Below, one piece after another: positions 1-57,804 of a stretch of DNA of 57,804 nt. Both the position numbers and the translations under genes were made by a program. This DNA is from Patescibacteria group bacterium. GTDB taxonomy: Bacteria > Patescibacteriota > Minisyncoccia > Phycocordibacterales > UBA12079. How positions within the stretch are numbered: the stretch's first letter is position 1; each line of letters opens with the position of its first letter. The notes under the pieces are model-generated. The model did no database searches. It was given only the letters and a program-made list of their open reading frames with translations, and was not told the DNA's origin. The stretch spans positions 1-57,804 of the forward strand of contig JAYEKM010000029.1 in NCBI GenBank assembly GCA_034661035.1, written 5' to 3'.

Positions 1-123
1 TTTAAATTATATCATATATAATAATATAGAAAATTTTTTAATTTTGAATTAGAAATAATAAATTTAAAATTTAAAATCTATAACTTATAATTCTTAAAAA
101 TAAAAGAAAAAACTCTAAATTTT

Positions 124-162
124 CAAAAAAGAGGTCCGACTACTACAAGTAATCGGACCTCG
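124..162 (-). terminator. Intrinsic terminator downstream of the pilin genes
   Basis: 9-bp stem GAGGTCCGA/TCGGACCTC (131-161). On the minus strand it is followed by a U-run (A-run 125-130 on +), right after the stop of the 188-646 gene. Confidence 0.6.
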
Positions 163-187
163 AAAAATTTGATTTTTTCTTTTGTTT

Positions 188-646
188 TTAAGGTGTCACA
201 TCATAACATCCGTCATCACCAGCTCCACCAGCACAATCAGAACTTCCACCGTTAAAACCATTTGTATCATCATCATCTTCTGTTAGAAGTGGATTATATT
301 CTTGCAAAACTGCTCCTAAGTGATAATTTTGTCCAGTACCCCAATAAAAATAATTGTCTCCATCTGGATCCTTGGAAATCTTTAAAAAACTTGCTAAAGG
401 TTTAGGTGTCCCATAAAGAGTCCCTTCTGTACCGTTATCCAACGGATAACTAGTATTGATGTCATAATATAACTCTAAAGCTAATTGAATTTGTTTAATA
501 TCAGAGATTCTTCGACCATCCTTAGCTCTGTTTCTAGCCCCACTCATTGAGGTTAAAACTACCGCTGACAAAATACCAATAATAGCCACTGTAATGAGTA
601 ATTCAACTAGAGTAAACCCTTTCTGTTGTCCTTTTTTTATGATCAT
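188..646 (-). CDS. Type IV pilin / pseudopilin
   Basis: Leader MIIKKGQQKG followed by FTLVELLITVAIIGILSAV: prepilin G/F cleavage site, Glu at +5, hydrophobic helix. The ORF-track start at 676 is GTG and overlaps the upstream gene, so ATG 646 is preferred. Confidence 0.8.
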   Translation of the reverse strand: MIIKKGQQKGFTLVELLITVAIIGILSAVVLTSMSGARNRAKDGRRISDIKQIQLALELYYDINTSYPLDNGTEGTLYGTPKPLASFLKISKDPDGDNYFYWGTGQNYHLGAVLQEYNPLLTEDDDDTNGFNGGSSDCAGGAGDDGCYDVTP

Positions 647-657
647 AAATTTATTAT

Positions 658-1053
658 TTAAGGAGTCGTAACACAACCACGTTCACTGCATGTAATTGAC
701 CAAGAGCTACCTTCTGCAGTAGAAGCTTTAAATTCTCCAAGATTATCACTAGCAACATAATCCCAACTACTCGGCAATACAGGAAACACAGCATCAACAT
801 TAGCGTGGGCACAAATCTTTTCCCCTACAACAGGTAAAACCGTCCTAAAATCCACTACATCATTATCACTTTCACAGATCACCAAATGAGCCTGAAGAGA
901 ATTTAACTGTTGTTGCGTAACCGCTAACCTTGCCTTTGGTCTAGAATTGGTCAATGACCAAGCAGTAAAAGAACTCAACAAACCTATAATTCCTACAACT
1001 ATAAGCATTTCCACTAAAGAAAACCCTCTTTTATCTTTTGGTAAACTAGACAT
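658..1053 (-). CDS. Type IV pilin-like protein (minor pilin?)
   Basis: N-terminus MSSLPKDKRG/FSLVEMLIVVGIIGLLSS is a class III (prepilin) signal. It lies in tandem with two other pilin genes. Confidence 0.75.
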   Translation of the reverse strand: MSSLPKDKRGFSLVEMLIVVGIIGLLSSFTAWSLTNSRPKARLAVTQQQLNSLQAHLVICESDNDVVDFRTVLPVVGEKICAHANVDAVFPVLPSSWDYVASDNLGEFKASTAEGSSWSITCSERGCVTTP

Positions 1054-1065
1054 TTATATTCAGTG

Positions 1066-1560
1066 TTAGTTACAACCAGCAGCTAAATTACCAATGGGAC
1101 CTACAATTGAATTAGGTCCTGCATTTAAACCAGCTGAACCATACTCAAGATAAAAACAAATCTGGAATTTTTCTGTACCAGCACCAGCAGCACCAAGATC
1201 TGTACTTATAGAATAGTCACAGGCAGCTGAAGAGGTATCATTACAAGCAGTGGTACTATTACTTGGATCTGAATAATTTGCAAAAATGCTTTCTACTGAA
1301 CCGTCACCGTCAGTATCATAGGTACAAGTGTTTGCTAAAGCGTCAGCAAGAACACAGCCTCCAAGAGCGTTATTGCCATTATCAGAATTCTCAACCAATA
1401 TCCTAGACATATCTTTAGCATCCATAACTCTTCTGGCATCCCTAGCTTTTTCCCTAGCTGTTCCTAAAGAACTCAAGACAACCGCTGATAAAATTCCCAT
1501 GATGGCTACCACAATAAGCAACTCAATCAAAGAAAAACCTTTTTTAGTATTTCTAAACAT
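1066..1560 (-). CDS. Type IV pilin
   Basis: N-terminus [28 protein letters not shown] is a prepilin signal. The C-terminal region is Cys-containing. Confidence 0.8.
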
Positions 1561-1660
1561 AAAAATAAATAAATAAATAAATATTAATAATTGATAATAC
1601 TTTAAATTACAAAATAGAATTCGTAATTCAAAGAATAAACCTCGACAATTTATAGCTTAC

Positions 1661-1689
1661 ATTATAAGTCCAAACTAAACTAAATCCAA
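1661..1689 (-). promoter_or_regulatory. Candidate sigma70-type promoter for the pilin genes
   Basis: On the minus strand: TTGGAT (1689-1684), 17-nt spacer, TATAAT (1666-1661). It sits about 100 nt upstream of the pilin ATG at 1560. Confidence 0.4.
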
Positions 1690-1719
1690 ATCCAACAAGA
1701 AATAAATGTGGATAATTAA

Positions 1720-1829
1720 TTAGATGTTAGGGATTAGAATGTTAGTTATTTAGGAAAGAAAAAATTGGCTTCGCCAATTTTTTCCCCTAAAACCTAAATC
1801 TCTAAGACTCTAAGACTCTAAAACCTAAC
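1720..1829. repeat. Long imperfect palindrome with a bidirectional-terminator core (family member 1)
   Basis: Perfect 12-bp core GAAAAAATTGGC-ttc-GCCAATTTTTTC (1758-1784). It is flanked by arms of ~8-nt words containing TTAG (left) and CTAA (right, e.g. ctaagact ctaagact ctaaaacc). Located between the pilC stop and the pilin promoter. Confidence 0.6.
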
Positions 1830-3034
1830 TATATTGCTGAGGAAATATTGTAAATAGGCATCAAAATAGCAGCTAAGAGACCTCCCACCCCAAGACCAAG
1901 AAGAACTATCATAGCTGGTTCAATCATCCCCACCAACATATCAACAGCTCCTGAAACTTCCCTCTCATAAAATTTAGACAATGTTTCTAAAATATCGTTT
2001 AAACCACCAGTTTCTTCACCTATTTTAATCATTTGAATCATGATGTTAGGAATCTCACCCTCATTAACCATAGCATTAGCAACAGAACTACCAGTTTTTA
2101 TAGATTGAGATGCGTTCTTCAACAATTCTTCATAAACAGCACTATCTACAACAGTGGAAGCTGTTTCAACTGCTTTTACCACAGGAATACCACTCGCCAA
2201 CATTGTATTCATATTTCCGCAAATTCTAGATAAATACATCTTTTTGTACAAAGTTCCTATAGCAGGAATGGATAATTTAAACTTATCTATAGACATCTTG
2301 CCAGATTTAGTCCTACTAAATCTAAAGAAAAAGAAAACTGCTACCACAAAAATAATCAGCATAAAAACTCCGTAGGTTATAAAAAATTCACTCAAATTAA
2401 TCACCGCTCTCGTTAGGATAGGTAGTTCTTGACCTGCATCGATTAAAATAGCACTAATCTTAGGTACAACCATCACAAGCATTAGAACCATAACTACAAT
2501 AAAAACAATTACAACAAAAATAGGATAAATCAGAGCATTTTTAGCTTTAGACATCAATTCATAGCCCCTATCTAAATGTTCAGCTAAATATAAAAAAGTG
2601 TCATTTAAATTACCAGACTCTTCACCAGACTTAACCATATTAACGTAGAATTCAGAAAAGACCTTTGGATGTTTTGACATCGCTACTGAAATTGAATTAC
2701 CTCCTTGAATATCATCAGCAATTTGTTTTAAAATTCTTCCTAAAACAGGATTCTCCACCTCATCAGCCAAAAGTCTAAAAACCCTGAGAGCAGAAACCTG
2801 GGCTCCGAATAAAGTGGAAATTTGTTTTGACAGAATAACAACATCTTTATTAGAAACTCTCTCAAAAATTGAAAAATTGAGACCAAGCAAACCTTGTTTA
2901 CCAACTTCTTGAATATGGGAAATAATAAGTCCTCTATTTTGTAACGAACTAATAGCGACATCTTCACTGATAGCGTCTATCTTTCCCTCTGTTTCTTTCC
3001 CATCTTTATCAACGATTTTATACTTGAATAACAT
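1829..3034 (-). CDS. pilC: Type IV pilus platform protein PilC (GspF family)
   Basis: 401 aa with two GspF-type repeats separated by TM segments. Adjacent to PilT and PilB. Confidence 0.9.
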   Translation of the reverse strand: MLFKYKIVDKDGKETEGKIDAISEDVAISSLQNRGLIISHIQEVGKQGLLGLNFSIFERVSNKDVVILSKQISTLFGAQVSALRVFRLLADEVENPVLGRILKQIADDIQGGNSISVAMSKHPKVFSEFYVNMVKSGEESGNLNDTFLYLAEHLDRGYELMSKAKNALIYPIFVVIVFIVVMVLMLVMVVPKISAILIDAGQELPILTRAVINLSEFFITYGVFMLIIFVVAVFFFFRFSRTKSGKMSIDKFKLSIPAIGTLYKKMYLSRICGNMNTMLASGIPVVKAVETASTVVDSAVYEELLKNASQSIKTGSSVANAMVNEGEIPNIMIQMIKIGEETGGLNDILETLSKFYEREVSGAVDMLVGMIEPAMIVLLGLGVGGLLAAILMPIYNISSAI

Positions 3035-3044
3035 ATTTTTATTA

Positions 3045-4106
3045 TTAATTTAGCATTCTATCCAAATGATCCACTTGAAGAGAATATCTTTTCGCATCAT
3101 CAAGGGTTATTTCACCAATCCTAACAAGATCAGACAAAGACTTATCTAAACTTATCATCCCTTCTTTTGCGCCTGTCTCTATAACATTCGGTATCTCGTA
3201 GGTTCTCCCTTCGCGAATAAGGTTAGCTACCGCGGTATTCTTTATTAACAATTCATAAGCAGGGATAACTCCTCCAGAAGTTCTTGGAACTAATCTCTGC
3301 GAAAAAATGCCGAGTAAACTCCCCGCTAACTGGGTTCTAATTTGTGTTTGTTGACCTGCAGGAAAAACGTCAATAATCCTATCAATGGTTTGTGCTGCAT
3401 CATTAGTATGAAGTGTAGAGAAAACAAGATGACCTGTTTCGGCAGCGGTCACAGAAGTAGCAATTGTCTCAATTCCCCTCATCTCACCAATCATTAAAAC
3501 GTCGGCGTCCTGTCTGAAGACAGACTTCAAGGCTGTAGAAAAATCTTTAGTATCAGTTTCAATTTCCCTTTGATCAATAACTGATTTACCTTTACTGAAC
3601 ACATACTCAATTGGATCTTCGATCGTCACAATATGGTCAGGTTTATTTTGATTGATAATATCCAACATAGTCGCTAGAGTTGTTGTCTTACCATTTCCAA
3701 CTGGTCCCACAACTAAAAAGAATCCCTGTTCTTTTTGAGTGAAAGTTTCTAGGACAGGAGGTAAATTTAATTCTTCTAAAGTTTTTATCTTCTTAGAAAT
3801 TACTCTTAAACTAACCCCCGGTGTTCCTTGACTATAAAAACAATTCCCTCTAAAACGAATCTTTTCTGTTCCATAGGAAAAATCAACTTCTTTTTCTCTT
3901 TCAAATCTAGCATTATATTCCTTATCTAACAGTTCATTAATAACACCAAGAACGTCTTCACTTGTTAATACATTTATTTTTTTTAAAAAGAATAAATTAC
4001 CGTGAACTCTAATAGCAGGATTGTAACCAACAGATAAGTGTAAGTCCGAACCCCCTTCTTCTATAATTGTTTTTATTAAATTGTTTAACAATTCTTTATA
4101 ATCCAT
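3045..4106 (-). CDS. pilT: Twitching-motility retraction ATPase PilT
   Basis: 353 aa without a GspE N-domain. Walker A GPVGNGKTTT, Walker B DVLMIGEMRG, His box TGHLVFSTLHTND. Confidence 0.9.
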   Translation of the reverse strand: MDYKELLNNLIKTIIEEGGSDLHLSVGYNPAIRVHGNLFFLKKINVLTSEDVLGVINELLDKEYNARFEREKEVDFSYGTEKIRFRGNCFYSQGTPGVSLRVISKKIKTLEELNLPPVLETFTQKEQGFFLVVGPVGNGKTTTLATMLDIINQNKPDHIVTIEDPIEYVFSKGKSVIDQREIETDTKDFSTALKSVFRQDADVLMIGEMRGIETIATSVTAAETGHLVFSTLHTNDAAQTIDRIIDVFPAGQQTQIRTQLAGSLLGIFSQRLVPRTSGGVIPAYELLIKNTAVANLIREGRTYEIPNVIETGAKEGMISLDKSLSDLVRIGEITLDDAKRYSLQVDHLDRMLN

Positions 4107-4120
4107 AATAAATTAGTCAA

Positions 4121-4303
4121 AAGTTTATAAAGTCTAAAGTCCGTAAAGTCAGAAAAATTTGGGAAGCAAATTTTTCTTTATTTTCAGTTTCTAACTCTTA
4201 TTATTATACAGGAATTAAATAATAAAACAGAATTTGTTTGTGGAAAAATTGCCTTGCGATTTTTTTGCTTTCGACTTTATGAACTTTATAGACTCTACAA
4301 CTT
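4121..4303. repeat. Long palindromic intergenic element with terminator cores (family member 2)
   Basis: Outer ~30-nt inverted arms made of ~8-nt words: agtttataaagtctaaagtccgtaaagtc (4121-4150) versus gactttatgaactttatagactctacaact (4273-4303). Inner perfect hairpin AGAAAAATTTG-ggaag-CAAATTTTTCT (4151-4177). A second hairpin lies at about 4244-4267. Confidence 0.55.
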
Positions 4304-6010
4304 ATTAGCTTCCTCAAATGGAATAATTTTATTAAAAGCTTTTATTAAACCATCTTCTTTCATAGTAATCATTCCTTTTGATCTTACAAGAGCTTCTATC
4401 TCAGTATTAACAGCATTTTTTAAAACAACCTCCTCAATATCACGATCCATCTCTATAACTTCAAAAACACCTGTTCTTCCTTTCAATCCTTGCGGATTGC
4501 CTTTAACAGGAGTTGCTTCCAAAACTGTCTTAGGAAAATCTATTTCATTCCTAAATTTTTCGGGTAAGGTCTCAAATTCCTTATCAATTAATAATTTAAT
4601 GCTACCTTCCACAGGAATCTCCTTACCTGAACCAGGAGCCAATTTCCTAACCAGCCTTTGTGCAATGGCTAAAGACAGAGTCGGCGCAATCAAAAAAGGA
4701 TCAACCTCCATTTCAATTAATCTTGGAATTACTCCAGCGGCATCGTTGGTATGGATAGTTGAAAAAACCAAGTGACCTGTCAAAGCAGCTTGAACAGCCA
4801 AACCTGCAGTTTCCTTATCACGAATCTCCCCCACCATGATTACATCTGGGTCCTGTCTCAAAGTAGTCCTTAAACCACTAGCAAAAGTATAACCTATCTC
4901 TGGTCTAACCTGAGATTGACTAACACCTTCAATATTTAACTCAACTGGATCTTCCAAACTTAAAACATTTTTTTTCATTCTATCGATTTCGTGCAAAATA
5001 GAATATAAAGTAGTTGTTTTACCAGAACCAGTTGGTCCTGAAATCAAAATCATCCCATGAGGTCTTTCAATTGCTTTTTTTACTATATTAAGGTTCTTTT
5101 CACTTAAACCTGTCTCAGACAAATGAGCAATTCCTTTATCTGGTTCTAAAATCCTCATCACCACCTTCTCACCATAATAAGCTGGAAATGTAGAAACCCT
5201 AAAGTCAACCCTTCTATCGTCAATGTTAGCAGAAAAACGACCATCTTGAGGTTTCCTCTTTTCATCTAAACGCATTTTGGAAAGAATCTTAATCCTTGCC
5301 ACAACGGCACTATGAACCTTAGCAGGTAAAACTAGACGGGTATCCAAAATTCCATCAATTCTAAATCTTACTCGGACTTTTTCACCAGTATGTTCTATAT
5401 GAACATCAGAGGTATCATCTTCAGCAGCATATCTTAAGATGGTAGCAACAATTTTAGTGACGGGAGCATCCTCTACAAAAGTTGCTTCGTTATCTTTTCT
5501 CACTTTAGAAACAGCCTCACTTATTTTAGCTTCTTCATCATCTAAATCAGATTCTAGTTCTGTTAAAGCTTGAGAAACTTCACCACTTAAACCTTTGTAA
5601 CCCTCTAGGGCCTTCTTAAAATCACTTTTACTTATTATAAAAAGTTTATAAGGTAAATTTATTTTAGAAGAAATAAATTCTAAGGCGTCTCTTGCCTCTA
5701 TATTACCAGGATCAATAATTCCAACCTCCAAAAAACCTTCCACTTCTTGTAAAGGAATTATACTGTAATGAATAACTGATTTCTCAGGTATATGTTTTAA
5801 AACCTTACTAGTAAAATTTTTAGGATCTAATTTACGAAATGGTAAGTTAAAAAATTCTTCTTTAGCTTTATGGATTTCTTCCTCAGCCACCCCCTTCTCT
5901 AATAAAATTTCATCTAAAAATTTCTCTGTTGCATCAGCTTTTTTTTTGAGTTTCTTTTCTTCCCCAGCCTCAATAATATTTTTATTTACTAAAATATCTA
6001 AATAAGTCAT
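4295..6010 (-). CDS. pilB: Type IV pilus assembly ATPase PilB (GspE family)
   Basis: GspE N-terminal domain, Walker A GPTGSGKTTT, Walker B DVIMVGEIRD, His box TGHLVFSTIHTND. The ORF-track start 6019 is TTG; the first ATG is at 6010. Confidence 0.9.
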   Translation of the reverse strand: MTYLDILVNKNIIEAGEEKKLKKKADATEKFLDEILLEKGVAEEEIHKAKEEFFNLPFRKLDPKNFTSKVLKHIPEKSVIHYSIIPLQEVEGFLEVGIIDPGNIEARDALEFISSKINLPYKLFIISKSDFKKALEGYKGLSGEVSQALTELESDLDDEEAKISEAVSKVRKDNEATFVEDAPVTKIVATILRYAAEDDTSDVHIEHTGEKVRVRFRIDGILDTRLVLPAKVHSAVVARIKILSKMRLDEKRKPQDGRFSANIDDRRVDFRVSTFPAYYGEKVVMRILEPDKGIAHLSETGLSEKNLNIVKKAIERPHGMILISGPTGSGKTTTLYSILHEIDRMKKNVLSLEDPVELNIEGVSQSQVRPEIGYTFASGLRTTLRQDPDVIMVGEIRDKETAGLAVQAALTGHLVFSTIHTNDAAGVIPRLIEMEVDPFLIAPTLSLAIAQRLVRKLAPGSGKEIPVEGSIKLLIDKEFETLPEKFRNEIDFPKTVLEATPVKGNPQGLKGRTGVFEVIEMDRDIEEVVLKNAVNTEIEALVRSKGMITMKEDGLIKAFNKIIPFEEANKL

Positions 6011-6056
6011 ATCTATCAACTTTTAACGAATTAAACAACAGTTTGTTGTTTAAAAA

Positions 6057-6695
6057 TTATTTAATCATTAGGTCATATAGTTCACCGCTACACCTATCCA
6101 TGTCTTCAACTGCAGTATCAAAGTTTTGAGAATTATCATATTGGCAAATCATCTCTTTACCAACCCAATCTTGGTTAGGATTTTTGACGAATTTTGATTC
6201 TACCTCACAATAAGCACCTTTTGGACCTATTATTTCATACCTATAGGTTACATCTTGACCAACTAATCCACTCAAGCCTTCAACTTCAACCTCGACTGTA
6301 GCTAAATCACATTTAGCAAAATTTTCTTCGAAACAATCTTTATCACTACAAGCTGTAATAACAGGGGCGTTTACGTTGACACCTGTATATTCGCCATCTG
6401 TTCCAACAGGAGAGAAAGGGTTATTACGCCCAACCTCTTGTAATCTTAATTCCATACTAAAGTCTTCTAAATTTTGAAAGGCAACATCTTCAAACATATC
6501 TTGGTCTAAGGTCAAAGTTCTTAACTGTGTAAGAAGTTCAAGAGTTTCATCCCCGACAGCCTGAACTCCCATAGTTGAAACCAATTGAGAATCAGAGGAA
6601 GCTGCACTTGCCCAATACTGATAAGCAAAGAAACAAATCATTATGAAAAAAATACTTATCAATAAATTATTTTTATTTTTTGAACTTTTTAACAT
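6057..6695 (-). CDS. Membrane-anchored hypothetical protein in the pilMNO operon (PilP-position protein)
   Basis: N-terminal TM segment and a Cys-rich C-terminal domain. Occupies the slot after PilO. No family recognised. Confidence 0.5.
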   Translation of the reverse strand: MLKSSKNKNNLLISIFFIMICFFAYQYWASAASSDSQLVSTMGVQAVGDETLELLTQLRTLTLDQDMFEDVAFQNLEDFSMELRLQEVGRNNPFSPVGTDGEYTGVNVNAPVITACSDKDCFEENFAKCDLATVEVEVEGLSGLVGQDVTYRYEIIGPKGAYCEVESKFVKNPNQDWVGKEMICQYDNSQNFDTAVEDMDRCSGELYDLMIK

Positions 6696-6699
6696 AAAT

Positions 6700-7245
6700 T
6701 TATTTTAACCAATATGTCTTAATACTCATATTATGCTTATAGACATTATCAAGTGAAGTCTTTAGAGTGTAGTCAATAACATCGACTATCCTTAAACTAT
6801 TACCTAAATCGTCCATAAAACTCACAAAGTCTTCATATGAGGCTTCAACTGTAAAGGTTAGCCCAATAGAACCATACCCGTCTAGATTAGGACCTAAATC
6901 ATTCACTTGGTCACCTTCATTAATTTCTGTATCTACTTCAACACTTCTAATCATGCAACCATTCTTTACGGCAATCTGATTTATCTCCATAATGAGTCTA
7001 ACATTATCAACATTATTCGGTAAAAGCTTCTCAAGTCGATTAACATTCACTTTAGTGAAAGTATTATATTTAACCAAAAGCTGTTGTCTTATCTCCCTTA
7101 GTTCTTTAGACTTAGTTAAAGCATTATCATATTCTGTTTGTTCCTCCTTTAATACACTCGTCTCCGTATAAGCAGGATCAATATAGGAAAAGAATAACCC
7201 TCCCGCTAAAATTATGAAAAAAATTGGAATTATAAATTTAAACAT
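6700..7245 (-). CDS. PilO-like pilus assembly protein
   Basis: 181 aa, N-terminal TM followed by a coiled coil and then an alpha/beta domain. Position after the PilN-like gene. Confidence 0.55.
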   Translation of the reverse strand: MFKFIIPIFFIILAGGLFFSYIDPAYTETSVLKEEQTEYDNALTKSKELREIRQQLLVKYNTFTKVNVNRLEKLLPNNVDNVRLIMEINQIAVKNGCMIRSVEVDTEINEGDQVNDLGPNLDGYGSIGLTFTVEASYEDFVSFMDDLGNSLRIVDVIDYTLKTSLDNVYKHNMSIKTYWLK

Positions 7246-7249
7246 TTTT

Positions 7250-7816
7250 TTATTCTAAACTATTTCTATAGGAAATAAGTCTTGGATCTATTCTAGCGGT
7301 CACACTAAAAACAACTCCACCGTCAAGCCCCACTCCTAAATCAGAAAAAATTAACTCATCCATGTTTTTATTTTCTCCAAAGACATCTGACTGTAAAGCA
7401 ACTGTTGCATAGGAATCAGCTGTGCCACTCATTGAAATAACCCATCTATCTTCCTCTGGATAGAAAGCCATTTCCTTGAAACTTACTTCTTGCAGAGTAT
7501 TTTGTTCTAGTAATTCAAACAGCGGAGTTAAAATAGTGTGTTTATCTAGAATCTTTTTAGCAGATTCTATCCGTTTATCTATTAAACTTAGTTCTTTTAT
7601 GATTTCCTTCTCGAGACTACCTTTTTCCCTATCCAAAATACTTGCCATATTTTCTATTTGACCTTCAAGATAACGATTGTAAAGAAAAACTGTTGAGGCA
7701 GTTAGAATCATCAAAATGAAAACTGCTACTCCAACCCCCATAAACAAACCACCAAAATCTTTCTTTTTAGTCTTCCTCCTTCCATGACTTTTTTTAGGAA
7801 TAAAAGATGTTTGCAT
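7250..7816 (-). CDS. PilN-like pilus assembly protein
   Basis: 188 aa, basic N-terminus, single TM, coiled coil. Directly downstream of pilM. Confidence 0.55.
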   Translation of the reverse strand: MQTSFIPKKSHGRRKTKKKDFGGLFMGVGVAVFILMILTASTVFLYNRYLEGQIENMASILDREKGSLEKEIIKELSLIDKRIESAKKILDKHTILTPLFELLEQNTLQEVSFKEMAFYPEEDRWVISMSGTADSYATVALQSDVFGENKNMDELIFSDLGVGLDGGVVFSVTARIDPRLISYRNSLE

Positions 7817-7933
7817 TAATAATATTATACATTAAAAAAGAAACCTTTACACAACAGAAATAAACAAAACTGTGGATAGAAAACAAAACAACCAGTCCTA
7901 ATTTAATTCTGTGTATTTTTTTAATTTTTATAT

Positions 7934-9094
7934 TTATTTTTCTAAACCTCTCAAAGCAAGACCTACCGCTACAGCAAATTCTGGTCCTATTTCTTTTAAA
8001 ATATCATCTAAAAAGGCTGGGGTTTTAATCTTCTCAAAAGGATCGGCTAATACTGATTCAATTTCTAGATGTTTAAGGGAAGATTCAGTTAAACCTTTAA
8101 TAACAGACCCTCCTCCTGTAAAGACCACTGTGTCAACACTCTTCCCTTGTTCACTTTGGAAATTAATTAGAACCTTTTGTGTTTCTTCAAAAATATATTT
8201 AAGATTCGTTAAAACAATATCTGAAACTTCTTTATCTGGACCCTCTCCCGTTAAACCAATACTCCTTTTCTTCTTTTCCGCTTTTTCAATTGAAATTCCT
8301 ACAGTTCTTGAAATGGCAGCACTAATATCCTGTGAACCACGATTAATAAGGTGTGATTTCTTTACTACACCGTATTCCACAATATACAATTTGGTCACAC
8401 TAGACCCAATATCTAGAATAGTTGATACCCCTGCGTTATGTCCCAAAACAGACCTAATTGTACTGAAAATTTCTATCTCAAGAAAATCTAAACCTAACTT
8501 AGCATTCTTAATAATGTCGTTATATCTCTCTATGGCATTTTTATGGATGGCTACCACAAAAATTTTCATGGTATTTTTACTTTTAGATTTAGTCTTTTCT
8601 GTCTCAGTGGCAGGTCTCATGTCCTCAAGAGAGTCTTCTTCTGGTTCTTCATCCTCAATAACAACTCTCCAATCAAGCATCACTTCCGTAATAGGAACAG
8701 GAATAAAACGTCGAGCTTCAATAGGAACAATCTTCTCTAATTGGTCATTAGAAACTCTTGGAATTTCCATTTCAAATATCAAACTGGAGCTAAGAGGAAT
8801 AGAAGAACCACAACTCATCACATTGACGGTTGACTCCTTTAACAAATCTAAAATGGCACCACTTATTTGTTTATTGGTTAAGTTAGTTGATTTTCCTGAT
8901 TCTACGTTGGCATAAGGACCTAAAGCCAATTCTCCATATGTCTCCAAAACAGCTCCTCCCTTACTTTTTTTAAGTTGAACAATCTTAATGGCAGACCCAC
9001 CGATGTCCAGTCCCAAAAAACTTCCTTCCTTTTTTTTGAAGAATTTCGAAAGAGAAAAATTAATTCCTTTCCCCCCTAAAATATTTTCGAACAT
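7934..9094 (-). CDS. pilM: Type IV pilus assembly protein PilM (actin-like ATPase)
   Basis: FtsA/actin-fold phosphate motifs GLDIGGSAIKIV, ILDIGSSVTKL, VFTGGGS. First gene of the pilMNO block. Confidence 0.8.
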   Translation of the reverse strand: MFENILGGKGINFSLSKFFKKKEGSFLGLDIGGSAIKIVQLKKSKGGAVLETYGELALGPYANVESGKSTNLTNKQISGAILDLLKESTVNVMSCGSSIPLSSSLIFEMEIPRVSNDQLEKIVPIEARRFIPVPITEVMLDWRVVIEDEEPEEDSLEDMRPATETEKTKSKSKNTMKIFVVAIHKNAIERYNDIIKNAKLGLDFLEIEIFSTIRSVLGHNAGVSTILDIGSSVTKLYIVEYGVVKKSHLINRGSQDISAAISRTVGISIEKAEKKKRSIGLTGEGPDKEVSDIVLTNLKYIFEETQKVLINFQSEQGKSVDTVVFTGGGSVIKGLTESSLKHLEIESVLADPFEKIKTPAFLDDILKEIGPEFAVAVGLALRGLEK

Positions 9095-9120
9095 TACTAA
9101 ATTATTATATCATATATATA

Positions 9121-9789
9121 ATGAACATTAACAAAAAAACATCAAAAATGTGGAAAATTTTACTAGATGTTCTCTTTCCTATTCACCAAAATCAGGCTTT
9201 TCTAAACAATCTAACAACTGAGAAATTTATTTCTTTAACCAACCCAGCTAAAATTCCGCCGATACCCAATACAATCTCTATAGTTAGTTATAGGAATAGG
9301 TTTGTTAAAAAAACCCTTTGGTCTTTAAAATTCAAAAATAACCACCAGATAGCTAAGCTATTTGCCGAAGTTATTTACGATAATCTTATTGAAGAATTAT
9401 CCAATTTAAAATTGACAGCTAATTTTGATAATCCAATTTTAGTGGTCATACCGTTATCTCGCCAAAGAAAAAGAACTCGGGGTTATAATCAAGTTGATTT
9501 AATAGCCAGAGCCATAGAAGAACTTGATCAAAATAATTTTTTAGAGTACAGAAGAAATATCTTAAAAAAAGTCAAAGATACCCCTCAGCAATCTCGTGCT
9601 AAAAACAAACAAGAACGGCTAAAAAATTTAAAAAATTGTTTCAAAGTTACTAATTTTGAAACAATTCGTAATAGAAATATTATTTTACTTGATGATATTA
9701 CTACTACAGGAGCAACTTTGATCGAAGCCACCCAAACTCTTAAGTCAGCAAAGCCTAAGCAGATTCTCTGTGTAACTTTAGCCCATTAG
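9121..9789 (+). CDS. comF: ComF family phosphoribosyltransferase-like competence protein
   Basis: C-terminal PRTase motif IILLDDITTTGATL. Size and layout are like ComFC. No N-terminal Cys pairs. Confidence 0.7.
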   Translation: MNINKKTSKMWKILLDVLFPIHQNQAFLNNLTTEKFISLTNPAKIPPIPNTISIVSYRNRFVKKTLWSLKFKNNHQIAKLFAEVIYDNLIEELSNLKLTANFDNPILVVIPLSRQRKRTRGYNQVDLIARAIEELDQNNFLEYRRNILKKVKDTPQQSRAKNKQERLKNLKNCFKVTNFETIRNRNIILLDDITTTGATLIEATQTLKSAKPKQILCVTLAH

Positions 9790-11363
9790 AAACTATATCT
9801 GACTTGACCAATCTTCGCCCACTTTTTTGCTTCTTTCCTGTCCCCTTGGCTAAGATAAAACAAAACCAAATTTTCATAAACACCTTGATAGGGCGGATAA
9901 TGTTCAAAGGCTTTAAAATATTGTTCTTTCGCTTTTTCTAATTTTTCTGCTTTCCAGTAAATCAAACCCAGATTGTTATTAGCTTTTGTATAACCATCAT
10001 AAATTTCATAGGAACCTAAAATAATCTTTTCCGCTTCATCATATTCACCTTTGAAATAATGTACTGTAGCTAAATTAGACAAAGACAGCACGCTCTGCGA
10101 AGCACACTGTCCAGCAGAAACAAACAGACGTTCTTCACTTAACCAATCCAGAGACCTATCCAAACTCCGACCTACGTAGAAAACAGCAATTAATATTAAT
10201 ACCACAATGAAACTTCTTTTTATAACTACAGATTTATCTTTTAAGTAATTTAAAAGAAAAATAATCAACGTTGCCCCTAGAATAACCAGCCCCACCGAAG
10301 GAAAATAGAATAGTCTTTCCCCCATAATCGTCCCAATTGGATTTAATAAATTAGAAGTTATTAGAAAAGGAAAGAGAAAAAAAGACAGGGCTAAAGATAT
10401 TACAAATCTTTTCTTGAAAAAGAAAAATATTCCTACAACAGACAAAACCAAAACAACAAAACCAAACAGAACATCTGGACTAAAGAAAGATGTTTCAGTT
10501 GTTATCTGGTTATAAGAATAATCTGAGCATAAATTAAACGGTAAAATTGTTTTCGTAATGTACATAGACAGAATTTTCAGAGCAGTAAAAATTCTTTCTG
10601 GAAAAGTTACAAACTTTAATGGATTTTCAACAAGGGAAGCTGTATTAGTCAGAAAGTGAGTACCTAATACCCAAAACCTAATCGAGAAATAAGTAAAAAC
10701 TGACATGATACTGGGAAACCATAAATTTTCTAAAACATTTTTATTAAAAATTTTCTTTAAACTCCCTGTTTTGTGAAGAGCAACTAACAAAGCAACCGGT
10801 AAAACAGCGATGGCGGTTTCTTTGCTACTCATTGCCAAAGTAAACCACATAAACACCAACCATTTATTAGAAATCTTCTTTAATAATTCAATTAAACCTA
10901 GGAGAGAAAAGAGTAAGGCCAAAATCTCTGCCCTTCCCACGATATTAGCCACTACTTCCGTATGAATTGGTAAGATTAAAAAGAGAAAAGCACTGAGATA
11001 AACCAATAATTCTTTTTTGGGAAATAATCGTTTAAGAAAAACAAATAAAAAATAACCACTTAAAAAATAAAGAATAATATTTACCATGTGGAAACTCCCT
11101 GCTCCCTCACCAAAGATGAAAAAATTAACCCCATAGGTAAAAATCGTAATCGGTCGGTAAAGACCTGCATCAACATTCCAATAAGGTGTGACCAGAACCT
11201 GAGGCCAATTGAGAGGGCTCTCTAAAAAACTCTGATGATCAACAATACCCCTATCATCGAAAACATAGGTTCCCCATAAACTACTCCCATACATAACCAA
11301 AACCACCACAGCAAGAAGAATAATAAAACAAATATTCTTATTTCTTTTTATAAAATCAAGCAT
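9786..11363 (-). CDS. Polytopic GT-C type glycosyltransferase-like membrane protein with C-terminal TPR repeats
   Basis: About 11 TM segments, an acidic FDD motif in the first loop (PMT/TMTC-like), and C-terminal TPR-like repeats (YFKGEYDEAEK..., NNLGLIYWKAEKLEKAKEQY...). Confidence 0.5.
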   Translation of the reverse strand: MLDFIKRNKNICFIILLAVVVLVMYGSSLWGTYVFDDRGIVDHQSFLESPLNWPQVLVTPYWNVDAGLYRPITIFTYGVNFFIFGEGAGSFHMVNIILYFLSGYFLFVFLKRLFPKKELLVYLSAFLFLILPIHTEVVANIVGRAEILALLFSLLGLIELLKKISNKWLVFMWFTLAMSSKETAIAVLPVALLVALHKTGSLKKIFNKNVLENLWFPSIMSVFTYFSIRFWVLGTHFLTNTASLVENPLKFVTFPERIFTALKILSMYITKTILPFNLCSDYSYNQITTETSFFSPDVLFGFVVLVLSVVGIFFFFKKRFVISLALSFFLFPFLITSNLLNPIGTIMGERLFYFPSVGLVILGATLIIFLLNYLKDKSVVIKRSFIVVLILIAVFYVGRSLDRSLDWLSEERLFVSAGQCASQSVLSLSNLATVHYFKGEYDEAEKIILGSYEIYDGYTKANNNLGLIYWKAEKLEKAKEQYFKAFEHYPPYQGVYENLVLFYLSQGDRKEAKKWAKIGQVRYSF

Positions 11364-11364
11364 G

Positions 11365-11463
11365 ACTTAGATATTAGAGAATTAGAAATTAGGTATTTAG
11401 GAAAAAATTTGCTTTGCAAATTTTTTCCTAACCTCTAAGGACCTAAAAACCTAACGTCCTAAT
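11365..11463. repeat. Long imperfect palindrome with terminator core (family member 3)
   Basis: Core GGAAAAAATTTGC-tt-GCAAATTTTTTCC (11400-11427). It is flanked by TTAG-word (left) and CTAA-word (right) arms closely resembling 1720-1829. Confidence 0.6.
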
Positions 11464-11521
11464 TAAACCCTATATTAGCATAAAAACACCCCTATTCACC
11501 CAAATCCAGCACTGGGTTTGG

Positions 11522-11583
11522 TAAAATACCTCTACTTAGCGCTCCGAGCGCTAAATATTTTTTATGGAAAAAAAGTGAAAATG
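11522..11583 (+). repeat. Left direct repeat flanking the Fic cassette
   Basis: taaaatacctctacttag...ctaaatattttttatggaaaaaaagtgaaaatg matches 12801-12853 at roughly 80% by eye. It carries an extra 11-nt palindromic insert (ttagcgctccgagcgctaa). Confidence 0.6.
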
Positions 11584-11711
11584 TTATGATTAGCTCTAAA
11601 AAATGTCATGATTAAAAAAGACTATATCCATATATATACCGACTGGCCAACTCTGTATCACCCCCGCCCTCACAAAAATGTCATGATTAAGGCTTCCAAA
11701 TGTCATGATTA
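11580..11711 (+). promoter_or_regulatory. Four-copy 13-mer operator-like array upstream of the HTH-Fic gene
   Basis: AATGT(C/T)ATGATTA at 11580-11592, 11602-11614, 11677-11689 and 11699-11711. The copies form two pairs, each with 22-nt spacing. The core TCATGA is palindromic. The last copy ends 17 nt before the Fic ATG. Confidence 0.55.
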
Positions 11712-12800
11712 TCTGATACAATTTACCTATGAAAACTTTAAGCAAAAGACAAGTGATAATATTGGAATTTATAAAAAAGAACGGCAAAGCCAGTATTGGG
11801 GAGATTTATGGTTTTGTTAAGGAAGATTTTGAGGTAGATCAAAGAACAATCTCTAGAGATATTAAATTTATTTTAGATAAAAAATTGATATCTCAGACAG
11901 GGGCAGGACGAAATGTCTCTTACTTTATTTCTAGCCAAAATAAAATCTTAAAAGAAATTGATGTAGAAAAATATTTTTCTATTCCTTTTGATGAAAGAGA
12001 AGTTAAAACCAATTTTAATTTTGATATTTTTAATATTTTAAAAGAAGATATTTTTTCAGAAGAAGAACAAGAAAAACTTTTACAATTACACAATGATTTT
12101 TTAAATAATTTTTCTAAATATGACAGTCAAACACTTCTCAATAAGGAGTTTGAGAGGATTTTAATAGAATTTTCTTGGAAATCTTCACAAATTGAGGGTA
12201 ATACCTATTCACTTCTTAATACTGAACAACTTATTAAAGATAATAAGCCTGATAGTCAGAAAACAAAAGAGGAAACCCAAATGATATTAAATCACAAGGA
12301 TGCTTTTAATAAATCTTTACAAAATAAAGATGTTTTTGTTAAATTAACTCGCTCTAATATTGAACATATTCATCATCTTTTGACAAAAGACTTAAATATC
12401 TCTAAAAATATTAGAAAATCTCCTGTTGGGATAACAGGAACAAATTATAAACCTCTTGATAATGCCCACCAAATAGAAGAAGCTTTAGATAAGATGATAA
12501 AATTAATTAACAATAAAGAAAACTTTTTTGAAAAAGCTTTTTTGTCTTTGATATTACTTTCATATATTCAAGCCTTTGAAGATGGAAATAAGCGAACAGC
12601 TAGAATGATAGCCAATGCAATTCTGTTGTCATACAGATCTATTCCTATGTCATATAGAGCAGTAGACGAAGTAGAATATAAAAAAGCCTCTTTATTGTTT
12701 TATGAAATCAATAACCTAAATTATTTTAAAGAAATCTTTTTAAAACAATTTGAATTTGCCGTAGAAAATTATTTTAAATAAACAATAATACGATTTTCTC
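11584..12800 (+). mobile_element. Possible inserted HTH-Fic gene cassette bracketed by ~50-nt direct repeats
   Basis: Operator array plus the Fic ORF lie exactly between the two direct repeats. The right repeat is the immediate upstream region of tRNA-Ser. Confidence 0.35.
11729..12781 (+). CDS. Fic/DOC family protein with N-terminal winged-helix DNA-binding domain and degenerate active-site motif
   Basis: N-terminal DeoR-like HTH (RQVIILEFIKKNGKASIGEI...RTISRDIKFI). Inhibitory-helix motif SSQIEG. Fic motif region reads QAFEDGNKRTAR instead of HxFx(D/E)GNGRxxR. Confidence 0.8.
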   Translation: MKTLSKRQVIILEFIKKNGKASIGEIYGFVKEDFEVDQRTISRDIKFILDKKLISQTGAGRNVSYFISSQNKILKEIDVEKYFSIPFDEREVKTNFNFDIFNILKEDIFSEEEQEKLLQLHNDFLNNFSKYDSQTLLNKEFERILIEFSWKSSQIEGNTYSLLNTEQLIKDNKPDSQKTKEETQMILNHKDAFNKSLQNKDVFVKLTRSNIEHIHHLLTKDLNISKNIRKSPVGITGTNYKPLDNAHQIEEALDKMIKLINNKENFFEKAFLSLILLSYIQAFEDGNKRTARMIANAILLSYRSIPMSYRAVDEVEYKKASLLFYEINNLNYFKEIFLKQFEFAVENYFK

Positions 12801-12853
12801 TTAAATACTCCCAGTAGTTAAGTATTTTTGATGTGGAAAAAAAGTGAAAAATA
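12801..12853 (+). repeat. Right direct repeat flanking the Fic cassette
   Basis: ttaaatactcccagtagttaagtatttttgatgtggaaaaaaagtgaaaaata. It is the partner of 11522-11583 and ends 20 nt before tRNA-Ser. Confidence 0.6.
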
Positions 12854-12872
12854 TGGTATTTTTATAGGTACT

Positions 12873-12959
12873 GGAGAGTTGGCTGAGTGGTTTAAAGCGC
12901 GCCCCTGCTAAGGGTGTTGGGAGGAAACTCCCTCGAGGGTTCGAATCCCTCACTCTCCG
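12873..12959 (+). tRNA. tRNA-Ser(GCU)
   Basis: Acceptor GGAGAGT/ACTCTCC, anticodon loop CTGCTAA, long variable arm GGGAG-gaaa-CTCCC, T-arm GAGGG-TTCGAAT-CCCTC, discriminator G. No encoded CCA. Confidence 0.9.
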
Positions 12960-13013
12960 CATTGGTAATTTTAAATAGCGACTGAGCTATTCAAAATTGA
13001 CAACATAAGGATA

Positions 13014-13173
13014 GATGAGTGAGGGATTCGAACCGAGTCGCCACGAAGTCTGATTTTTGAGGTACGAAAAAATCAGAGGCGACGAGTGGAGGTCAATGGA
13101 GTGAGATATTTTTAGAGCGAAGCGAATAAAAATATCCACGAGAGTGACCGAATCCCTGACATAGACTCTCCGC
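13014..13173 (+). other. Hairpin-rich element bounded by an inverted and a direct partial copy of the tRNA-Ser 3' end
   Basis: gagtgagggattcgaacc (13018-13035) is the exact reverse complement of 18 nt of the tRNA T-arm/acceptor. ccgaatccct..actctccgc (13148-13173) is a direct partial copy. The two copies pair (AGGGATTCG/CGAATCCCT). They enclose the hairpins GTCGCC[TCTGATTTTT-gaggtacg-AAAAAATCAGA]GGCGAC and GATATTTTTA-gagcgaagcgaa-TAAAAATATC. Confidence 0.45.
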
Positions 13174-13239
13174 AACATCGTGCCAAAACAAATAGCCAAG
13201 AGAAAAGGTGTCAGCCATATAGCTAACACCTTAAGTTTT

Positions 13240-13258
13240 GAGCCTGTTGGCTCTTTTC
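13240..13258 (+). terminator. Weak plus-strand terminator after the tRNA-Ser downstream element
   Basis: GAGCC-tgtt-GGCTC followed by TTTT. There is no U-run on the minus strand. Confidence 0.3.
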
Positions 13259-13574
13259 ATTTTCCATCTTGTTTGTCCCACCTAAATCTATTCCCGAAAC
13301 GGCAAACATCACCTTGTTTCCTTGATGGATTATCATCATACCAGTAGCTATCAATGCCCTTGTCCTGAAACAAAGTGATGAGCTGTAACATTTCTGAGGG
13401 GGACTCAGTGATAAAACATATTTTAGCAGTACCATCGCCCGATGCATATGGCCCTTGATTCACTTCCAGACCAAACCGCAACCTAACAACATCAATCATA
13501 TCGTTAATGTTAGGACGCGCACCTGAACCTAATTCATCTCCGCGTGGATAACTAGTACAAACAGTATATTTCAT
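13257..13574 (-). CDS. Hypothetical protein (105 aa) with strong RBS
   Basis: AAAGGAGG lies 6 nt upstream of the ATG. The sequence is not low-complexity. No family recognised. Confidence 0.5.
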   Translation of the reverse strand: MKYTVCTSYPRGDELGSGARPNINDMIDVVRLRFGLEVNQGPYASGDGTAKICFITESPSEMLQLITLFQDKGIDSYWYDDNPSRKQGDVCRFGNRFRWDKQDGK

Positions 13575-13644
13575 TTGAAACCTCCTTTTGGGTTTTATAA
13601 AAGAGCAAATCCTCGCATTTAAATTACTTTGAATTCTTCTTTCC

Positions 13645-13764
13645 TCATTCTGGATCTCTCTCCTTAATCAATTTTTTGATCAACCCCTGCAATTTTCGCA
13701 TTTCCAAGACCAGCAATCTCATTTCCTCAATCAAAACGTTAAGACCTTCTATTTTGATTAACAT
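13645..13764 (-). CDS. Small hypothetical coiled-coil protein (39 aa)
   Basis: Hand-translated MLIKIEGLNVLIEEMRLLVLEMRKLQGLIKKLIKERDPE. AAAGGAGG lies 6 nt upstream of the ATG. Not in the ORF track (below its length cutoff). Confidence 0.35.
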   Translation of the reverse strand: MLIKIEGLNVLIEEMRLLVLEMRKLQGLIKKLIKERDPE

Positions 13765-13835
13765 CTCTAGCCTCCTTTTCTTTTATTTAAGTGCTATTAG
13801 AAAAATCCTATCACCAACGAACAAACTTTAATCCC

Positions 13836-14849
13836 CTATTTAGAATACTTCAAAATATTTCCTCTTGGGAGATAAATTAGATTCAAAGTATTTTCCGTTA
13901 ATTCAGCTATCTCATATTCAAACACCCCATCTGTTGTTTCGACAACTAAATATTTAGCTGTATCTTTCTTCTCACTATCTTCGTCAGTCGGAATACTTTC
14001 ATAAAAACCAAATTCATCACTACTCATTTCTTCTCCAGAATAAATATCCGTTTTCATTCCATCCTTAAATTCAATAATAGAATTTTCATCATCTAAAGAA
14101 GTCCAAGTTCCTTCAATCAGTTGAGAATAATTAGCTGGTTCTTCTATCTCAGCTAATTCAATAGTACCGATAATTTTATCAAAGGTATCAAACCACTCTT
14201 GAGCTGTAAAGAAACTCTTGCCTGCTGCTAGGTCCTTATAAAACTGGTCTTGCTTATCAAAGTTCCAAATAATTTCATCACCACAATTTTCTTCATCTAA
14301 TTTAAAGTACTGGGGCAAGTTATCAACAATATTACTCTTAGTCTCCTCTAATGTAATCACTACTCGGTAGTCACCATCGTAGAAAAGCAGTTTTCTTTCA
14401 AAAGTTACATTACAAACTTCAAAGCGAGATAACACCATTAATTCCTGTCCATTTAATCTCCCAAGATTTACAACCTTTTCGGAAAGAGGAAGGCCCCAAT
14501 AAACCCCTGAATTTTCAGTTAATTCACCACCTTCTAATACCTGAATATCTTTAAGGACATCGGCCTTATCAAAACCAGGATAGTCTAAATCATCAATCTT
14601 AATGACTTCTATATCCAAAGCTAAATTACCGTCTTCTCCACCAAGGGCTACATCATGCGGATATTTTATAGTAAAACCAATATCTTTATCTTCGTAGATT
14701 TTCCAAAGGTCTGTTTCACCTTCAATAGCTTTAGCTCGTCCACTATTATTAAACTCAAGTTCTGCGGGATCAACAGGTGATTTTGGTAAATACCATCCAA
14801 TTGCTCCTAAGACTGCTATGACTATAACTAAAATAAATATATTTTTCAT
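13836..14849 (-). CDS. Membrane-anchored/secreted hypothetical protein
   Basis: N-terminal TM MKNIFILVIVIAVLGAIGWYL and an acidic extracytoplasmic domain. The ORF-track start 14870 is TTG; the first ATG is at 14849. Confidence 0.6.
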   Translation of the reverse strand: MKNIFILVIVIAVLGAIGWYLPKSPVDPAELEFNNSGRAKAIEGETDLWKIYEDKDIGFTIKYPHDVALGGEDGNLALDIEVIKIDDLDYPGFDKADVLKDIQVLEGGELTENSGVYWGLPLSEKVVNLGRLNGQELMVLSRFEVCNVTFERKLLFYDGDYRVVITLEETKSNIVDNLPQYFKLDEENCGDEIIWNFDKQDQFYKDLAAGKSFFTAQEWFDTFDKIIGTIELAEIEEPANYSQLIEGTWTSLDDENSIIEFKDGMKTDIYSGEEMSSDEFGFYESIPTDEDSEKKDTAKYLVVETTDGVFEYEIAELTENTLNLIYLPRGNILKYSK

Positions 14850-14937
14850 AATAAAAACTATAAGTGACAATATGTTTTTGTAATAATTTCATACTATCAA
14901 AAACAAAAAATAAAGCAATATGATAAGATAACAACAT

Positions 14938-17115
14938 ATGAAACCTGTCGATACAATAGAAAGCCAATTTAGACTAAAGGCAGGACAAAAAAAAGCCTTA
15001 AAAAGACTTAGTTTAATTACTATTCAAGATTTACTTTTTTATTTTCCCACCCGCTATGGTGATACTACTGAACTAAAAAATATTAAGGACCTAAAGGCTG
15101 GGGATAAACCTATTATTTACGCTAAAGTTAAAAGTGTTCGCACCAGCAAAGCCTATATCAAAAAAATTCCCATGACCGAGGCTGTTTTAGAGGATGGGAC
15201 CGGAACCATTAAAGCCACTTGGTTTAGCCAACCCTACATCGCCAAAATGCTACCTGCTGGCTCCTCGGCTAAGTTTCAAGGCACTATTAACGAACGTAAT
15301 AAACAACTTTATATAGCTAATCCGGAATATAAGAACCTCGGTAAAATTCCTTTAGCAACCGGAAACTCTTTATTCAGCCAAGAGATTATTGATAGTTTTA
15401 TTTATCCAGTCTACCCAGAAAGTAAAGGGGTTACTTCCAAATGGTTTTACCACACCATGCAGAAAATTTTAAAAACAGATATCTTAGATAATTTAAAAGA
15501 CCCCATCCCTAAACAAATCCTAAAAAAATATCACCTTCCCTCTCTCAAAACAGCTCTAATCTGGGTTCACTCTCCTCAAAAAGAATCTGACACACAAGCT
15601 GCTAAAAAAAGATTTGCTTTTGAAGAAATTTTCTTCATTCAACTTTCTAGAACTAAGCAAAAAAAGGAATACCAAAGTCACCCTTCTTTTCAAATTAAGA
15701 AAACAAAAAAACAAATGAAAGGATTTATTGACCGTTTTCCTTTTAAACCAACCGAATCACAATCTAATTCTGTTCAACAAATTTTAGATGATTTTGAAAA
15801 AGATTATGCTATGAGTCGTCTCCTAGAAGGTGACGTTGGGTCAGGAAAAACTGCTGTAGCCGCTTCAGCTATCTACGCAATTACCACCACAGCCCCAAAA
15901 AATCAACCATCTGCCAAACTGCAAACTGCCTATATGGTTCCTACTGAAATTTTAGCCAAACAGCATTTTGAATCTTTTATTCAATATTTTGCTCACATTA
16001 ATATTAATATAGGCTTAATCACTTCTAGTGGTTGTCGAAAGTTCCCTTCCAAAGTTGACCCAACTGGTTGGACAAAAATATCACGGGCTCAACTTCTGAA
16101 GTGGACGGCCAATGGAGAAATCCCTATTTTAATTGGAACTCATTCCTTGATTTCCAAATCTGTTATTTTTAAAAATCTAGCTTTTGTTATTATTGATGAA
16201 CAACATCGCTTTGGATTGATGCAGAGGCAAGGCTTAGCTCAAAAAACAGATATCCGTTCTGATAATAAAAATATTATGCCTCATTTGTTGTCTATGACAG
16301 CCACTCCAATTCCCCGAACACTAGCTTTAACTATTTATGGCGATTTAGATTTAACTCTTCTAGATCAAATGCCTCACGGAAGAAAACCAATCATTACAGA
16401 AATTATTACACCTGACAAAAGAGAAGCTACTTACGAAGAAATCCGAGCTGAATTAGAGAAGGGTCGACAGGCTTACGTGATTTGTCCTCGGATTGAAGAA
16501 CCTGATCCAGACAAAGCTTCAGCTTTAAGAGTTAAATCTGTTTTAGCAGAAGCTCAACGTCTGAAAAGAGATGTTTTTAAAGAATATGAAATTGAAACGT
16601 TACATAGCAAAATGAAACCAACCGAAAAAGAAAAAGTGATGGATGATTTTTCTTCAGGTAAAACCAATATTCTAGTAGCCACCTCAGTGATTGAAGTTGG
16701 AGTAAATGTTCCTAACGCCACCATTATTATCTTAGAAGGAGCGGAAAGATTTGGATTGGCGCAACTTCACCAACTTCGTGGACGAGTAATTAGAAGCAAC
16801 CATCAAGCCTATTGTTATATCTTCAGCGAAACTAAAACTAAGAAAACTTTGGATAGATTAAAAGCCCTTCAAACTGCCAAAAATGGTTTTGAATTGGCTG
16901 AATTTGACCTAACTCTTCGAGGAGCTGGTGAATTAACTGGAAGAAAACAATGGGGTATTTCTGACCTTGGGATGGAAGCTATTAAAAATATTAAAATGGT
17001 AGAAGCTTCTCGCAAAGAAGCCCAAAAAATAATAGAGAACGATCCTGATTTACAGAAGCACCCTCTTATTAAACAAAAATTGCTACAAATAGAAAAAGTT
17101 ACTCATCTTGAGTAA
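14938..17115 (+). CDS. recG: ATP-dependent DNA helicase RecG
   Basis: N-terminal wedge/OB domain. Helicase motifs GDVGSGKT, DEQHRFG, SMTATPIPRT, QLHQLRGRV. Confidence 0.9.
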   Translation: MKPVDTIESQFRLKAGQKKALKRLSLITIQDLLFYFPTRYGDTTELKNIKDLKAGDKPIIYAKVKSVRTSKAYIKKIPMTEAVLEDGTGTIKATWFSQPYIAKMLPAGSSAKFQGTINERNKQLYIANPEYKNLGKIPLATGNSLFSQEIIDSFIYPVYPESKGVTSKWFYHTMQKILKTDILDNLKDPIPKQILKKYHLPSLKTALIWVHSPQKESDTQAAKKRFAFEEIFFIQLSRTKQKKEYQSHPSFQIKKTKKQMKGFIDRFPFKPTESQSNSVQQILDDFEKDYAMSRLLEGDVGSGKTAVAASAIYAITTTAPKNQPSAKLQTAYMVPTEILAKQHFESFIQYFAHININIGLITSSGCRKFPSKVDPTGWTKISRAQLLKWTANGEIPILIGTHSLISKSVIFKNLAFVIIDEQHRFGLMQRQGLAQKTDIRSDNKNIMPHLLSMTATPIPRTLALTIYGDLDLTLLDQMPHGRKPIITEIITPDKREATYEEIRAELEKGRQAYVICPRIEEPDPDKASALRVKSVLAEAQRLKRDVFKEYEIETLHSKMKPTEKEKVMDDFSSGKTNILVATSVIEVGVNVPNATIIILEGAERFGLAQLHQLRGRVIRSNHQAYCYIFSETKTKKTLDRLKALQTAKNGFELAEFDLTLRGAGELTGRKQWGISDLGMEAIKNIKMVEASRKEAQKIIENDPDLQKHPLIKQKLLQIEKVTHLE

Positions 17116-17175
17116 TTCAAAATTGCGAAAAAAGCCATTTTGAGATAGTATTCTAGTTATAAGATCATAAATTTT

Positions 17176-17399
17176 GCGTGTGTAGCTCAGTTGGTAGAGC
17201 GCAGAGCTTATAATTTCAAGTGAGGATAATTAGAAATTTGTGTGGGCGTATAGCTCAGTTGGTAGAGCGCAGAGCTTATACCTCTGTGGTCCCAGGTTCA
17301 AGTCCTGGTACGCCCACACATATTTTTAGTTTATCCGAACGCAGGAATTATATCGTAGATATACCTCTGTGGTCCCAGGTTCGAGTCCTGGCACACGCA
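17176..17399 (+). tRNA. tRNA-Ile(UAU)-like gene interrupted in the anticodon loop by a 151-nt insert that contains another tRNA
   Basis: 5' half 17176-17212: GCGTGTG TA GCTC AGTTGGTA GAGC G CAGAG CTTATA. 3' half 17364-17399: C CTCTG TGGTC CCAGG TTCGAGT CCTGG CACACGC A. All stems are complementary. The junction is ambiguous within the repeated ATA. Confidence 0.55.
17244..17316 (+). tRNA. tRNA-Ile(UAU)
   Basis: 73-nt cloverleaf: acceptor GGGCGTA/TACGCCC, D-arm GCTC-AGTTGGTA-GAGC, anticodon arm CAGAG-CTTATAC-CTCTG, T-arm CCAGG-TTCAAGT-CCTGG, discriminator A. Confidence 0.85.
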
Positions 17400-17414
17400 C
17401 AAATATAAACTTTT

Positions 17415-18125
17415 TTAATCAATTTTTTCAACCTCTTCGATCTCTTTAATACCAAAAGCGTATTCAAGCACCTGTTTTCTAACATTTTTATTAAATAAAA
17501 AACCACTATGTCCTGACCAAATATCCTGATGACTAGAAGTCCCTACATCAGACAGAGGAAATAGCACAATAGGATCAATGTAACCCCCAAAACTAAAAGT
17601 TGGAACACTGACATCTTCAGGCGTCTCTAAAAAGTCTTTTGATTCATCAATTCCAAAACCGTTCATCTGGTGGGGCGAAGCCATAGTTATAAATTTTGCG
17701 ATATTAGCATTCTCGGCTCTATCAATCATAGTTTTTGCCAGCACTCCACCATAACTATGAGCAATAACAAAAGTTGGCTTATTATCGTTCAAGATGATAA
17801 CTCCTTTACCAACAATTTCTTCTGTTTTATCATCCTGCCAATATATGTACATACTGTCATCTAGAAAAACGATCTCCTTGTCTGGAAAATTAAAGTCTAA
17901 ATCTTTTTTCCATCTAAATAAATAAAACTTTGGTGTACTTATCCCAGGCACAAAAAGAATTCTCTCAAATTCTAAATCACAGATCTCAAAATCTAAATGA
18001 TTAACCCCCGTTCCTGCAAAACGATTTAAAAAAATCACCACCAAAATCAACAAAAATATTAAAAGAATATTTTTAAGTATATTAACCAATATTTTTATAA
18101 ATTTAAAAATTTTATTTTTCTTCAT
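17415..18125 (-). CDS. Alpha/beta hydrolase (lipase/esterase-like), membrane anchored
   Basis: N-terminal TM. Nucleophile elbow AHSYGG (GxSxG type). Overlaps the ftsH stop by 14 nt. Confidence 0.55.
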   Translation of the reverse strand: MKKNKIFKFIKILVNILKNILLIFLLILVVIFLNRFAGTGVNHLDFEICDLEFERILFVPGISTPKFYLFRWKKDLDFNFPDKEIVFLDDSMYIYWQDDKTEEIVGKGVIILNDNKPTFVIAHSYGGVLAKTMIDRAENANIAKFITMASPHQMNGFGIDESKDFLETPEDVSVPTFSFGGYIDPIVLFPLSDVGTSSHQDIWSGHSGFLFNKNVRKQVLEYAFGIKEIEEVEKID

Positions 18126-20094
18126 CTACCAAACCTAATAATTTATTGTTATCTTTTTGAGAAGAAGGATTCGGTTCTATCCCATTCAAGATCAAAAGTT
18201 TCTCATACTCATCTCTTTCTAGGGTTTCTACCTTCATAAGCTTTTTGGAAATCATTTCTACTGCCTTTTTATTATTTTCCAAAAGAATTTTAACCTTATC
18301 TACCATCTCTTGAATTATTTTATCTACTTCTCGATCAATTTCTCTTGCTGTTTCTTCAGAGTAAAGCACTTTGCTAGTAGGATAACCCTGAAGAAACATT
18401 TTTCCTGTCTTTTCGAAAGCAATTGGACCTAACTTTTCAGACATTCCATATTTAGTAACCATGTTTCTCGCTAATTTAGAAGCTACTTGTAGGTCATTTG
18501 AAGCCCCTGTTGTCACATCTCCAAAGAATATTTTCTCTGTTAAATAACCACCAAGAGAAACACCAATATCATCCAAGAAATATTTTTTAGAATAGAGACT
18601 TTTTTCCTCATCAGGTAATTTAATAGTATAACCAGCTGCTTGTCCTCGAGAAATAACCGAAATCTTATGGACTGGATCAGCGTTCTCTAAAAGAGTAGCT
18701 GTTAAGGCATGACCTACTTCGTGGTAAGCAATGATCTCTTTCTCTTTCTTAGTAATAATATGACTCTTCCTTTCCGGTCCAAGCATAACTTTTTCAATAG
18801 AACGAATTAAATCAAATTGTGAAATCTTTTTGCGTCCCTCTCTAGCAGCTAAAATAGCCCCTTCATTCATAAGCGAATACAAATCTGCCCCAGAAAAACC
18901 AGGGGTTCTCTCTGCTATTATTCTTAACACTACATCATCAGCAAAAGGTTTCTTTTTAGAATGAATTTCTAGAATAGCTTCTCTATCGGACCTATCAGGT
19001 AAATCAATAGTCACTCTTCTATCAAATCTACCTGGACGAAGTAAGGCTGGATCAAGCACATCAGGACGGTTAGTAGCAGCAATAACGATAACTTTTCCAT
19101 TTGGATCAAAACCGTCCATCTCTACTAAAATCTGGTTCAGAGTTTGTTCTCTTTCATCGTTTCCTCCACCAACACCAGTCCCTCTAACACGTCCCACCGC
19201 ATCAATTTCATCAATAAAAATTATAGCAGGGGCTGTTTTCTTAGCAGTTTTAAATAAATCACGAACACGAGAGGCACCCACTCCCACAAACATTTCTACA
19301 AATTCAGAACCAGAAATTGAAAAGAAAGGAACTTTAGCTTCCCCAGCGACAGCCCTAGCTAATAAAGTCTTTCCTGTTCCTGGAGAACCCATTAAAATCA
19401 CTCCTTTAGGAATCTGTGCTCCAATATCTAAAAACTTTTTAGGATTCTTAAGAAAATCAACAATTTCGTTTAACTCCTCTTTAGCTTCTTTTACACCAGC
19501 CACATCCTTAAAAGTAATTTTTTCTTTCTTATCAGAGGGGTCTGTAAATCTTGCTTTAGAACTACCGAAACTGAAGGCTTGTACATTAGCCCCTTTCACC
19601 TGTCGAGATAAATACCAAATGAAAATAAGGATAAATAGAATTGGAATAAGAAAAGGTAAAGTCATCAAAAACCAATATCCAAAACCGCTTGGATTTTTTA
19701 TCGAGATATCAATACTACTTAATTGTTCTGGTAAAATCCCATAATTGGCTAAAGATTCAGATAGAGATGACTCTACCTCTTTTTTAGTTTCTTTAACCGA
19801 ATCATCATTGAAAGTTATTAATAATTTTTCCCCTTCTACAGAAACACTCTTTACTTCTTCCTCCAAAATACCGGCCACAAATTCTGACATAGAAATCTCT
19901 ACTGGTTTTTCTGTCTTGTTAACAAAAGTGGAATAAATAACTGAAGCCAATAAGAAAATAATCAGAACATTTATAAAGCTACTGGCAAAATTGAACTTTT
20001 TATTCTTTTTCCCAAATCCAAAGTCAAAGTTACCTTTCTTACTTTTTCCTTTTTTAGTATTTTTCTTTTGCACCACGGTAAAATTATTATACAT
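18112..20094 (-). CDS. ftsH: ATP-dependent zinc metalloprotease FtsH
   Basis: Two TM segments. AAA+ Walker A GSPGTGKT and Walker [12 protein letters not shown] region, zinc motif HEVGHAL. Confidence 0.95.
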
Positions 20095-20127
20095 TCCCTA
20101 AGTAAAATATGCTAATATTATGAACAT

Positions 20128-20580
20128 ATGACAGTTTTTATAAAAAATAAAAAAATAGGGCTTAAGTACGAAATCTTAGAAAAATTAGAAGCGGGTATCA
20201 AATTGTCTGGTTTTGAAGTGAAATCTGTAAAGAATAATAGAGGTTCACTGGAAGGTTCTCATATCACAGTTAGAGGGAACGAGGCTATTTTGCTTAATGC
20301 TAATATTCCACCCTACCAACCAAATAATACACCTGACGACTACAATCCTGAAAGAAATAGACGCTTACTTCTAAAGAAGAAAGAGATCGATAAATTAGCC
20401 AATTTAGAGTCACAAAAAGGGTTGACAATAGCCCCTATTTCAATGTATAGTAAGGGTAGAAAAGTTAAAGTGGAAATTGCGATAGTGAAAGGAAAAAAGA
20501 AGTATGACCATAGAGAAACACTTAAGAAAAAGACTGCTCAGAGAGATATTGATCGTGAAATGAAAAGAGAGTATCGATAG
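20128..20580 (+). CDS. smpB: SsrA-binding protein SmpB
   Basis: 150 aa, conserved GxEVKS and NRRLLLKKKEI motifs. Immediately upstream of the tmRNA. Confidence 0.9.
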   Translation: MTVFIKNKKIGLKYEILEKLEAGIKLSGFEVKSVKNNRGSLEGSHITVRGNEAILLNANIPPYQPNNTPDDYNPERNRRLLLKKKEIDKLANLESQKGLTIAPISMYSKGRKVKVEIAIVKGKKKYDHRETLKKKTAQRDIDREMKREYR

Positions 20581-20650
20581 AACTTTGACAAAAAAGAGGA
20601 TCCCCTGCTACGTTAAAGCTGTGTAGGGTAAAATTTTCTTTAAAAATTTT

Positions 20651-21037
20651 GGGGATGTTTTGGCTTCGCCAATAGTTTTCCTTTTATTATGTGCTGTATC
20701 GAGCTCTCTATTATACTCGTAAAAGAATAGAACTGAATAAGTGCAAACTTATCCAAAAAAGCAGGAAATGTGGCTTCGCCTTATTTCCCTGCTCCAGCTC
20801 TAGCTTTCGCTTAAGCCGGCATCCAATGAACTGAATTCTGATAGGTTCGTCTGGGTGTAATATTATCAGAATACGGAAGTTTGAATTTTTTCGGCAAACT
20901 TCAGAAAATTTAGAAAATCGGAAAGAAAGAGTTTTGTTTGCTTTATATCTTTTTAACTTAAACACAAAAACAAACTATATACCGTAGAATCATAATAAAT
21001 CAATTATTGCATGTGGGTTCGAATCCCGCCATCTCCA
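20651..21037 (+). ncRNA. ssrA: tmRNA (ssrA)
   Basis: tRNA-Ala-like ends: 5' GGGGATG pairs with 3' CATCTCC, including the G3:U pair. T-arm GTGGG-TTCGAAT-CCCGC, discriminator A. Internal tag frame ends ...PAPALAFA-TAA (stop 20812-20814). Located after smpB. Confidence 0.85.
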
Positions 21038-21038
21038 C

Positions 21039-21276
21039 TACTTCGCTTTCCGCTACGCTACAAGCTTCGTAGTGCAGGCACAATAGATCACTTATTTTAA
21101 GTGATTTTTTGTTTGGCGAAGTAGTGTCCTCTGTAGCTTTATGCGAAAGAGGGCTATTACTTCGCTTTCCGCTACGCTACAAGCTTCGTAGTGCAGGCAC
21201 AATAGATCACTTATTTTAAGTGATTTTTTGTTTGGCGAAGTAGTGTCCTCTGTAGCTTTATGCGAAAGAGGGCTAT
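21039..21276 (+). repeat. Two identical tandem copies of a 119-bp unit
   Basis: The unit starting tacttcgctttccgctacgctacaagcttcg... repeats with period 119 (cttcgc at 21041 and 21160). Each copy contains the terminator-like hairpin ATCACTTA-ttt-TAAGTGAT plus a T-run. Confidence 0.85.
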
Positions 21277-21286
21277 AATATTTAAT

Positions 21287-21526
21287 ATGCACTATGTTTA
21301 TATTTTAAAAAGTCAAAAAGATAACAGTCATTATATTGGTAGTTCCTCTAACCTGAAAAATCGGATAATTGCTCACAACCAAAACACAGTGAAATCTACA
21401 AAAGCAAAAACTCCCTATATAATAAAATGGTACTGTGCATTTCCTACCAAAGAAAAAGCTTTAATTTTTGAAAAATATTTAAAAACAGGCTCTGGTATAG
21501 CTTTTTATAGAAAACGATTTTTATAA
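21287..21526 (+). CDS. Stand-alone GIY-YIG nuclease domain protein
   Basis: MHYVYILKSQKDNSHYIGSSSNLKNRIIAHN... matches the GIY-YIG pattern (YVYIL...YIGSS...R...H). The ORF-track start 21260 lies inside the repeat; ATG 21287 follows a TATAAT. Confidence 0.8.
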   Translation: MHYVYILKSQKDNSHYIGSSSNLKNRIIAHNQNTVKSTKAKTPYIIKWYCAFPTKEKALIFEKYLKTGSGIAFYRKRFL

Positions 21527-21660
21527 ATAATTTTACTTAGTGATTTGTGACCGATTCCCGCCATAGATTTAATAGAGAAGAGATTAAACAAATGGAAACA
21601 ATCACATTGGTTCTCATCTATTTGATTATTAAAGGATCAAAAAAGCAAGAAACAAACCAA

Positions 21661-21685
21661 AAACCACTCTTTGAGTGGTTTTAAA
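21661..21685 (+). terminator. Hairpin/terminator
   Basis: AAACCACTC-ttt-GAGTGGTTT followed by T/A-rich sequence. Confidence 0.35.
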
Positions 21686-21711
21686 ATTATCCACAACTCA
21701 ACCAAAAATAC

Positions 21712-21739
21712 TTGACATTTAATCCACTTTTGATAATAT
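21712..21739 (+). promoter_or_regulatory. Candidate sigma70-type promoter
   Basis: Consensus TTGACA (21712-21717), 16-nt spacer, TAATAT (21734-21739). A TTATCCACA 9-mer lies 16 nt upstream. Confidence 0.45.
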
Positions 21740-21745
21740 ATAATT

Positions 21746-21818
21746 GTACTTGAGTTGTAGCTTGCTATAACTTAAGTACATTGAAAAACATCGTCTTCGG
21801 ACGGTGTTTTTCATTTTT
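21746..21818 (+). ncRNA. Candidate small RNA or attenuating 5' leader
   Basis: 16-bp hairpin GTACTTGAGTTGTAGC/GCTATAACTTAAGTAC with two G-U pairs, valid only on the + strand. It is followed by the terminator AACATCGTC-UUCG-GACGGTGTT plus a T-run. It starts about 7 nt after the -10 element and lies 75 nt upstream of the 21893 gene. Confidence 0.45.
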
Positions 21819-21892
21819 ACATAATTTTGATAACATCCTAGTTTCTGTTATGATGTTAGCTAATCTCGTTATTAACTAAGTAAATTGAATAT

Positions 21893-22843
21893 ATGACAAA
21901 CAAAAATATAGCTATTTTAATAATTATTATCTTGTTAGCAGTTATTGGTTTCAAGTTTTTCGGAGGAGAATCTAAAGGCATTTCTCCTAAAGAAGCTCAA
22001 ACTAGGGTCCAAGAATTAATTGATATGAACCCTGATAACCTTGCAGTAATTAAAAGCGTAGTGGAAGAAGGAGGTGTCTACAAGATAACTGTGGTTTTGG
22101 GAGAACAAGAATTTTACTCTTACCTAAGTAAAGATGGTTCAAAATTTTTCCCAGAAGCGATTGATTTAGGAGAACTCAACGACCTTCAAAAAGAAGCTCC
22201 TAAGCAAGAGGTTTCTGCTAAGTCTAATAAACCCGTTGTAGAACTTTTCGTAATGAGCCACTGTCCTTACGGAACTCAAATTGAAAAAGGTATCTTACCC
22301 GTTCTGGAAACATTAGGGGATAAAATAGACTTTGAATTAAAGTTCTGTGATTACGCTATCCACGACAAAATTGAGTTGAATGAACAAACTCAACAATATT
22401 GTATTGGAGAACAAAGTAAGGATAAACTGTTAAGCTACTTAAAATGTTTTCTTGAAGACGGCAACTCCTCTCGTTGTTTGTCACAATCTGAAATCAATAA
22501 CTCAACCCTACAAACTTGTATAAGCAATACAAACACCAAATATAATACTTTGGTAGATTACGAAGACAAAAGTACTTGGACAAAAATGAATCCTCCTTCC
22601 CCGATATTCAATATCCACAAGGAAGATAACCTTAAATATAAAGTAGAAGGTTCTCCTGAATTAGTTATTAACGAGGAAAAAATCTTAACTTACAGAGATC
22701 CACAAAGTTTGTTAACAGCAATCTGTTCAGCCTTCAAAAATGCCCCTGAAGAATGTTCGCAAACTTTATCTTCCGAAGCCTTTGCTCCTGGTTTTGGTTT
22801 TTCTAACACAGGAGAGAGCTCAACTGATGCAACTTGTAATTAA
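21893..22843 (+). CDS. Membrane-anchored secreted protein with thioredoxin-like domain
   Basis: N-terminal TM. Segment VVELFVMSHCPYGTQ resembles a thioredoxin/glutaredoxin-fold active-site region with a single Cys. Many additional Cys. Confidence 0.4.
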   Translation: MTNKNIAILIIIILLAVIGFKFFGGESKGISPKEAQTRVQELIDMNPDNLAVIKSVVEEGGVYKITVVLGEQEFYSYLSKDGSKFFPEAIDLGELNDLQKEAPKQEVSAKSNKPVVELFVMSHCPYGTQIEKGILPVLETLGDKIDFELKFCDYAIHDKIELNEQTQQYCIGEQSKDKLLSYLKCFLEDGNSSRCLSQSEINNSTLQTCISNTNTKYNTLVDYEDKSTWTKMNPPSPIFNIHKEDNLKYKVEGSPELVINEEKILTYRDPQSLLTAICSAFKNAPEECSQTLSSEAFAPGFGFSNTGESSTDATCN

Positions 22844-22864
22844 TTACAAGTAAAAAATTATTTT

Positions 22865-22892
22865 AAAAAACCGCCCACTCAAGCGGTTTTTT
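22865..22892. terminator. Bidirectional terminator between convergent genes
   Basis: AAAAAACCGC-ccactcaa-GCGGTTTTTT. Confidence 0.6.
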
Positions 22893-24444
22893 ATTTTAAG
22901 GAAAACACCCCTTGAGGAATCTCAAATTGGTTAATTACTTCTTGATTCAGATCATTACGTTTAACAAAAACTATATTTTTTTCATCTACAAAAACAGGAG
23001 ACCAATTAACATCTTGGATCCTATCAATTAAGAACTTTTGTCCCCAAGGAGTAGCATCATGTCGATAAAAAATTATTGTATTAAAATTATATTCTCTGTC
23101 CTTCTCCAACCAAACACTACTGTCCTCCTGCATTGGTATATAGACATCCTGGAAAAAATCAATAGGATATGTTTCAGGTCTATTATCAACAAAAACTTTT
23201 TCTTGAGGAAATAAATTATAAATCAAATAACCTCCGATATCATAATTATTGAAGATAGGTCCTTTTAAGTTATTTTCTTGAAAAAAAGAAATTGTCTTGT
23301 TCTGCCTGTTATCTAGACCTAAACCGAAATCATTAATATTGTTAATCGGTAAATATCTCCCGTAACTAATGAAAATCAGAAAAACAACAGTTAGCGCTAT
23401 TGATACAGCTAAAATTCTTTTATTAAGCGTCTCAAAACTTAAACAGGGCCAAATGATTTTTATGTTTTTCGCAAAAATTGGTAAAGACATAAAGGAAAAC
23501 AAGGTGATATTTCTAATAGACCAACAAGCCATAAAAGTAAACCCTGTAGCTAAAAATAAATTTACTAAAGGAAATTTTTTCCTTTTTTTTATCAAAATCC
23601 AAACAAAAGACAATATGAGTAAACCTAAAATAAATTCAAAAAGTAAGAAAGAAGGGTTATTAATATTTAGTTTTTCTAAGAACCAGATAGATTGTTCCTC
23701 TAAAACAAGATACCCCCTCCCTTCATAAATCCTGAAAGGATAAAAAACATTTTTCCAACCAAATGGATTTACAAAAGAAGCTAAAAAAGTAGCAGAGAAA
23801 ACAATGGTTAATGGCTTCAAAAAAGACTTTTGTCCCTTTAGATAAAAGATTATTTTTTCTAGAAGAAACGCACCGATAATTACAGGTCCTAAGAAAAAAT
23901 AGATGTGAAGATTAACCCACAATATCTCTAAAATAGGCAAAAACCAGAGCCATCTAATTGAAATCTCTTTATTTCGATATAACCACAGAATATAGATAAA
24001 ACTCGCAGAGAAAAGACAACTAAGAACCTCTGGTCTTATTTCTTTACGATATGCCATTAACGGAATCAAAGCTATAGATAAGATGGTAGCCACGACTAAT
24101 CCAGCTTCTTTTTTAGCAACCTTAAAAAGTATTAGGAAAGTAAAAATGGCTAAAAATATGCTAAATAAGTGAAGCAAAGTGAAACCACCAATTCCGTGGA
24201 TAAAATAGAAGATAACCCCTGTCCCCCAGTGGTGATTCAGAAATGGATATTGGGTATGAGTAAAAGAATAAAAATTAGTATTTAGCACTCCCCAAAAGTT
24301 TCCTTGGAAAATTTGCTCTCCATTTTTTATGAAACGACCTAAATCAGCTGTTACCAAGTCAAGTTGTTGAAAAAGGAAAAAACAAAGCCATAAAACTAGA
24401 AAAAACCCAATAACCAAGCTAAAATATCTTTTATTTTTTTGCAT
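22891..24444 (-). CDS. Large polytopic membrane protein (possible GT-C type glycosyltransferase)
   Basis: 517 aa, at least 10 TM segments followed by a soluble C-terminal domain. No catalytic motif recognised with confidence. Confidence 0.4.
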   Translation of the reverse strand: MQKNKRYFSLVIGFFLVLWLCFFLFQQLDLVTADLGRFIKNGEQIFQGNFWGVLNTNFYSFTHTQYPFLNHHWGTGVIFYFIHGIGGFTLLHLFSIFLAIFTFLILFKVAKKEAGLVVATILSIALIPLMAYRKEIRPEVLSCLFSASFIYILWLYRNKEISIRWLWFLPILEILWVNLHIYFFLGPVIIGAFLLEKIIFYLKGQKSFLKPLTIVFSATFLASFVNPFGWKNVFYPFRIYEGRGYLVLEEQSIWFLEKLNINNPSFLLFEFILGLLILSFVWILIKKRKKFPLVNLFLATGFTFMACWSIRNITLFSFMSLPIFAKNIKIIWPCLSFETLNKRILAVSIALTVVFLIFISYGRYLPINNINDFGLGLDNRQNKTISFFQENNLKGPIFNNYDIGGYLIYNLFPQEKVFVDNRPETYPIDFFQDVYIPMQEDSSVWLEKDREYNFNTIIFYRHDATPWGQKFLIDRIQDVNWSPVFVDEKNIVFVKRNDLNQEVINQFEIPQGVFSLK

Positions 24445-24449
24445 AATTT

Positions 24450-24651
24450 ACCCTATTAAATGAGATTTGGCCCGATTCATAAATAATAATTTCTTAACTA
24501 AAAAGCTCCTCTCATAATACTTTATTATCTTGTTTCTTTAAATCTTAAATTTAAATCTTTACAACACATATGAAAGTATTTTCCTCATTCTTACAAATTG
24601 TAACACAACACATATATATCTTTATCAAAATTTAAATTTATTTAACAGGGT
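24450..24651. repeat. Intergenic unit bounded by ACCCTRTTAAAT inverted repeats (copy A)
   Basis: accctattaaat (24450-24461) and atttaacagggt (24640-24651). The proximal arm sits 5 nt upstream of the ATG at 24444. Confidence 0.55.
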
Positions 24652-24683
24652 GAATTCTACCAAAAAAGGCTCTTCCTGACACC

Positions 24684-26195
24684 TTATTCTAAAATTTCTA
24701 TTTCTTCTGATTGTTTTGTAAATTTTCTCAGTAATAAAAAGTATAAACAATAAACAATCACCATTAAATAAAACGGGAAGAAATTAACTTTGATAGAGGC
24801 AAAAGGTAGACTAGCAAAAATTTCTACCACCTTTAATTCGTAGGAAAGTAATAATTGAGTTATGTAAGAGAAAGGTAAAGCTAACCAGGTTGAAATAAAA
24901 ACAAACATCCCTGTTAAAAAACCAAATAACATGGTTAAGGGAATAAACATCAACACTAAAAGATTAACAAAGACAGCTACGATTGATAATTCACCCATCA
25001 TATAAAGTAACAAAGGTAAAACAAAAATTTGAGTAGAGATAGTTGCTAAAACAGTTTCTCTTAAATAAAACTTTTCTGGAACAAACTTAAAAAATTTATC
25101 TAATTTAGGTGCTAATAAAATCAAACCTAAAGTCGCCATAAAAGAAAGCTGAAAAGAGGGATCAAAAACCACTATATTTGGATTATGTAAAACCATAACA
25201 AAACCAGCCAAGAAAAGCGCTCTAGTCATGTCATTAACTCTACCAGTAGCCCTCGCAAAAATAACTAACAAAGCCATTATAGAAGCTCTTACAATTGTTG
25301 CTGAACCACCCACCATAACGGCAAACAAAACAATACTCAAGGCCCCTAAACTCATTCCTATAATTCTAGGAAAGAAGGAAAAGAGGCTCATAATAAATCC
25401 AGCAATAATCGCTACATTGTAACCAGATAAAACCACGATGTGAATTAAACCAACTTTTCTGAAATCATCTTGCAAGTCTTGACCAAGAGATTGTTTAGCC
25501 CCTACTAACAACCCACCTAACAAAGAAAGTTGGGGCTCTGGAATAATCTCCTTAATTTGTCCTAAAAAAACTTTTTTAAATGAAAATAGTTTTTCTTTTA
25601 CAAAGTTACCATTCCCTCCCGAAACAAGATTAACCTCTGGGTAAAATATTTGATAAAAAATATTATCTTTAGACAAATACCGAACATAATCAAATTCTCG
25701 ACCACCATCGGTGAAAAAATTTTTTGGTTTTTGTAGCACACCAGAAAATTTAATTTCATCTCCATATTCAAATTGAGGATAATGTTGAACTGTTAATAAC
25801 ATCTTAATATTTGTCTTGTTTAAATCAAGATTTTCTAGACTCAAGATTTTAACAACCAACTTTGTATTGTTTTCTCTTTCGTCAGGTTCATCCATAACAA
25901 TACCAGTCACAGAGACATTTTGATCTTCTAAATTATCTAACAACCAACTTTGTTGTGTTTCGTTTGAAAGTGAACATCTCAACAAACCAATACCAAAAAA
26001 CAACATTAGCAAAGAAATAAACAAAAAAAACTTCTTATCAGAAGTTTTTTGACCTATAAATAAAACTAATAACCAAACCATTATCGACAAAAAAATCCAG
26101 AAAAAACCGAAGTAGAAACCTAAATCCCAAAGAGAACAAAAAACTGTTCCAATTATAAAACTCAAAATAGAAAAATAGAAAAAAGAATACTTCAT
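24684..26195 (-). CDS. comEC: DNA internalisation channel ComEC/Rec2 (no beta-lactamase domain)
   Basis: N-terminal TM plus OB-like region. Competence-domain TM bundle with GLIHIVVLSGYNVAII. 503 aa. Confidence 0.8.
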   Translation of the reverse strand: MKYSFFYFSILSFIIGTVFCSLWDLGFYFGFFWIFLSIMVWLLVLFIGQKTSDKKFFLFISLLMLFFGIGLLRCSLSNETQQSWLLDNLEDQNVSVTGIVMDEPDERENNTKLVVKILSLENLDLNKTNIKMLLTVQHYPQFEYGDEIKFSGVLQKPKNFFTDGGREFDYVRYLSKDNIFYQIFYPEVNLVSGGNGNFVKEKLFSFKKVFLGQIKEIIPEPQLSLLGGLLVGAKQSLGQDLQDDFRKVGLIHIVVLSGYNVAIIAGFIMSLFSFFPRIIGMSLGALSIVLFAVMVGGSATIVRASIMALLVIFARATGRVNDMTRALFLAGFVMVLHNPNIVVFDPSFQLSFMATLGLILLAPKLDKFFKFVPEKFYLRETVLATISTQIFVLPLLLYMMGELSIVAVFVNLLVLMFIPLTMLFGFLTGMFVFISTWLALPFSYITQLLLSYELKVVEIFASLPFASIKVNFFPFYLMVIVYCLYFLLLRKFTKQSEEIEILE

Positions 26196-26198
26196 GTA

Positions 26199-26630
26199 CT
26201 ATGATCCTCTTTTGTCCATAGCTTGATTAGCGAGTTCATCAGCTCTCTTGTTTTCTGCTCTAGGGATATATGTGAATTTTATATTCCTAAAGTTTTTCAC
26301 GATCAAATTATGAACTTTTATATACTGAGAAAAAAGGGTTTCCTCTTTTATCTGATATTCACCATTTAATTGCCTTTGAACTAACTGGCTATCCATTTTA
26401 ATTGTTACTTCCATTTTAACAAGATCTTTACCAAATACTTTTTGGGCTAATTCTAAACCGATAACAACAGCTTCATATTCAGCCCAGTTATTTGTTTTAG
26501 TCCCTAAAAACTTAGAGGTGGCCCTTAATTCAAGTCCTGTGCTACTAAAAATAACAGCTCCTGCTCCTGCATCTCCAGGATTTCCGCGGGATCCGCCATC
26601 TGTAAAAATAGTTATTTCATTTTCTTTCAT
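26199..26630 (-). CDS. rnhA: Ribonuclease HI
   Basis: DEDD residues in TDGGSRGNPG, NNWAEYEA, MDSQLV, KRADELAN. The ORF-track start 26654 is TTG; the ATG is at 26630. Confidence 0.75.
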   Translation of the reverse strand: MKENEITIFTDGGSRGNPGDAGAGAVIFSSTGLELRATSKFLGTKTNNWAEYEAVVIGLELAQKVFGKDLVKMEVTIKMDSQLVQRQLNGEYQIKEETLFSQYIKVHNLIVKNFRNIKFTYIPRAENKRADELANQAMDKRGS

Positions 26631-26634
26631 GTTT

Positions 26635-26774
26635 ACCCTATTAAATATATTCAAATCTGATAATAAATTGATGTTAAGTAAGTATTCTCTTCGTACGATA
26701 TAAAAAGAATTATATCTTAAAATCAGAGAGATTTGAAGATAAAATTTGTTACCACAAATTTTATTTAACAGAGT
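26635..26774. repeat. Intergenic unit bounded by ACCCTRTTAAAT inverted repeats (copy B)
   Basis: accctattaaat (26635-26646) and atttaacagagt (26763-26774). The proximal arm is 4 nt upstream of the rnhA ATG. Inner hairpin AAAATTTGT-tacc-ACAAATTTT at about 26742-26763. Confidence 0.5.
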
Positions 26775-26807
26775 GAATTATATCAAAAAAAAAACAAGCA
26801 TTTAAAA

Positions 26808-28511
26808 TTAAACTATATCAACAATCTTTAATCTTAATTCATTACTTCCACCATAAGTATTTCTCTCAAGATTAACTAAAATATCAACCTTTTGTTTTTG
26901 TGACAAAATAAATTTTTTATCTTTTATAAATTGACTAAAAAAATCAATAGCTTTTACTTTATTTCCTTTTGAATTTATAAAAGTCATTTCTAGATGATTT
27001 TTAGCCTTGCCAAATATTCGAGCCTCTTTTATCACCAAACTTTCAATCATAAATAATGGTCTTTTATTACCAACACCAAAAGGAGCTAATTTTTCTATCA
27101 AATTAAAGTTTTCCCAATTTAAATCATCAAGAGTAAGTTTTTTATCGACGAATATTTCTTCAACAATATCTTGATTTAAAATTTTACCAAAAGCTTTCAT
27201 AATTTTTTCTTCAAAAAAATGAATTTCACCTGATGAAATACCAAAACCAGCAGCCGCTTTATGCCCACCACTATGGGTAAAAAAACCTTGGTCAGCTAAG
27301 CTCATTAGTTCTACCAAATCAACTGTATCTGACCGACACGAACCACAATATTCTCCTTCCTCATTTGTTCCCCAAACAAAACAAGGTCTTTTATAGAAAT
27401 CTTTGAGAGAGGAAGCTATCAAACCAGAAAGTCCTAAGTTCCACTCAGGACTACCTATTACAATGACATCCTTTAATTCTCTCTCCTTTAATTTCCTTTT
27501 TGCCTCTCTAACAGCTGTAGCGACAAGAGTTTTTCTCTTATTGTTCAAAGAATCTAATTGACCAGCTAAATCATTAGCCACAAAAGCGTCCTCGGATGAA
27601 AGTAAGTCAAAAGTAATTTGAGGATCAGCTACTCTAGAGGCAGCATTAATCCTCGGGGCTATCATAAAACCAATATCCTCCTCGTTTATGTACTTTTGAT
27701 CAACTTTAATTTTTTTTAACAATTTTATTAAACCTAAACGAGGAGATTTTCTCATTACTAATAAACCATATTTAGCAAAAACTCGATTCTCCCTCTTTAA
27801 AGGCACCATATCGGCAATTGTTGCCAAACCTACCATGTCTAACAACCATTTTTCCCAACCTTCTACTATATCAAAATCACCTTTTTGGATTAATCCTTGA
27901 ATAAATTTAAAAATAACTCCTGCTCCACACAACATATCATCTAGATAATTATCATCAGTTTGTTTAGAGTTCAAAATAGCCAGAGCCTGAGGTAACTCTT
28001 CTCCAGGTAAATGATGGTCTGTTACAATCACATCAACCCCGTTCTTACTAGCCAGTGCAACCTCTTCACTATTTGTAATTCCACAATCAATTGTTATCAG
28101 AACATCTGTTTTTTCCTGAATAAATTTATTAACAGCTTTTTTATTTAATCCATAGCCTTCTTTTAAACGATTGGGTATGTAGTTACTGAAATTAACAAAA
28201 CCAATCTTCTTAAAAAAATCATTTAAGATAACTGCTCCTGAAATACCATCAGCGTCATAGTCGCTATAGATTATTACTCTTTCATTTTCCCTGATTGCCT
28301 TTAAAATCCTATCAACCGCCAAATCCATACCTTTTATAGAAAAAGGGTTAAACTTATCTTCGTTATAAACGGGCTTTAAAAAATCTTCTGCATCATCAAG
28401 GTTCTCCAGACCTCTATAAAATAACAACTGGCCTAAAATATCTGGGTATTTTTTAAATTCTTTCTTTACTTTATCAGGTAGTTCACCGCCAAAACTTATT
28501 TTTCTTTTCAT
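26808..28511 (-). CDS. recJ: Single-stranded-DNA-specific exonuclease RecJ
   Basis: DHH family motifs DYDADGISG, DCG and VTDHH, plus the DHHA1 motif GGHKAAAG. Confidence 0.9.
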   Translation of the reverse strand: MKRKISFGGELPDKVKKEFKKYPDILGQLLFYRGLENLDDAEDFLKPVYNEDKFNPFSIKGMDLAVDRILKAIRENERVIIYSDYDADGISGAVILNDFFKKIGFVNFSNYIPNRLKEGYGLNKKAVNKFIQEKTDVLITIDCGITNSEEVALASKNGVDVIVTDHHLPGEELPQALAILNSKQTDDNYLDDMLCGAGVIFKFIQGLIQKGDFDIVEGWEKWLLDMVGLATIADMVPLKRENRVFAKYGLLVMRKSPRLGLIKLLKKIKVDQKYINEEDIGFMIAPRINAASRVADPQITFDLLSSEDAFVANDLAGQLDSLNNKRKTLVATAVREAKRKLKERELKDVIVIGSPEWNLGLSGLIASSLKDFYKRPCFVWGTNEEGEYCGSCRSDTVDLVELMSLADQGFFTHSGGHKAAAGFGISSGEIHFFEEKIMKAFGKILNQDIVEEIFVDKKLTLDDLNWENFNLIEKLAPFGVGNKRPLFMIESLVIKEARIFGKAKNHLEMTFINSKGNKVKAIDFFSQFIKDKKFILSQKQKVDILVNLERNTYGGSNELRLKIVDIV

Positions 28512-28538
28512 TTCACCATTTTAGCATATAATAAAAAC

Positions 28539-28937
28539 ATGAATGATTGCCTATTTTGTAAAATTGTGTCGGGAGAGATACCCTGCCATAAGGTCTATGA
28601 AGATAAAAACTTTTTAGCCTTTTTAGATATCAATCCAGCCAACCTTGGTCATACTTTAATTATCCCAAAAAAACATTCCAAAAACATCTTAGAGATGGAC
28701 GATGAATTATCAAAAGAAATGATTATTATCATTAAAAAAATCTCAAAAAAAATAAAAACATCACTGAAAAGCGATGGTATAAATATTTTAATGAATAATG
28801 AAGCCGGAGCAGGACAAATAATCTTCCATACTCATGTTCATATTATTCCCCGTTTTCTTGATGATGGATTAAAACATTGGCCTAGTAAAAAAATAACTAA
28901 TATTGAACTAGAAAAAATAAGAAATAAATTGTTTTGA
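28539..28937 (+). CDS. HIT family (histidine triad) protein
   Basis: CLFCKI N-terminus and the histidine triad HTHVHIIPR. Confidence 0.9.
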   Translation: MNDCLFCKIVSGEIPCHKVYEDKNFLAFLDINPANLGHTLIIPKKHSKNILEMDDELSKEMIIIIKKISKKIKTSLKSDGINILMNNEAGAGQIIFHTHVHIIPRFLDDGLKHWPSKKITNIELEKIRNKLF

Positions 28938-28941
28938 TGAT

Positions 28942-28986
28942 AAAAAAAGGCCACCGCTACTAAAAACATAGCTGTGGCCTTCTTTG
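28942..28986. terminator. Bidirectional terminator
   Basis: A-run, GGCCACCGCTA-ctaaaaaca-TAGCTGTGGCC (one mismatch), then T-rich tail. Lies between HIT (+) and the C10 protease (-). Confidence 0.55.
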
Positions 28987-29014
28987 TATTAATCCTTATT
29001 CTCAATTTTCAATA

Positions 29015-30463
29015 TCAAGGAACCTGAATAATTTTTACTTCCGAAAGACCTCCATATCCATATCGGTTATAACCTTGAACAGCAACGTAATACATTGCTC
29101 CGTGAGGCAAAACAAAAGACGCAGTTGTCTGTTGTTTGTCAAAAAAAATTTGATAGACATCCTTTTCTTCCTCGTTTAAAAAAGGAGTAAGAGAATAACA
29201 AAGAATATAACCCTCCGTGTCCGATGTTAACCAACCTAAATTGACAACTTGACCCTCAATATCAATATCCAGAGAGGGAAAACCAGGAGGACCCTTCAAC
29301 GGATGAATATCAACAACCATCGAAACATATTTGTTCTTTGTGTCGTCCCACTCCCAGAAAGAATCAAAAGATTCGACGGTATACCATCCATCAGAGGAAC
29401 CACCCCAACCAAAATTAAAGTGAACTTGATCCATCCCATCTACAGACCAATATCCGTCAGCGACATAAGCATGCCTATCCGATGAAAAAAAGACAGGTTG
29501 TCTTTTATTGATTTGTTCCTGAATTATCGGGAAAAAATTATCACGATAACTTATTATATCGTGAAGATCGTCGCTGTAACCTAAATACTCTGGAAGTCCA
29601 GCAACCAAACCAGCATAAAAACCAGAACTCTCTGTAGAGGAATAACATGTTTTCGCAAGAACTCCAACATCAGCCATTAACCGAGCGACTGCATCATTTT
29701 CTGGTGAGGGTTGTCCCTCAAACCAAGAATAAGAATCTATCATCAAGTTCCAGTAATATTCGTGAGAAAAATCTGCACAGATATATTGGTTTGTTCCACA
29801 ACTGATAGAACCAGAAAAATAATCATCGTAACATTTAGAACCAGAACCTACCTTTGGCCACTCCCAATATTTGAGAATCTGAGCAATGGCAGTTGCTACA
29901 CAACCTGTTACGGACCTTTCCCCGTTATTATCCAACGGACAGTAGTTGTTATAAGGAGTCTGTTGACTCCACGTTGTCTTCAATAAAGGACCAACCATTC
30001 CGCTAATAATATCATCAGTGGTAACAAAAGACCTTTTCTCAAGAAGTGTCCAAGCTTTATTGACCTGAAGGACTTGTTTTTTATTTGAAAGAGTGTGGAC
30101 AATAAATTTTGCTTGTCGGACAAGACTCTCAATAACCATAACCCCCATATCCATGGCAAGTTCAGAATTACTACTAAAACTTCCATCTTTACTCCAGGCT
30201 TTAATAGGTTCAAAGAGATCTTCCGTAGGAACAACTACAAAACCTCCACCAGAAAAATTAAATAGATAACCAATTGATTTACCCTTCTCGTCTTGAAGGA
30301 TTATTCCTTCATTAACAATTTTGTCTTCTCCGACTCGTTGCATCCATAACTCAGCTATAAGCCGAGCTTGCTGTAAAGAAACAAATTGAGCCTCTGATAT
30401 AGCAGCAACAGGAAATAAAAAAATAATCAATAGCAACGAAATTATCTTAACCTTTTCCATCAT
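29015..30463 (-). CDS. Secreted cysteine protease, peptidase family C10 (streptopain-like), with pro-region and C-terminal Fn3-like domain
   Basis: Signal peptide. Conserved block TTWSQQTPYNNYCP...VTGCVATAIAQILKYW (catalytic Cys). HAYVADGY (catalytic His). HFNFGWGG. The RBS AAAGGAG precedes ATG 30463/30460. Confidence 0.8.
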   Translation of the reverse strand: MMEKVKIISLLLIIFLFPVAAISEAQFVSLQQARLIAELWMQRVGEDKIVNEGIILQDEKGKSIGYLFNFSGGGFVVVPTEDLFEPIKAWSKDGSFSSNSELAMDMGVMVIESLVRQAKFIVHTLSNKKQVLQVNKAWTLLEKRSFVTTDDIISGMVGPLLKTTWSQQTPYNNYCPLDNNGERSVTGCVATAIAQILKYWEWPKVGSGSKCYDDYFSGSISCGTNQYICADFSHEYYWNLMIDSYSWFEGQPSPENDAVARLMADVGVLAKTCYSSTESSGFYAGLVAGLPEYLGYSDDLHDIISYRDNFFPIIQEQINKRQPVFFSSDRHAYVADGYWSVDGMDQVHFNFGWGGSSDGWYTVESFDSFWEWDDTKNKYVSMVVDIHPLKGPPGFPSLDIDIEGQVVNLGWLTSDTEGYILCYSLTPFLNEEEKDVYQIFFDKQQTTASFVLPHGAMYYVAVQGYNRYGYGGLSEVKIIQVP

Positions 30464-30610
30464 TGCATCTCCTTTCATTCGTAAAAGCTGAGAATTAATT
30501 TATACAAAAATATCAAAGTACAATACTTCTACATAGAATAGTATGGATAAAGATAAATTTTGTCAATAGATCGTTATGGTTCAATACCTATGCAACACTT
30601 TAATCGTGCA

Positions 30611-30705
30611 GGATTAAAAACTTAAGACATTGGCCTAGTAAAAAACACACTCCCGAAGAACTCTTAGGTACATTAGTAAAGATAAAAAATAAAAAGACCG
30701 TATAA
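30611..30705 (+). pseudogene. Relic of a HIT-gene 3' end
   Basis: ggattaaaa + 8-nt insert + cattggcctagtaaaaaa reproduces 28866-28892 of the intact HIT gene (an 18-nt exact run). The frame reads HWPSKKHTPEELLGTLVKIKNKKTV*, versus HWPSKKITNIELEKIRNKLF* in the intact gene. Confidence 0.7.
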
Positions 30706-30725
30706 GCAAAAAGCAAATACGGTCT
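30684..30725 (-). terminator. Terminator after the second C10 protease gene
   Basis: AGACCGTAT/ATACGGTCT stem followed on the minus strand by a long U-run. Confidence 0.6.
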
Positions 30726-30758
30726 TTAAAATTACATAGATCATTTTTAAACCTCATA

Positions 30759-32222
30759 TCAACGGATCTCGAAAAGTCCGATATTGGAGTATTCACTACC
30801 TCCAATTAAATTATATGCCTGTATTGCGACAAAATAACTAGCACCAACCCAAAGATTGGCAGACATGGATGTTTGACTACCCCAATCAACCGTCACTATT
30901 GAACCAGGTCCTGTATAAGGAGCTGGTGCGTAAGAAAATAAATAACCAGTGGCTCCCGTCACGGGTTGCCACGAACAGTTAACGATAGTTCCATTGACGA
31001 CCACCTCCAACACCGGGGAATCAGGGGCACTATCAGCTGTTATAAAGTCAGGATAAATGTTGATTATCATCGTCACCCGACTAGAACTGTCATACGAAGC
31101 TCCCCAGAATTCATTTAATCCTTCAATTGTGTACCATCCATCCGATGAACCATCCCAACCAAAATTAAAATGAGTTTGATTCATACCAAGATCTTCCCGA
31201 AAACCATCAGCAACGTAAGCATGGTTACTAGAGCAAAAAAACACAGGGTAGCCTTTGTCTAGCTGATTCTTAATAGTTGAATAAGAACTACTCCAGGATT
31301 CATAAACTATCTCCACTTCATCACTATAACCCAAGTAGGTAGAAAAATCGTCCTCGTAAGGAAATGCTCCACTTCCAGAAGAGGAGTAATTAGTTTCAAA
31401 GATAATTCCTAAATCAGACATCAACGTGGCAACGGTATCAATTTCCTCGGCAGGCGAAGATTCCGTAAGGATATCTGGCATTTTATTCCAATTATAAACA
31501 TGCTCAAAATCAGCACATAAAGTCACTTCCGGATTATTAAGACAATCATAATTAGAACAATAAGAATAGCATTTACTTCCTGTTCCAGCTTCCGGCCATC
31601 TCCAATACCTTAATATCTGAGCCATGGCTGTACTTGTACATCCAGTGACAGAAAGTTCGCCATTGTCATTGTCTATAGGACAATAAGCGTTGTAAGGTTC
31701 ACGTTGTCCCCAAGTAGTTGTCAACAACGGACCAACAACCTGAGAACTTTCTTGCGCCCTTACCTCTCCTGGAGACAAAATCCGTCTCCACCCTTCATGG
31801 GCGTCTGTCAGGCTACTTTGGTAATTCGCCGAAGAAGCCCTTACGGTAACGAGAAAATGTTTTTGTCGTAGGAAACTTTTTTTAACCATAGTTTCCATGT
31901 CCATAGACCGCGAAGGGTCACCACGAAAGTGTCCCCTTCTACTCCAAGCCTTAACGGGTTCGAAAGTATCGTCCATAGGAACAACCACAAACCCTCCGCC
32001 AGAGAAACTGAACAGATAACCGATTGAGTTGCCCTCATTTTGAAGGGTTCTTCCTTCATCAACAACCCTATCTTCTCCAACCCTTTCCATCCAGTTTTCA
32101 GCCACAACCTGAGCCGTCTCAAAAGAAACAGGGGCAGCATTTACTGAACCAAAGTTAGAGAAAACAAAGAACATCGCAACAACCAGAACTACGAAAAAAC
32201 TACAACGTTTTGTCACTTCCAT
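30759..32222 (-). CDS. Secreted cysteine protease, peptidase family C10 (second, diverged paralog)
   Basis: Same blocks as the first: TTWGQREPYNAYCP...VTGCTSTAMAQILRYW, HAYVADGF, HFNFGWDG. C-terminal Fn3-like domain (GATGY). GGAGG lies 8 nt upstream of ATG 32222. The longer ORF-track start 32297 lacks an RBS. Confidence 0.8.
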   Translation of the reverse strand: MEVTKRCSFFVVLVVAMFFVFSNFGSVNAAPVSFETAQVVAENWMERVGEDRVVDEGRTLQNEGNSIGYLFSFSGGGFVVVPMDDTFEPVKAWSRRGHFRGDPSRSMDMETMVKKSFLRQKHFLVTVRASSANYQSSLTDAHEGWRRILSPGEVRAQESSQVVGPLLTTTWGQREPYNAYCPIDNDNGELSVTGCTSTAMAQILRYWRWPEAGTGSKCYSYCSNYDCLNNPEVTLCADFEHVYNWNKMPDILTESSPAEEIDTVATLMSDLGIIFETNYSSSGSGAFPYEDDFSTYLGYSDEVEIVYESWSSSYSTIKNQLDKGYPVFFCSSNHAYVADGFREDLGMNQTHFNFGWDGSSDGWYTIEGLNEFWGASYDSSSRVTMIINIYPDFITADSAPDSPVLEVVVNGTIVNCSWQPVTGATGYLFSYAPAPYTGPGSIVTVDWGSQTSMSANLWVGASYFVAIQAYNLIGGSEYSNIGLFEIR

Positions 32223-32357
32223 TTTTATTACCTCCTTTTTTAAATTGTAAGGCTCAAGACCTTTTATTTTAGGTTTAAAATTATATGTAATTCTCAAAGA
32301 ACTACACTCCTATAAAAAGGATAGGATTAAACAAGAAAATTGTCAAGTGTATGAAGT

Positions 32358-33485
32358 TTATTTCTTCCCTTCTATAGCTTCTACGCCAACGAGAGTTCCT
32401 TCTGATATAAATTCCAACATAGCACCACCACCAGTGGAAATAAAGTCAAACTTATCTTCTAATCCTAAATTAGAAATACAGTGTTCGGTGTCACCGCCAC
32501 CAGCAATAGACTCAGCATTGCTTTCTGTGATAAGGCGAATCAAATCAAAAGTTGCATCGGAAAAACCTTTTGTATAGTAACCAAGCGGTCCATTCCACAA
32601 AATAAACTTAGATTTTTTGATTATTTTTTCTAATTCTGAAATGGTTTTAGGTCCAGCATCCATTATACTTTCGTTTCCTAAAACTTCATTAGGACTTTTT
32701 AATGAAACTTTACCTTGCTTTTCCACAAGGACATCAGTAGGTAAAACAACCTTTTCATTTTCCAGTAAATTACCAAAATCAAAATCCTCACCCGAAGTTA
32801 GAGATCCTCTCATATCAAAGCCTTTAGACTTAAAAACATCATTAGCTAAAGCCCCTCCCACAAAGACAACATCCGCAATATCTAGAAATTTTCTAATAAA
32901 AGGAATCTTTGTTTTTAATTTATTACCCCCAAGGATAAACAGTTTAGGAGAACTCGATTGAAATACCCTCTTTAATTCTTCAACTTCATTAATAAAAACA
33001 GGTCCAAAGAAAGATTCCATAAATTTAGGTAAACCAATAATAGAACTGTGTTTACGATGTGAAGCCGCAAAGGCTTCGTTTACGTAGATATCCCCTAATG
33101 AAGATATCTTTTTAGAGAATTCATTATCATTCTCCTTCTCTTCTCTAAACTGACGTATATTTTCAATTAAAACAATATCACCTGACTGCATATTTGAAAT
33201 TTTTTTATTTTGTTCATAATTAAAAATATCTTTAATAAAGATAATTTCAAAAAATTTTTTTAAATAATCGGAAACACATAACAAACTTTCTGAACCGTCC
33301 CTACCAATATGACTCAAGATAATAATTTTAGAACCTTCCTTTTTTAAAAAACCAATAGTTGTTAAAATTTTTTCTATCTTAAAATTATCAACAATTACAC
33401 CATCTACAACAGGAACATTTAAATCCAGTCTCAATAAAACTTTTTTATTTTTTAAGTTACCTTTTTGTTCAAAAATAGATCTCAT
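32358..33485 (-). CDS. pgk: Phosphoglycerate kinase
   Basis: N-terminal LLRLDLNVPV motif and C-terminal ISTGGGAMLEF motif. Confidence 0.9.
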   Translation of the reverse strand: MRSIFEQKGNLKNKKVLLRLDLNVPVVDGVIVDNFKIEKILTTIGFLKKEGSKIIILSHIGRDGSESLLCVSDYLKKFFEIIFIKDIFNYEQNKKISNMQSGDIVLIENIRQFREEKENDNEFSKKISSLGDIYVNEAFAASHRKHSSIIGLPKFMESFFGPVFINEVEELKRVFQSSSPKLFILGGNKLKTKIPFIRKFLDIADVVFVGGALANDVFKSKGFDMRGSLTSGEDFDFGNLLENEKVVLPTDVLVEKQGKVSLKSPNEVLGNESIMDAGPKTISELEKIIKKSKFILWNGPLGYYTKGFSDATFDLIRLITESNAESIAGGGDTEHCISNLGLEDKFDFISTGGGAMLEFISEGTLVGVEAIEGKK

Positions 33486-33505
33486 AAAAATATTTAGGGA
33501 AACAA

Positions 33506-34267
33506 TTAAACCCCACTAAGAACCTCTAAAAATTTGTTAAATTTTTCTTTATTTAAACTATCTCTTCCAACCAAAAAACCATCCACATCGGTCTCCCTTA
33601 ACTCTTCAGTTATCTTATAGTTAACTGAACCTCCATACAAAATTTTAACGTCTTTAAAATCACGAACATTATATTTGTCAACTAAAACTTTCTTAATAAA
33701 AATTGTAGCTTCTTGCAATTGTTTCTTAGTAATAGTCTCTTTAGCTTTTACTCCAACGGCCCAAACAGGTTCATATGCAATCAAAGTATTTTTTAAATAA
33801 TTTTTACTAACTCCTTCCAAATCATCCAAAATTTGTTTCTTCAAAAAGCGAAAATAATGTCCATCTTCATCTCTCTCTAGCTCACCAACGCATAAAATTA
33901 CGTTTAAACCGCTTTTTAAAGCTAATTTAACCTTTCTATTGATTAGTTCATCGCTATCTCCTGTTTTACGATTTTCAGAATGACCCAAAATAACAAATTT
34001 AGCTCCACTAGTTTTTAACATTTCAGGAGAAATCTCACCAGTCCAAGGTCCTTTCTCTTCACTAAAACAATTCTGAGACCCTAAGGAAATTTTGCTTCCT
34101 ACAGAAATTTTTTTTAACTCACTAATATAAACAGCTGGAGGACAAACAATAATCTCACCTCCTTTTGTTTTTTTCAACTGTTTTTTTGTATTAGAAAAAA
34201 TTGCCTTTGCCTCACGAAAGGTGGTAGGATTCATTTTCCAATTAGCAACTACTATTTTTTTTACCAT
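33506..34267 (-). CDS. tpiA: Triosephosphate isomerase
   Basis: VANWKMN, GHSENR and AYEPVWAVG motifs. Confidence 0.9.
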   Translation of the reverse strand: MVKKIVVANWKMNPTTFREAKAIFSNTKKQLKKTKGGEIIVCPPAVYISELKKISVGSKISLGSQNCFSEEKGPWTGEISPEMLKTSGAKFVILGHSENRKTGDSDELINRKVKLALKSGLNVILCVGELERDEDGHYFRFLKKQILDDLEGVSKNYLKNTLIAYEPVWAVGVKAKETITKKQLQEATIFIKKVLVDKYNVRDFKDVKILYGGSVNYKITEELRETDVDGFLVGRDSLNKEKFNKFLEVLSGV

Positions 34268-34304
34268 ATATCATATGATACCCTCTTTTAAACTAACATT
34301 CAAT

Positions 34305-37300
34305 TTAAATAGGTTCATAAATAGGTATAGTTTGATCTGAAGTTATAGTTATATTAACAGGAGCTATTCCGTTACCAAAAATGGTAATCATTTTCTCACC
34401 AGTAAACCTGTAGGAAGCAAAAATCTTTAAAATTGACCCTAGACTATCCGTGAAGTAATCAGCAAAAGAGAGAGTCTCTGGAGTAAATGTAGCTGTATTA
34501 GTTGTCTCTTCTCCTGGAGATTCAGGTAAGCTTGATAGATCTGCTGTAAAAGAAACATCATTCCGGTAACCATTCCAAGAAATAACTTCAATGTCAATTC
34601 CTGGTTCAGTTTCAACACCTCCTCCAGCAAAGTCAGCTTCTACTTCGGTAGGTGTAGCAAATAAATTAAAGTAGGCAAGAGGCTCAAACGTAGCTGTGTC
34701 TTCGTAGCTTAATTCATGATAGCAAGTAAGAGTATAAACTGTTTCTTCGAGAATAATTTTGTCAATTAAATAATCTCCTACAGAGGCACAAGTAGCTTCA
34801 GAAGAACAAACATTTGTCTGGCTATAACCTGTGTCACTTTCTAAATCACACCTAACTACATTTTGTGTCTGCCACTCAGCAATCGGTTTGAGACCTGTTC
34901 TTTGGTTATGAACGTTGAAACTACCTGAAATTATCTCTGGAGGATCTACGACAACGGTAATTAAATCTGTTGAACAATTAGTTGTTCCTCCGTAACCTGT
35001 AAATGAACCTGTGTAGGTAATATCTTGAGTCTCTGTTACAGATGGATAATCCTCGACACTACCACTAGCCAGCGGAGAAATAGAACCTACCCCACGGTTA
35101 ATTGAAGCTGAATTAGTGTAATTTGAAGTCCAAGATAATGTCGTACTATCACCTAAGAAAACAATATCTTCTGATGAATTCAAGGTGCAGGTTGGAGAGT
35201 GAGGTGTAACAACAACACCTCCGTTACCAGCCCCTGCATCAGTACTACAAGTCCCCACCTCACCTCCATCTGAATCATCTTTTACAGTAAAAGTACAAAC
35301 CTCTGTCGCGGCTGGTCCATAAGGGAAATTAAAGACAACAGCTGGACTAGCTGGGCTATTCAAAGGAATTGAACCATAATCAGCACCGCCGGCAACAGGA
35401 CCTGTACAAGAATATTTTATATCAGAGGCGTAGGTTGAACTCCAAGTCAATATACTTGAACCAGGAGATGTAACAGAAGTAGGGTTAAAAGCAGCTGTAC
35501 AGATAGGACAATCTTTTACCCCTGGAACTTCTCTCGTCGTACCACAATTACTTGTCTGCGTCAGAGTAGTTCCCTCACAAGTGGTGCTAGCAGCTGGTTC
35601 CCATATCGTTGGAACACAACAATTTTTTGTTCCTGTAGCTGTCCGAGTTGTTCCGCAATTACTTGTCTGGGTAAAATTATCTCCACTACACTCAGAGGAT
35701 GTAGGAGGAGACCAGCTTGATGGAGTACAACCACCACAATTCTTTGTTCCTGTAGCTGTCCGAGTTGTTCCGCAATTACTTGTCTGGGTAAAATTATCTC
35801 CACTACACTCAGAGGATGTAGGAGGAGACCAGCTTGATGGAGTACAACCACCACAATTCTTTGTTCCTGTCGCTCCCCGAGTAGAACCACAATCACTTGT
35901 CTGAGTAAAATCATCTCCATCACACACAGAAGCCGTAGAAGGTGACCAACTTGATGGGGTACAAGATGTCGTACTAACGATTACAGTAGAGTTACTTCCA
36001 CAGGTAGCAGTCTTACCAGCGCTATCAGCTACAGTTATAGTACAAACCTGATTTCCAGTTTGATTTACATCAAAAGAAAGTGTTGCTGAACCAGAAACAG
36101 GTAAACCACTAGCCGCTGCTGTAATGGGTCCAGTACAAGCGTAACTTGCTGAAACAGCATTGCCACTCGAATACCAAATGGCTGTGCTAGAACCAGGAGC
36201 AACAACATTGTAATTAGACCAACTTAAATTACAAGAAAGTTCTTCAGCAGAATTGATAACCAAACTGTCAAAACACGAATATTCTTTACCAGAACTACTT
36301 ACTGCAGTTACTTTAAGTAATATCTGTTTGTAATTTTTAATTACATTCTTCAAATCACCTGACAATCCTGTTGCTGTTGCAAGATTAACAGTTAAAGGCT
36401 GAACAATCTTTAATGAAGAATTTGCATTTTCAGATGCCCACTTAAAATAAATTGAATCACCAACTTTAACACTTGACACATCTTGTCCTGATGAATTAAC
36501 CCAACTTACACTACAGGTAGGATTTGCTGGAGGACTAGTTGGATCTATTCTTAGAGTATCATCACACGAATATTCAACTCCATTGCTATTTTTCACAGTG
36601 ATGACACATTTTTCAGTTCCGGGGTTATCAAAAGTAAAAGGATAGGATCCGTTTGGATTAATTGAACCCCAACCATCATTCCAAGACAGCACTCCTGAAC
36701 AAGAATATTTAGCTGAAACGGCGTTAGAAGAGGAGCTCCAAGTAAGAGTGCTTGAATCACCAGTTTTTATTCCCCCATCATTATCATCCCACTCAACAGT
36801 ACAAGAAGGGGTCTGATCTGCCACAGTATATGTATAATCTTTGGAACCTATATACTTGAAGGTAGGAGTATATGAAGGACAACTAGGTCTACCCCAAATA
36901 TCATTGTAAGAACAAGAACTACACACTGGATAAGGTGGGGGTGACTTAATGTTAACGCACATACAACTCATACCTACCATACCACTGTCTACCTCATATT
37001 TTATATCGCAATTAGCACTTGGGTAATTATCAAATCCCCATTCCTCATCTAAACAACTACCAAGTGGCATTAATTGTGTCGCTGAATTTAAACAATAAGA
37101 AGACATATCATAAACACTTTCATTCGCATAAAATTTTAGAGTAATTGTATGTGTTCCTGGTGTTGTCGATTTAGTAGTATTTACTGGCGAAACCTGCGAC
37201 CTAACTTTTGTGGTAGGATTTTCATACATGGTTTTACCAACAGAAACACCGTCATGGAATACTTCAATATAACCGTCGTCGAGATTTAAATAAGCGTTAT

Positions 37301-38750
37301 TACACCCACCCGAAGTCAATTGTTGCAAACTAACAGGAACAGGATTGGAATTCATGTTTATACTATAAGTAAAAAATGCTCCATAACCATTACTACTATT
37401 AGGAATAGCCCCTGCCCAAGAAGCCGCGTTTACATCCTTAGCACCACCTAACAACATAGTTGTACCTATCAGTACAAGGAATAAAGCAGTATTTTTAATT
37501 TGTTGGAAAACATCATCTTGTTTTCTCCTTTTTCTAAACAGATATAGACCATAAAAAACAAGAACTACTATCACAACAAAAGTAATTAAGAAATATGAAT
37601 CCTTTTTTCCATTTTTAATACTCAAAATCGCTTCATCTAAAATTTGCTCTTCAGACTTAATTAGCAGCGAAACCTTAGGATCCTGACATCTTTTTAAAAT
37701 AGGGACACTGACAGAGGCTAACCCAAATGAATTATCATTAGGAGTGTAGTAAAAACGGTCAGAACAACCATCAATAACACCCTCAATAACAACATCATCT
37801 AATTTGGTTCCCATACCAAGCCTTGAATCTTGAAAATCATCAGCTGAAGGAGTCCAGAGAAAAGAAACTTCTGCTAAATCCCCTTCCAAGTAATACCCGC
37901 TATCCAATTTAATATTATGAACAGTAGCGCTCCCTCCTCTGACAACATAATGTATGGCAATTGAATTAGAGGTTATCTTTTCACCATTATCGTTTAAACC
38001 AGACAAAGATACTTTAGTGTCATAAGCTTGGGGTATTTCAGGCTTAGGTATAACAAAAGAAATCATCTCAATTCCCTCAGATTCAATGTTATTAGTCCCA
38101 TTTAAATTATCTTCATTAACAAAAACAATTTCCCCAAAAGTTGACCTTCTGTGAGTCTCGAAAATCGGTTCAAACTCTACTTTTTCTGGAGTAAGATTAC
38201 TAACTCTACAATTTAATACAAGAGTTTCTTCGGGAGCAACATCAACACCTTGTCTAATATTATAATTTTCTCCATTTCCTTCCCCAACAATTAAATAACA
38301 AGAATCGTTGACAATGTTAAGATACTCACCTGTTCCGTCTAAGACGATATCTCCAACATTATTAATAGCAACAGGAAGACCAGCTTCATTTCTAGCAACA
38401 ATTTCCAAACCGTAGGTTCCTCGCAAAAAAGCAGGGGCTGAATATTTTAAATCTCTAGAAAGAGTTTCCATTTCTCCGATATCTAACACCTCTGTATAAA
38501 CTTTCTCATCAATAGTACCCCCATCTTCTATTAGCCGAATTCCATATTTTATGCCCGACTGAGCCCCTTCTCCATTAGTTATGTCAAAGGAGACACTTAT
38601 GTCATTATCTTCATAAACCAAAACAGGATTACGAATTTCAATATCAACAGAAACCCAATCTTGTGCTTGAACTGTAAGACAAGCTGACCAAACAACCAAA
38701 AGAGACAGCGTAAATGCAACCCTTTCTATAAATCTAAAATTTTTTTTCAT
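34305..38750 (-). CDS. Giant (1481 aa) Cys-rich multi-repeat surface protein with internal TM pair and conserved C-terminal module
   Basis: Signal peptide, then a ~385-aa ectodomain, then a TM, RKRRK and a second signal-like hydrophobic segment (AKDVNA/AS). After that come about five ~90-aa Ig-like repeats with a conserved Cys pattern and four 39-aa Cys repeats. The last ~210 aa are shared with the 44271-45491 protein. Confidence 0.8.
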   Translation of the reverse strand: MKKNFRFIERVAFTLSLLVVWSACLTVQAQDWVSVDIEIRNPVLVYEDNDISVSFDITNGEGAQSGIKYGIRLIEDGGTIDEKVYTEVLDIGEMETLSRDLKYSAPAFLRGTYGLEIVARNEAGLPVAINNVGDIVLDGTGEYLNIVNDSCYLIVGEGNGENYNIRQGVDVAPEETLVLNCRVSNLTPEKVEFEPIFETHRRSTFGEIVFVNEDNLNGTNNIESEGIEMISFVIPKPEIPQAYDTKVSLSGLNDNGEKITSNSIAIHYVVRGGSATVHNIKLDSGYYLEGDLAEVSFLWTPSADDFQDSRLGMGTKLDDVVIEGVIDGCSDRFYYTPNDNSFGLASVSVPILKRCQDPKVSLLIKSEEQILDEAILSIKNGKKDSYFLITFVVIVVLVFYGLYLFRKRRKQDDVFQQIKNTALFLVLIGTTMLLGGAKDVNAASWAGAIPNSSNGYGAFFTYSINMNSNPVPVSLQQLTSGGCNNAYLNLDDGYIEVFHDGVSVGKTMYENPTTKVRSQVSPVNTTKSTTPGTHTITLKFYANESVYDMSSYCLNSATQLMPLGSCLDEEWGFDNYPSANCDIKYEVDSGMVGMSCMCVNIKSPPPYPVCSSCSYNDIWGRPSCPSYTPTFKYIGSKDYTYTVADQTPSCTVEWDDNDGGIKTGDSSTLTWSSSSNAVSAKYSCSGVLSWNDGWGSINPNGSYPFTFDNPGTEKCVITVKNSNGVEYSCDDTLRIDPTSPPANPTCSVSWVNSSGQDVSSVKVGDSIYFKWASENANSSLKIVQPLTVNLATATGLSGDLKNVIKNYKQILLKVTAVSSSGKEYSCFDSLVINSAEELSCNLSWSNYNVVAPGSSTAIWYSSGNAVSASYACTGPITAAASGLPVSGSATLSFDVNQTGNQVCTITVADSAGKTATCGSNSTVIVSTTSCTPSSWSPSTASVCDGDDFTQTSDCGSTRGATGTKNCGGCTPSSWSPPTSSECSGDNFTQTSNCGTTRTATGTKNCGGCTPSSWSPPTSSECSGDNFTQTSNCGTTRTATGTKNCCVPTIWEPAASTTCEGTTLTQTSNCGTTREVPGVKDCPICTAAFNPTSVTSPGSSILTWSSTYASDIKYSCTGPVAGGADYGSIPLNSPASPAVVFNFPYGPAATEVCTFTVKDDSDGGEVGTCSTDAGAGNGGVVVTPHSPTCTLNSSEDIVFLGDSTTLSWTSNYTNSASINRGVGSISPLASGSVEDYPSVTETQDITYTGSFTGYGGTTNCSTDLITVVVDPPEIISGSFNVHNQRTGLKPIAEWQTQNVVRCDLESDTGYSQTNVCSSEATCASVGDYLIDKIILEETVYTLTCYHELSYEDTATFEPLAYFNLFATPTEVEADFAGGGVETEPGIDIEVISWNGYRNDVSFTADLSSLPESPGEETTNTATFTPETLSFADYFTDSLGSILKIFASYRFTGEKMITIFGNGIAPVNITITSDQTIPIYEPI
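35510..35977. repeat. Four tandem 117-bp (39-codon) repeats, the central two identical
   Basis: 35626-35742 and 35743-35859 are identical by eye (period 117: tcctgtagct at 35631 and 35748). The flanking copies are diverged. They encode CTPSSWSPPTSSECSGDNFTQTSNCGTTRTATGTKNCGG. Confidence 0.85.
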
Positions 38751-38864
38751 AATACATTGTTTTGTTAAATTTTTAATAATTTTTTAAAAAATGAATATAT
38801 ACTATTATTGTAATACTATTTTACTTTAAAATCACATTAATTTAATAAAAACACAGATAAGAAT

Positions 38865-40619
38865 CTATTTATTTCCTAAAACGTCATCAATAGAAACTAA
38901 ACCTTGCACTGCTTTAAAAAAAGCTTCTTCTCTTAATGTTAAAGTTCCCTCTTCTTTTACTTGTTTTTCAATTTTGTCTAAGGGAACTTTTTCCCTCAAA
39001 AGTTCTCTGGTCGCAGGGCTAACCCTTGATATCTCATTTATCATAATCTTTTCAGTACTTTTGCCTTTTGATTTGAAAAATTTTACTTCTGACCACGGTT
39101 GTTCGCTCAATAGAATATTCTCATTAACTAGAGCTACCATGACCTTATTTAGATCAACATACCTAGAAATACTCTTAATTTCAGAAACACTTAAATAATA
39201 CTCCTTTTTTTCCTCAGGAAGTCTGGGTATCATTTTCTGCAGGATAACTATCTCTAAACCATTTATTATTAAAGTAGAATCAATTTTAGAGGATGAGGTC
39301 ATTTTATAGACAACATCTGATGAGGATCTTGCTTTCATCTCAACGACAGACAGAGCTAATCTATCTTCATTCACAATACTAGATAATTTCAAAAGACTTG
39401 AAATAGATTTATTTGAATTTAAATCTTTTAAACCATCCACTGCGACAACATCACAATCCTGTTTAGCTAAATTATTTATCCCTTCTGAGACGCCAAAACC
39501 TATTTCTGAATTAATTACTACCTGACTTATTCCTGACATCTGGAAACCAATTGAATCTTCAACTGTCCCAATACTAAGACTGGGGTCTTTTAATATATCT
39601 AAAATCGTGTAAAAAGTAGTCGTCTTACCGGATTGTTTCCCGCCAGCAATCAAGATCATACCTTTCTTTCTACCTAAAACCTTATATAGCAAATCAAGTC
39701 CTTCTCCGTGAAAACCAGCTGCTTCTAGGGAAAAACCTGAATCACCTTTTCTTAATATATTTAAAACAGATTTCTCTCCCCATGAAGAAGGAATTACATG
39801 TATTTTGAGATCAATTTCTCTCCCATCAAAACCTACTTGGAAACGACCATTTTGACATAAGTTATCTGTATCTAATCTCAAATTAGCTAGCGTTTTAATT
39901 TTCAAAGCCAGAAAAGTAGCCGATCTTTTAGGTAATACCATTGCTGAATACAGACTACCATTTATCCTATACCTAATTAAAACATTATCCTCTTGAGGTT
40001 CTATATGGATACTAGAAACATTTTGAATCAAAGCGTGTTTTAAAAGCAATTCAAAAACTGAGTTTACTTGCTTACTTCTGGCTAATTCCAGTATTGATTC
40101 TCTGGGTAATTTCTTTAGTGTACCATTTGGAATAGTTTGGAAAGAAAGAGAGCCTTTTTGGATCATTGCCCCATATTCATTTTTTAGCATTCCTTGATAC
40201 TGTGAAATTGCCTTATTTAAAGAATCTTTATTGGTCAAATAAGGAACTACCTTTAAACCAACCATTTTCTTTAGAAAATCAACTTTTTCTAAACTGTCTA
40301 AATCCAAAACAGCAACTTTTAAGGATTTCTCATCTCTATCAAAGGCAATTATGTTATGTCTCCTTGTAATTGGTTCCGGTATGGTAGAAAGAATAGCCCA
40401 ATCAATTTTTTGTTTACTCAAATCAACGAAAGGAATCCCTGACACCTTTGACTGTAAACTCTGTAAATCTTGTTCGTTAAGAATTCCTTTCCTTATTAAA
40501 ATATCACATGATCTAAGTTTTTTTTCCTCTGCTTCTTTCACAGCCAAATCAAAATCATCCTGGTTTACTAAACCAAGTTCTAAAATTAAATCTTCTACTT
40601 TGTTTTTATCTATAAACAT
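38865..40619 (-). CDS. PilB/GspE-like protein with degenerate ATPase core
   Basis: GspE N-domain and P-loop GGKQSGKTTT are retained. Where PilB has DVIMVGEIRD this protein has DVVAVDGLKD, and where PilB has TGHLVFSTIHTN it has EDRLALSVVEMK. Confidence 0.75.
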   Translation of the reverse strand: MFIDKNKVEDLILELGLVNQDDFDLAVKEAEEKKLRSCDILIRKGILNEQDLQSLQSKVSGIPFVDLSKQKIDWAILSTIPEPITRRHNIIAFDRDEKSLKVAVLDLDSLEKVDFLKKMVGLKVVPYLTNKDSLNKAISQYQGMLKNEYGAMIQKGSLSFQTIPNGTLKKLPRESILELARSKQVNSVFELLLKHALIQNVSSIHIEPQEDNVLIRYRINGSLYSAMVLPKRSATFLALKIKTLANLRLDTDNLCQNGRFQVGFDGREIDLKIHVIPSSWGEKSVLNILRKGDSGFSLEAAGFHGEGLDLLYKVLGRKKGMILIAGGKQSGKTTTFYTILDILKDPSLSIGTVEDSIGFQMSGISQVVINSEIGFGVSEGINNLAKQDCDVVAVDGLKDLNSNKSISSLLKLSSIVNEDRLALSVVEMKARSSSDVVYKMTSSSKIDSTLIINGLEIVILQKMIPRLPEEKKEYYLSVSEIKSISRYVDLNKVMVALVNENILLSEQPWSEVKFFKSKGKSTEKIMINEISRVSPATRELLREKVPLDKIEKQVKEEGTLTLREEAFFKAVQGLVSIDDVLGNK

Positions 40620-40644
40620 TTTTCTTTAAATACAGGTAAGGTGA

Positions 40645-41199
40645 TTATATTTCAATTTCCAAAGGAACGTCTAGTGCATCCTCTATTATAATTGGGGTAA
40701 ATTGAATTATCACTTCTTCTGCACTAAATTGTTTTGCATCCTTAATATCTTCTTTAGCTGTTACAGTTATTTGTTGACCAACTTTCAAGTCACTGAAGAT
40801 AACATCTTGTTTGTTAAACATTTCTGGAGGAAAAATCGGTTCTATCATTACTTCAGGATTTTCCATCTGTGCTTTTATCTTCTCATCAAACTCCTTCATC
40901 TCCTGCTGATACTGTGCTTGGTCCTTTTCTACAAATTTGTAAAACTTAGCCCCAGTTGTTTCAATAGTCCTTATATCTGAGCTACCAACAGAAGTTGGAT
41001 ATAATGGATAAATTTTCAAAACGATTTTATCACCGTTTATCTCTTGGATATCACCACTAATAGTCATTATTTCCATATCTTCTATACCCGGCATTGCTAC
41101 AAACCCTTCTTCATTATTTGACGGAACAGCCATTCCTAAAATAAAAAATATGAGGGCTGTGATTAAAATTATTACGACTTGGTTCATTTTTTTTCGCAT
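40645..41199 (-). CDS. Membrane-anchored hypothetical protein
   Basis: N-terminal TM and an acidic 150-aa ectodomain. Confidence 0.55.
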   Translation of the reverse strand: MRKKMNQVVIILITALIFFILGMAVPSNNEEGFVAMPGIEDMEIMTISGDIQEINGDKIVLKIYPLYPTSVGSSDIRTIETTGAKFYKFVEKDQAQYQQEMKEFDEKIKAQMENPEVMIEPIFPPEMFNKQDVIFSDLKVGQQITVTAKEDIKDAKQFSAEEVIIQFTPIIIEDALDVPLEIEI

Positions 41200-41267
41200 T
41201 TTTTGTTATTTGTTAAATTATAATTTTTTGACTATTATTTAGTAATTGAACTCTCTAATAAAAACTT

Positions 41268-43841
41268 CTATTTACTTTTAAGTAGCTTAATCTCATTTTT
41301 TAATTCATCAATTTGTTTTTGCTGTTCTTTTATTGCCTCAATCAATGGAGCTACTAAATTACTATATTGAATTGATTTTAATCCTGTTTCTTCATCAGTC
41401 ATTACTAATTCTGGGTAAACTTTTTCTACATCTTGAGCAATCAAACCAATATTAACACTATCACCCCGCGCTTCTTCATCCTTCCACTTAAAAGATACTC
41501 CTTTTAACTGCAATATCTTACTTAACGAACTATCCAATTCTGCAATATCTTTTTTAAGTCTTATATCTGAACTAATAGTATAACTACCTGTAGTAAGATG
41601 TCCATAATTATAGATATTGTCAGAAACAATATAGTTCAACCTATTTGTGCTGGCTGGGTCAAGATAATAAGCATGATAGTCACTATCCACAAATTTAGTA
41701 GCATAATGAGGGGAACTAGTCGTTAAGGTAAGTGTTACAGAATCTGAAGTGCCTCCCCCTGTTAGTCCTGTCCCCGCAACGACAGCTGTTATGTCACCAG
41801 AACCTGCGTTTACACAAGAAAAAGTCCCTTGGGCTGAGTTTATATTTTGCACAACTTGACCAACAGAACAGGCTCCTGTTAATTTTTTTTGAATAGAAGT
41901 AAGATACTGTCCACTAACAGAAATACCATTCAGATACAGAATGTTTAAATAAGAAGTACCATCCATATCCAAAAGATAACTGCTCGGATTATTTCGATCA
42001 CGGAAAATAGTCGCTCTCAGATCACTAAAAGCAGAAACACTGGATGGATCAACGTAATAACTAGTACTGTTAGCGTCATATTCCCTACCATTGTAACCAT
42101 AACTTCTATAAACATAAGTTGCACTACTTCCTCTTGCTGTTACTGTTGCTAATGTGTCTGACTCTGAAGTTATCCCTGCACTCGGCCAGCTACTTCTATA
42201 AACACCACCAAGAGTAATACCATTTACCGTAAGAGCGTTAAATCTAGAAGTACTTGCTGGGTTTGCGTAGTAATTTGTATCATTATAATCATAAAAGATA
42301 GGAGATCGAATATCTGAATAGCCATAAACTCTATCTGCAGCAACAGTATTTAACCTAGAGGTACTCGCTGGATCAAGATAATAACCAGTATTATCCCAAT
42401 CATGAATTTTGTCTGCGATATATATATCTGAAGTATTGTCTGATGAACTGCTTCCAACATATAAATCATTATAAGCATAAATACGACTTAATATAGAAGT
42501 AGAAGCTGGGTCTACATAATAACCAATGTTATTTTGATCATAAAAAATAGGGGCTCGCATAGAAGCATCAGCTCTAAAATATCCTGCTGTATACATATTT
42601 CCTGAACCATATATCTGCCAACTACCTGGACTAGAAGCACTCCCTAACCTAATTCCATTAACATTGACCATCTCTCTATTACCAGCACTGTTTCCTTGAG
42701 CTAAAACTTCATTTAATGTTTGGTCATCTGACGATGAAGGACAATAGGTACCGTTTTGACGACAAACATTTTGCCCCCCCGAAACAACGTTAGAGGCAGT
42801 AAGCGTACCACCAACAGTTACACCGGCTGAAGTCGTTGTCAATCTAGTAGCTCCATTGTACATTGCATAAAAAGGTCCATTTCTAGTACCATAATAAATC
42901 CACTCATTATCGCGGTCATTATATCCACCAATATGACTACTATGCATCATGAGTGTTACGTAATTAGCATAGTTCATCCCGCTCCAACCGCCTCTTGTGC
43001 CAGATATTTGCCATGAACCATAATTAGAACTAGTATTTGGATAAAAATGTGCTCCGTTCACACTCGTTGAATACAAACCATACCCTCTTACATCAAGCCA
43101 GCTACCAAGTCTTCCGTAATTAGAACCACCTTGCTGTAACTCAAAACCATTGTTTAATCTTAAAACACTAACTTCTTTAACAGCATGATTATTCATATCC
43201 AAATCTTGTGTAGCTGAATGATTCCCAAGATTATCTGCTCCTGATGGCCAAGCTGAAAGAGACACACCACCAAGATTTATTGTACCTACTTTCAGAGTAT
43301 TTGGAATATAGACGTTATTTGCTCCACTGGTAGCAGAATCGTTAACTGACATAACTAAAGTACTCATATTGTAATCATTATAGAAACGAATACCGTTGTA
43401 ACTAGCGTTGGCTCCTAGTTTTATCCCGGTATGGAAAGCTATTCTTAAATCAGGGTAGGGAGAAGTCCATGATCCTGATTCTCTATAGATAGCATAAGCA
43501 CTACTCATTCCACTAGCAAAATACATTCCGTAAGGATGATCTGTAGATACACCATAATTATTAGCTAAATAAAAAGAACCTAACTTATTGGTGTATGAAG
43601 TACTACTAGGATCAATGTAATAACTTGTACTTGGGTAGTCGTAATAGACAGGGGACCTCATATCTGTATTTGATTGCAAAGAACCTTGTTTTAGTTGGAA
43701 GTTAGCTCCAACATTAAGTGGTTCTGAAGTATTAGAAGAAGGTGGGTTAGCTGTTGGTCCTGTCCAAGCTGATACCAAACTAAAGTAAATTATGAAAGCT
43801 ACTGCTGATAGGATTATTATTTTTGTTGTCTTGATTTGCAT
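41268..43841 (-). CDS. Tail-fibre-like secreted fibre protein with C-terminal S74-type intramolecular chaperone (autoproteolytic) domain
   Basis: Signal peptide MQIKTTKIIILSAVAFIIYFSLVSA (alternative upstream ATG at 43883). Repeated YYxDPxSTS motif. The last 100 aa read SDIRLKKDI...GVSFKWKD...IGLIAQDVEKVYPELV...coiled coil. Confidence 0.75.
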   Translation of the reverse strand: MQIKTTKIIILSAVAFIIYFSLVSAWTGPTANPPSSNTSEPLNVGANFQLKQGSLQSNTDMRSPVYYDYPSTSYYIDPSSTSYTNKLGSFYLANNYGVSTDHPYGMYFASGMSSAYAIYRESGSWTSPYPDLRIAFHTGIKLGANASYNGIRFYNDYNMSTLVMSVNDSATSGANNVYIPNTLKVGTINLGGVSLSAWPSGADNLGNHSATQDLDMNNHAVKEVSVLRLNNGFELQQGGSNYGRLGSWLDVRGYGLYSTSVNGAHFYPNTSSNYGSWQISGTRGGWSGMNYANYVTLMMHSSHIGGYNDRDNEWIYYGTRNGPFYAMYNGATRLTTTSAGVTVGGTLTASNVVSGGQNVCRQNGTYCPSSSDDQTLNEVLAQGNSAGNREMVNVNGIRLGSASSPGSWQIYGSGNMYTAGYFRADASMRAPIFYDQNNIGYYVDPASTSILSRIYAYNDLYVGSSSSDNTSDIYIADKIHDWDNTGYYLDPASTSRLNTVAADRVYGYSDIRSPIFYDYNDTNYYANPASTSRFNALTVNGITLGGVYRSSWPSAGITSESDTLATVTARGSSATYVYRSYGYNGREYDANSTSYYVDPSSVSAFSDLRATIFRDRNNPSSYLLDMDGTSYLNILYLNGISVSGQYLTSIQKKLTGACSVGQVVQNINSAQGTFSCVNAGSGDITAVVAGTGLTGGGTSDSVTLTLTTSSPHYATKFVDSDYHAYYLDPASTNRLNYIVSDNIYNYGHLTTGSYTISSDIRLKKDIAELDSSLSKILQLKGVSFKWKDEEARGDSVNIGLIAQDVEKVYPELVMTDEETGLKSIQYSNLVAPLIEAIKEQQKQIDELKNEIKLLKSK

Positions 43842-43863
43842 ATGTTTTTTATTAATTATATTT

Positions 43864-44253
43864 TTAATCAATGTAAGTATCATCAGAAATAAAAATGGAT
43901 TCCGGACCCTCTAAGTTTTCATTAAAATCTGGCACTGTTTTTTCAGAGGGTGACATATAAGTTTCTTGTGGGGAAGAAACTGATTTAGGTTTCGTAGAAA
44001 CAATATCCTCAGATAAAGGCAACTCTTGATGTTCTTCTGCAGGAACAACCTCCTTAATACTTTCAGAAGAATAGATATCTCCAGGAGAAGGAATATATGT
44101 ATCATGAGAAATATTATATTCTTGTATGTCAGGGTCTGAACTCCTAGTCAAAACTCCTACTACTGCAAAAAATATTAACAAGATAATTAACAAGAATAAA
44201 ACAACTATAATTACCCTTAATTTATTATTTTGATTACTTTTGTTATTCACCAT
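43864..44253 (-). CDS. Small membrane-anchored hypothetical protein
   Basis: N-terminal TM and a Ser/Pro/Glu-rich tail. Confidence 0.5.
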   Translation of the reverse strand: MVNNKSNQNNKLRVIIVVLFLLIILLIFFAVVGVLTRSSDPDIQEYNISHDTYIPSPGDIYSSESIKEVVPAEEHQELPLSEDIVSTKPKSVSSPQETYMSPSEKTVPDFNENLEGPESIFISDDTYID

Positions 44254-44270
44254 AAATTAAAATCTAAAAA

Positions 44271-45491
44271 TTAAATTTCTTCATAAACTGGCTCGATATT
44301 TCCAGCATCAATGATTATACTAACTGGGTACAAACCATTTCCTTCAACAGCGACTGTTTTCTGACCGATAAAGTGATACGAAGCAAAAACTTCTAATGCA
44401 GACCTTGTACCAGCTGTAAAATATTCAGCAAAAGACAAACTCGGACGAGAGAAAATAGCTAGATTAGTAGTTCCGTCTCCAGGAGATTCTGGTAGTTGAG
44501 ATAAATCAGCTGAGAAAGAGATATTACTATTAAAACCATTCCAAGAAGTCACTCCTATTAATGATACTGGTGTAGTAGTTGCTCCTCCCCCAGAGAAATC
44601 GATTGTAACCCGATTAGGACTTCCATTTAATTCAAAATATCTCAAAGGAGTGTGTGTTTCTGTGACACTCATCCCTATATCATTAAAACATGTTATGGTA
44701 TAAGTTGTTTCTTCCATCACAGCCATATCTACAAGTAAATCCATTTCTTCACATTGGTTTTCATTATGACAAACGTCTAAATCTTCATAACCAGTATCGC
44801 TCACTAGGTCACAGGAAACAACATGTTCTGTCTCCCAGACAGCTCTAGGTCTATTACCAGTCACAACACTAGCCACTTGGAAAGTACCTAGCCTTATCAC
44901 AGGAAAGTCACCTATAAATTCTACCCCTCCATAGGCAGGATTGAAGTCAACCCAACCAACAACTTCACCAGCCCAAGCATAACCTTCAAAAAAATTAGTG
45001 TTCTCGTTAAGGACAACTCCGTAATTTATACTATCTGTAGTTTGTTTACTTAAACTTATCCAACCATCCCAACCATCGTCAGCATTCATTCCAGCCAGAG
45101 CTTTAGCCCAGCCGTTTAATTCTAAACCATTTAACTTTGCTCGACAGACCCCCGTCGGACACCCGCTCAGCTCGTTCTCATTAAAACTAATCCAACCGAC
45201 ATTATCACTCCAAGCATAGCCAGATAATTTTTTATCAGCTCCAATACTAACCCCATAATTGGATGTACTACAAGTATCTGGGTCAATACAATTAAAACCA
45301 ATCCAACCAATGTTATCACTCCAGGCATAGCCAGATATATTATCATTAATTGCTGCTTTAGCCACAGGTAAAGCATAGTCACTCTGCCCTCCCTTTTCAC
45401 CAAAACTGTAAGCTATTAACAATAATAAAAATAGAATAATTAAAACCAGTACCCAGTTTTTAAAAAATTTGTTTTTTATTATTTGTTCCAT
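44271..45491 (-). CDS. Secreted repeat protein (GYAWSxNxGWIxFN repeats) with the shared C-terminal module
   Basis: Signal anchor. Three repeats: SGYAWSDNIGWIGFN, SGYAWSDNVGWISFN, EGYAWAGEVVGWVDFN. The C-terminal ~210 aa are collinear with the end of the 1481-aa protein. Confidence 0.7.
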   Translation of the reverse strand: MEQIIKNKFFKNWVLVLIILFLLLLIAYSFGEKGGQSDYALPVAKAAINDNISGYAWSDNIGWIGFNCIDPDTCSTSNYGVSIGADKKLSGYAWSDNVGWISFNENELSGCPTGVCRAKLNGLELNGWAKALAGMNADDGWDGWISLSKQTTDSINYGVVLNENTNFFEGYAWAGEVVGWVDFNPAYGGVEFIGDFPVIRLGTFQVASVVTGNRPRAVWETEHVVSCDLVSDTGYEDLDVCHNENQCEEMDLLVDMAVMEETTYTITCFNDIGMSVTETHTPLRYFELNGSPNRVTIDFSGGGATTTPVSLIGVTSWNGFNSNISFSADLSQLPESPGDGTTNLAIFSRPSLSFAEYFTAGTRSALEVFASYHFIGQKTVAVEGNGLYPVSIIIDAGNIEPVYEEI

Positions 45492-45712
45492 AAAAATAAA
45501 ACCAACACAAAGTTTGCTTAAACTTACCTAATTATACACCTAAGTCTAAAAAGCTTATATAGTATTTGTGGATAAACTTTCCTATTTTTTATAATTGCTT
45601 TTTTGTTGAAAGAATGTTATTTTAAAGAGGTGACTGATACGAAGACAAGATGTGGTTCGCCTGACAGCGAGCTATTTTTAATAATTAGAGAGTAGGTATT
45701 TTAGTAAATGTA

Positions 45713-45786
45713 ACCCGTGTTAAATATCATTTGATTTTCTAAAACTCAAATGGCTCAAATTTCTACGAAATTTGATTTAACAGGGT
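45713..45786. repeat. Intergenic unit bounded by ACCCTRTTAAAT-type inverted repeats (copy C)
   Basis: acccgtgttaaat (45713-45725) and atttaacagggt (45775-45786), 40 nt upstream of the nusA ATG. Confidence 0.45.
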
Positions 45787-45825
45787 AATATTTTTCTAAT
45801 TCGCTTAGCTCATAAGAAAAATATT

Positions 45826-46956
45826 ATGTTTGATTTAAAAGTAATTCATTCAGTTCTCGACCAGTTAGAACAGGAAAAAGGAATCTCTAAAGCCTCTTCA
45901 ATAGAAACAATTAAATCAGCTTTAGCTAGTGCTTATAAAAAAGAGTACGGTAAGAGAGGTCAAATCATTAGAGCTGATTTTGACATAGATAGTGGAAAAA
46001 CAGACTTTTTCCAAATAAAGATAGTTGTAGATGATACTCGAGTTAAAACAGAAGAGGAGGAAGACGTTGAGGGAGATGATAGAATCCGTTTCAATCCTGA
46101 ACACCATATTTTGATTGAAGATGCCCAAAAAATAAAGAAGGATGCCGAATTAGATGAAGAAATAATCTTTCCGTTGGAACCAAAAAGTGATTTCGGAAGA
46201 ATAGCTGCCCAGACAGCTAAACAAACCATTATTCAAAAGATTAGAGAAGCTGAAAGAGGGTCTATTTCTAAAGAATTTGGCGGAAAACAGGGAGAAATTG
46301 TCAGCGGAATCATCCAAAGAGTAGAAAGAGGTAATATTTTTGTTGATTTGAAAAGGGCCACAGGAATACTTCCTTATTCTGAACAAATCCACTCAGAAAG
46401 GTTTAAGCCAGGAGAACGAATCAGAGCTTATTTATCTTTAGTTGAAGAAACATCTCGAGGAATATTTTTAAGACTTTCTCGATCTCATCCTCAATTTCTT
46501 TACAAACTTTTTGAGACAGAAGTACCTGAAATAGCCAGTAAAACTGTAGAAATAAAGAACATTGTCAGAGAAGCTGGTTCCAGATCAAAAATAGCCGTCC
46601 ATTCAAACGATGAGAACATTGACCCAATTGGATCATTGGTTGGTCAAAGGGGGGTTAGAGTTTCAACAGTCATGAGTGAATTAGGTGGTGAAAAGATAGA
46701 TATTATAGAATGGTCAGAAGATCCTAAGAAATTTATTACTGAATCCCTTTCACCGGCTAGAATCCTCAGTATTGAATTAGATGAAAAAGAAAAAAAGGCT
46801 GTTGTTGATGTAACTGAAGATCAACAATCACTAGCAATTGGGAAAGGTGGTCAAAATGTTAGATTAGCCGCTAAGTTGACTGGTTGGAAAATTGACATAA
46901 AAGGCATAGGGGACGAAAATGTGGAAACTGAAGAGGATAATAATGAAGAAAAATAA
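45826..46956 (+). CDS. nusA: Transcription termination/antitermination factor NusA
   Basis: N-terminal domain, S1 domain (GEIVSGIIQRVERGNIFVDL) and two KH domains (GxxG: GQRG, GKGG). Confidence 0.9.
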   Translation: MFDLKVIHSVLDQLEQEKGISKASSIETIKSALASAYKKEYGKRGQIIRADFDIDSGKTDFFQIKIVVDDTRVKTEEEEDVEGDDRIRFNPEHHILIEDAQKIKKDAELDEEIIFPLEPKSDFGRIAAQTAKQTIIQKIREAERGSISKEFGGKQGEIVSGIIQRVERGNIFVDLKRATGILPYSEQIHSERFKPGERIRAYLSLVEETSRGIFLRLSRSHPQFLYKLFETEVPEIASKTVEIKNIVREAGSRSKIAVHSNDENIDPIGSLVGQRGVRVSTVMSELGGEKIDIIEWSEDPKKFITESLSPARILSIELDEKEKKAVVDVTEDQQSLAIGKGGQNVRLAAKLTGWKIDIKGIGDENVETEEDNNEEK

Positions 46957-47015
46957 GCATTATCAATTAATAAAAACTTGTTAAAACTTAACTTAACAAG
47001 ATAAAAAATAAATAT

Positions 47016-47546
47016 ATGAATTTATGGCATGATATAGAACCAGGTACACAAGATGAGATGAATACAATCATTGAAATCAATAAAGGTTCTAAAAATAAGT
47101 ACGAAATTGATAAAAAAACTGGTTTAATAGCCCTAGATAGAGTTTATCATACCTCTCAAGACTGCCCATTTGACTACGGATTTGTCCCTCAAACCTATTA
47201 TGACGATGGTGATGCTTTAGATGTTATTGTTTTAACCACTTACCCCTTAAATCCAGGTATTTTGGTCAGAGTAAGACCAGTGGCTCTTCTAAATATGGTT
47301 GATTCGGGGGATAATGACGATAAAGTTATTGCTGTTCCTATAGATGACCCCCGCTGGGAAGATATCCAAGACCTAAAGGACATTAATAAACATACTTTAA
47401 AAGAAATTGAACACTTCTTTTCAACTTACAAGAAAATACAAGAAAAAGAAGTCCAAGTAGGTGGATTCCAAGGCAAAAAGGAAGCTCAAGAAGCCTTCCA
47501 AAGAAGTATTAAATTATACGGGGAAGAATTTGACAAAGATAACTAA
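47016..47546 (+). CDS. ppa: Inorganic pyrophosphatase (family I)
   Basis: NKYEIDK, DGDALDV and DDKVIAV motifs. 176 aa. Confidence 0.9.
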   Translation: MNLWHDIEPGTQDEMNTIIEINKGSKNKYEIDKKTGLIALDRVYHTSQDCPFDYGFVPQTYYDDGDALDVIVLTTYPLNPGILVRVRPVALLNMVDSGDNDDKVIAVPIDDPRWEDIQDLKDINKHTLKEIEHFFSTYKKIQEKEVQVGGFQGKKEAQEAFQRSIKLYGEEFDKDN

Positions 47547-47704
47547 TCGATTTATACACAGTTTTCGTTTCTTTTTTTCTATTATTTTTATTACAATATA
47601 GCCATATACGACAAAGTTGTTAATTTGTTGTATATGGCTATTTAAGTGTGCAACTTATTTTTTAATAATTAAATTATATTAGTTTATAAAATCTTTAAAA
47701 GATT

Positions 47705-48418
47705 ATGAAAAAACAAAAATATCTAATTTTTTTGGTAGTTCTAAGTTTTATTTTTGCAAATCATGTTTTCGCTAATAACGAAGAACCTGGAACACCTCAA
47801 GCTACTCTAGGTAGCCCAAAACCAATGAATACTTCTACTGCACCTGTGCAAAACCCCTCTACTCCATCACTTCTCCAACAAGAGGTTAGAAAAATTAAAA
47901 CCAACACTACATTTAATAGTTTACAAAGGCCAACTTCTGTAAAGGCCACCACTAGCACAAATACCTTTGAAAAAAACACTCAAAGATCAACTACAGAAGA
48001 CCAAGCAAAGAATAGGAGAATTGAACATATCAAAGGATACCTTAAAAATATTGCTGGAAGATTCCACGCTTTAGTACAAAGAGAATATCAAATAAAAAAC
48101 CGCATCCAATCGAGATTAACTAAATTAGAAGAAAACGGTTTTGATATGTCAGAAAGTAAAATATTATTATCAGAAGTTGACACCAACTTTGAGACAATTA
48201 AAAATAGGGTGGAAACATTTAGAAATGAAATACTAACAGAATTAGAGTCTGCTAACCTAGAAGGTTTGTTTGAGAGAGTCAGAGAAGAAACTCAAAGTTT
48301 AAAAACAGAAGCTCAGAATGCTCATACAAAATTAGTACAAATTGTTCAGAAAATGAAGGAGAGTTTCGCTAAAGGTCAACAAAATTCCAAAGAAAATCCA
48401 ACGTCCGAAGATGAATAA
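47705..48418 (+). CDS. Secreted hypothetical coiled-coil protein
   Basis: Signal peptide MKKQKYLIFLVVLSFIFANHVFA, Thr/Ser/Pro-rich linker and a helical C-terminal half. Confidence 0.55.
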   Translation: MKKQKYLIFLVVLSFIFANHVFANNEEPGTPQATLGSPKPMNTSTAPVQNPSTPSLLQQEVRKIKTNTTFNSLQRPTSVKATTSTNTFEKNTQRSTTEDQAKNRRIEHIKGYLKNIAGRFHALVQREYQIKNRIQSRLTKLEENGFDMSESKILLSEVDTNFETIKNRVETFRNEILTELESANLEGLFERVREETQSLKTEAQNAHTKLVQIVQKMKESFAKGQQNSKENPTSEDE

Positions 48419-48483
48419 ACTCAATTATCAATTATCAATAATAATCTGGGGCAGGTCACCACAGGTTTTTGTAAATTAAGTTA

Positions 48484-48580
48484 ACCCTATTAAATAAATT
48501 AGTTTTTCAAGACAATTAAATTTAATAAAAAGGTTAATTAAAAATTATTAATCATAAAAACTAAACCTTGTAAATAGGGT
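48484..48580. repeat. Intergenic unit bounded by ACCCTATTAAAT-type inverted repeats (copy D)
   Basis: accctattaaat (48484-48495) and gtaaatagggt (48570-48580), 12 nt upstream of the ATG at 48593. Confidence 0.4.
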
Positions 48581-48592
48581 AAATAAAAAAAT

Positions 48593-48931
48593 ATGGACGA
48601 ACAAAATCAAGAATACAGGCCTGAAGAAACAGCGCCTGAAGCAACTACAGCAGCACCTGAAAAGAAACAAACTGGTTCAATTATTGGTTCTATAATCGTT
48701 ATTATAGTTATCATTATTGGTGGTTTATATTTCTGGGGGACAAGAACAGATACTCCAACCGATGGTGATATAATAGATCCTGTAGATCCTACAACAGAAG
48801 TACCAATAGAAGATCCAATTGGGGATGCTTTGAATAATACATCTCCTTCTGATAACTTAGATGCCATTGAAGCAGACTTAAATGCAACAGACATCAACAC
48901 AATTGACTCTGGAGCTGAAATGCCTCTATAA
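48593..48931 (+). CDS. Small single-pass membrane protein, acidic
   Basis: Central TM GSIIGSIIVIIVIIIGGLYFW and an Asp/Thr/Pro-rich tail. Confidence 0.5.
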   Translation: MDEQNQEYRPEETAPEATTAAPEKKQTGSIIGSIIVIIVIIIGGLYFWGTRTDTPTDGDIIDPVDPTTEVPIEDPIGDALNNTSPSDNLDAIEADLNATDINTIDSGAEMPL

Positions 48932-48963
48932 TGACAACTGAAGGAAAATAGTATAAAATAAAG

Positions 48964-48995
48964 ACTCTCTTAACAATTAAGAGAGTTTTTATTTT
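48964..48995 (+). terminator. Intrinsic terminator
   Basis: ACTCTCTTAA-caa-TTAAGAGAGT followed by TTTTT. Confidence 0.65.
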
Positions 48996-49059
48996 AACTA
49001 AGCTATTTATTATCTTAATTAACATCCTAATTACCTTCACAGGTGACGGACAAAAAAAT

Positions 49060-50091
49060 ATGGTAGAAAAAAGAACTGTAGAAATAAATAATGTAAGCAC
49101 TTCTGAGGTAGAAATTAAATCTTCAATCTCTGTAGAAGAACTCAATAGATACAAGGAAGGGGCCTTGAAGAAGCTTGGAGAAGAAATTTCCATGGACGGT
49201 TTTAGGAAAGGTCACATTCCTGAAAATATTCTAAAAGAAAAATTAGGAGAATTAGCTATCCTAAATCAAATGGCCGAAATGGCCCTAGCTGATATTTATC
49301 CGTTAATTGTGGTAGAAAATAAGATAGACGTTATTGGACACCCCCAAGTAACAATTACTAAACTTGCACCAGATAACCCGGTTGAGTTTACTGTTAAGTC
49401 AGCCATCTTTCCACAATTTGAATTACCTGACTATAAAAAAATTGCAAAAAAAATAAACTCCGAGAAACAGGAAGTAATTGAAGTAAAAGATGAAGAGATG
49501 GAAACTGCAATCAAACAAATACAGAAAGTAAACCAATCTCCAGAAGCAATTAAAGAAGAAACAAGAGAAGGTAATGTTGAATTAACAGATGAATTTGTCA
49601 AGAAACTGGGTGATTTTAAAGACGTCGATGACTTTAAAAACAAGCTTAAAGAGAACATAAAGCTAGAAAAAACAAATAAGGCTGGAGAAGCAAAGAAAGT
49701 TAAGATCATGGATAAGATTTTAACTGAAACTAAATTGGAATTACCTGAGATAATCATCAAAGATGAAACTGAAAGACTTTTAAACCAAACCAAAGCAGAC
49801 ATAACAAGAATGGGGTTACAATTTGATAAATACCTTGAACACCTAAAGAAAACCGAGGAAGACCTAAGAAAAGAACTTCAGCCTGATGCAGAAAAAAGAG
49901 CCAAAATACAATTTATTTTAGATAAAATAACAAAAACAGAAAAAATTGAAGTTGACAAAGGAGAGGTGGAAAAAAACATAAAGGAAATCCTCAAACAACA
50001 TAAGGAAGCTAAAGAAGAAAACGTGCGCCCTTACATTGAAATGGTGCTTTCTAACCAAGAAGTGTTTAAGCTTTTGGAGGAACAAAAGTAA
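49060..50091 (+). CDS. tig: Trigger factor lacking the PPIase domain
   Basis: N-terminal ribosome-binding domain with GFRKGHIP. The C-terminal arm domain follows directly. 343 aa. Located upstream of clpP. Confidence 0.8.
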   Translation: MVEKRTVEINNVSTSEVEIKSSISVEELNRYKEGALKKLGEEISMDGFRKGHIPENILKEKLGELAILNQMAEMALADIYPLIVVENKIDVIGHPQVTITKLAPDNPVEFTVKSAIFPQFELPDYKKIAKKINSEKQEVIEVKDEEMETAIKQIQKVNQSPEAIKEETREGNVELTDEFVKKLGDFKDVDDFKNKLKENIKLEKTNKAGEAKKVKIMDKILTETKLELPEIIIKDETERLLNQTKADITRMGLQFDKYLEHLKKTEEDLRKELQPDAEKRAKIQFILDKITKTEKIEVDKGEVEKNIKEILKQHKEAKEENVRPYIEMVLSNQEVFKLLEEQK

Positions 50092-50127
50092 TTTACAATT
50101 TATAATTTATAATTTATAATTTCATTT

Positions 50128-50709
50128 ATGTTAATCCCAACAGTCATAGAAAAATCACAATTTGGCGAACGAGCTTTTGATATATATTCTCGCCTCTTAA
50201 AGGATAGAATCATTTTTTTAGGCGGAGAAATCAACGACCATGTAGCTAATATAGTAATTGCTCAATTATTGTTTCTCGAATCAGAAGATTCTAAAAAAGA
50301 TATTTACCTGTACATCAACTCTCCCGGAGGTTCAGTATCTTCTACTTTAGCTATGATAGATACCATGAAGCACATAAAACCAGCTGTTTCAACAATTTGT
50401 GTAGGAATGGCAGCTTCTGGTGGAGCCTGGTTATTATCTTCAGGCGAAAAAGGTAAAAGATTTGCTTTACCAAACGCAGAAGTAATGATTCATCAACCAC
50501 TTGGAGGAGCTGAGGGACAAGCCACTGATATAGAGATTTCAGCCAAACATATTATTGCAACAAGGGAAAGGTTAAGTTTAATATTAAAAGAAAATACAGG
50601 TAGACCTCTTACTCAAATCCAAAAAGACCTTGATAGAGACTTTTGGATGTCAGCAGAGGAAGCTAAAAAATATGGAATTATTGACAAAATACTAAAACCT
50701 AAAAAATAA
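50128..50709 (+). CDS. clpP: ATP-dependent Clp protease proteolytic subunit
   Basis: YINSPGGSV, catalytic Ser in GMAASGG, MIHQP. Confidence 0.95.
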
Positions 50710-50739
50710 TCCGTATACAAACACAATATACAAATAATA

Positions 50740-50771
50740 AAAAGGTTTTCGCTACACGAAACCCTTTTTCA
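50740..50771 (+). terminator. Intrinsic terminator after clpP
   Basis: AGGTTTTCG-ctaca-CGAAACCCT (one mismatch) followed by TTTTT. Confidence 0.55.
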
Positions 50772-50985
50772 ATAGAATTTCCTTTTTTAGATTTTTTACC
50801 TCAAATCCTAGTTAAGTTACAAAAATTGGACATTTCTTAACAAATAAGATATAGTGGATTTATACTTTAAGAATTAACACTAAATTCGTCTGAAATAGAT
50901 TGATCCCATGAATATCAAATCCATTTTACAAAAAAATCTTTATATATTCCTTTCTAAATCTATATAAAGGCGGGTTTCTAAACTT

Positions 50986-52515
50986 ATGTCGTTAAAAACA
51001 GTTATATTCCTGATAGGAATATTTAGTCTTGGTGGAGCCACTATTGGTTATTTTCTGCGATGGGCACTTACCTTCGGTAAACAAGGTTCAGCTGAACTAA
51101 AAATAAAAAAAATGCTTTTAGACGCTCAAGAGAGTGCTAAAAATATCGTCTCAAAGGCAGAAAACAAATCTATATTGATCCTAGAAGATGTTAAAAAGGA
51201 AAAGAAGGAAAAGGAAGATCAAATCAGAAAAGCTGAAGAGCGACTAGTAAAGAAAGAAGATCTCTTAGATAGTCGTCAAATAGAAATAGATTCTGGAGCA
51301 AAAAATATAGAAGGTAAAATCAAAAAAGTTGAAGATATAAAAAAGGAAATTGAAAGTATAAAAGAAAACGAAATAGAGAACTTAAAAAAAATAGCTGGTC
51401 TTAATAAAGAAGAAGCTGAAACAAAACTTCTGCAGATAGTTGAAAAAGAATATGAAGAAGATTTAACCGTCAAAATGCAGAAGCTAGAAAGAGACGGCGA
51501 AGAAAAATTAGAAGAAAGGGCTAAAGATATTTTAATAACAGCCATTCATCGTATGGGTAATTCTGTGGCAGCTGACGTACTTTCAACTACTGTCACGATT
51601 CCCTCCGATGACATTAAAGGTAAAATTATTGGTAAGGAAGGTAAAAACATCCGCGCTTTTGAGAGAGTCACTGGAACAGAGATAATTGTTGATGATACGC
51701 CAGGCTCTATTACAATTTCATCTTTTGACCCTGTTAGAAGACAAGTAGCTAGAACTGCTTTAGAAAACCTAATTATAGATGGAAGAATTCAACCTGCCAA
51801 AATTGAAGAGTTTGTTGAAAAAGCTAGAGAAGAAATTAACAAAACTATTAAGAAAAAAGGTGAACAGGCTGTCTACGAGTGTGGTATTTTAAATCTAGAC
51901 CCAAGGATAGTTTCTATTCTAGGAAGACTTTACTTCCGAACAAGTTATGGACAAAATGTTCTACAACACTCAATTGAAATGTCACACATCGCTGGTATGT
52001 TAGCAGAAGAACTGAAAGCTGATGTAGCGGTGGCCAAAGCAGGAGCTCTTCTCCATGACATCGGAAAAGCTGTTGATCATGAAATTCAAGGAACTCATGT
52101 CGAAATAGGGAAAAGAATTCTACAAAAATTTGGGGCTGATGAAAAAATTATTAAAGCCATGCAATCACATCATGAAGAGCACCCTTATGAAAGTATTGAG
52201 TCAATCATCGTTCAGGTTGCCGATTCTATTTCAGGTAGTCGCCCTGGTGCAAGAAGAGATACTGTTGAAAATTATTTAAAGAGATTAACAGAACTAGAAA
52301 GTATTGCGAATTCATTTGAAGGTGTTGGAAAATCCTATGCTTTACAGGCAGGAAGAGAAATAAGAGTCTTAGTCACACCAGAAAATGTCTCTGACATTGA
52401 AGCAAAGAAGTTAGCTAGAAATATTGCTACAAAAATTGAGAAAGAGTTGAAGTACCCTGGAGAAATCAAGGTTAATGTCGTCAGAGAAACCCGAGTAATT
52501 GAATACGCGAGATAA
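50986..52515 (+). CDS. rny: Ribonuclease Y
   Basis: N-terminal TM, long coiled coil, KH domain (GKIIGKEGKNIR) and HD domain (LLHDIGKA). Confidence 0.9.
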   Translation: MSLKTVIFLIGIFSLGGATIGYFLRWALTFGKQGSAELKIKKMLLDAQESAKNIVSKAENKSILILEDVKKEKKEKEDQIRKAEERLVKKEDLLDSRQIEIDSGAKNIEGKIKKVEDIKKEIESIKENEIENLKKIAGLNKEEAETKLLQIVEKEYEEDLTVKMQKLERDGEEKLEERAKDILITAIHRMGNSVAADVLSTTVTIPSDDIKGKIIGKEGKNIRAFERVTGTEIIVDDTPGSITISSFDPVRRQVARTALENLIIDGRIQPAKIEEFVEKAREEINKTIKKKGEQAVYECGILNLDPRIVSILGRLYFRTSYGQNVLQHSIEMSHIAGMLAEELKADVAVAKAGALLHDIGKAVDHEIQGTHVEIGKRILQKFGADEKIIKAMQSHHEEHPYESIESIIVQVADSISGSRPGARRDTVENYLKRLTELESIANSFEGVGKSYALQAGREIRVLVTPENVSDIEAKKLARNIATKIEKELKYPGEIKVNVVRETRVIEYAR

Positions 52516-52526
52516 TTAAAGAAGGA

Positions 52527-52585
52527 CTTGCCCCGTTAGAGGTTACGGAAGCCTCTGGCTCCCTACCTCTAACGGGGCTTGCACA
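52527..52585 (+). terminator. Long GC-rich hairpin after rny (atypical terminator or protective 3' stem)
   Basis: Perfect 13-bp CCCCGTTAGAGGT/ACCTCTAACGGGG extended by GGAAGCC/GGCTCC. It is followed by A-rich, not U-rich, sequence. Confidence 0.35.
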
Positions 52586-52773
52586 AAAAAAGGCTTAATA
52601 TATAATGTATTTATTATTAGTTTTTAGAATTTTTAATAAAAGGTCGCTCTTATTAAAATTATTATATGCTGCAAGCATATAATTACATCGTTCGGATTAT
52701 ATAAAAATAAATATTAATATAATTTATCCTTATAAATCCTTACTTGAAATTATAAGATAATTTAATTTTTATT

Positions 52774-53052
52774 ATGAATAAACAAGCAATTATTGAATTA
52801 GTTCACGAAACTTTAGATGGAACGAAGGTTCAAGCAGAAAAAGTAGTAGATACAATTTTTGAAGGTATTACAAATTCACTTAAAAAAGGAGAAGATGTAT
52901 CAATAGCAGGTTTTGGTATCTTCTCAGCTAAAATGAGAGCAGCTAGAACAGCTAGAAATCCTAGAACAGGTGAACCTATTGAAGTTCCAGCTATGAGAGT
53001 TCCTAAATTCAGAGCCTCAAAATCTCTTAAAGACACTGTTAAAAATAGCTAG
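52774..53052 (+). CDS. hup: DNA-binding protein HU
   Basis: 92 aa. GFGIF...R.ARNPRTGE..EVPA...P.F motif. Confidence 0.9.
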   Translation: MNKQAIIELVHETLDGTKVQAEKVVDTIFEGITNSLKKGEDVSIAGFGIFSAKMRAARTARNPRTGEPIEVPAMRVPKFRASKSLKDTVKNS

Positions 53053-53100
53053 AAACTATCATCTGTGAGTGTGAAACGAACGCTCATAAGGAAACTGATA

Positions 53101-53130
53101 AACCCGCCCACATGGGCGGTTTTATTTTTT
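53101..53130 (+). terminator. Intrinsic terminator after hup
   Basis: ACCCGCCC-acat-GGGCGGT followed by a T-run. Confidence 0.7.
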
Positions 53131-53178
53131 CTATTTATTTGAGAAAAGTCTTTTTTTTTGATAAACTAACTCTACTAA

Positions 53179-53249
53179 GCGGGTATAGTTTAGTGGTAGA
53201 ACACGTCCTTGCCAAGGATGAAACGGGAGTTCGATTCTCCCTATCCGCA
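53179..53249 (+). tRNA. tRNA-Gly(GCC)
   Basis: Acceptor GCGGGTA/TATCCGC, anticodon arm CGTCC-TTGCCAA-GGATG, T-arm GGGAG-TTCGATT-CTCCC, discriminator A. Confidence 0.9.
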
Positions 53250-53251
53250 CA

Positions 53252-53551
53252 CTAAATTTCGTTTTAAATTATGTTCTACTTATATATACTTGGTAGCCAA
53301 AAAGATAAAAATATCTATATTGGTTCAACAAACAACCTAATAAAAAGATTTAAAGAACATAATTCTGGAAAAGTCTCCTCTACAAAATCTAGGGTTCCTT
53401 TTGAATTACTTTATTATGAATCATATAGAACAGAACAAGAAGCTCACAACAGAGAATCTGCTCTAAAACTAAGAGGTCAAGCCCGTGTACAACTTTTAAA
53501 AAGAATAGGCTCAACAATGAAACTTTTCCTAAACGAAAATTAGTGTGCGGA
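53252..53551 (+). mobile_element. ORF-sized GIY-YIG cassette flanked by 12-bp direct repeats of the tRNA-Gly 3' end
   Basis: CCTATCCGCACA occurs at 53240-53251 (tRNA 3' end) and again at 53552-53563. The 300-bp interval contains only the 273-bp GIY-YIG ORF. Confidence 0.45.
53271..53543 (+). CDS. Stand-alone GIY-YIG nuclease domain protein
   Basis: MFYLYILGSQKDKNIYIGSTNNLIKRFKEHN...E...R (GIY-YIG pattern). Paralog of 21287-21526. Confidence 0.8.
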   Translation: MFYLYILGSQKDKNIYIGSTNNLIKRFKEHNSGKVSSTKSRVPFELLYYESYRTEQEAHNRESALKLRGQARVQLLKRIGSTMKLFLNEN

Positions 53552-53570
53552 CCTATCCGCACAAAAATAA

Positions 53571-53601
53571 AAAACCTCTTAGTGAAACTAAGGGGTTTTT
53601 T
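53571..53601. terminator. Bidirectional terminator
   Basis: AAAA-CCTCTTA-gtgaaac-TAAGGGG-TTTTTT between the GIY-YIG gene (+) and mscS (-). Confidence 0.6.
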
Positions 53602-53622
53602 ACTCTACACAGCAGTGAAACC

Positions 53623-54678
53623 TTATTTTTGATAAACAACTCTAGTCGGATAAGCCATTTCAATCCCCTCTTCCTCAAAGATCTCCATAATCTTTATATT
53701 AATTTTTTGCTGAATGTCCATGTACTTTTTATAATCATCAGTTTCTACAAAATAAACAACCTCAAAATTTAAAGCTGAATCATCAAAGCGATTAAAATGA
53801 GCTCTGTCGAACCTAGCTTTACTTATTTCTGAGATAATTTCTTTAATCGTCTTGGGAATTTTCTTGATTTGCTTAAGAGGAGTTTCGTAAACCACACCAA
53901 AAGAAAAACTTATCTTTCTTTCTTTTAATTTTTTAAAATTATGAATTTGGGTAGAGGTTAATTCTTGATTAGAAAAAACAATTTCCTCTCCTTGAGAAGC
54001 TTGAATCCTCGTTGTCTTAATCCCAATTTTTTTAACCGTTCCACTCTTATCCCCTACTCGAATAAAATCACCTGGTAAAAATGGTTTGTCAAAAAAGATT
54101 GCAAAGGAGCTAAACAAGTCACCTAAAATATTTTTCATGGCGAAAGCAAAAGCAATACCACCAACTCCTAATCCAGCCACCAAGGAAGTAATGTTAACCC
54201 CAAGGTTTGATAAAACTAATAACAAACCAAAAGACCAAATCATTATTTTTGCAAAACTGCTTAAATAAGAAAAAGCTAATTTAGTTCCAGCATCATCTTT
54301 CCTTTCAGAAATTTTCTTGAAAATGTAATCAACCAAAACGAGAATTGCCTTGATGACTTGGTAGACAATTAGAATAATTAAAATACCATTAATAATCTCA
54401 AGGACCGATTCCTTAATTTCCAAAAAAGGTAAGACAAAATAAATTGACAGAAAGTAATAAAAAGGTGGCCTTAAACTTCGAATTGCTTCGATTAAGATAT
54501 CATCAATATCTGTCTCAGTTGTCTTGGCTAATTTTTTAAGACGACTCAAAATAATTAATTGAAATATCTTAAAGATAATTAAAAATAAAATTAAAGCTAT
54601 TAAAGCTATTGAGTAATCTAAGACAGAATTTCCCAACAAAGTGATATTCCAACTAGCTTGTGATAATTGACTGAACAT
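53623..54678 (-). CDS. mscS: Small-conductance mechanosensitive channel (MscS family)
   Basis: N-terminal TM helices followed by the MscS beta domain FLPGDFIRVGDKSGTVKKIGIKTTRI. Confidence 0.85.
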   Translation of the reverse strand: MFSQLSQASWNITLLGNSVLDYSIALIALILFLIIFKIFQLIILSRLKKLAKTTETDIDDILIEAIRSLRPPFYYFLSIYFVLPFLEIKESVLEIINGILIILIVYQVIKAILVLVDYIFKKISERKDDAGTKLAFSYLSSFAKIMIWSFGLLLVLSNLGVNITSLVAGLGVGGIAFAFAMKNILGDLFSSFAIFFDKPFLPGDFIRVGDKSGTVKKIGIKTTRIQASQGEEIVFSNQELTSTQIHNFKKLKERKISFSFGVVYETPLKQIKKIPKTIKEIISEISKARFDRAHFNRFDDSALNFEVVYFVETDDYKKYMDIQQKINIKIMEIFEEEGIEMAYPTRVVYQK

Positions 54679-54914
54679 AATTATAATTAATTTATTTACT
54701 AAAAATTAAAAGAAATTTAATTCTTTCTTTTCTTATTCTACACTTCCCTCTTGTCATTATCAATAAAAAAAAATATTTCCTTGCTTTTTTAATGTCTCTG
54801 ATTAAAATTAGGTCAGTTAGTTAATTGTTCTTAATCAGAAACGAATAACTTAACGGATTTAGGTTATTCAAAAAACCCTAAACCATCAAAGATGGTCGGA
54901 TAAAGGAGAGAAAA

Positions 54915-55193
54915 ATGGAAAAGAAAAGAGTTTCTAGAGTTCGTAAGGTTATTACTGAAAAGCAATTCACCATAGACAAAATCCGTGAAATTATTGCGGA
55001 TCGTCTAGACGTCAAATTTGACGAAGTACTTCCTGAAGCATCTTTTGCTGACGACCTTGGAGCTGATTCATTAGATCAGGTAGAACTGATTATGGCGATG
55101 GAAGAAGAGTTTAACCTTTCCATTAAGGATGAAGATGTCGAAAAACTTTTAACTGTCAGAAAAGTTATTGAATATATTTCCGATCATACGTAA
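54915..55193 (+). CDS. acpP: Acyl carrier protein
   Basis: Phosphopantetheine site [20 protein letters not shown]. Strong RBS AAAGGAG. Confidence 0.85.
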
Positions 55194-55213
55194 AATTTCT
55201 CCTCTTCAGTCTG

Positions 55214-55243
55214 AACCCCTCCCTTCACAGGAAGGGGTTTCTT
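55214..55243 (+). terminator. Intrinsic terminator after acpP
   Basis: AACCCCTCCC-ttcaca-GGAAGGGGTT followed by TCTT. Confidence 0.55.
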
Positions 55244-55372
55244 AAATTAATATTTCAAACTTTTATTTTATGGAACGTATATTTAGAAATTGCTTTTCTT
55301 CTAGTTATGATGTATAAACCTAGATGGATAGTACTTTTAATAAAAACCCCTACCAAAGAAAGGAGATAAAAA

Positions 55373-55780
55373 ATGGAAAAAAGAAGTTTTTTCACACTCG
55401 TTGGTTTGATGGTATTGCTGTCTTACAGCACAATTGTTTACGCGGAACCTTTCCGACCAAGAGGGCATATTATCATCGCTCCAAAGTTTATGATAGTAAA
55501 TTGTGACACCACTGGACAGAAAGTCCCCATTACAGTCCAATGGAAGGACGGAACTCCTTCAAACGGCTGGCTCGTCGGAGCAAAAGTTTACATCAACAAT
55601 AGCGAAGACCTGATCTTAACGGAAACTCTGTACGGAGCAAACAGAGAAGGTCAAACCTCTTTTGAAATCCCTGAAAACACAGAGGAAGGTTATATTGAGG
55701 TAATCTTCAACGTCTTTGATGGGAAGTCTCTTCCTGTACAAACAGTCATCCTATACAGAAAAGGTGTTCCACACCGTTGA
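55373..55780 (+). CDS. Secreted hypothetical protein (135 aa)
   Basis: Signal peptide ending VYA/EP. Strong RBS AAAGGAG 7 nt upstream. Beta-rich sequence. Confidence 0.6.
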   Translation: MEKRSFFTLVGLMVLLSYSTIVYAEPFRPRGHIIIAPKFMIVNCDTTGQKVPITVQWKDGTPSNGWLVGAKVYINNSEDLILTETLYGANREGQTSFEIPENTEEGYIEVIFNVFDGKSLPVQTVILYRKGVPHR

Positions 55781-55800
55781 TTGATGTAAAGATGGTTTAC

Positions 55801-55853
55801 ATCCCTGATTTGCAAAAACAATTTATTGTTAAGTAAATCAGGGATTTTGTTTT
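55801..55853 (+). terminator. Intrinsic terminator
   Basis: ATCCCTGATTT / AAATCAGGGAT 11-bp stem followed by TTTGTTTT. Confidence 0.6.
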
Positions 55854-55961
55854 ATACAACGAAATAATTCCAATAATTCAGCTACCCAACTTGACAAATA
55901 TCTTTTTAGTGTTATTATTATAAACGGTTTTGTTCTTACTTAATTTTAAGAGGAGGAGAAA

Positions 55962-56213
55962 ATGGAAAATACTTTGGGAATTTTAAATTTAGAGAAGAAA
56001 AGACGTCCATGGTGGCTGAATCAAATATCTCTATTTATAATGTTTGTTGGGATGATAACCCTCATTGGCTGGGCCGCGGTATCATGGATGCAAATCCCCT
56101 ACGTTCACCATTCTGTGAGCAAAAATAAGGCCGTTGCTGTCTTCACGGCCGACGGGAAACCCCTCCCTCTTGAGCCCCTCCCAGACCGATACGAAATCAT
56201 TAATGTCAAATAA
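55962..56213 (+). CDS. Small membrane protein (83 aa)
   Basis: RBS GAGGAGG 6 nt upstream. One TM: ISLFIMFVGMITLIGWAAV. Confidence 0.55.
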   Translation: MENTLGILNLEKKRRPWWLNQISLFIMFVGMITLIGWAAVSWMQIPYVHHSVSKNKAVAVFTADGKPLPLEPLPDRYEIINVK

Positions 56214-56229
56214 ATGATTTTATACAAAC

Positions 56230-56257
56230 AGACCGCTCTCCCTGAGCGGTCTTTTTT
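56230..56257 (+). terminator. Intrinsic terminator
   Basis: GACCGCT-ctccctg-AGCGGTC followed by TTTTTT. Confidence 0.7.
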
Positions 56258-56321
56258 CATTAAAAATAAAACAGGTTAGAAACAAAAAAACGCTCAAAAA
56301 CTGAGTGTTTTTTTATTCTAG

Positions 56322-56394
56322 TCGGGATGCCGGGATTCGAACCCGGAGTCGCTCGCTCCCAAAGCGAGAATGTTAGCCGTTACACCACATCCCG
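56322..56394 (-). tRNA. tRNA-Pro(UGG)
   Basis: Read on the reverse complement: acceptor CGGGATG/CATCCCG, anticodon arm CTCGC-TTTGGGA-GCGAG, T-arm CCGGG-TTCGAAT-CCCGG, discriminator A. Confidence 0.9.
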
Positions 56395-56439
56395 ATTATT
56401 TTTATACCATTATATACTACCATATTTACTATTGAAAAC

Positions 56440-56472
56440 AAAAAAACACCCTACCAAAATCTTGGTAGGGTG
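56440..56472 (-). terminator. Intrinsic terminator after the 273-aa gene
   Basis: Perfect 11-bp CACCCTACCAA/TTGGTAGGGTG stem. A U-run follows on the minus strand. Confidence 0.65.
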
Positions 56473-56507
56473 AGTACATCATTGTTATCTATATTGGACT
56501 TCCCTTG

Positions 56508-57329
56508 TTATCCCTTCGTTGATGACGAACACTCTCCGTAGGGTTCCCAGAAATAAATATCCTGGGAATAGGATTCACCTGAAAGAAGGATAAAAGTCAC
56601 TAGAAATGACTCCCCTTGATAGTTTCCATAAGTATCGGGGTCAACCATCACTGAAATTTGAGCATTACCCCATTCATTGATTGACGATACAAAAACTTCC
56701 AAAGAAGTCCTGTCAATATTCATGGTAATCTTATCGCCGACAGCAAATTTCGTCGAAAAATAAGAGTATAACGTAAAGGAGAGTTTTACTTGACTATCTT
56801 CTGTGCAAACATCAGATAGCCATACTTCAAAAGCCGGCACTGTTACTACCTTAGTGTAGCGAAAGTACCATTCTGAAGTAATGTAAATCCTCATCTCCAG
56901 AGAGTATTCCCCAGGACCGGGCACGTATACACCGGTCTGAACATAAGGAAAAGAATAAGTTTCATACTCTCCTGAGTTATGAAGGATCTGGGTGTCTTGG
57001 GGGTTCGTCAAAGATACATACCCCCAATCTCCGAAGCTTGCTGGCCCCTTAATGCCATAAATAACCTGGTATTCCGGTTTAATTCCCTCGGCATAAAAAC
57101 CGAGAAAGTACTTCTCCTCTTCCCCCCATCCACCAAACCAAACTTCCGGAGTGGTAATTTCTTCATCGCTCTCCTTCGGATACATTGCTTTACCGGAGTA
57201 AGTGTTGACAGAAACAGCACTGGCACTGACCCACTGACATCGATCCTTCTTGGGCGGATCAGCAAAGGTAATCGATGTAAAAACCAGACAAAAAGCAACC
57301 ATCATTCCAAAAACCACTATTTTTTTCAT
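56508..57329 (-). CDS. Secreted hypothetical protein (273 aa)
   Basis: Signal peptide ending TFA/DP. RBS AAAGGAG. Aromatic-rich beta-type sequence. No family recognised. Confidence 0.6.
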   Translation of the reverse strand: MKKIVVFGMMVAFCLVFTSITFADPPKKDRCQWVSASAVSVNTYSGKAMYPKESDEEITTPEVWFGGWGEEEKYFLGFYAEGIKPEYQVIYGIKGPASFGDWGYVSLTNPQDTQILHNSGEYETYSFPYVQTGVYVPGPGEYSLEMRIYITSEWYFRYTKVVTVPAFEVWLSDVCTEDSQVKLSFTLYSYFSTKFAVGDKITMNIDRTSLEVFVSSINEWGNAQISVMVDPDTYGNYQGESFLVTFILLSGESYSQDIYFWEPYGECSSSTKG

Positions 57330-57472
57330 TTTTTCTCCTTTTTTCCTTCAAGTTTTTAAGCAATTTTTTAAACTACACCAACCCTATTTCACCTCCTTTC
57401 TCTTTTGATTTTTTATGTTTAAGAACTTAATGACCTGCCATATAATATATACTTTTTATATATTTTGTCAAG

Positions 57473-57804
57473 TCAAATTATTATGTCTTTAAAGGATTTA
57501 ACCCTAGAAACCTTATTTTCTAAATCTAGAAATACAACAATAATATCAAATTGCCACTCTACTTTATTAGAAAAACCCCTCTCTACTAGATAAGTCTGAA
57601 AAACACGTGATAATCGTTTTAACTTCTGGGAGTGAACATTGTTATCTACCCTATAATTACTCATCTTATCAGGAATCCCCTCCTTCAGACCATCACAAGA
57701 AACAGTTTTAACCTCTATAAAATAAAGTTTTTTAGTTTTCCTATTTTTAACCACTACATCAATTTCCCCCCATTTCTTCCAATAATTCCTTTCTATTATT
57801 TTAA
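57473..57804 (-). CDS. YraN (UPF0102) family endonuclease-like protein, 5' end outside the window
   Basis: The reading frame stays open to the window edge (...ERNYWKKWGEIDVVVKNRKTKKLYFIEVKTV...). GEID...EVK is the YraN/PD-(D/E)xK-like core. Confidence 0.6.
   Translation of the reverse strand, partial: KIIERNYWKKWGEIDVVVKNRKTKKLYFIEVKTVSCDGLKEGIPDKMSNYRVDNNVHSQKLKRLSRVFQTYLVERGFSNKVEWQFDIIVVFLDLENKVSRVKSFKDIII

Follow-up and report, generated by a model that had tools for sequence, protein, structure and literature searches.

Group I introns are the only kind of interruption known in bacterial tRNA genes, for instance in those of tRNA-Leu(UAA) and tRNA-fMet (PMC4033280). For archaea, introns with a bulge-helix-bulge (BHB) motif, their transposition among the tRNAs of Thermoproteales, and split and tri-split tRNAs have been described (PMC10714607; PMC4033280). 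The table of known tRNA gene types in a review (PMC4033280) lists no nested type, and we found nothing relevant in the literature on nested tRNAs or tRNA introns in CPR/Patescibacteria. Recurring tRNA-in-tRNA nests appear to have gone undescribed so far.

Here, we analyse such a nest in a stretch of 57,804 nt from a Patescibacteria group bacterium (contig JAYEKM010000029.1), referred to as the window in the following; the bacterial nature of the host is evident from a tmRNA gene and smpB. At this locus, an insert of 151 nt, composed of a structured element and a complete tRNA-Ile(UAU) gene, separates the two halves of a second tRNA-Ile(UAU) gene (Table 1). As the element is also found outside tRNA genes, the nest is better interpreted as a mobile element that has inserted together with a replacement tRNA. 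We consider it probable that this insertion occurs at the DNA level and targets TTATA, and that the outer halves represent the disrupted resident gene.

Table 1. Features of the tRNA nest and of the tRNA-less element copy in the window
Feature	Position	Strand	Details
Weak promoter-like site	17140..17168	+	TTGAGA-17-GATCAT, 8 nt upstream of the outer 5' half; a consensus match of a kind no more frequent than in shuffled sequence
Outer (interrupted) tRNA-Ile(UAU), 5' half, positions 1-37	17176..17212	+	Acceptor GCGTGTG, D-arm, anticodon stem CAGAG, loop CTTATA
Insert, 151 nt (structured element and cargo tRNA)	17213..17363	+	Covariance model R1 matches 17207-17356 (42.5 bits, E=1.5e-6)
Element 5' arm	17209..17229	+	P1 5' strand TATAATTTC (17209-17217); loop AA, 2-bp helix GT and tandem-G.A strand GA (17218-17223); P2 5' strand GGATAA (17224-17229)
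Leader	17230..17243	+	Pairs with the trailer in the fold and lengthens the inner acceptor helix, including T(-1) with A73
Inner (uninterrupted) tRNA-Ile(UAU), 73 nt	17244..17316	+	Acceptor GGGCGTA/TACGCCC, no encoded CCA; ARAGORN, Rfam RF00005
Element 3' arm	17317..17363	+	Trailer (17317-17329); P2 3' strand TTATCC (17331-17336); GA-AC-GCA (17337-17343)
Element 3' arm, continued	17344..17363	+	P1 3' strand GGAATTATA (17344-17352); P3 hairpin TATATC-GTA-GATATA (17349-17363), abutting the 3' junction
Outer tRNA-Ile(UAU), 3' half, positions 38-73	17364..17399	+	CCTCTG, T-arm, acceptor CACACGC, A73
tRNA-less element copy	52674..52756	-	Intergenic, between the RNase Y gene and the HU gene and antisense to both; flanks TCTT^ATA...CAT^ATA

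The inner gene, presumably the working one, is called tRNA-Ile(tat) by ARAGORN and matches the Rfam tRNA family with 75 bits, against a cut-off of 29. The outer halves are recognized by tRNA-Ile half models in a profile search (E=3.6e-11 for the 5' half, E=1.5e-9 for the 3' half) and, when joined in silico, give a 73-nt sequence that ARAGORN also calls tRNA-Ile(tat), with 7 of 7 acceptor pairs and 5 of 5 anticodon-stem pairs, i.e. a cloverleaf once the insert is removed. Inner and outer genes are identical at positions 8-65 save for one T-loop base; in the acceptor, the two outer halves fit each other and not the inner gene, from which they differ in three of the seven pairs (pairs 2, 4 and 7). 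The insert lies at the canonical anticodon-loop intron position, with an ambiguity of 3-4 nt across a repeated ATA/TATA that relatives resolve in favour of the register 17210-17360, i.e. CTT^ATAC. The region as a whole folds with -95 kcal/mol (z = -8.0 versus shuffles). The promoter-like site in Table 1 is a possible source of the transcript that would carry the inner tRNA; a TATAAT at the 5' junction was rejected as an internal promoter, since its sole -35-like hexamer is 12 nt away.

Much of this agrees with an earlier sequence-only reading of the locus, which had given the same coordinates and sequences for 17176-17399, recognized the complete inner tRNA, the pairing of the outer halves, the near-identity of both genes outside the acceptor and the ambiguous junction, and noted a 12-bp extended inner acceptor helix, which we find to be part of a longer leader/trailer helix. 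Its count of five differing acceptor pairs was too high by two. An intron-tolerant tRNA search, which it had suggested as a check, recovered only the inner genes, with ARAGORN in intron mode, in the window region and in 80 genome loci (L001-L080).

Within the core of the element, which comprises about 85 nt, the helix P1 is followed by a 2x3 loop, a 2-bp helix and tandem G.A pairs; then come P2 and the hairpin P3, with ATATA at its end. Searches for it relied on a covariance model, R1, which replaced two hand-written motif scanners, the first being too permissive (786 hits versus 479 in shuffles) and its stricter successor too narrow. Across the aligned copies, 94.4% of the cells are compatible with the proposed pairing, compared with 70.4% in shuffles (0 of 500 reach the observed value) and 22-50% when the partners are slid. 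Double-sided changes are found in 10 of 12 element pairs, and the covariation score is 0.72 versus 0.26; these compensatory changes strongly back the helices. The structure includes G.U and tandem G.A pairs, which are meaningful on one strand alone, and its covariation would be equally compatible with a role as RNA. By inspection, the GA-rich loop was also considered as a kink-turn, which was discarded, as the topology is unfit for it and instead forms the 2x3 loop and the covarying 2-bp helix, with the tandem G.A pairs leading into P2. No Rfam family matches the insert: the searches of the window, with gathering scores, and of the L035 nest, with E<=10, returned only tRNA, tmRNA and noise. 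The cargo tRNA is not always located at the same place: it occupies the apical loop of P2, as in the window, or that of P3, which marks the element as a unit separate from the tRNA.

This separation is also apparent from copies that have no part in a nest. The tRNA-less copy in the window is matched by R1 with 40.8 bits (E=4e-6 with default filters, 3e-7 with filters off) and has a fold z-score of -4.0. Together with this copy, matches outside tRNA genes or antisense to them were obtained at six further loci (L023, L052, L070, L075, L110 and L136); R1 also revealed related antisense copies in the D-loops of outer halves (L083, L120) and insertions of one element into another (L081, L122, L119). 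At sites other than the tRNA-Ile anticodon loop, the element thus occurs in either orientation, and the flanks of nearly every copy read TT on the left and ATA on the right. Within a tRNA, TT^ATA corresponds to U33-A37 of tRNA-Ile(UAU) only. The 3-4 nt ATA/TATA repeat at the junctions fits a target duplication and a fixed target sequence alike.

As for enzymes that could move such an element, the genes neighbouring the nests at ~38 syntenic loci, surveyed up to a distance of 2.5 kb, include no transposase, integrase or reverse transcriptase, and a Pfam scan found none of these, nor RtcB or EndA, among the ORFs adjoining the orphan copies. Mobility is consequently deduced from distribution only. 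In the window, a Pfam scan of ~21 of the 53 ORFs detected ComEC and type IV pilus genes, which are associated with DNA uptake, and no RtcB, EndA or transposase.

The nest is not confined to the window. The sequence-only reading had proposed to compare the locus with related genomes, and this recovered the same architecture in independent genomes and metagenome loci. A search with the 3'-junction pattern yielded 57 metagenome loci that carry it, and five genome loci (L001, L002, L027, L035 and L078) harbor the same kind of nest, so that, including the window, we distinguish about 42 nests. Nearly all of them read 5' half, arm, full tRNA, arm, 3' half; they are up to three layers deep and are always located between recG and ftsH, in Paceibacteria-like Patescibacteria. 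Six independent assemblies (L001, L002, L082, L101, L123 and L127) share the element and the inner acceptor (GGGCGTA or GGGCGTG) with the window and, except for the 5' side of L002, have also kept the outer acceptor GCGTGTG/CACACGC (GTGTGTG in L001). The arms and the host genes give incongruent pictures: L002, whose RecG is 72% identical to that of the window, has ~72 of 78 arm positions identical by eye, whereas L001, with a RecG identity of 81%, has ~58 of 78.

The un-nested state is nevertheless the norm, with a leader/trailer helix in only ~7 of 46 tRNA-Ile(UAU) genes of species-representative genomes, and several interrupted genes have uninterrupted counterparts. L032, L063 and L077 have an uninterrupted gene identical to the joined outer gene of L035 and L107; the innermost tRNA of L081, which is intact, equals the interrupted middle tRNA of L122, found in the same metagenome; and the inner gene of L120 equals the outer gene of L121. 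Filled and empty sites, together with the three-layer nests, point to repeated invasion. Throughout, an uninterrupted innermost tRNA is kept at every locus that could be read through, and none of the 57 metagenome and 80 genome loci has a tRNA-less insert in its sole tRNA-Ile gene.

The outer layers are less uniform. They have decayed in L001, where the anticodon stem reads CGTTG, in L002, where the gene has a D-loop insert and a deletion, and in L082, L095 and L009, the last with insertions in the D-loop, anticodon loop and T-arm of one tRNA; likewise, the outermost layers in nests of relatives are truncated. In L001, the 5' half of the outer gene is broken and its 3' half tracks the inner copy of the same locus, a pattern that suggests gene conversion rather than selection for pairing. 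Other observations count against an insertion element as we envisage it. Conservation of the outer halves often exceeds what one would expect of a neutral relic: L106, L110 and L136 share the inner tRNA and both outer halves with 100% identity, against 67-85% for the element arms and random flanks. Moreover, the cargo is identical to the resident gene in seven nests and 1 nt off in one more, among them nests with a native-looking promoter in front of the outer half, which simple horizontal arrival does not predict.

In the explanation that we favour, the insert would be a small, non-autonomous, single-strand-structured element that integrates at TT^ATA. The copy in the window, whose P2 apical loop accommodates an entire tRNA-Ile(UAU) gene, would have split the resident and probably single-copy tRNA-Ile gene into the two outer halves, and the cargo gene would have taken over its role, presumably being transcribed from the promoter of the resident gene, released by RNase P and RNase Z, and provided with its CCA end afterwards. 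The sequence-only reading had argued that excision of the inner tRNA by these two enzymes severs the outer precursor, a fair inference that fits an insertion of this kind. A cargo-free insertion into the sole tRNA-Ile gene would be lethal, so that only cargo-bearing copies would survive at the anticodon-loop site; as the new cargo tRNA is itself a target, the cycle could repeat, giving nests of two and three layers whose outer layers decay. Our best guess for the mobilising enzyme is a single-strand HUH/Y1-type transposase of the IS200/IS605 or REP kind, acting in trans; our second choice is nuclease-triggered homing or gene conversion via DNA uptake.

Among the alternatives, the one that fares best is a genuine RNA intron, of a kind new to bacteria, although we regard it as unlikely. 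The inner tRNA would be released by RNase P and RNase Z, while P1 and P3 hold the outer halves, which would then be trimmed and religated, either by self-catalysis or by some endonuclease and an RtcB-type ligase, so that both tRNAs are functional. The insertion at or beside the canonical 37/38 position is what one would expect of an intron, as are the strongly covarying, strand-specific structure, the perfectly conserved outer halves of L106, L110 and L136, and the fully complementary outer acceptor in the window, which is unlike the inner one. Furthermore, the 5'-side positions 35-37 are often not ATA and covary with P1, while CTT and the 3' ATAC are constant: of the 35 nests with an outer 5' half, 10 give Val(tac) when joined at 37/38, while joining at 34/35 leaves 28 of 35 outer genes recognizable as tRNA-Ile. 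Yet the consistent presence of an intact innermost tRNA, without a single tRNA-less copy in a sole tRNA-Ile gene, speaks against an intron. So do outer halves that have decayed or suffered further insertions, some of these being antisense copies beyond the reach of sense-strand splicing, the gene conversion indicated in L001, the tandem element-element arrangements and three-layer nests that would require serial splicing, and the copies in intergenic DNA antisense to their neighbours. Likewise, we see no BHB by inspection, no match to an Rfam ribozyme or intron, and no RtcB or EndA among the scanned ORFs of the window. For the sequence-only reading, which had seen two distinct tRNAs rather than debris, this means that the true nest of two complete tRNA-Ile(UAU) genes stands, while decayed halves and antisense hits leave its notion of the outer gene as a second working, split or spliced tRNA unsupported. 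The related idea of one transcript that yields two tRNA-Ile(UAU), in which the insert represents a novel type of tRNA intron in bacteria, houses the second tRNA and spreads as a mobile intron, with P3 pairing with A35-A37 of the 3' exon, is unlikely as well.

Homing seems to us improbable. Here, a site-specific nuclease, e.g. a small GIY-YIG protein, would cut the tRNA-Ile gene, and repair would copy in a cassette with a replacement tRNA from DNA uptake or from a sister copy, the folded arms being signals for cargo processing rather than for transposition. Eight of nine GIY-YIG ORFs indeed have a tRNA or tmRNA gene at a distance of 6-222 nt; the window contains two GIY-YIG ORFs (21260-21523 and 53271-53468), and in L075 one such ORF, together with a tRNA-Ile, is enclosed by direct repeats of a tRNA 5' fragment. 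The ComEC and pilus genes are in line with this proposal, and co-conversion would fit both the identity of cargo and resident tRNAs and the well-conserved outer halves. However, it does not account for orphan copies that lie at unrelated TT^ATA sites or within another copy, the 151-nt insert contains no nuclease gene, and the GIY-YIG proteins, with 82-90 aa, consist of the catalytic domain alone.

Tyrosine-recombinase elements usually leave a scar in the form of additional tRNA 3' halves downstream of an intact tRNA, and runs of such halves exist at L087, L108 and L115. That the nests are leftovers of integrase-mediated integration and excision of phages or islands, with partial duplications of the attL/attR type, or of tandem duplication and later deletion, is nonetheless very improbable: the arrangement is nested and not tandem, a single crossover cannot produce it, the outer acceptor strands match each other rather than the inner gene, the inserts have 100-200 nt and a conserved structure, no integrase lies within 2.5 kb in the ~38 syntenic loci, and the junction pattern is unmatched in viral contigs. 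An assembly chimera of tandem or strain-variant tRNA copies, to which contigs breaking inside the nest repeat (L013, L014, L027 and L050) might point and which the sequence-only reading had named as a possible refutation, has a negligible probability, since the same nest was assembled independently in at least six other records, with precise junctions and covarying arms; geometry and independent assemblies were our grounds for rejecting integrase scars, tandem duplication and chimerism.

If an insertion with a replacement tRNA is the correct explanation, it exemplifies a selfish-element strategy of which we found no description in the literature. An 85-nt element free of protein genes would enter a single-copy gene that is essential by bringing a spare of it along, the host would come to rely on the tRNA copy of the element, and repetition would build Russian-doll tRNA genes. 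It would also explain why assemblies of many Patescibacteria break at the tRNA-Ile(UAU) locus, why the orientation and acceptor stem of this tRNA change frequently among relatives, and why tRNA finders report the innermost gene only. The module of tandem G.A pairs, 2-bp helix and 2x3 loop, together with the precise TT^ATA target, can be used in the search for the responsible enzyme. If the outer gene were spliced instead, this would represent a new bacterial RNA-processing pathway, with the first tRNA splicing outside group I in bacteria and a natural 'tRNA-in-tRNA' operon.

The nest shares features with several known systems. Like integrative elements such as phages, ICEs and islands, it targets a tRNA gene, in their case often at the anticodon loop, preserves a working tRNA through sequence borne by the element, and leaves tRNA fragments as scars. 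Such elements, however, span kilobases, encode a tyrosine recombinase and carry the 3' part of the tRNA only, in the order tRNA, element, 3' fragment, whereas the nest comprises ~85 nt and a whole tRNA gene, has no recombinase and leaves both halves outside; its geometry and the lack of an integrase in the census of 38 syntenic loci led us to reject this class. Group I introns likewise occur in the anticodon loop at or near 37/38, have structured arms resembling those of the insert and tolerate extra sequence in peripheral loops, but they comprise at least 200 nt with P3-P9, in contrast to a core of ~85 nt that shows no sign of splicing and has intergenic and antisense copies; accordingly, Intron_gpI has no match in the window (gathering scores) or in L035 (E<=10). 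Archaeal BHB introns and split tRNAs offer short mobile introns, several sites per tRNA (compare L009) and complementary sequences beside tRNA halves. The nest differs from them in its bacterial host, in the complete tRNA inside and in its junctions, which form a three-way arrangement of anticodon stem, P1 and P3, where inspection revealed no two 3-nt bulges separated by 4 bp. Small self-cleaving ribozymes (hammerhead, twister, pistol, hatchet, hairpin and HDV-like) gave no Rfam match at E<=10 in the nest of L035, and a hammerhead core was dismissed by eye, as its junction topology is different and CAAG stands at the C3-U4-G5-A6 positions.

Among mobile DNA, MITEs do not fit, because the insert lacks terminal inverted repeats and the partner of its left end, the P1 3' strand, is internal. 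The PATEs of IS200/IS605 and the REP elements, which are moved by Y1/HUH enzymes, resemble it more closely: they have tens of nucleotides, no protein gene, a short specific target and dispersed intergenic copies, and the insert, too, has strand-specific hairpins near its ends and no terminal inverted repeats (ends ATAATTTC... and ...CGTAGAT). In P1, its left end pairs over a long range with an internal segment, whereas IS608 has two separate end hairpins, and we know of no passenger tRNAs in hairpin loops of the IS200/IS605/REP family. Finally, the nest differs from twintrons in that every layer consists of an entire gene equivalent in kind to the one it interrupts and RNA-level removal is not indicated, but shares with them the recursive insertion into a copy of its own target, from which the Russian-doll layers arise.

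The sequence-only reading had described a complete tRNA-Ile(UAU) gene lodged in the anticodon loop of a second, paralogous one, and this arrangement, hereafter a nest, is borne out by the junction sequences, ARAGORN, Rfam and profiles of tRNA halves. The 151 nt between the outer halves contain a complete tRNA-Ile(tat) at 17244-17316 (ARAGORN; 75 bits in Rfam), and the orphan halves are matched by profiles of related tRNA-Ile halves (E=3.6e-11 for the 5' half, E=1.5e-9 for the 3' half). Joined in silico, they give 73 nt that ARAGORN calls as tRNA-Ile(tat), with a fully paired cloverleaf. The inner and outer genes differ in acceptor pairs 2, 4 and 7 and in one T-loop base, and in nothing else; the five differing acceptor pairs counted earlier thus reduce to three, and in all other points the earlier description holds. 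The whole nest region folds at -95 kcal/mol (z = -8.0 versus shuffles). In the inner tRNA as in all related loci, the 3' CCA is not encoded, C74 alone being present. Throughout the clade (window and related loci), the tRNA-Ile that reads AUA has the anticodon UAU in place of the usual lysidine-modified CAU.

Features of the nest, of the inserted element and of associated reading frames
Feature	Location	Strand	Description
Outer tRNA-Ile, 5' half	window 17176-17212	+	GCGTGTG-T-AGCTCAGTTGGTAGAGC-G-CAGAG-CTTATA
Outer tRNA-Ile, 3' half	window 17364-17399	+	C-CTCTG-TGGTC-CCAGG-TTCGAGT-CCTGG-CACACGC-A
Element P1	starts at or beside A35		8-9 bp
Element loop	after P1		asymmetric 2x3
Element short helix	after 2x3 loop		2 bp
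Element tandem G.A pairs	after 2-bp helix, before P2		
Element P3 hairpin	3' of P1 3' strand		TATATN...NATATA; its end is the exact 3' junction
tRNA-less element copy	window 52674-52756	-	intergenic, RNase Y gene (50986-52515) to HU gene (52774-53052), antisense to both
GIY-YIG-only ORFs, window	21260-21523, 53271-53468	+	
GIY-YIG-only ORFs, relatives	L040 6892-7125, L043 6382-6603, L075 6684-6929, L101 7032-7241, L127 4967-5176		

Among 80 species-representative genomes (loci L001-L080; higher numbers are mostly metagenome loci), nests of the same kind occur in L001, L002, L027, where the contig end interrupts it, L035 and L078, and nest-related wreckage in L009, L011 and L075. A search for the 3' junction, which reads ATATAY CTCYG... 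instead of the normal TTATAC, matched 57 metagenome loci. Metagenome, window and genome loci together hold 42 distinct nests, nearly all in the order 5' half, arm, full tRNA-Ile, arm, 3' half, the arms being the parts of the insert that flank the inner tRNA, or cargo. A leader/trailer helix is found in only ~7 of the 46 tRNA-Ile(UAU) genes of the genome set; the plain gene is the norm, with nests as scattered gains.

With the tRNA set aside, all inserts share a common fold (see table). The cargo, with a leader/trailer pairing of 10-15 bp that includes N(-1) with A73, occupies the apical loop of P2 (window, L001, L002, L106, L114, L136 and others) or that of P3 (L035/L107, L086, L097, L109, L112 and others). 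In an alignment of 18 contiguous element cores, compensatory double changes are present at 10 of the 12 pairs, 94.4% of pairing cells are paired versus 70.4% in column shuffles (0/500 as high) and 22-50% with slid partners, and the covariation score is 0.72 versus 0.26. The 2-bp helix occurs as GU/AC, GC/GC, AU/AU and AC/GU. Given the G.U and tandem G.A pairs, it is one particular strand that folds, as RNA or single-stranded DNA. No Rfam family matched the insert (window at gathering scores; L035 nest at E<=10). The element is a unit distinct from the tRNA, which it carries in either of two loops.

A covariance model of the core (R1) recovered the nests plus further copies. The tRNA-less copy in the window has its 5'-strand GA mutated to AA, and others are intergenic in L023, L052, L070, L075, L110 and L136. 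Weaker, related copies lie antisense in the D-loop of interrupted 5' halves (L083, 32.5 bits; L120, 28.3 bits), elements sit within elements at the P1/P3 junction (L081, L122, L119), and tRNA-less copies occupy a dead tRNA-Ile beside an intact one in L009 and L108, and possibly a dead tRNA-Ile in L126, where the sequence examined holds no intact copy. The dead gene of L009 (~6880-7190, minus strand) carries three inserts, in the D-loop, the anticodon loop (the tRNA-less element) and the T-arm, the first being homologous to an insert in the outer 5' half of L002 (6760-6870, minus strand; CGTTATYGAGCGAAGCGAGATAGGAAATAGG). Just downstream of the window's RNase Y gene, a long, near-perfect G+C-rich hairpin (GCCCCGTTAGAGGT...ACCTCTAACGGGGC; 52540-52600, read on the minus strand) is conspicuous within AT-rich DNA and may be a terminator or another repeat element.

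Nearly every copy read is flanked by TT on the left and ATA on the right, and among tRNAs the element is specific for tRNA-Ile(UAU) because TTATA exists in a tRNA only as U33-A37 of this species. In many nests, positions 35-37 on the left read ACA, ACT, ATG or similar, not ATA; these variants are matched by changes in their P1 partners, while the left CTT and the right ATAC are invariant. This favours T34^A35 as the insertion point, with bases 35-37 then being part of the element or of a target duplication.

Individual insertion events can be read from related loci. Joining the outer halves of L035/L107 gives exactly the sequence of the uninterrupted genes in L032, L063 and L077, which differs at three positions from the L035/L107 cargo. 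A tRNA beginning CCGTCCA... is the intact, innermost gene of a two-layer nest in L081; in L122, from the same metagenome and with the same outer context, it is split by a further element with a new tRNA. Likewise, the inner gene of L120 is the outer gene of L121. L082/L123 are most closely related to the window (RecG 86-93%, partial matches), and there the window's nest lies inside a third, truncated layer; L095, L088, L100 and L128 are multi-layered too. In the nests compared, damage is greater in outer layers: the outer gene of L001 has the anticodon stem CGTTG and loop CTTCTA, an outer half of L002 has a D-loop insert and a deletion, and the outermost 5' halves are absent or truncated in L082 and L095. 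Similarity between element arms does not track that between RecG or FtsH.

We consider it fairly probable that the anticodon loop has received an insertion element carrying a tRNA and that the outer halves are a disrupted resident gene. The element is strand-specific in its fold, targets TT^ATA and tolerates cargo in two apical loops; at other sites it has inserted in either orientation, and insertions have followed one another in layers. That the outer tRNA is instead spliced from its halves, and hence functional, seems unlikely to us. A join at 34/35 restores tRNA-Ile in 28/35 nests; in about a third, one at 37/38 would instead create an anticodon for Val, Arg, Leu or Lys. One uninterrupted innermost gene is kept at every locus read through, no sole tRNA-Ile gene was seen to contain a tRNA-less copy, though such copies are common and the site is a hot target, and the antisense and tandem insertions within outer halves are not removable by splicing. 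Neither splicing machinery nor a ribozyme was detected by Pfam over ~21 of 53 window ORFs or by Rfam over the L035 nest. However, both outer halves of L106, L110 and L136 are 100% conserved with arms only 67-85% identical, and such conservation is the weakest point of the disrupted-gene reading. We attribute it mainly to recency, in a clade with a single shared tRNA sequence, and to gene conversion by the inner copy. One direct sign of conversion is seen in L001, whose outer 3' half reads CTCCG, as in its own inner copy, where the window, L082 and L002 have CTCTG in their orthologous outer halves, and selection for pairing cannot explain this change, as the 5' partner is already broken. Of the earlier interpretation, the nested gene pair is thus supported, and the outer gene as a second working tRNA is not. 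An assembly chimera is excluded by comparison with related genomes, since the window element and the same inner acceptor recur in six independent assemblies (L082, L123, L002, L001, L101, L127), the outer acceptor being likewise kept in all of these, in L002 except on the 5' side. Several contigs elsewhere end within this repeat, which is thus hard for assemblers.

If the outer halves are a disrupted gene, the cargo would be transcribed from the promoter of the resident gene, where no more than a weak consensus match is present (17140-17168), and processed by RNase P, RNase Z and, because no CCA is encoded, the CCA-adding enzyme. A tRNA-less insertion into a live tRNA-Ile gene would be lethal. 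The DNA-uptake genes of the window (comEC and pilus genes) would allow spread by recombination. Small GIY-YIG-only ORFs of 82-90 aa (see table) are neighbours of tRNA or tmRNA genes in 8/9 cases, at distances of 6-222 nt. Some follow the tmRNA, others follow tRNA-Gly(GCC) at 21 nt or precede tRNA-Ile(UAU) by 13-18 nt, and they may encode free-standing nucleases associated with tRNA genes. In L075 (6520-7000, minus strand), two direct repeats of a tRNA 5' fragment enclose such an ORF together with an intact tRNA-Ile, each repeat comprising AGCTCAGTT and then a pair of short REP-like hairpins (TCCGCC-AGA-GGCGGA, CCAGCC-TTT-GGCTGG). This replacement cassette is of another kind, occupies the D-loop of an older tRNA-Ile, and suggests nuclease-driven replacement cassettes at the same gene as a second lead to the mechanism.

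Genes in the window include recG, ftsH, smpB, a tmRNA gene, type IV pilus genes, comEC, recJ, nusA and the RNase Y gene, and the relatives of its RecG are without exception Patescibacteria (Paceibacterota, Nomurabacteria, Parcubacteria). Its native chromosomal locus is the interval from recG to ftsH, where the tRNA-Ile(UAU) gene was located in 37-38 loci, and a neighbour census of these loci found no recurrent transposase, integrase or phage gene near it. The whole nest, situated between recG and an esterase-like gene (window 17116-17414), is inverted relative to the three closest relatives, L001 (3660-3975), L002 and L082, and the direction of tRNA-Ile relative to recG flips frequently among the 80 genome loci. 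In L003, L008, L016, L019, L022, L023 and many other relatives, the region upstream of recG has, according to ARAGORN, a tRNA-Ser with the anticodon ACU beside tRNA-Ser(GCU); A34 is unusual in an anticodon. The window has only the GCU type (12873-12960). In otherwise housekeeping surroundings, it also encodes a Fic/DOC protein fused to a penicillinase-repressor-like domain (11729-12778, plus strand) and two tandem C10 (streptopain-like) peptidases with inhibitor pro-domains (29018-32297, minus strand).

Our literature search found nothing relevant on nested tRNAs or on tRNA introns in CPR bacteria, and in a review's table of the types of tRNA gene, group I introns are the sole entry for bacteria and no nested type appears (PMC4033280). 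The element resembles miniature IS200/IS605 derivatives and REP elements in having no terminal inverted repeats, a single-strand structure and a fixed short target. We do not claim membership in either group, because no Y1/HUH gene was seen near nests, near orphan copies or in the scanned window ORFs, and because the junction repeat could be a target duplication. In logic, nests come closest to integrative elements that restore the very tRNA gene into which they insert, and in form to miniature hairpin elements; unlike both, they carry a whole replacement gene in a protein-less element of 85 nt, and they nest recursively.

Follow-up and report, generated by a model that had tools for sequence, protein, structure and literature searches.

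The window, that is, the whole stretch of DNA analysed here, comprises 57,804 nucleotides of a Patescibacteria group bacterium (assembly GCA_034661035.1, contig JAYEKM010000029.1). Six open reading frames, all on the minus strand and separated by gaps of 17, 22, 68, 25 and 114 nt, lie in it between nusA and the tpiA-pgk pair, and a type IV pilus operon is found elsewhere in the same window:

45826..46956, plus strand: nusA, conserved left anchor of the slot, transcribed divergently from the locus
44271..45491, minus strand: gene 1, GYAWS-domain protein, 406 aa
43864..44253, minus strand: gene 2, small N-terminally anchored membrane protein, 129 aa
41268..43841, minus strand: gene 3, 857-aa fibre with Peptidase_S74
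40645..41199, minus strand: gene 4, N-terminally anchored protein, 184 aa
38865..40619, minus strand: gene 5, PilB-like pseudo-ATPase, 584 aa, with Pfam domains T2SSE and MshEN
34305..38750, minus strand: gene 6, Cys-rich surface protein, 1481 aa
33506-34267, minus strand: tpiA, conserved right anchor, with pgk
32358-33485, minus strand: pgk, conserved right anchor, with tpiA (the pair spans 32358..34267)
188..9094, minus strand: canonical type IV pilus operon with PilM, PilO, PilB, PilT, PilC and three N-methyl pilins (Pfam)

These coordinates and gaps bear out an earlier reading made from the sequence alone (hereafter the sequence-only reading), which had described six co-directional genes spaced by 17-114 nt. 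The tpiA-pgk pair is transcribed in the same direction as the locus and begins 37 nt past gene 6, with no terminator-like site between gene 6 and tpiA. The Pfam-annotated NusA lies on the same side in the relatives' loci L001-L004, L085 and L090 (identity of 62-86% by tblastn), and TIM-PGK lie downstream of the degenerate pilB or of pilB-pilC-pilins in all relatives. The locus occupies a nusA–tpiA slot whose position in the chromosome is conserved in 11 or more species. A prepilin motif (class III signal peptide, a short basic leader followed by G↓F/M-x-x-x-E) is missing from all six proteins encoded in 34305-45491; the only three found in the window belong to the pilins at 188-1560. A Pfam search of the six genes likewise gave no match to T2SSF (PilC), PilM or N_methyl, and on both points the sequence-only reading was right.

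Gene 5 matches T2SSE (PF00437; E 5.8e-46, 157.3 bits against a cut-off of 24.9) and MshEN (PF05157; E 2.7e-13, 50.1 bits against 23.1). It keeps the MshEN/N1, N2 and RecA-like C-terminal domains, and thus shares domain order and fold with the PilB/GspE/ComGA assembly ATPases. The protein is full-length and is confidently modelled as a PilB fold (AF2 monomer, pLDDT 84.8, residues 405-470 included), with GspE 4PHT and PilB 5TSH as the top structural matches (E 2e-32 for the top matches). The protein is 24% identical to PilB of the canonical operon, from which it is a separate paralog, as had been claimed, and it scores below the equivalog cut-offs of TIGR02538 (PilB; 233 vs 676 bits), TIGR02533 (217 vs 630) and ComGA (89 vs 300). 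What distinguishes it from these ATPases is its catalytic site and its company, since neither PilC nor a pilin is encoded in cis. Walker A is kept (GGKQSGKT, Lys present), but the Asp box reads VEDSIG instead of E-D-P-[IV]-E, with loss of the second Glu; Walker B reads VAVDGLKD, with Gly-Glu changed to Asp-Gly; the His box reads EDRLALSVVEM instead of TGHLVxSTLHT, with both His absent; and the conserved Arg363 and Arg398 are also replaced. This alignment agrees with the previous description of a P-loop protein without the Walker-B Glu or the His box, and adds the Asp-box Glu to the losses. As an MshEN-type c-di-GMP receptor gene 5 reached only 15.6 bits in NCBIfam NF053729 (cut-off 38), and inspection by eye of the tandem motif RLGxx(L)(V/I)xxG(I/L)(L/V)xxxxLxxxLxxQ showed K-V-E in place of R-L-G in the first copy and R-S-C in the second.

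In a phylogenetic tree, proteins of this kind, which we call dead PilBs, form a monophyletic clade with a long stem, sister to the intact nusA-type PilB. The clade comprises 11 species-level genomes plus metagenome loci, and motifs were counted in 36 sequences, or in 20 after removal of pairs more than 80% identical. Both His-box His are absent from all 36 (20/20 non-redundant), and Arg363 and Arg398 are lost clade-wide. The second Asp-box Glu is kept in one of the 20 and the Pro in none; the Walker-B Gly is changed to Asp in every one, and the replacements fixed in 20/20 include L336F, Y359F, R386K and G395D. The 97 intact relatives, by contrast, all carry every motif. The literature searched did not describe any conserved clade of PilB proteins that is catalytically dead.

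Could gene 5 still be an active ATPase, using non-canonical residues such as the fixed Asp395 and the Glu396 retained by most clade members, and driving a reduced machine whose other parts lie elsewhere? The intact Walker A of the window's protein, the invariance in the clade of the first Asp-box Glu (E354) and of D390, the Walker-B Glu kept in 13 of the 20 members and the retained fold would fit such a motor. However, in the protein encoded in the window the Walker-B Glu is itself replaced by Gly, and the clade-wide losses listed above affect motifs whose mutation in the PilB, PilT and PilU of P. aeruginosa reportedly abolishes function (Chiang et al. 2008). The Walker-A Lys is moreover changed to Arg in 7/20 members, about a third of the clade, which suggests that not even nucleotide binding need have been maintained. 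We thus consider continued ATPase activity very improbable.

Loss of the catalytic motifs has not turned gene 5 into a pseudogene, as judged from its substitution pattern: dN/dS is 0.107 at a dS of 0.63, which points to purifying selection, with 0.037 for NusA in the same organism pair. Its identity to relatives tracks that of TIM and PGK. The open reading frame is full length across some 50% amino-acid divergence, with the exception of the closest relative, L092, in which the dead pilB gene carries an in-frame TGA.

The origin of the locus can be traced by its position. The same slot, between nusA and tpiA-pgk, holds an intact PilB heading pilB-pilC(-pilins) in L003, L004, L016, L085, L090, L119 and L163, and a dead PilB, always without PilC, in L001, L002, L005 and L007-L015; the dead PilBs of metagenomes occupy it as well (6/6 clusters). 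Prepilin motifs were found in 9/13 intact-PilB loci and in 0/17 dead-PilB loci. In related Paceibacteria the layout is a small TM protein, a GYAWS protein, "WxGP-head" proteins, intact PilB, PilC and minor pilins; GYAWS and WxGP-head genes lie upstream in L085, L090, L119 and L163. Such a nusA-linked operon resembles ComG or the T2SS pseudopilus in composition, with an ATPase, a platform and three to four prepilin-like proteins. Gene 5 is the positional ortholog of the intact PilB that heads this pilB-pilC-minor-pilin operon. Slot and flanks are the same, whereas the window's clade has no platform, no pilins and no large PilX-like protein, and the catalytic site of its ATPase is degenerate. 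What the locus represents is therefore a type IV filament operon that has eroded, not a free-standing new apparatus, and the statement that it could be matched to no named system does not hold.

The sequence-only reading had instead seen a self-contained, unnamed secretion or assembly apparatus of six genes around a pseudo-ATPase, independent of type IV pili. The genes are indeed co-directional and tightly spaced, PilC, PilM and pilins are missing from the locus, and neither genes 1 and 2 nor the gene 3 head can be placed in a known family. Gene order was also found to be conserved in relatives, so that reading is contradicted neither by missing synteny nor by an intact catalytic site, and its view of the dead PilB's neighbours as surface or fibre proteins was upheld. 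Across the clade, though, the recurring members are the dead PilB, gene 1, a WxGP-head fibre like gene 3 and, in most cases, a small TM protein. Genes 4 and 6 do not share this conservation, and the six cannot be taken as one unit. Moreover, the ATPase is the positional ortholog of a PilB that operates together with PilC and pilins in relatives, it is hard to see how a hexameric motor deprived of catalytic residues and of a platform protein could perform work, and the same fibre genes adjoin ordinary pilus operons. An independent six-gene apparatus is thus improbable.

Gene 1 consists of an N-terminal hydrophobic helix, a beta-hairpin repeat domain (approximately residues 50-190) and two Ig-like sandwich domains (approximately 200-406), and ends in YEEI. 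It has no Pfam or NCBIfam match; its AF2 model (pLDDT 87) matches only tandem Ig-like structures in Foldseek. All of its 1206 homologues at E<=1e-5 are named hypothetical. Wherever the upstream side of a dead-PilB locus is covered, gene 1 is there, and its dN/dS against the closest relative is 0.132. It had been called a secreted GYAWS-repeat protein: the GYAWS assignment stands, while secretion is uncertain, because its N-terminus is modelled as one continuous, long stretch of hydrophobic helix (residues 5-31) in which no cleavage site stands out, and may thus be a membrane anchor. N-terminal hydrophobic segments of anchor type are found in genes 1, 2 and 4, and Sec-type signal peptides in genes 3 and 6 (VSA↓W and VQA↓Q, respectively). 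Gene 2, with its hydrophobic segment at residues 14-36 and a Pro/Glu/Ser-rich tail, has no significant family match in Pfam or NCBIfam. In relatives, small TM proteins of 95-154 aa, which need not be homologous to one another or to gene 2, are encoded next to the GYAWS gene; they follow it in L001 and L002 and precede it in L085, L087, L090, L091 and L157.

Gene 4, also without a Pfam or NCBIfam family match, belongs to the locus only sporadically: L005, L013 and L014 alone have homologues, at 34-48% identity, and the closest relative, L092, lacks it on the upstream side of its dead pilB. Gene 6 is a lineage-specific addition, with homologues at the same position only in L005, L006 and L092 (the two closest GTDB loci and one metagenome relative); it is missing in L001, L002 and L009-L015, where tpiA directly follows the dead pilB. 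Its parts are the signal peptide, a 380-aa ectodomain, an internal TM hairpin (386-440), Ig/PKD-like modules and a C-terminal module of 218 aa in common with gene 1. Both this sharing (residues 190-406 of gene 1 with 1264-1481 of gene 6, 47% identity, E 5e-61) and the Cys-rich nature of the 1481-aa protein had been recognised correctly; it holds 50 Cys and four Cys-rich repeats of 39 aa. Its dN/dS, for the organism pair used for the dead PilB, is 0.158.

Gene 3 had been presented as an 871-aa fibre with a C-terminal chaperone of the tail-fibre type. The chaperone is there, as Peptidase_S74 (PF13884; residues 758-813, E 6.6e-19, 68.4 bits against a cut-off of 22); the length is not, since coordinates 41268-43841 encode 857 aa, and an 871-aa version would start at an upstream ATG at 43883, overlapping gene 2, while homologues begin like the 857-aa form. 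The protein comprises a Sec-type signal peptide, the WxGP head, which is the conserved sequence "AWTGPTANPPSSNTSEPLN" at the N-terminus of the mature protein, six YYxDPxSTS repeats, the S74 domain with the Ser-Lys autocleavage pair (Ser758/Lys763 within SDIRLK) and a C-terminal coiled coil. This architecture predicts a trimeric fibre that would shed its chaperone. The S74 domain, the Ser/Lys pair and the following coiled coil are shared with phage fibres and spikes (the K1F endosialidase type and the S16 long tail fibre tip, PDB 6F45). Unlike these, gene 3 is chromosomal, sits in a conserved bacterial slot, and has a Sec signal peptide and a conserved head of bacterial type rather than a phage baseplate-attachment domain.

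Such likenesses raise the question of a prophage or tailocin remnant, in which the fibre genes would have been left by a phage. Many phage tail-fibre PHROGs, besides the S16 tip, align with the C-terminal part of gene 3, the only place in the locus with PHROG hits, and L089 has GP38- and Gp10_C-like neighbours. The similarity of gene 3 to PHROG and PDB entries is, however, limited to its last 100-200 residues, no capsid, terminase, integrase or baseplate genes are found in the locus, a search of 2.9 million viral contigs (IMG/VR) yielded no GYAWS protein, and the position is the conserved slot described above. A phage origin of the locus is extremely unlikely.

For the distribution of the fibre genes, we defined a cassette as a gene with the GYAWS-repeat domain plus at least one adjacent Sec-exported WxGP-head protein (mature N-terminus xWxGPxxxPPxxN..P[LVI]N), a combination found in the window in genes 1 and 3 and covered by no Pfam model. 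A WxGP-head gene adjoins the GYAWS gene in 7/7 lineages outside the clade and in most clade loci, and the cassette is a widespread, undescribed set of cell-surface fibre genes. GYAWS genes adjoin intact nusA-type pilB-pilC in L085, L087 (with a different left flank) and L090, and a canonical-type operon in L094 and L162. Among 19 assessable non-redundant metagenome loci, pilB lies 1.3-5 kb downstream of the cassette in 10, and no GYAWS or WxGP-head motif was seen in 67 PilB loci from other lineages. The other nine metagenome loci have no pilB nearby, nor do L089, L091 and L093, and in L157 the cassette stands between nusA and tpiA without pilB. The cassette therefore does not generally need a PilB in cis, dead or alive, and to say that it is built around the pseudo-ATPase, as had been proposed, is no longer tenable.

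These stand-alone cassettes, together with L157 and the in-frame stop in L092, are what one would expect if the association were historical only, the cassette working by itself through Sec export and self-assembly and the dead PilB being a leftover, or moonlighting in an unrelated role, in neither case functionally connected to the fibres. All dead PilBs stem from one event, and gene 1 and the gene 3 type may accompany them simply by shared descent. The flanking order nusA ... tpiA-pgk-HIT-recJ-comEC is in any case conserved over distances larger than the dead-PilB clade itself, so the co-occurrence of dead PilB and cassette could be inherited with it. Against a purely historical link stand the low dN/dS of gene 5, the full-length reading frame in all members other than L092 and the fixed clade-specific residues, as well as the strong enrichment of the cassette beside two pilus operon types, which are non-orthologous, with three different flanks. 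We consider a link by history alone rather unlikely.

The explanation that we regard as probable is that the locus is the remnant of a second, nusA–tpiA-linked type IV filament operon of Paceibacteria, with a pseudo-ATPase kept for a non-catalytic role and linked to a surface-fibre cassette. The origin, the motif losses, the lasting constraint and the statistical association of the cassette with pilus operons are borne out by the data above, and the role of the pseudo-ATPase is a proposal. The ancestral layout, as seen in relatives, would have been small TM protein, GYAWS protein, one to three Sec-exported WxGP-head proteins, PilB, PilC, three minor pilins, a large PilX-like protein and tpiA. 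In the window's clade PilC and the pilins were lost, and PilB lost the residues for ATP hydrolysis, yet was kept as a folded, constrained pseudo-ATPase. The cassette would have been kept and enlarged, by a fibre whose S74 cap is predicted to cleave itself off and, among the nearest relatives only, by a giant putative adhesin (gene 6) that would have borrowed the Ig-like C-terminal module of gene 1.

The only PilC and pilin set in the window is that of the canonical operon at 188..9094, presumed to be the partner machine of the dead PilB. This operon, previously called complete, has the canonical gene set, but "complete" is slightly generous because a prepilin peptidase was not noticed among its genes. 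The operon of L094 is its ortholog (PilB 51%, PilC 57%, PilT 54% identity), and the PilB and PilC of the window's operon are 40% and 30% identical to the nusA-type intact PilB and the PilC of L087. We infer that the dead PilB, with N1/N2 and the RecA-like fold retained, would act as an adaptor or regulator without hydrolysis, most likely on this remaining machine, for example by occupying PilM/PilC sites or by mixing into PilB hexamers. A functional analogy is found in archaeal FlaH/ArlH, which binds ATP and regulates the FlaI motor: there too a P-loop protein without a working catalytic site stands beside an active PilB-family motor. FlaH is, however, KaiC/RecA-like and not a PilB paralog, and an interaction of the dead PilB with a motor is hypothetical. 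Two distinct type IV pili, both described as functional, are reported for Saccharibacteria (PMC11623550), which likewise represent Patescibacteria with two diverged pilus gene sets, there with roles in episymbiosis; in comparison with what that source describes, the second set here is reduced to a dead motor and non-pilin fibres.

The exported proteins would form a cell-surface attachment structure, in which gene 1 may be held in the membrane by its N-terminal helix and the fibre head may dock to gene 1 or to pilus components. A wider proposal, which we put forward as doubtful, is that GYAWS anchors and WxGP heads represent an unrecognised class of type IV filament-dependent, non-pilin, Sec-exported surface fibres of Paceibacteria, mounted, or pushed through the envelope, by pilus or pseudopilus machinery; the window's clade would then have discarded the dedicated machine and turned its motor into a hydrolysis-dead adaptor coupling the fibres to the remaining canonical pilus machine. 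A role of the locus in host attachment, as suggested by the sequence-only reading, is plausible but hypothetical, and the dead motor and the fibre genes are concrete candidates for the building of attachment structures in small-genome Patescibacteria.

The six minus-strand ORFs proposed by the sequence-only reading were borne out, with intergenic gaps of 17-114 nt. The coordinates of the fibre gene also stand, but they yield a protein of 857 aa, and the 871 aa originally claimed would require an upstream ATG overlapping gene 2.

Features of the window
44271-45491, minus strand: gene 1, GYAWS-domain protein
43864-44253, minus strand: gene 2
41268-43841, minus strand: gene 3, fibre
40645-41199, minus strand: gene 4
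38865-40619, minus strand: gene 5, dead PilB (584 aa)
34305-38750, minus strand: gene 6, 1481-aa Cys-rich protein
44271-44285 and 34305-34320: aromatic-acidic C-termini of genes 1 and 6
29015-30478 and 30759-32297, minus strand: tandem pair of genes for secreted, streptopain-like cysteine proteases (Peptidase_C10), both carrying a Spi-inhibitor prodomain
188-9094: canonical type IV pilus operon

The canonical operon was also confirmed and encodes PilM (7934-9094), PilO, PilB (4295-6019), PilT, PilC (1829-3034) and three N-methyl pilins. These pilins (188-1560) carry the only prepilin motifs of the window, and none is found in the six genes, as had been claimed. Profile-HMM searches with the six proteins recovered T2SSE and MshEN domains in gene 5 and, at the C-terminal end of the fibre, the expected chaperone domain, Peptidase_S74; genes 1, 2, 4 and 6 gave nothing significant in Pfam, with NCBIfam in agreement.

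Gene 5 belongs to the PilB/GspE family by homology and fold. It scores 233 bits against the 676-bit NCBIfam cut-off for PilB and is only 24% identical to the PilB of the canonical operon. Alignment with that PilB and 17 relatives upheld the earlier description of a protein with a P-loop and without the Walker-B Glu or the His box: Walker A (GGKQSGKT) is kept, the Asp box reads VEDSIG, Walker B reads VAVDGLKD and the His box has no His. Gene 5 departs from PilB/GspE in four catalytic criteria. A database search retrieved about 28 cluster representatives with degenerate motifs at 45-65% identity, and hundreds of relatives at about 40% identity with all catalytic motifs intact. A neighbour-joining tree unites the degenerate sequences in one monophyletic clade on a long stem, with the intact relatives as its sister.

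Catalytic residues in the 20 dead-PilB clade members left once sequences more than 80% identical were dropped
Both His-box His: absent in 20/20
Second Asp-box Glu: kept in 1/20
Walker-B Gly: replaced by Asp in 20/20
Walker-B Glu: kept in 13/20; Gly in the window
Walker-A Lys: replaced by Arg in 7/20
Arg363 and Arg398: lost throughout the clade

Identity in the His-box region (residues 405-470) falls to 39% inside the clade, as opposed to 79% among intact relatives, and stays at 54-62% outside this region. Moreover, many positions carry a new residue fixed in all 20 dead PilBs (L336F, Y359F, R386K and G395D). Between the window and its closest relative, L092 (86% amino-acid identity), gene 5 shows a dN/dS of 0.107 at a dS of 0.63, compared with 0.037 for NusA, 0.132 for gene 1 and 0.158 for the start of gene 6. 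The AlphaFold model is confident (pLDDT 84.8), the His-box region included, and its best structural matches are GspE and PilB. Given this dN/dS and the confident PilB-like model, the dead PilB is not decaying; it has been kept by selection since the loss of its catalytic residues. The L092 copy has a single in-frame TGA (1692-1694) at the Gly of SIGTVED, with halves on either side equally constrained (dN/dS about 0.1). This codon could be a recoding event or an assembly error, or else a nonsense mutation that arose very recently. A role of the MshEN domain as c-di-GMP receptor is not supported, its motif model scoring far under the cut-off. We found no report of this clade in the literature on Patescibacteria pili and dead PilB paralogs; a conserved, selectively constrained PilB devoid of catalytic residues is, in the literature searched, a pilus-motor-derived pseudo-enzyme without precedent.

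The origin of the locus can be read from the chromosomal slot between nusA and tpiA-pgk. In L001 and L002, two relatives with a degenerate PilB, the order is nusA, a gene-1 homologue, a small TM protein, one or more fibres, dead pilB, tpiA and pgk, followed by HIT, recJ, RNase H and comEC. In L003 and L004, whose PilB is intact, the same slot holds nusA, pilB, pilC (optionally with pilins), tpiA and pgk, and gene 5 is therefore the positional ortholog of a working pilB. Scanning one genome per species gave 11 further dead-PilB loci (L005-L015), each examined over up to 10 kb on either side. By tblastn PilC is missing from all of them, gene 1 turns up at every locus with upstream coverage, and a fibre with the gene 3 N-terminus occurs at 7/8 dead-PilB loci. 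Prepilin motifs were found in 0/17 dead-PilB loci versus 9/13 intact-PilB loci. The locus is thus what is left of a nusA-linked type IV filament operon, additional to the canonical one, in which PilC, the pilins and the catalytic residues of PilB were lost in one ancestral event. Several contigs with Paceibacteria-type gene order (L005, L006, L012 and L015) are labelled 'Candidatus Saccharibacteria' or 'Woesearchaeota archaeon' as MAGs, probably automatic mislabels.

Of the synteny that the earlier reading proposed to survey, conservation in relatives was found for gene 1, the fibre and dead pilB, but not for gene 4, which is sporadic (3 of the L005-L015 loci by tblastn), or gene 6, limited to the two closest. 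A self-contained six-gene apparatus is therefore not sustained: genes 4 and 6 are sporadic or recent additions, and the co-directional run enters tpiA-pgk without a terminator. The scan found no terminator between genes 1-6 or ahead of tpiA, and promoter and terminator counts equal those of shuffled sequence, so that operon limits cannot be drawn from it. The tandem Peptidase_C10 genes lie between pgk and recJ, where relatives have pgk-HIT-recJ, and for this reason the pair looks like an insertion; it may be relevant to host interaction.

Gene 6 is Cys-rich, as claimed (50 Cys), and the C-terminal module said to be common to genes 1 and 6 is real (residues 190-406 versus 1264-1481, 47% identity). 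An internal TM helix is followed by a basic loop (RKRRKQDD) and a second signal-peptide-like segment ending in VNA (37430-37600, residues ~386-440). Gene 6 looks like two exported proteins fused, and the junction is continuous in L005 too. A 117-nt tandem repeat (35615-35964, three copies) encodes its 39-aa Cys-rich repeats; the copies are 90% identical and must therefore have expanded recently. Overlapping the repeat on both strands are two ORFs of 107-120 aa, both spurious. Gene 6 and the GYAWS proteins share a conserved aromatic-acidic C-terminus, [FY]-[EQ]-E/P-[FI] (YEEI, YEPI, FEEF, YEEF), seen in the window and in L001, L002, L085, L087, L089, L090 and L091; E405 reaches 90% conservation or more across the alignment, and this terminus may be a C-terminal recognition signal.

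Gene 1 has 1206 homologues at E<=1e-5, all from Patescibacteria and all named hypothetical, which have the N-terminal GYAWS repeat domain in common and vary in their C-terminal modules (PKD, DUF4215, fn3). In its model (pLDDT 87), an N-terminal helix is followed by a repeat domain of beta-hairpins and by two Ig-like sandwiches. The latter dominate the Foldseek matches; the repeat domain has no structural match in Foldseek and the GYAWS domain nothing significant in a PDB sequence search. The family profile gave 14,964 matches at E<=1e-3 among 1.84 billion representatives, a figure that is not a clean GYAWS count, as many come from the Ig-like module, present in up to 22 copies in giant proteins. 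Giants of 1,200-2,800 aa (P0268-P0274) contain 12-22 copies in tandem of this module, found in the C-terminal part of gene 1, which suggests that related adhesin-like proteins are numerous. A scan of 2.9 million viral contigs with the GYAWS alignment found no member of the family.

In the fibre, a Sec signal peptide precedes AWTGPTANPPSSNTSEPLN. This WxGP head, xWxGPxxxPPxxN..P[LVI]N, starts one to four proteins adjoining the GYAWS gene and lies beside it in 7/7 lineages sampled outside the dead-PilB clade, there on proteins with unrelated C-termini (fibrinogen-like, Gp10_C-like or Cys-rich). Gene 3 also carries six YYxDPxSTS repeats and an S74 chaperone with the Ser758/Lys763 pair, from which a trimeric, self-cleaving fibre is predicted. 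The first 230 residues used as query matched only 27 proteins, at residues ~100-230 and none at the head. A phage origin was rejected, PHROG matches being C-terminal only and viral contigs having no GYAWS relative. L001 (GCA_900089805.1) carries a second WxGP-head fibre with S74 after pgk (11863-14779); its neighbour is a Hint/intein-domain protein of 510 aa that has a signal peptide. No report of the GYAWS domain or WxGP head was found in the literature on Patescibacteria pili and S74 domains in CPR.

The GYAWS gene and its adjacent Sec-exported WxGP-head proteins form a cassette whose surroundings differ among relatives.

Genomic settings of the cassette
L085, L087, L090: immediately before intact pilB-pilC, with three prepilin-like genes and one PilX-like gene
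L094: immediately after a PilM-N-O-B-T-C operon
L162, 5791-20387: 1283-aa Cys-rich giant, GYAWS protein with PKD domain, pilM-N-O-B
L089, L091, L093: stand-alone

The left flank of L087 is ArgRS, not nusA. The L094 operon is orthologous to the canonical one of the window (PilB 51%, PilC 57%, PilT 54%). In L162, on a 769-kb contig, the GYAWS gene stands directly ahead of pilM, heading a canonical pilus operon; a response regulator lies between pilB and pilT, followed by pilC, a pilin, a prepilin peptidase and a pilin. Metagenomes scanned with the GYAWS domain as seed yielded 70 non-redundant loci, 19 of them assessable (5 kb or more upstream, 6.5 kb or more downstream). A pilB lies 1.3-5 kb downstream of the GYAWS gene in 10/19 and is absent there in 9/19, against a chance expectation that we estimate at 1-3% (0.6-1 Mb genome, one or two pilB genes). 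The ten comprise six dead (none with PilC), three intact nusA-type (3/3 with PilC) and one of canonical type. Among PilB loci from other bacteria, 0/67 carry a GYAWS or WxGP-head motif. The cassette is an old, widespread unit, often but not always found with pilus genes of two non-orthologous kinds; neither it nor the locus is described in the literature on Patescibacteria pili, dead PilB paralogs and S74 domains in CPR.

At L157 (556-4640) the slot holds nusA, a 95-aa TM protein, GYAWS (309 aa), a 658-aa head fibre and tpiA, with no pilB of any kind, the last stage of the erosion series. This locus and the stand-alone cassettes favour the main rival explanation, in which the cassette needs no PilB and its adjacency to the dead PilB is merely historical; the strong constraint on the dead PilB and the recurrent association of the cassette with pilus genes speak against it, and we regard it as rather unlikely. 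We infer instead that the cassette proteins would make up a surface attachment structure and that the dead PilB may retain a non-catalytic role, most plausibly as a protein that binds partners by way of the conserved N1/N2 domains and the RecA-like fold and acts on the remaining pilus machine. The specific version with pilus-dependent non-pilin fibres and the converted motor as adaptor is itself unlikely.

Much of bacterial diversity lies in the Patescibacteria, which are presumed to live attached to other cells. To our knowledge, their attachment molecules outside Saccharibacteria are almost unknown. The passage from intact operon to dead motor without platform to no motor at all is a natural series in which a machine is lost piece by piece but the surface proteins that go with it are kept. 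The GYAWS membrane protein and the shared-head fibres constitute a widespread cassette without a family model, and its repeated position beside two pilus operon types suggests that type IV filaments of these bacteria have cargo or accessories other than pilins. If the link between cassette and pilus is functional, these proteins could be targeted directly by cryo-ET, by proteomics and with the new genetic systems of Patescibacteria.

What the first reader, a model, noticed from the sequence alone, without database searches (positions are those of the whole stretch)
38865..40619. PilB-like protein keeps the P-loop but has lost the catalytic Glu and the His box
I aligned it by eye to the intact PilB in this window (4295-6010).
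- The P-loop GPTGSGKTTT corresponds to GGKQSGKTTT, so it is retained.
- The Asp-box EDPVE corresponds to EDSIG.
- The Walker B/catalytic segment DVIMVGEIRD corresponds to DVVAVDGLKD, so the Glu is replaced.
- The His box TGHLVFSTIHTN corresponds to EDRLALSVVEMK, so both His are lost.
- The GspE N-terminal domain is retained.

In GspE/PilB-family ATPases the Walker-B Glu and the His-box residues are needed for hydrolysis. This paralog is therefore probably a nucleotide-binding but non-hydrolysing scaffold or regulator.
Basis: partly seen in the sequence, partly recalled or inferred. Interest (0 to 1): 0.65.

Follow-up and report, generated by a model that had tools for sequence, protein, structure and literature searches.

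The report
Orphan degenerate PilB pseudo-ATPase
This gene is an intact, selectively maintained copy of a pilus-assembly motor that has lost almost every residue needed to burn ATP and has also lost its membrane partner and pilin genes, and similar orphan "dead motors" have arisen repeatedly in ultrasmall Patescibacteria, so the protein probably has a second job that does not need the motor activity.

Summary
ORF 38865-40619 (minus strand, 584 aa) is a full-length PilB/GspE-type protein. It keeps the P-loop (GGKQSGKT) but has lost:
- the Mg-binding Asp-box Glu (now Gly358);
- the catalytic Glu (now Gly396);
- both His-box histidines (now Arg420 and Glu427);

It is not a pseudogene. Against its closest relative dN/dS is 0.107 with no indels, and about 27 orthologue clusters are full length.

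It is the positional orthologue of an active "PilB2". In related Paceibacteria, PilB2 sits in the same nusA|tpiA-pgk slot and is followed by PilC2 and three pilins. Here those genes are gone.

In a rough housekeeping-gene tree, orphan degenerate PilB2 arose at least three separate times. In an exhaustive profile search, 86 of about 146 top representative clusters were degenerate.

The N-terminal docking domain is the best-preserved part and the catalytic core is the most relaxed. The catalytic Glu is still present in 16 of 27 clade members, so its loss is specific to this lineage.

Most likely the protein is a non-hydrolysing, probably still nucleotide-binding, adaptor or regulator. Its partner is unknown. 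No description of such proteins turned up in the literature searches.

The parts
38865..40619 (-). Degenerate orphan PilB2 (584 aa), intact ORF
   Evidence: ORF list. Pfam T2SSE + MshEN. AF2 model pLDDT 85.7, with Foldseek top hits GspE 4pht, PilF 5oiu, PilB 5tsh/5zfr. dN/dS 0.107 against L089.
40185..40439 (-). N1 domain (GSPII/MshEN, aa 61-145), the best-preserved domain
   Evidence: PF05157 at 2.7e-13. Residues invariant in active PilB2 are retained at 0.60 in this clade and 0.64 in other degenerate lineages, against 0.37 in canonical PilBs of other bacteria.
39759..39806 (-). N2 segment holding the former arginine fingers: K272 (Gm R271) and N287 (Gm R286)
   Evidence: Alignment to Gm PilB and residue roles. 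N287 is Asn in 24 of 27 clade members. Coordinates checked.
39615..39644 (-). Walker A / P-loop GGKQSGKTTT, which fits GxxxxGK[ST]
   Evidence: G326, S330, G331, T333 and T334 are conserved. Lys332 is Arg in 8 of 27 clade members.
39546..39560 (-). Asp box EDSIG: first Glu kept, Mg-coordinating Glu (Gm E357) replaced by Gly358
   Evidence: Gly in 25 of 27 clade members.
39423..39452 (-). Walker B DVVAVDGLKD: atypical Gly (Gm G394) -> Asp395, invariant in the clade; catalytic Glu (Gm E395) -> Gly396
   Evidence: Ser in the closest relative L089. Glu in 16 of 27 clade members, Lys/Arg in 10.
39399..39422 (-). aa 400-407 (LNSNKSIS). The last six residues (402-407, SNKSIS) are an insertion at the pore-loop-1 position, present only in the P0001-P0011 subclade
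   Evidence: Alignment gap pattern. Pore loop 1 = Gm D398/E400.
39333..39368 (-). Former His box EDRLALSVVEMK: Gm T411 -> E418, H413 -> R420, H420 -> E427
   Evidence: HMMER local alignments to solved PilB structures stop at about aa 404, just before this region.
44271..45491 (-). Conserved upstream neighbour: membrane-anchored surface protein with four 'SGYAWSDNIGWISFN' repeats and two Ig-like domains
   Evidence: Found upstream of the degenerate PilB2 in all clade loci with enough flank, and upstream of active PilB2 in L097, L098, L108, L115 and L124. AF2 pLDDT 86. Ig-like Foldseek hits.
40645..44253 (-). Variable cargo between the GYAWS-repeat protein (the upstream surface protein above) and PilB2: a 129-aa TM protein, an 871-aa 'AWTGPT..PP' protein with an S74 chaperone C-terminus, and a 184-aa TM protein
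34305..38750 (-). 1481-aa surface protein in the place where active loci carry PilC2 + pilins. Its C-terminal 218 aa are 47% identical to the C-terminus of the GYAWS-repeat protein
32358..34267 (-). tpiA and pgk, the downstream boundary of the conserved slot
   Evidence: Pfam. Synteny.
45826..46956 (+). nusA, divergently oriented, the upstream boundary of the conserved slot
   Evidence: Pfam. Synteny.
188..9094 (-). Complete canonical T4P-1 cluster: pilM, pilN?, pilO, an ORF of unknown function, pilB1, pilT, pilC1 and 3 pilins. This is the only pilus machinery in the window
   Evidence: PilB1 and PilT carry all canonical motifs. PilB1 also co-occurs with degenerate PilB2 in MAGs CAYWKC01, CAYLHD01 and JAGMBS01.

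Best explanation
The gene encodes an orphan, catalytically degenerate orthologue of PilB2. PilB2 is the assembly ATPase of a second, minimal (Com-like) type IV pilus locus that Paceibacteria carry between nusA and tpiA-pgk.

Shown:
- In this lineage the platform gene pilC2 and the pilin genes are gone from the locus.
- The protein keeps the three-domain PilB fold and a P-loop.
- It has lost the Mg-binding Asp-box Glu, the catalytic Glu, both His-box histidines and both arginine fingers.
- It evolves under purifying selection, at about the rate of TIM and PGK.
- The N1 domain is the best-preserved part.
- Comparable orphan degenerate copies arose independently in other lineages.

Inferred:
- It no longer works as a hexameric motor.
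- It probably still binds Mg-nucleotide, through the P-loop and the newly acquired Walker-B Asp395.
- It is kept for an ATP-hydrolysis-independent role as an adaptor or regulator that docks through N1/N2.
- The most economical partner is the remaining T4P-1 machinery (PilM / PilC1 / PilB1 / PilT). The partner is not established.
For: - Motif losses under three independent alignments, with residue roles from PMC5424180.
- Fold retained: AF2 pLDDT 85.7, Foldseek E 1e-33 to GspE, PilF and PilB.
- Selection: dN/dS 0.107, uniform over N1, N2, CTD and C-terminus, with no indels over 1755 nt.
- Rate: identity to orthologues tracks TIM/PGK, whereas active PilB2 tracks NusA.
- Within the same MAG pairs PilB1 is 75-84% identical and the degenerate PilB2 52-60%.
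- Same nusA|tpiA-pgk slot as active PilB2 + PilC2 + pilins. No PilC in any degenerate locus.
- The clade is monophyletic on a long stem, root-to-tip 1.09 against 0.20.
- Independent origins in the housekeeping tree, with contexts.
- 86 degenerate representative clusters.
- Domain asymmetry: N1 retention 0.60-0.64 against 0.37 in unrelated canonical PilBs; CTD core 0.42-0.50 against 0.75.
- Former catalytic positions drift between the two closest sequences (G/S, G/D, E/K) while the rest is constrained.
- Walker A Lys is Arg in 8 of 27.
- Precedents for hydrolysis-independent roles of PilB and PilT are in the review PMC11656802.
Against: - No biochemical or expression data exist.
- Nucleotide binding is inferred only from P-loop conservation. 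In other degenerate lineages the P-loop Lys is replaced (P0261 Ile) or the motif is lost (P0372), so binding cannot be the universal reason for retention.
- 16 of 27 clade members keep a canonical hhhhDE Walker B, so some relatives might still hydrolyse slowly.
- The closest relative (L089) carries one in-frame TGA.
- No direct evidence links the protein to T4P-1. The N1 domain is only distantly similar to that of PilB1 (24% overall identity).
- Hexamer-interface conservation was not tested.
- The trees are neighbour-joining on few genes.
Confidence: 0.6

Rival explanations
1. It is a rewired but still working ATPase or NTP-dependent switch. The Mg ligand has moved from the Asp box (Glu -> Gly) to a canonical Walker-B Asp (Gly -> Asp). 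The clade therefore hydrolyses ATP slowly by the ordinary ASCE hhhhD(E) chemistry, acting as a timer rather than a motor.
For: - D395 is invariant in 27 of 27, and G358 is present in 25 of 27.
- Loss of the Asp-box Glu is associated with gain of the Walker-B Asp across representative clusters: odds ratio 36.6, p 1.3e-8, not corrected for phylogeny.
- 16 of 27 clade members read hhhhDE.
- In PilT-like ATPases E357 substitutes for the missing Walker-B acid.
Against: - This particular protein has Gly at the catalytic position, and its closest relative has Ser. Ten others have Lys or Arg.
- Both arginine fingers and both histidines that contact the gamma-phosphate are gone.
- Walker A Lys is Arg in 8 of 27.
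Confidence: 0.12
2. Its retained function belongs to the locus rather than to T4P-1. It acts from the cytoplasmic side in the export, anchoring or display of the neighbouring surface proteins: the GYAWS-repeat protein, the 'AWTGPT' tail-fibre-like protein, and the giant proteins that share the Ig-like C-terminal module ending in [YFW]-E-E-[IF].
For: - The GYAWS protein lies upstream of PilB2 in both active and degenerate loci.
- Only in the window's degenerate clade did it gain the C-terminal module, which is shared with the 1481-aa protein that occupies the former PilC2/pilin position.
- The genes share a strand and have short gaps.
Against: - Independent degenerate lineages keep PilB2 without these neighbours. 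In L172 nusA is directly followed by the PilB-like gene; L170 has only small ORFs; L171 sits beside ftsEX.
- All these neighbours have ordinary N-terminal signal or anchor sequences and no prepilin motif.
- The locus has no membrane platform.
Confidence: 0.15
3. It is a decaying relic (pseudogene in progress) of a lost pilus system, with no function of its own.
For: - PilC2 and the pilins are lost, and some lineages have lost PilB2 completely (L096, L142, L147).
- Rate is accelerated about fivefold on the stem.
- One in-frame TGA in the closest relative.
Against: - dN/dS is 0.107 in every domain, with no indel over 1755 nt.
- About 27 full-length orthologue clusters span a divergence at which TIM is only about 50% identical.
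- There are 100 retained and 43 consistently switched positions.
- N-terminus and length are conserved.
Confidence: 0.04
4. The ORF is kept mainly because it carries cis-acting signals (promoter, or translational coupling) for the essential tpiA-pgk genes just downstream.
For: The PilB-like gene lies directly upstream of tpiA-pgk on the same strand in nearly all loci.
Against: - This would not produce protein-level purifying selection over all 584 codons.
- In the window a 4.4-kb gene separates it from tpiA.
- Lineages that lost PilB2 keep tpiA-pgk.
- The promoter scan is not above shuffled expectation.
Confidence: 0.03

Closest known systems
PilB, the type IVa pilus extension ATPase (solved: G. 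metallireducens 5TSG/5TSH, G. sulfurreducens 5ZFR, T. thermophilus PilF 5OIU)
   Same: Same three-domain architecture (N1 GSPII/MshEN, N2, CTD) and same predicted fold, with Foldseek E about 1e-32. The P-loop is retained.
   Different: It lacks the Mg-binding Asp-box Glu, the catalytic Glu, the His box and both arginine fingers. Its Walker B reads hhhhD instead of hhhhG. There is no adjacent PilC or pilins. It scores 233 bits against the 675.65 cut-off of TIGR02538.
Active PilB2 of Paceibacteria (e.g. P0094/L007, P0054/L008, L098) with PilC2 and three pilins in the nusA|tpiA slot
   Same: Positional orthologue. It is 38-41% identical, closer than the window's own PilB1 at 24%. Same flanking genes, and the same upstream GYAWS and 'AWTGPT' proteins.
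   Different: The active proteins have all canonical motifs, are followed by PilC2 and pilins, and evolve as slowly as NusA.
Second pilus system (PilB2/T4P-2) of Saccharibacteria TM7x (PMC11623550)
   Same: This is a precedent that Patescibacteria run two pilus systems with separate PilB proteins. PilB2 there is non-essential and involved in host binding.
   Different: TM7x PilB2 is described as a working extrusion ATPase with its own PilC2/M2/N2/O2. Orthology to the Paceibacteria PilB2 was not tested.
ComGA / Com pseudopilus of Firmicutes
   Same: The ancestral locus has the same minimal make-up: ATPase, platform and a few pilins, with no PilMNO or PilT. comEC lies about 12 kb away in the window.
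   Different: The NCBIfam ComGA model scores 89 bits against a cut-off of 300. ComGA lacks the long N1 domain. The resemblance is in architecture only.
Hydrolysis-independent roles of pilus ATPases: M. xanthus PilB regulating exopolysaccharide, and Walker-mutant PilT acting through PilU (review PMC11656802)
   Same: These show that PilB/PilT-type proteins can signal or recruit without hydrolysing ATP. That is the kind of role proposed here.
   Different: Those are laboratory mutants or second functions of active enzymes. Here the inactive state is natural, fixed and orphaned.
FlaH of the archaellum (ATP-binding, non-hydrolysing RecA/KaiC-like partner of the motor FlaI). This comparison rests on my own knowledge and was not checked here
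   Same: A nucleotide-binding, non-catalytic P-loop protein kept in a type-IV-filament machine as a regulatory or structural partner of the real motor.
   Different: It belongs to a different protein family (KaiC-like, not PilT-like). It is encoded inside the machine's operon, not orphaned.

Membership tests
PilT-like secretion ATPases (Pfam T2SSE, PF00437) | Domain HMM above the gathering score | tested here: met
   157.3 bits against 24.9, aa 183-581
PilB/GspE assembly-ATPase subfamily | N-terminal GSPII/MshEN (N1) domain | tested here: met
   PF05157 at 50.1 bits against 23.1. Foldseek covers the GspE N1-containing chains 4pht.
PilB/GspE assembly-ATPase subfamily | Walker A GxxxxGK[ST] | tested here: met
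   GGKQSGKT, aa 326-333
PilB/GspE assembly-ATPase subfamily | Atypical Walker B (hhhhG) followed by the catalytic Glu (Gm E395) | tested here: not met
   VVAVDG: Asp395 and Gly396
PilB/GspE assembly-ATPase subfamily | Asp-box Glu that coordinates Mg (Gm E357) | tested here: not met
   Gly358
PilB/GspE assembly-ATPase subfamily | His box with two histidines (Gm H413, H420) | tested here: not met
   Arg420 and Glu427
PilB/GspE assembly-ATPase subfamily | Two arginine fingers in N2 (Gm R271, R286) | tested here: not met
   Lys272 and Asn287
PilB/GspE assembly-ATPase subfamily | Encoded with a PilC/GspF platform protein and pilins | tested here: not met
   No T2SSF gene within the locus or in any of the clade loci. 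The only pilC in the window is in the T4P-1 cluster, about 36 kb away.
PilB/GspE assembly-ATPase subfamily | NCBIfam equivalog score (TIGR02538 PilB / TIGR02533 GspE) | tested here: not met
   233 against 675.65, and 217 against 630.25. The active CPR PilBs also fall below these cut-offs, at about 500 bits.
PilB/GspE assembly-ATPase subfamily | Hexameric ring and ATP hydrolysis | not testable with these tools
   Only a monomer model is available. No multimer prediction or biochemistry was possible.
ComGA competence ATPase | NCBIfam NF041000 equivalog score | tested here: not met
   89.2 against 300
MshE-type c-di-GMP receptor | Tandem 24-residue RLGxx(L/V/I)(L/V/I)xxG(L/V/I)(L/V/I)xxxxLxxxLxxQ motifs in N1 | tested here: inconclusive
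   I compared by eye only, recalling the motif from memory. aa 35-58 match about half of the motif positions. No binding test or curated motif scan was run.
Pseudogene | Frameshifts, premature stops, or dN/dS near 1 | tested here: not met
   Intact 584-codon ORF. dN/dS 0.107 and no indels against L089. About 27 full-length orthologue clusters.

The most novel reading that the evidence does not exclude
Patescibacteria harbour a large, recurrently evolved class of orphan PilB-derived pseudo-ATPases. After the second pilus system is lost, its motor protein is repeatedly kept. It is stripped of catalysis and inter-subunit coupling but retains its N1 docking domain, because PilB2 has a conserved hydrolysis-independent function. 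That function might be gating or targeting the remaining pilus machine, or coupling envelope and pilus status to another cellular process. In part of the class the Mg ligand has been moved back to a canonical Walker-B Asp.
Probability: 0.45. Interest if true: 0.72.

Novelty: new variant of a known kind. Interest (0 to 1): 0.62.

Why it matters
Type IV pili are the main known interaction device of the ultrasmall, host-dependent Patescibacteria. Their motor ATPases have so far been treated as interchangeable "PilB" annotations.

A naturally inactive PilB that is under purifying selection, and that evolved several times after its pilus was lost, has three consequences:
1. PilB-type proteins probably have a separable, non-motor function. 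This has so far been hinted at only by laboratory mutants in Myxococcus and Vibrio.
2. Nature has already run the experiment on which PilB surfaces serve that function: N1 is kept and the active site is discarded.
3. Counting "PilB" genes overestimates the number of working pilus systems in CPR genomes.

The correlated Glu -> Gly (Asp box) and Gly -> Asp (Walker B) exchange is also a neat test case for why PilT-like ATPases use an atypical Walker B.

Tried and rejected
- **Single-protein scan for the upstream 406-aa protein in genome contigs.** The patterns were too specific and gave no confirmed hit. I repeated it with an alignment.
- **Structure prediction of the 406-aa protein from locus-derived sequences.** I redid it with database homologues.
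- **Promoter and terminator scan of 33.4-46 kb.** Counts were not above shuffled expectation, so it says nothing about operon structure.
- **Literature searches.** I searched for a described natural degenerate PilB, for 'pseudo-ATPase', and for a ComGA moonlighting precedent. I found no description of such proteins and retrieved no usable ComGA text. The library lacks many subscription papers, so absence is weak evidence.
- **Alternative genetic code (UGA = Gly) as the explanation for the TGA in L089.** Rejected. The window is densely coding under table 11 and two window genes end in TGA.
- **Considered and rejected: the degenerate protein is a recent duplicate of the window's PilB1.** It is only 24% identical to PilB1 but about 40% identical to active PilB2.
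- **Considered and rejected: the GYAWS-repeat neighbour is a pilin.** It has no prepilin motif, and its fold is Ig-like plus a novel beta domain.
- **Not done:** cluster names for other degenerate representatives gave no taxonomy. Hexamer-interface analysis and whole-genome absence of pilC2 could not be done.
Full report
**1. The observation**

Pfam finds a full T2SSE domain (PF00437, 5.8e-46, aa 183-581) and an N-terminal MshEN/GSPII domain (PF05157, 2.7e-13).

BLASTP against the window's canonical PilB (4295-6019, minus) gives 24% identity, E 2e-49, and reproduces all four motif pairings made by eye. So do a 118-sequence MAFFT alignment and HMMER alignments to solved PilB/PilF structures.

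The alignment to G. metallireducens PilB is ungapped through this region, with chain numbering equal to native + 20. Using it together with the residue roles in PMC5424180:

| Gm PilB residue | Role | Window protein |
|---|---|---|
| E357 | Mg-coordinating Asp-box Glu | G358 |
| G394 | atypical Walker-B Gly | D395 |
| E395 | catalytic Glu | G396 |
| H413 / H420 | His box | R420 / E427 |
| R271 / R286 | arginine fingers | K272 / N287 |

The P-loop GGKQSGKT still fits GxxxxGK[ST]. HMMER's local alignments to the solved structures stop at about residue 404, which shows independently how far the His-box region has diverged.

The AF2 model is confident (pLDDT 85.7). Foldseek places it on GspE, PilF and PilB with E of about 1e-33 to 1e-30, so the fold of all three domains is kept.

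**2. Relatives**

A database search gave 1613 relatives. The top ones fall into two sharply different groups:
- P0002-P0030 (45-65% identity, about 27 clusters at 90%) share the degenerate motifs.
- P0031 onward (38-41% identity) are fully canonical: GPTGSGKT, EDPIE, MVGEIRD, TGHLVLSTLHT.

Within the degenerate clade:
- Walker A is G....SG[K/R]TT, with Arg replacing Lys in 8 of 27.
- The Asp box is E[D/N]SIGF, with Gly in 25 of 27.
- The Walker-B Gly is Asp in 27 of 27.
- His1 is Arg or Lys, and His2 is Glu.
- R286 is Asn in 24 of 27.
- The catalytic Glu is kept in 16 of 27 (reading hhhhDE), is Lys or Arg in 10, and is Gly only in the window protein.

The other losses define the clade.

The clade is monophyletic and nested among active sequences on a long stem. 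Mean root-to-tip distance is 1.09 against 0.20 (NJ). In the GTDB species set, 11 MAGs labelled Patescibacteria or Paceibacterota carry it at 48% identity or more.

**3. Not a pseudogene**

The closest relative (L089, a 3.2-kb JGI contig) aligns over all 1755 nt without a gap, at 85.9% nt identity. Nei-Gojobori dN/dS is 0.107 (dS 0.63) and is uniform across the regions: N1 0.113, N2 0.089, CTD 0.119, C-terminus 0.099.

Between these two sequences the former catalytic positions differ (G/S at the Glu position, G/D at the Asp-box position, E/K at His2) while the rest is conserved. That is what one expects if the active site is no longer under selection but the protein is.

L089 does carry one in-frame TGA at codon 351, where the window has GGG. 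Because the downstream part shows the same low dN/dS, this is either very recent or a sequencing error.

Across the clade, the identity of the PilB-like protein to the window tracks TIM and PGK:

| Comparison | PilB-like | TIM | PGK |
|---|---|---|---|
| L001 | 65 | 75 | 72 |
| L003 | 57 | 68 | 62 |
| L014 | 50 | 51 | 54 |

NusA is 73-90% in the same comparisons. Active PilB2 evolves as slowly as NusA: for L007 against L008, PilB 76, NusA 74, TIM 53 and PGK 49. In three MAGs that hold both proteins, canonical PilB1 is 84, 78 and 75% identical to the window's, and the degenerate protein 60, 58 and 52%. Constraint is therefore relaxed roughly twofold but remains substantial.

**4. Genomic context: the key result**

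Every degenerate-clade locus lies in the same slot:

trigger factor - pyrophosphatase - nusA (leftward) | (rightward) a ~400-aa surface protein ... PilB-like ... tpiA - pgk - HIT (leftward) - recJ

This is shown, with window annotation.

The active ~40% relatives sit in the same slot, but are followed by a PilC-type platform gene and pilins. ORF maps of L097, L098, L115 and L124 give the ancestral order:
1. a small TM protein
2. the GYAWS-repeat protein
3. the 'AWTGPT..PP' protein
4. PilB2
5. PilC2
6. three prepilins
7. a 430-620-aa protein
8. tpiA

This is a minimal, Com-like pilus locus with no PilMNO or PilT. tblastn finds no PilC in any degenerate locus.

The window protein is therefore the positional orthologue of PilB2, orphaned by loss of its platform and pilins. 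It is not a diverged copy of the window's PilB1, to which active PilB2 is only 38% identical. The window also carries a complete canonical T4P-1 cluster (pilM ... pilB1, pilT, pilC1, three pilins) at 188-9094.

**5. The phenomenon is general and recurrent**

An exhaustive profile search over 1.84 billion representatives, using the clade profile, returned 150 top hits. After alignment to the family HMM, 86 of about 146 full-length representatives deviate at 3 or more of the 11 catalytic positions.

I looked up four of them:
- Three (P0261, P0372, P0339) sit in the same nusA|tpiA slot without PilC.
- One (P0307) lies beside ftsEX, also without PilC.
- P0261 has Ile for the P-loop Lys, and P0372 has lost the P-loop altogether.

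A NusA+TIM+PGK neighbour-joining tree shows the following:
- The window's clade is monophyletic and sister to an active-PilB2 genome (L098).
- L169 (degenerate) is sister to L008 (active, with PilC2).
- L156, L170 and L172 (degenerate) are placed elsewhere.
- L096, L142 and L147 have lost PilB2 entirely.

That makes at least three independent transitions to the orphan degenerate state and at least three complete losses. The other degenerate lineage is also constrained: 42-49% identity where TIM is 57-61% and PGK 45-56%. These trees are rough and need confirmation.

**6. What is kept and what is discarded**

Of 265 positions invariant in active PilB2, the clade retains 100, has consistently switched 43, and has relaxed 66. 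The relaxed positions concentrate in the CTD core (35 of 100) and the N2 arginine-finger loop.

| Domain | This clade | Other degenerate lineages | Canonical PilBs of unrelated bacteria |
|---|---|---|---|
| N1 | 0.60 | 0.64 | 0.37 |
| CTD core | 0.42 | 0.50 | 0.75 |

These figures are the retention of PilB2-specific invariant residues. The docking domain is preserved in a lineage-specific way while the engine is let go.

The His box changes convergently: H413 to Arg or Lys in 46 of 86, and H420 to Glu or Asp in 33 of 86.

Loss of the Asp-box Glu is associated with gain of the Walker-B Asp (12 of 25 against 3 of 122; odds ratio 36.6, p 1.3e-8, not corrected for phylogeny). In PilT-like ATPases E357 stands in for the missing Walker-B acid, so this looks like the Mg ligand being moved back to the canonical position.

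**7. Mechanism**

Shown: loss of the catalytic, Mg-binding and inter-subunit sensing residues; a retained fold; a retained P-loop in this clade; purifying selection; orphan status; recurrence.

Inferred: the protein cannot act as a cooperative hexameric motor. It probably still binds Mg-nucleotide through the P-loop and Asp395. It is kept for a role that needs its N1/N2 surfaces. In T2SS the N1 domain binds GspL, and in T4P it is predicted to dock on PilM (PMC11656802).

The same review documents PilB acting as a regulator independently of pilus assembly in M. xanthus, and catalytically dead PilT working through PilU. The most economical partner is therefore the remaining T4P-1 machine. This is not demonstrated, and a partner outside the pilus system is equally possible.

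The rivals (a slow rewired ATPase, a role in handling the neighbouring surface proteins, decay, and a cis-regulatory role) are weighed in their own sections.

**8. Comparison and novelty**

The protein belongs to the T2SSE superfamily by domain and fold. It fails five of the defining catalytic and coupling features of PilB/GspE and the genomic-partner criterion. It scores far below the NCBIfam equivalog cut-offs: 233 against 675.65 for PilB, and 89 against 300 for ComGA.

The searchable literature on CPR pili (PMC6744442, PMC11623550) and on PilB regulation (PMC11656802) does not describe natural degenerate PilB proteins. I rate it a new variant of a known kind: a pseudoenzyme lineage derived from a well-known motor.

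**9. Neighbourhood notes**

The upstream 406-aa protein is an N-terminally anchored surface protein. It has four 'SGYAWSDNIGWISFN' repeats with no structural match, and two Ig-like domains. Its family has more than 1200 unannotated members. Its C-terminal 218 aa are 47% identical to the end of the 1481-aa protein downstream of the PilB-like gene.

Extracellular proteins of this locus in many genomes end in [YFW]-[E/Q/L]-E-[I/F]. These features do not explain the PilB-like protein, because other degenerate lineages lack them.

Noticed in passing
L089:1692-1694 (orthologue of window codon 351, window 39567-39569): The closest relative of the gene (86% identical) has a single in-frame TGA where the window has GGG (Gly), which splits it into 350-aa and 224-aa ORFs. 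dN/dS downstream of the stop is as low as upstream, so it is a very recent nonsense mutation or a sequencing error.
   Followed up: partly
window 44271-45491 (-): A 406-aa membrane-anchored surface protein with four 'SGYAWSDNIGWISFN'-type repeats. This N-terminal domain has no PDB fold match and no Pfam family. It is followed by two Ig-like domains. More than 1200 relatives exist, all 'hypothetical', and it is a conserved companion of PilB2 loci in Paceibacteria.
   Followed up: partly
window 34305-34961 (-) and 44271-44924 (-); also L001, L097, L098, L115, L096: A ~218-aa C-terminal Ig-like module is shared (47% identity) by the 406-aa and 1481-aa proteins. More generally, extracellular proteins of this locus in many genomes end in a [YFW]-[E/Q/L]-E-[I/F]-COOH motif (PVYEEI, PIYEPI, LFEEF, SWLEI). 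This could be a sorting or recognition tag. Its function is unknown.
   Followed up: partly
window 41268-43883 (-): An 871-aa protein with an 'AWTGPTxxPPxxN' N-terminal motif after a TM anchor, and a C-terminal Peptidase_S74 intramolecular-chaperone domain of the kind found in phage tail fibres and endosialidases. Shorter relatives sit just upstream of active PilB2 in other genomes.
   Followed up: partly
window 29015-30478 (-) and 30759-32297 (-): Two tandem streptopain-like cysteine protease genes (Peptidase_C10), each with a Spi inhibitor pro-domain.
   Followed up: no
window 17244-17317 (+): A tRNA-Ile with anticodon UAU, instead of the usual lysidine-modified CAU route for reading AUA.
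   Followed up: no
window 11729-12781 (+): A 350-aa protein that combines a penicillinase-repressor-type winged-helix domain with a Fic/DOC domain.
   Followed up: no
representative proteins P0241-P0389: Across degenerate PilB-like representatives, loss of the Asp-box Glu goes with gain of a canonical Walker-B Asp (odds ratio 36.6, not corrected for phylogeny). The His box is convergently replaced by Arg/Lys ... Glu/Asp.
   Followed up: partly
L096, L142, L147: Some Paceibacteria have lost PilB2 altogether from the nusA|tpiA slot while keeping the GYAWS-repeat and 'AWTGPT' surface proteins.
   Followed up: partly
L008 and L169 (both GCA_040384245.1): One NCBI assembly holds two different contigs. 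Each carries the full nusA...tpiA-pgk-recJ block, one with active PilB2 + PilC2 and one with a degenerate orphan. The assembly therefore appears to mix two genomes.
   Followed up: no

Follow-up and report, generated by a model that had tools for sequence, protein, structure and literature searches.

Little is known of the way in which Patescibacteria (CPR) recognise their host cells and attach to them (PMC12206443). The factors linked to this step to date are T4P and a small number of adhesins. The stretch of DNA analysed here, a 57,804-nucleotide contig of an ultrasmall and probably symbiotic Patescibacteria group bacterium that we refer to as the window, carries a gene built like the tail fibre of a phage, and the question it raises is whether this gene is a phage remnant or a working part of the cell, and in the latter case what it is for. 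The reading we favour, with reasonable rather than high confidence, is that it encodes a chromosomal, Sec-exported, self-cleaving trimeric surface fibre of Patescibacteria, which uses the build of a phage tail fibre for adhesion or host recognition.

The fibre gene and its export signal

The preliminary description of this DNA had placed an 871-aa ORF at 41268..43883 on the reverse strand, and this frame (871 aa plus stop, counted from the first ATG) is present as described. Only its start is refined here, as the gene caller (857 aa) and the homologs both point to M15 (43841) as the probable start, which would give a CDS of 41268-43841 and 857 aa. Directly from this start, a Sec-type signal peptide of 25 aa (MQIKTTKIIILSAVAFIIYFSLVSA, 43767..43841, reverse strand) can be read, with a basic n-region, a 16-aa h-region, small residues at −3 and −1, and a predicted signal peptidase I site between VSA and W. 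The region is modelled by AF2 as a helix (2-20), and the junction of A/G with W after the signal peptide is kept in all family members. The sequence features and the junction agree with the earlier view that the protein begins with a signal peptide and not with a phage baseplate adaptor. N_methyl (PF07963) gave no match on the fibre protein, while it did match three pilins at 188-1560; a pilin identity was ruled out for the fibre, which has neither the N_methyl motif nor a prepilin leader. In this respect it differs from the T4P minor pilins/tip adhesins of Saccharibacteria (PilX2; PMC12206443), which are likewise candidates for host binding, as surface appendage proteins of Patescibacteria whose genes accompany those for T4P.

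A C-terminal S74 chaperone domain

The last 100 residues (aa 772-871, 41271..41570, reverse strand) were assigned to an S74 intramolecular chaperone / autoprotease domain by Pfam, motif reading, AF2, Foldseek and a PDB sequence match. Peptidase_S74 (PF13884) matched the fibre with 68.4 bits (E=6.7e-19; curated cutoff 22 bits), with aa 772-827 aligned to profile positions 1-57 of 58. The sequence SDIRLK, which begins at aa 772 and leaves exactly 100 C-terminal residues, contains Ser772 and Lys777 of the S74 Ser/Lys motif SDxxxK as defined in PMC10769870. The C-terminus is modelled by AF2 with pLDDT >90 (aa 760-857 in the 857-aa numbering) and ends in a helix of ~30 residues (826-856). Using this model of the domain, Foldseek retrieved the MyRF ICA (7DC3, E=1.2e-5, TM 0.69 on target) and the K1F chaperone (3GW6, prob 0.96), and a PDB sequence search retrieved gp37 of phage S16 (6F45, E=2.8e-7) and, weakly, MyRF. 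The preliminary description had read the last 100 codons (41271-41570) as an S74 chaperone domain with its Ser in an S-D-x-R-x-K context and a terminal coiled coil; the motif, the length and the helix all bear this out, and the HMM search that it had proposed as a check returned a strong match, which removes the objection that no S74 domain might be found.

The likeness to K1F endosialidase (3GW6), T5 pb1, S16 gp37 (6F45) and MyRF (7DC3) extends over the last 100 residues in sequence and predicted fold, and includes the Ser-Lys motif and the long terminal helix. Two differences from these ICA proteins stand out. The S74 domain of the fibre is Sec-exported, so its folding and cleavage must take place outside the cytoplasm, and its passenger is a repeat fibre without an enzyme domain. 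A cut is predicted between S771 and S772, which would free a fragment of 100 aa. A comparison with phage homologs, also suggested previously, was made by sequence identity and places the S74 domain of the fibre nearest to CPR and DPANN copies (CPR: median 59%, maximum 80%; viral: median 44%, maximum 57%).

An N-terminal module shared by a large family

Between the signal peptide and the fibre body lies a 30-aa element, here termed the N-module (WTGPTANPPSSNTSEPLNVGANFQLKQGSL, aa 40-69, 43677..43766, reverse strand), which was traced with profile A2 and in a survey of S74 ORFs. Its consensus is WTxPTxxPPxxNxxxP[IL]NxGxxxQxKxGxL, and the fibre carries the family pattern W-x-x-P-x-x-x-P-P-x-x-N-x-x-x-P-[ILV]-N-x(4-5)-Q-x-K-x-G directly after its signal peptide. 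The top match of profile A2 is the fibre itself (76.8 bits, residues 23-61), and at least 6,006 cluster representatives are matched in total, always at ~aa 20-65. The module was found in 19 of the 36 CPR S74 ORFs, compared to none of 151 viral, Bdellovibrio-like, DPANN and other S74 ORFs, and in none of 80 viral loci. All named matches are Patescibacteria, and the same holds for the named ones among 37 short matches from a homolog search with consensus-like sequences of the module. The cluster members of 10 N-module proteins carry a single organism name, Ca. Kaiserbacteria. A homolog search with a 47-aa alignment of the module gave 22 candidates, none of which scored, and neither Pfam nor NCBIfam has a model for it. 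The N-module appears to be specific to Patescibacteria/CPR, and we infer that it is a docking or anchoring element that holds the fibre on the cell surface.

Most N-module proteins are without S74 and lie in unrelated gene contexts. In the preliminary description it was said to look like a domesticated trimeric fibre. Its chromosomal, non-prophage nature stands, but a one-off domestication does not; the fibre belongs to this large N-module family.

A mosaic fibre body

The body of the protein contains six matches to YY.[DN]P.S[TV][SN] (aa 88, 455, 501, 538, 609 and 739) and a degenerate seventh unit at aa 621-647 (DLRATIFRDRNNPSSYLLDMDGTSYLN, 41943..42023), in line with the six clear copies and one degenerate copy of YYxDPxSTS described before. 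When the sequence was shuffled 20,000 times with its composition preserved, just 4 shuffles had even a single match, so that ~1e-4 would be expected by chance. The full repeat unit spans ~26 aa, with the form [SD][ML]RAPIFYDSNNTGYYVDPASTSxLN, and 419 units were counted in 120 homologs. In the fibre, unit 1 (aa 76-101, RSPVYYDYPSTSYYIDPSSTSYTNKL, 43581..43658) is followed by units 2 (aa 443-468, 42480..42557), 3 (aa 489-514, 42342..42419), 4 (aa 526-551, 42231..42308) and 5 (aa 597-622, 42018..42095), and unit 6 (aa 727-752, 41628..41705) lies directly before the S74 domain, all on the reverse strand, as is the degenerate unit.

Two modules are also distinguished in the body. Module A (aa 84-219, 43227..43634, reverse strand, containing SAYAIYRESGSWTSPYPDLRIAFHTGIKLGANASYNGIRFY) is a small beta-rich globular domain which phage fibres also have and which is present in 90 of the 120 homologs; AF2 models it with a mean pLDDT of 82.7, and its best match, 65% identical over 117 aa, lies in the giant myovirus fibres of L003-L005. 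Its model gave nothing significant with Foldseek against PDB and BFVD (E>0.01, TM<0.45), and a profile search of PDB sequences returned zero matches. Module B (aa 218-359, 42807..43232, reverse strand, NLGNHSATQDLDMNNHA...LQQGGSNY...) is 85% identical to its counterpart in L001 and 40-50% to the next matches, which are viral fibres, and it also occurs in P0022 and P0041. Pfam (E≤10) on four body segments and NCBIfam yielded noise only, and in the full-length AF2 monomer the body has a pLDDT <50, at which its fold is unreadable.

The repeat unit is found in 34 of 88 viral S74 ORFs, and identical units together with module A occur in genuine myovirus fibres beside sheath, tube and baseplate genes. 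The long tail fibres of marine/freshwater myoviruses (IMG/VR, L003-L005) have the same ~26-aa RAPIFYDSNNTxYYxDP repeat, module A and S74 terminus as the fibre, and Synechococcus phage DSL-LC03 matches it in part. Unlike the fibre, these myovirus proteins measure 2,400-3,900 aa and start with virion-attachment N-termini (MALTKVTGDF..., MATIVTRAGKGSPLTN..., MALLKFKRSAVPAKVP...) that have no signal peptide, and their genes adjoin those for sheath, tube, baseplate and fibre assembly. The fibre is hence a mosaic, in which the N-module and the S74 domain are of CPR type and the body modules are most similar to those of (giant) myovirus fibres. The set of modules differs even among the close relatives L001, L002 and L146, despite 85-87% NusA identity.

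A conserved gene cassette adjacent to T4P genes

The fibre gene lies in a cassette that borders on NusA and runs from a GYAWS-repeat protein through a small membrane protein, the S74 protein and a membrane protein of ~200 aa to a PilB-like ATPase, with TIM further on. In the window, the cassette genes described here all lie on the reverse strand. The first, divergent from nusA, encodes a 406-aa GYAWSxNIGWI-repeat protein (44271..45491), which is 58-60% identical to its homologs in L002 and L146; homologs adjoin the S74 gene in 12 further loci. Next comes the gene for a membrane protein of 129 aa (43864..44253), which spans the membrane once and has an acidic extracellular tail rich in Pro; no other gene accompanies the S74 gene at a fixed position as constantly as this one. 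Directly downstream of the fibre gene are a 184-aa membrane-anchored protein (40645..41199; 44-48% identity to the genes at the same position in L001 and L002, with weaker homologs in L083, L109 and L140) and then a PilB-like ATPase paralog (T2SSE plus MshEN, 38865..40619) with degenerate catalytic motifs, i.e., the Walker B Glu, His box and Arg fingers are lost. A secreted giant protein of 1481 aa (34305..38750), which has a ~200-aa C-terminal domain in common with the GYAWS protein, closes the cassette before TIM/PGK. The operon structure is read from strand and short gaps only, and a promoter/terminator scan gave counts no higher than in shuffles.

The cassette is conserved in eight further loci (L002, L085, L146, L094, L152, L092, L114 and L097) at NusA identities of 60-87%, and its placement between NusA and TIM recurs in several Patescibacteria species on contigs of up to 205 kb. 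In L094 and L152 it continues into canonical PilB, PilC and N_methyl pilins. A metagenome scan anchored on the 184-aa neighbour gave one distant match, on a 1.7-kb contig.

The gene order invites the alternative that the fibre is a component or cargo of a T4P-like apparatus, for instance attached to the pilus or standing next to it, and dependent for assembly or display on the adjacent PilB-type ATPase, which we regard as rather unlikely. In L094, L152 and L114, the S74/N-module gene comes first in a cluster on one strand that also includes PilB, PilC (T2SSF) and N_methyl pilins; in the window, L002 and L085 it is followed by a PilB paralog; and a possible interplay with T4P has also been raised for the Bdellovibrio fibres discussed below (PMC10769870). 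However, the fibre has a Sec signal peptide and not a prepilin leader, the adjacent ATPase is without the residues named above, the functional T4P cluster of the window (188-9094, pilins at 188-1560) lies 30 kb from the fibre gene, and the linkage could merely be inherited gene order.

A further alternative is that the fibre is an envelope structural element (S-layer-like, or a spacer), in which the N-module and S74 form the core and long bodies are optional decoration. In its favour, many family members are minimal (187-230 aa, mature part ~70 aa). These consist of a signal peptide, the N-module, one capping loop and S74, and fill the syntenic slot of the fibre in L097, L101, L094 and L089; they are as compatible with a structural or scaffold function as with adhesion. 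The N-module family is in addition very large and made up mostly of short proteins. The body of the fibre nevertheless consists of phage receptor-binding modules shuffled between close relatives, a pattern seen typically in proteins that bind ligands and are under pressure to diversify, and not in scaffold proteins, and we consider a purely structural role fairly improbable.

An enzymatic role, i.e., a secreted tailspike-like polysaccharide depolymerase (e.g. an endosialidase) that degrades the host capsule, is very improbable. S74 was first described on endosialidases and one tail spike family is among the PHROGs matches of the fibre, but the body repeats are common to long tail fibres, and the reading was discarded as searches of the body with Pfam (four segments, E≤10) and against PDB sequences yielded no catalytic domain, be it a glycosidase, lyase, beta-propeller or pectate-lyase.

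As to a phage origin of the locus itself, neither Pfam nor PHROGs found capsid, terminase, portal, sheath or tube genes on ~50 ORFs of the 57.8-kb contig, as the preliminary description had also noted; these ORFs are housekeeping, T4P or surface genes, accompanied by tRNAs and tmRNA. The wider gene context, which it had recommended to inspect, likewise shows that the region is neither prophage nor tailocin, with the cassette syntenic between NusA and TIM in several species. That the fibre is a tail fibre left over from a degraded prophage or from a tailocin, as its C-terminal ~130 aa (matching 1,078 phage genomes and 26 PHROG tail families) and body modules up to 65% identical to myovirus fibres could suggest, is largely refuted and was discarded on gene context and synteny, given zero phage genes in 57.8 kb, a signal peptide and an apparently CPR-specific N-module where a virion fibre would have its attachment region, a NusA-TIM slot conserved even at only 60% NusA identity, and an S74 domain closer to CPR than to viral copies.

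Comparison with the MAT fibres of Bdellovibrio

A published analogue exists in the MAT (mosaic adhesive trimer) fibres of Bdellovibrio bacteriovorus (Caulton et al. 2024; PMC10769870). In these, a signal peptide and a conserved N-domain are combined with an S74 domain whose self-cleavage was shown by an S782A mutant, and the fibres are located on the surface and act in prey handling (PMC10769870). Like the fibre, the S74 subgroup of the MAT proteins is chromosomal and not prophage-borne, and has a signal peptide followed by a family-specific N-terminal element, a long mosaic phage-like body and a C-terminal S74 with SDxxxK; in both families some members keep the N-terminal element without S74. 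Bdellovibrio lives on other bacteria, and so, presumably, does the source organism, whose episymbiotic lifestyle is assumed from its phylum.

The two families differ in the N-terminal element, which is a beta-rich domain of ~130 aa in MAT and the 30-aa W-T-x-P-T-x-x-P-P module in the fibre. None of 23 S74 ORFs from Bdellovibrio-like genomes has the N-module and tblastn with aa 15-75 of the fibre hit CPR loci only, and the distinction is drawn from this survey and search. The MAT capping-loop motif V-G-G/N-pi-x-x-P-x-x-x-L has no match in the fibre; it is present in 18 of the 23 Bdellovibrio-like and 19 of the 36 CPR S74 ORFs. Conversely, the RAPIFYD...YYxDP repeat of the fibre body is absent from the Bdellovibrio-like loci, the fibre gene is embedded in a conserved T4P-adjacent cassette, and its envelope context is presumed to be monoderm.

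A model for fibre maturation and function

By analogy with the MAT fibres, and with a different N-terminal module, the exported surface fibre that we favour might work as follows. Removal of the 25-aa signal peptide between VSA and W would bare the 30-aa N-module, which would anchor the fibre to the cell surface; candidate partners are the membrane proteins whose genes flank that of the fibre. Outside the membrane, the S74 chaperone would set three fibre chains in register from the C-terminus and then cut itself off at Ser772 via the Ser772/Lys777 dyad. This would leave a mature fibre with 732 residues per chain, composed of RAPIFYD...YYxDPxSTS repeats and small globular modules. The modular body, exchanged with phage fibres, would be the ligand-binding part and would most likely attach to the host (basibiont) cell or another surface.

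A wider version of this model, which we put forward tentatively, is that the fibre is the variable, phage-derived host-recognition fibre of an undescribed Patescibacteria-wide surface system, in which a T4P-linked cassette and the N-module would dock exported proteins onto the surface or pilus. Such a system could take in S74-matured trimers as well as thousands of other Sec-exported proteins, and exchange of body modules with phages would, if this is true, direct the episymbiont towards new hosts.

A modular fibre that is exported, matures itself and has receptor-binding modules in common with phages is a concrete, testable candidate for a host-range determinant, and its cassette recurs across CPR classes. 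With it, the MAT concept, in which cellular organisms that live on other cells make use of phage-type fibres, would reach a second lineage, and a much larger one. The N-module, with its at least 6,006 clusters, can serve as an entry point for cataloguing the surface proteins that CPR genomes encode for secretion. Even if the fibre is merely structural, the annotation keeps its value, as the NCBI label is now just 'tail fiber domain-containing protein'. As a separate observation, DPANN archaea appear to have a parallel set of short S74 proteins with an N-terminal motif of their own, a hint that ultrasmall episymbionts may share a toolkit or have arrived at it by convergence.

A predicted secreted fibre with an intact S74 domain

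The fibre gene is an 871-aa ORF at 41268-43883 on the reverse strand, as the preliminary description had it, and its product combines a Sec-type leader, a body of phage-type repeats and an intact C-terminal S74 (intramolecular-chaperone/autoprotease) domain. The protein database's gene caller puts the start at M15 (857 aa), 22 nt past the stop of the upstream gene, and from this methionine the predicted signal peptide is a textbook one (MQIKTTKIIILSAVAFIIYFSLVSA|W). The HMM search called for in the preliminary description placed Peptidase_S74 at residues 772-827 (Pfam, E=6.7e-19, 68.4 bits against a cutoff of 22). The catalytic SDxxxK motif is intact (S772-D-I-R-L-K777), and exactly 100 residues (41271-41570) lie C-terminal of the predicted cut, which bears out both the phage-type domain claimed for the last 100 codons and the putative autoproteolytic serine in its S-D-x-R-x-K context. 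In a PDB sequence search, the S74 region of phage S16 gp37 was matched (6F45, E=2.8e-7), and MyRF weakly. The full-length AF2 model was confident solely in the S74 domain and the signal helix, with pLDDT >90 over residues 760-857 of the 857-aa form and a 30-residue helix at the end; the modelled domain resembled the MyRF ICA domain (7DC3, E=1.2e-5, TM 0.69 on target) and the K1F endosialidase chaperone (3GW6, prob 0.96).

The YYxDPxSTS motif was found in the six clear copies (residues 88, 455, 501, 538, 609 and 739) and one degenerate copy that had been claimed for the body, and 4 of 20,000 shuffles gave at least one match. It forms the core of a ~26-aa unit, [SD][ML]RAPIFYDSNNTGYYVDPASTSxLN, which occurs 419 times in 120 homologs.

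The N-module family

Directly behind the signal peptide lies a 30-aa element, the N-module (43677-43766, reverse strand), which reads W-T-G-P-T-A-N-P-P-S-S-N-T-S-E-P-L-N-V-G-A-N-F-Q-L-K-Q-G-S-L, has the consensus WTxPTxxPPxxNxxxP[IL]NxGxxxQxKxGxL and is without a model in Pfam or NCBIfam. A 39-column profile (threshold E<=1e-3) matched 6,006 cluster representatives among 1.84 billion proteins, invariably at residues ~20-65. The organism names recovered were Patescibacteria in every case, and the family appears to be a very large, Patescibacteria-specific set of secreted proteins. Most of the top 150 matches are 190-350 aa long with diverse, often Cys-rich C-termini, and only 18 of the 150 carry S74; the S74-less genes sit in unrelated chromosomal contexts, often next to Laminin_G_3 or Kelch proteins. 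Among 187 S74-bearing ORFs from the collected loci (L numbers below), the N-module was present in 19 of the 36 from CPR and in none of the 88 viral, 23 Bdellovibrio-like, 7 DPANN and 33 other bacterial ORFs.

In some loci two or three N-module genes, with and without S74, stand in tandem (L085:9171-13268, L083:3-3451, L121:16756-20137, L096:8996-11828), which suggests local duplication and diversification. Elsewhere, N-module ORFs of 89-90 aa precede a Laminin_G_3 ORF, of 909 aa after a ~10-nt gap in L164:7001-10009 and of 231 aa after ~110 nt in L162:7001-8082; these pairs may represent split or frameshifted genes, or true two-part systems.

A conserved chromosomal cassette

The fibre gene lies in a surface gene cluster between NusA and TIM. 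Its same-strand (reverse) neighbours encode a 406-aa GYAWSxNIGWI-repeat protein (44271-45491), a 129-aa single-pass membrane protein (43864-44253), a 184-aa membrane-anchored protein, a PilB-like ATPase (38865-40619) and a giant secreted protein of 1481 aa (34305-38750). The two closest homologs with a signal peptide (P0002 in L001 and P0003 in L002) are flanked by counterparts of these genes in unchanged order. A scan of species-representative genomes, followed by gene mapping, found one arrangement common to L002, L085, L146, L094, L152, L092, L114 and L097, whose NusA is 60-87% identical to that of the window. In this arrangement the genes for NusA and the GYAWS protein diverge; behind the latter come those for a TM protein of ~100 aa, the S74 protein, a secreted or TM protein of 160-350 aa and a PilB-type ATPase, with TIM further along. 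PilC (T2SSF in Pfam, 185 bits) and N_methyl pilins follow the ATPase in L094 and L152. This synteny, together with the PilC and pilin genes, argues that the S74 gene is a stable resident of a chromosomal surface/type IV pilus (T4P) neighbourhood.

A prophage leftover, for which the preliminary description had proposed searching the flanks, is made very unlikely for the S74 gene by the conservation of the cassette across species. The ~50 ORFs of the window likewise proved free of phage structural and packaging genes in Pfam, PHROGs and NCBIfam, as had been noticed, and the earlier reading of a domesticated, non-prophage fibre is supported by the conserved chromosomal setting.

The S74 proteins encoded at this syntenic position measure 187-871 aa, and the smallest consist of a signal peptide, the N-module, a single GNVGIGTxxPxxKL loop and S74. 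A single-pass membrane protein of ~100-135 aa is nearly always encoded upstream of them (equivalents in L085, L146, L094, L152, L114, L097, L101, L091 and L124), its tail consisting of short repeats (PxPTNVPPLEE in the clade of the window, L-T/S-x-E-Q-K/R-x-x-h-h-x-x-L outside it); for the 129-aa protein the positive-inside rule predicts an N-in/C-out topology, with the repetitive tail extracellular. The 406-aa and 1481-aa proteins, both without a Pfam match, have in common a ~200-aa C-terminal domain, about 49-53% identical to the L002 and L146 counterparts. The PilB-like ATPase (syntenic with L002:7022-8773 and L085:16323-18143) has degenerate catalytic motifs, with Walker A reading GGKQSGKT (Lys to Arg in L002), the Asp box EDSIG, and the Walker B Glu, both His-box histidines and the Arg fingers missing, yet is 48-61% identical between species and so looks, from its sequence, like a conserved pseudo-ATPase. 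Its syntenic counterpart is canonical in L094, L152, L114 and L092.

Directly 3' of the S74 gene in many CPR loci is an unannotated secreted family (C-x-x-V-T-N-x-S...F-[VI]-P-T-x-T-x-x-E-W-x-x-F), with members at L152:10329-10970, L114:10369-11442, L101:6961-7677, L089:10684-11553, L083:3459-3989, L109:4945-5463 and others; the window has no gene of this family.

Relation to phage fibres

Among the 120 best homologs, most begin like phage fibres and lack a signal peptide. At least 550 relatives are found in IMG/VR, with matches starting at about query residue 45-60, past the N-module; one of them, L004, is a 3,273-aa fibre beside tail-fibre assembly, sheath, tube and baseplate hub genes. Module A of the body (residues 84-219) is 65% identical to myovirus fibres and 55% to its best CPR copy; its AF2 model was confident (pLDDT 83), and neither PDB nor BFVD yielded a significant relative by structure or sequence. 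Module B shares 85% identity with L001, its other best matches being viral fibres, and the sets of body modules differ among close relatives with 85-87% NusA identity. With every set pre-selected by similarity to the query, the S74 domain seems closest to CPR (median identity 59%, maximum 80%) and DPANN copies (median 60%), followed by viral ones (median 44%, maximum 57%). Taken at the level of sequence, the fibre is of mosaic origin.

Short S74 proteins of 187-290 aa, with a membrane or signal segment at the N-terminus, also occur in MAGs labelled as DPANN archaea (L108:9578-10288, L104:1660-2388, L123:9533-10303, L144:9758-10318, L118:4870-5430, L106:16-879). Where CPR proteins have the N-module, they carry a conserved motif of their own (...YA..P.PGH....ID[FL]S), and their S74 domains equal the CPR ones in closeness to that of the window (~60%).

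A putative mode of action

The closest described system is that of the mosaic adhesive trimer (MAT) fibres of Bdellovibrio (PMC10769870), to which we liken the window fibre in its inferred working; it departs from the MAT fibres in two of their features, N-domain and capping loop. The fibre would be exported and cleaved at VSA|W, and S74 may then drive trimerisation and self-cleavage (S771|S772) outside the membrane, as has been shown for phage proteins and, with an S782A mutant, for Bdellovibrio Bd3182 (PMC10769870). The N-module would hold the fibre on the cell, the upstream single-pass and the downstream membrane proteins being candidate anchors, and the variable body may bind a ligand on another cell. 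In the open-access literature we found no description of CPR proteins of the S74 tail-fibre type, an absence that is no proof, and two key functional papers on Patescibacteria surfaces make no mention of S74 fibre proteins. The fibre and the N-module family offer a concrete, testable lead on CPR host recognition.

Other genes of the window

Its genes, a GC of ~33% and its closest relatives mark the window as part of a Patescibacteria (CPR) chromosome. Apart from the fibre cassette, it holds the usual Patescibacteria competence/pilus toolkit, namely a complete T4P cluster (188-9094, reverse strand; three N_methyl pilins, PilC, PilT-like ATPase, PilB, PilO and PilM) and ComEC (24684-26195, reverse strand). 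Other genes include RecG, FtsH, SmpB with tmRNA, RNase H, RecJ, HIT, PGK, TIM, NusA, pyrophosphatase, trigger factor, ClpP, RNase Y, MscS and four tRNAs. A single forward-strand ORF (11729-12781) joins Penicillinase_R (BlaI-like repressor) to Fic/DOC. A tandem pair of Peptidase_C10 (streptopain-like) genes encoding Inhibitor_I69 pro-domains occupies 29015-30478 and 30759-32297 on the reverse strand, and GC is raised around them (0.37-0.39 against ~0.33 elsewhere).
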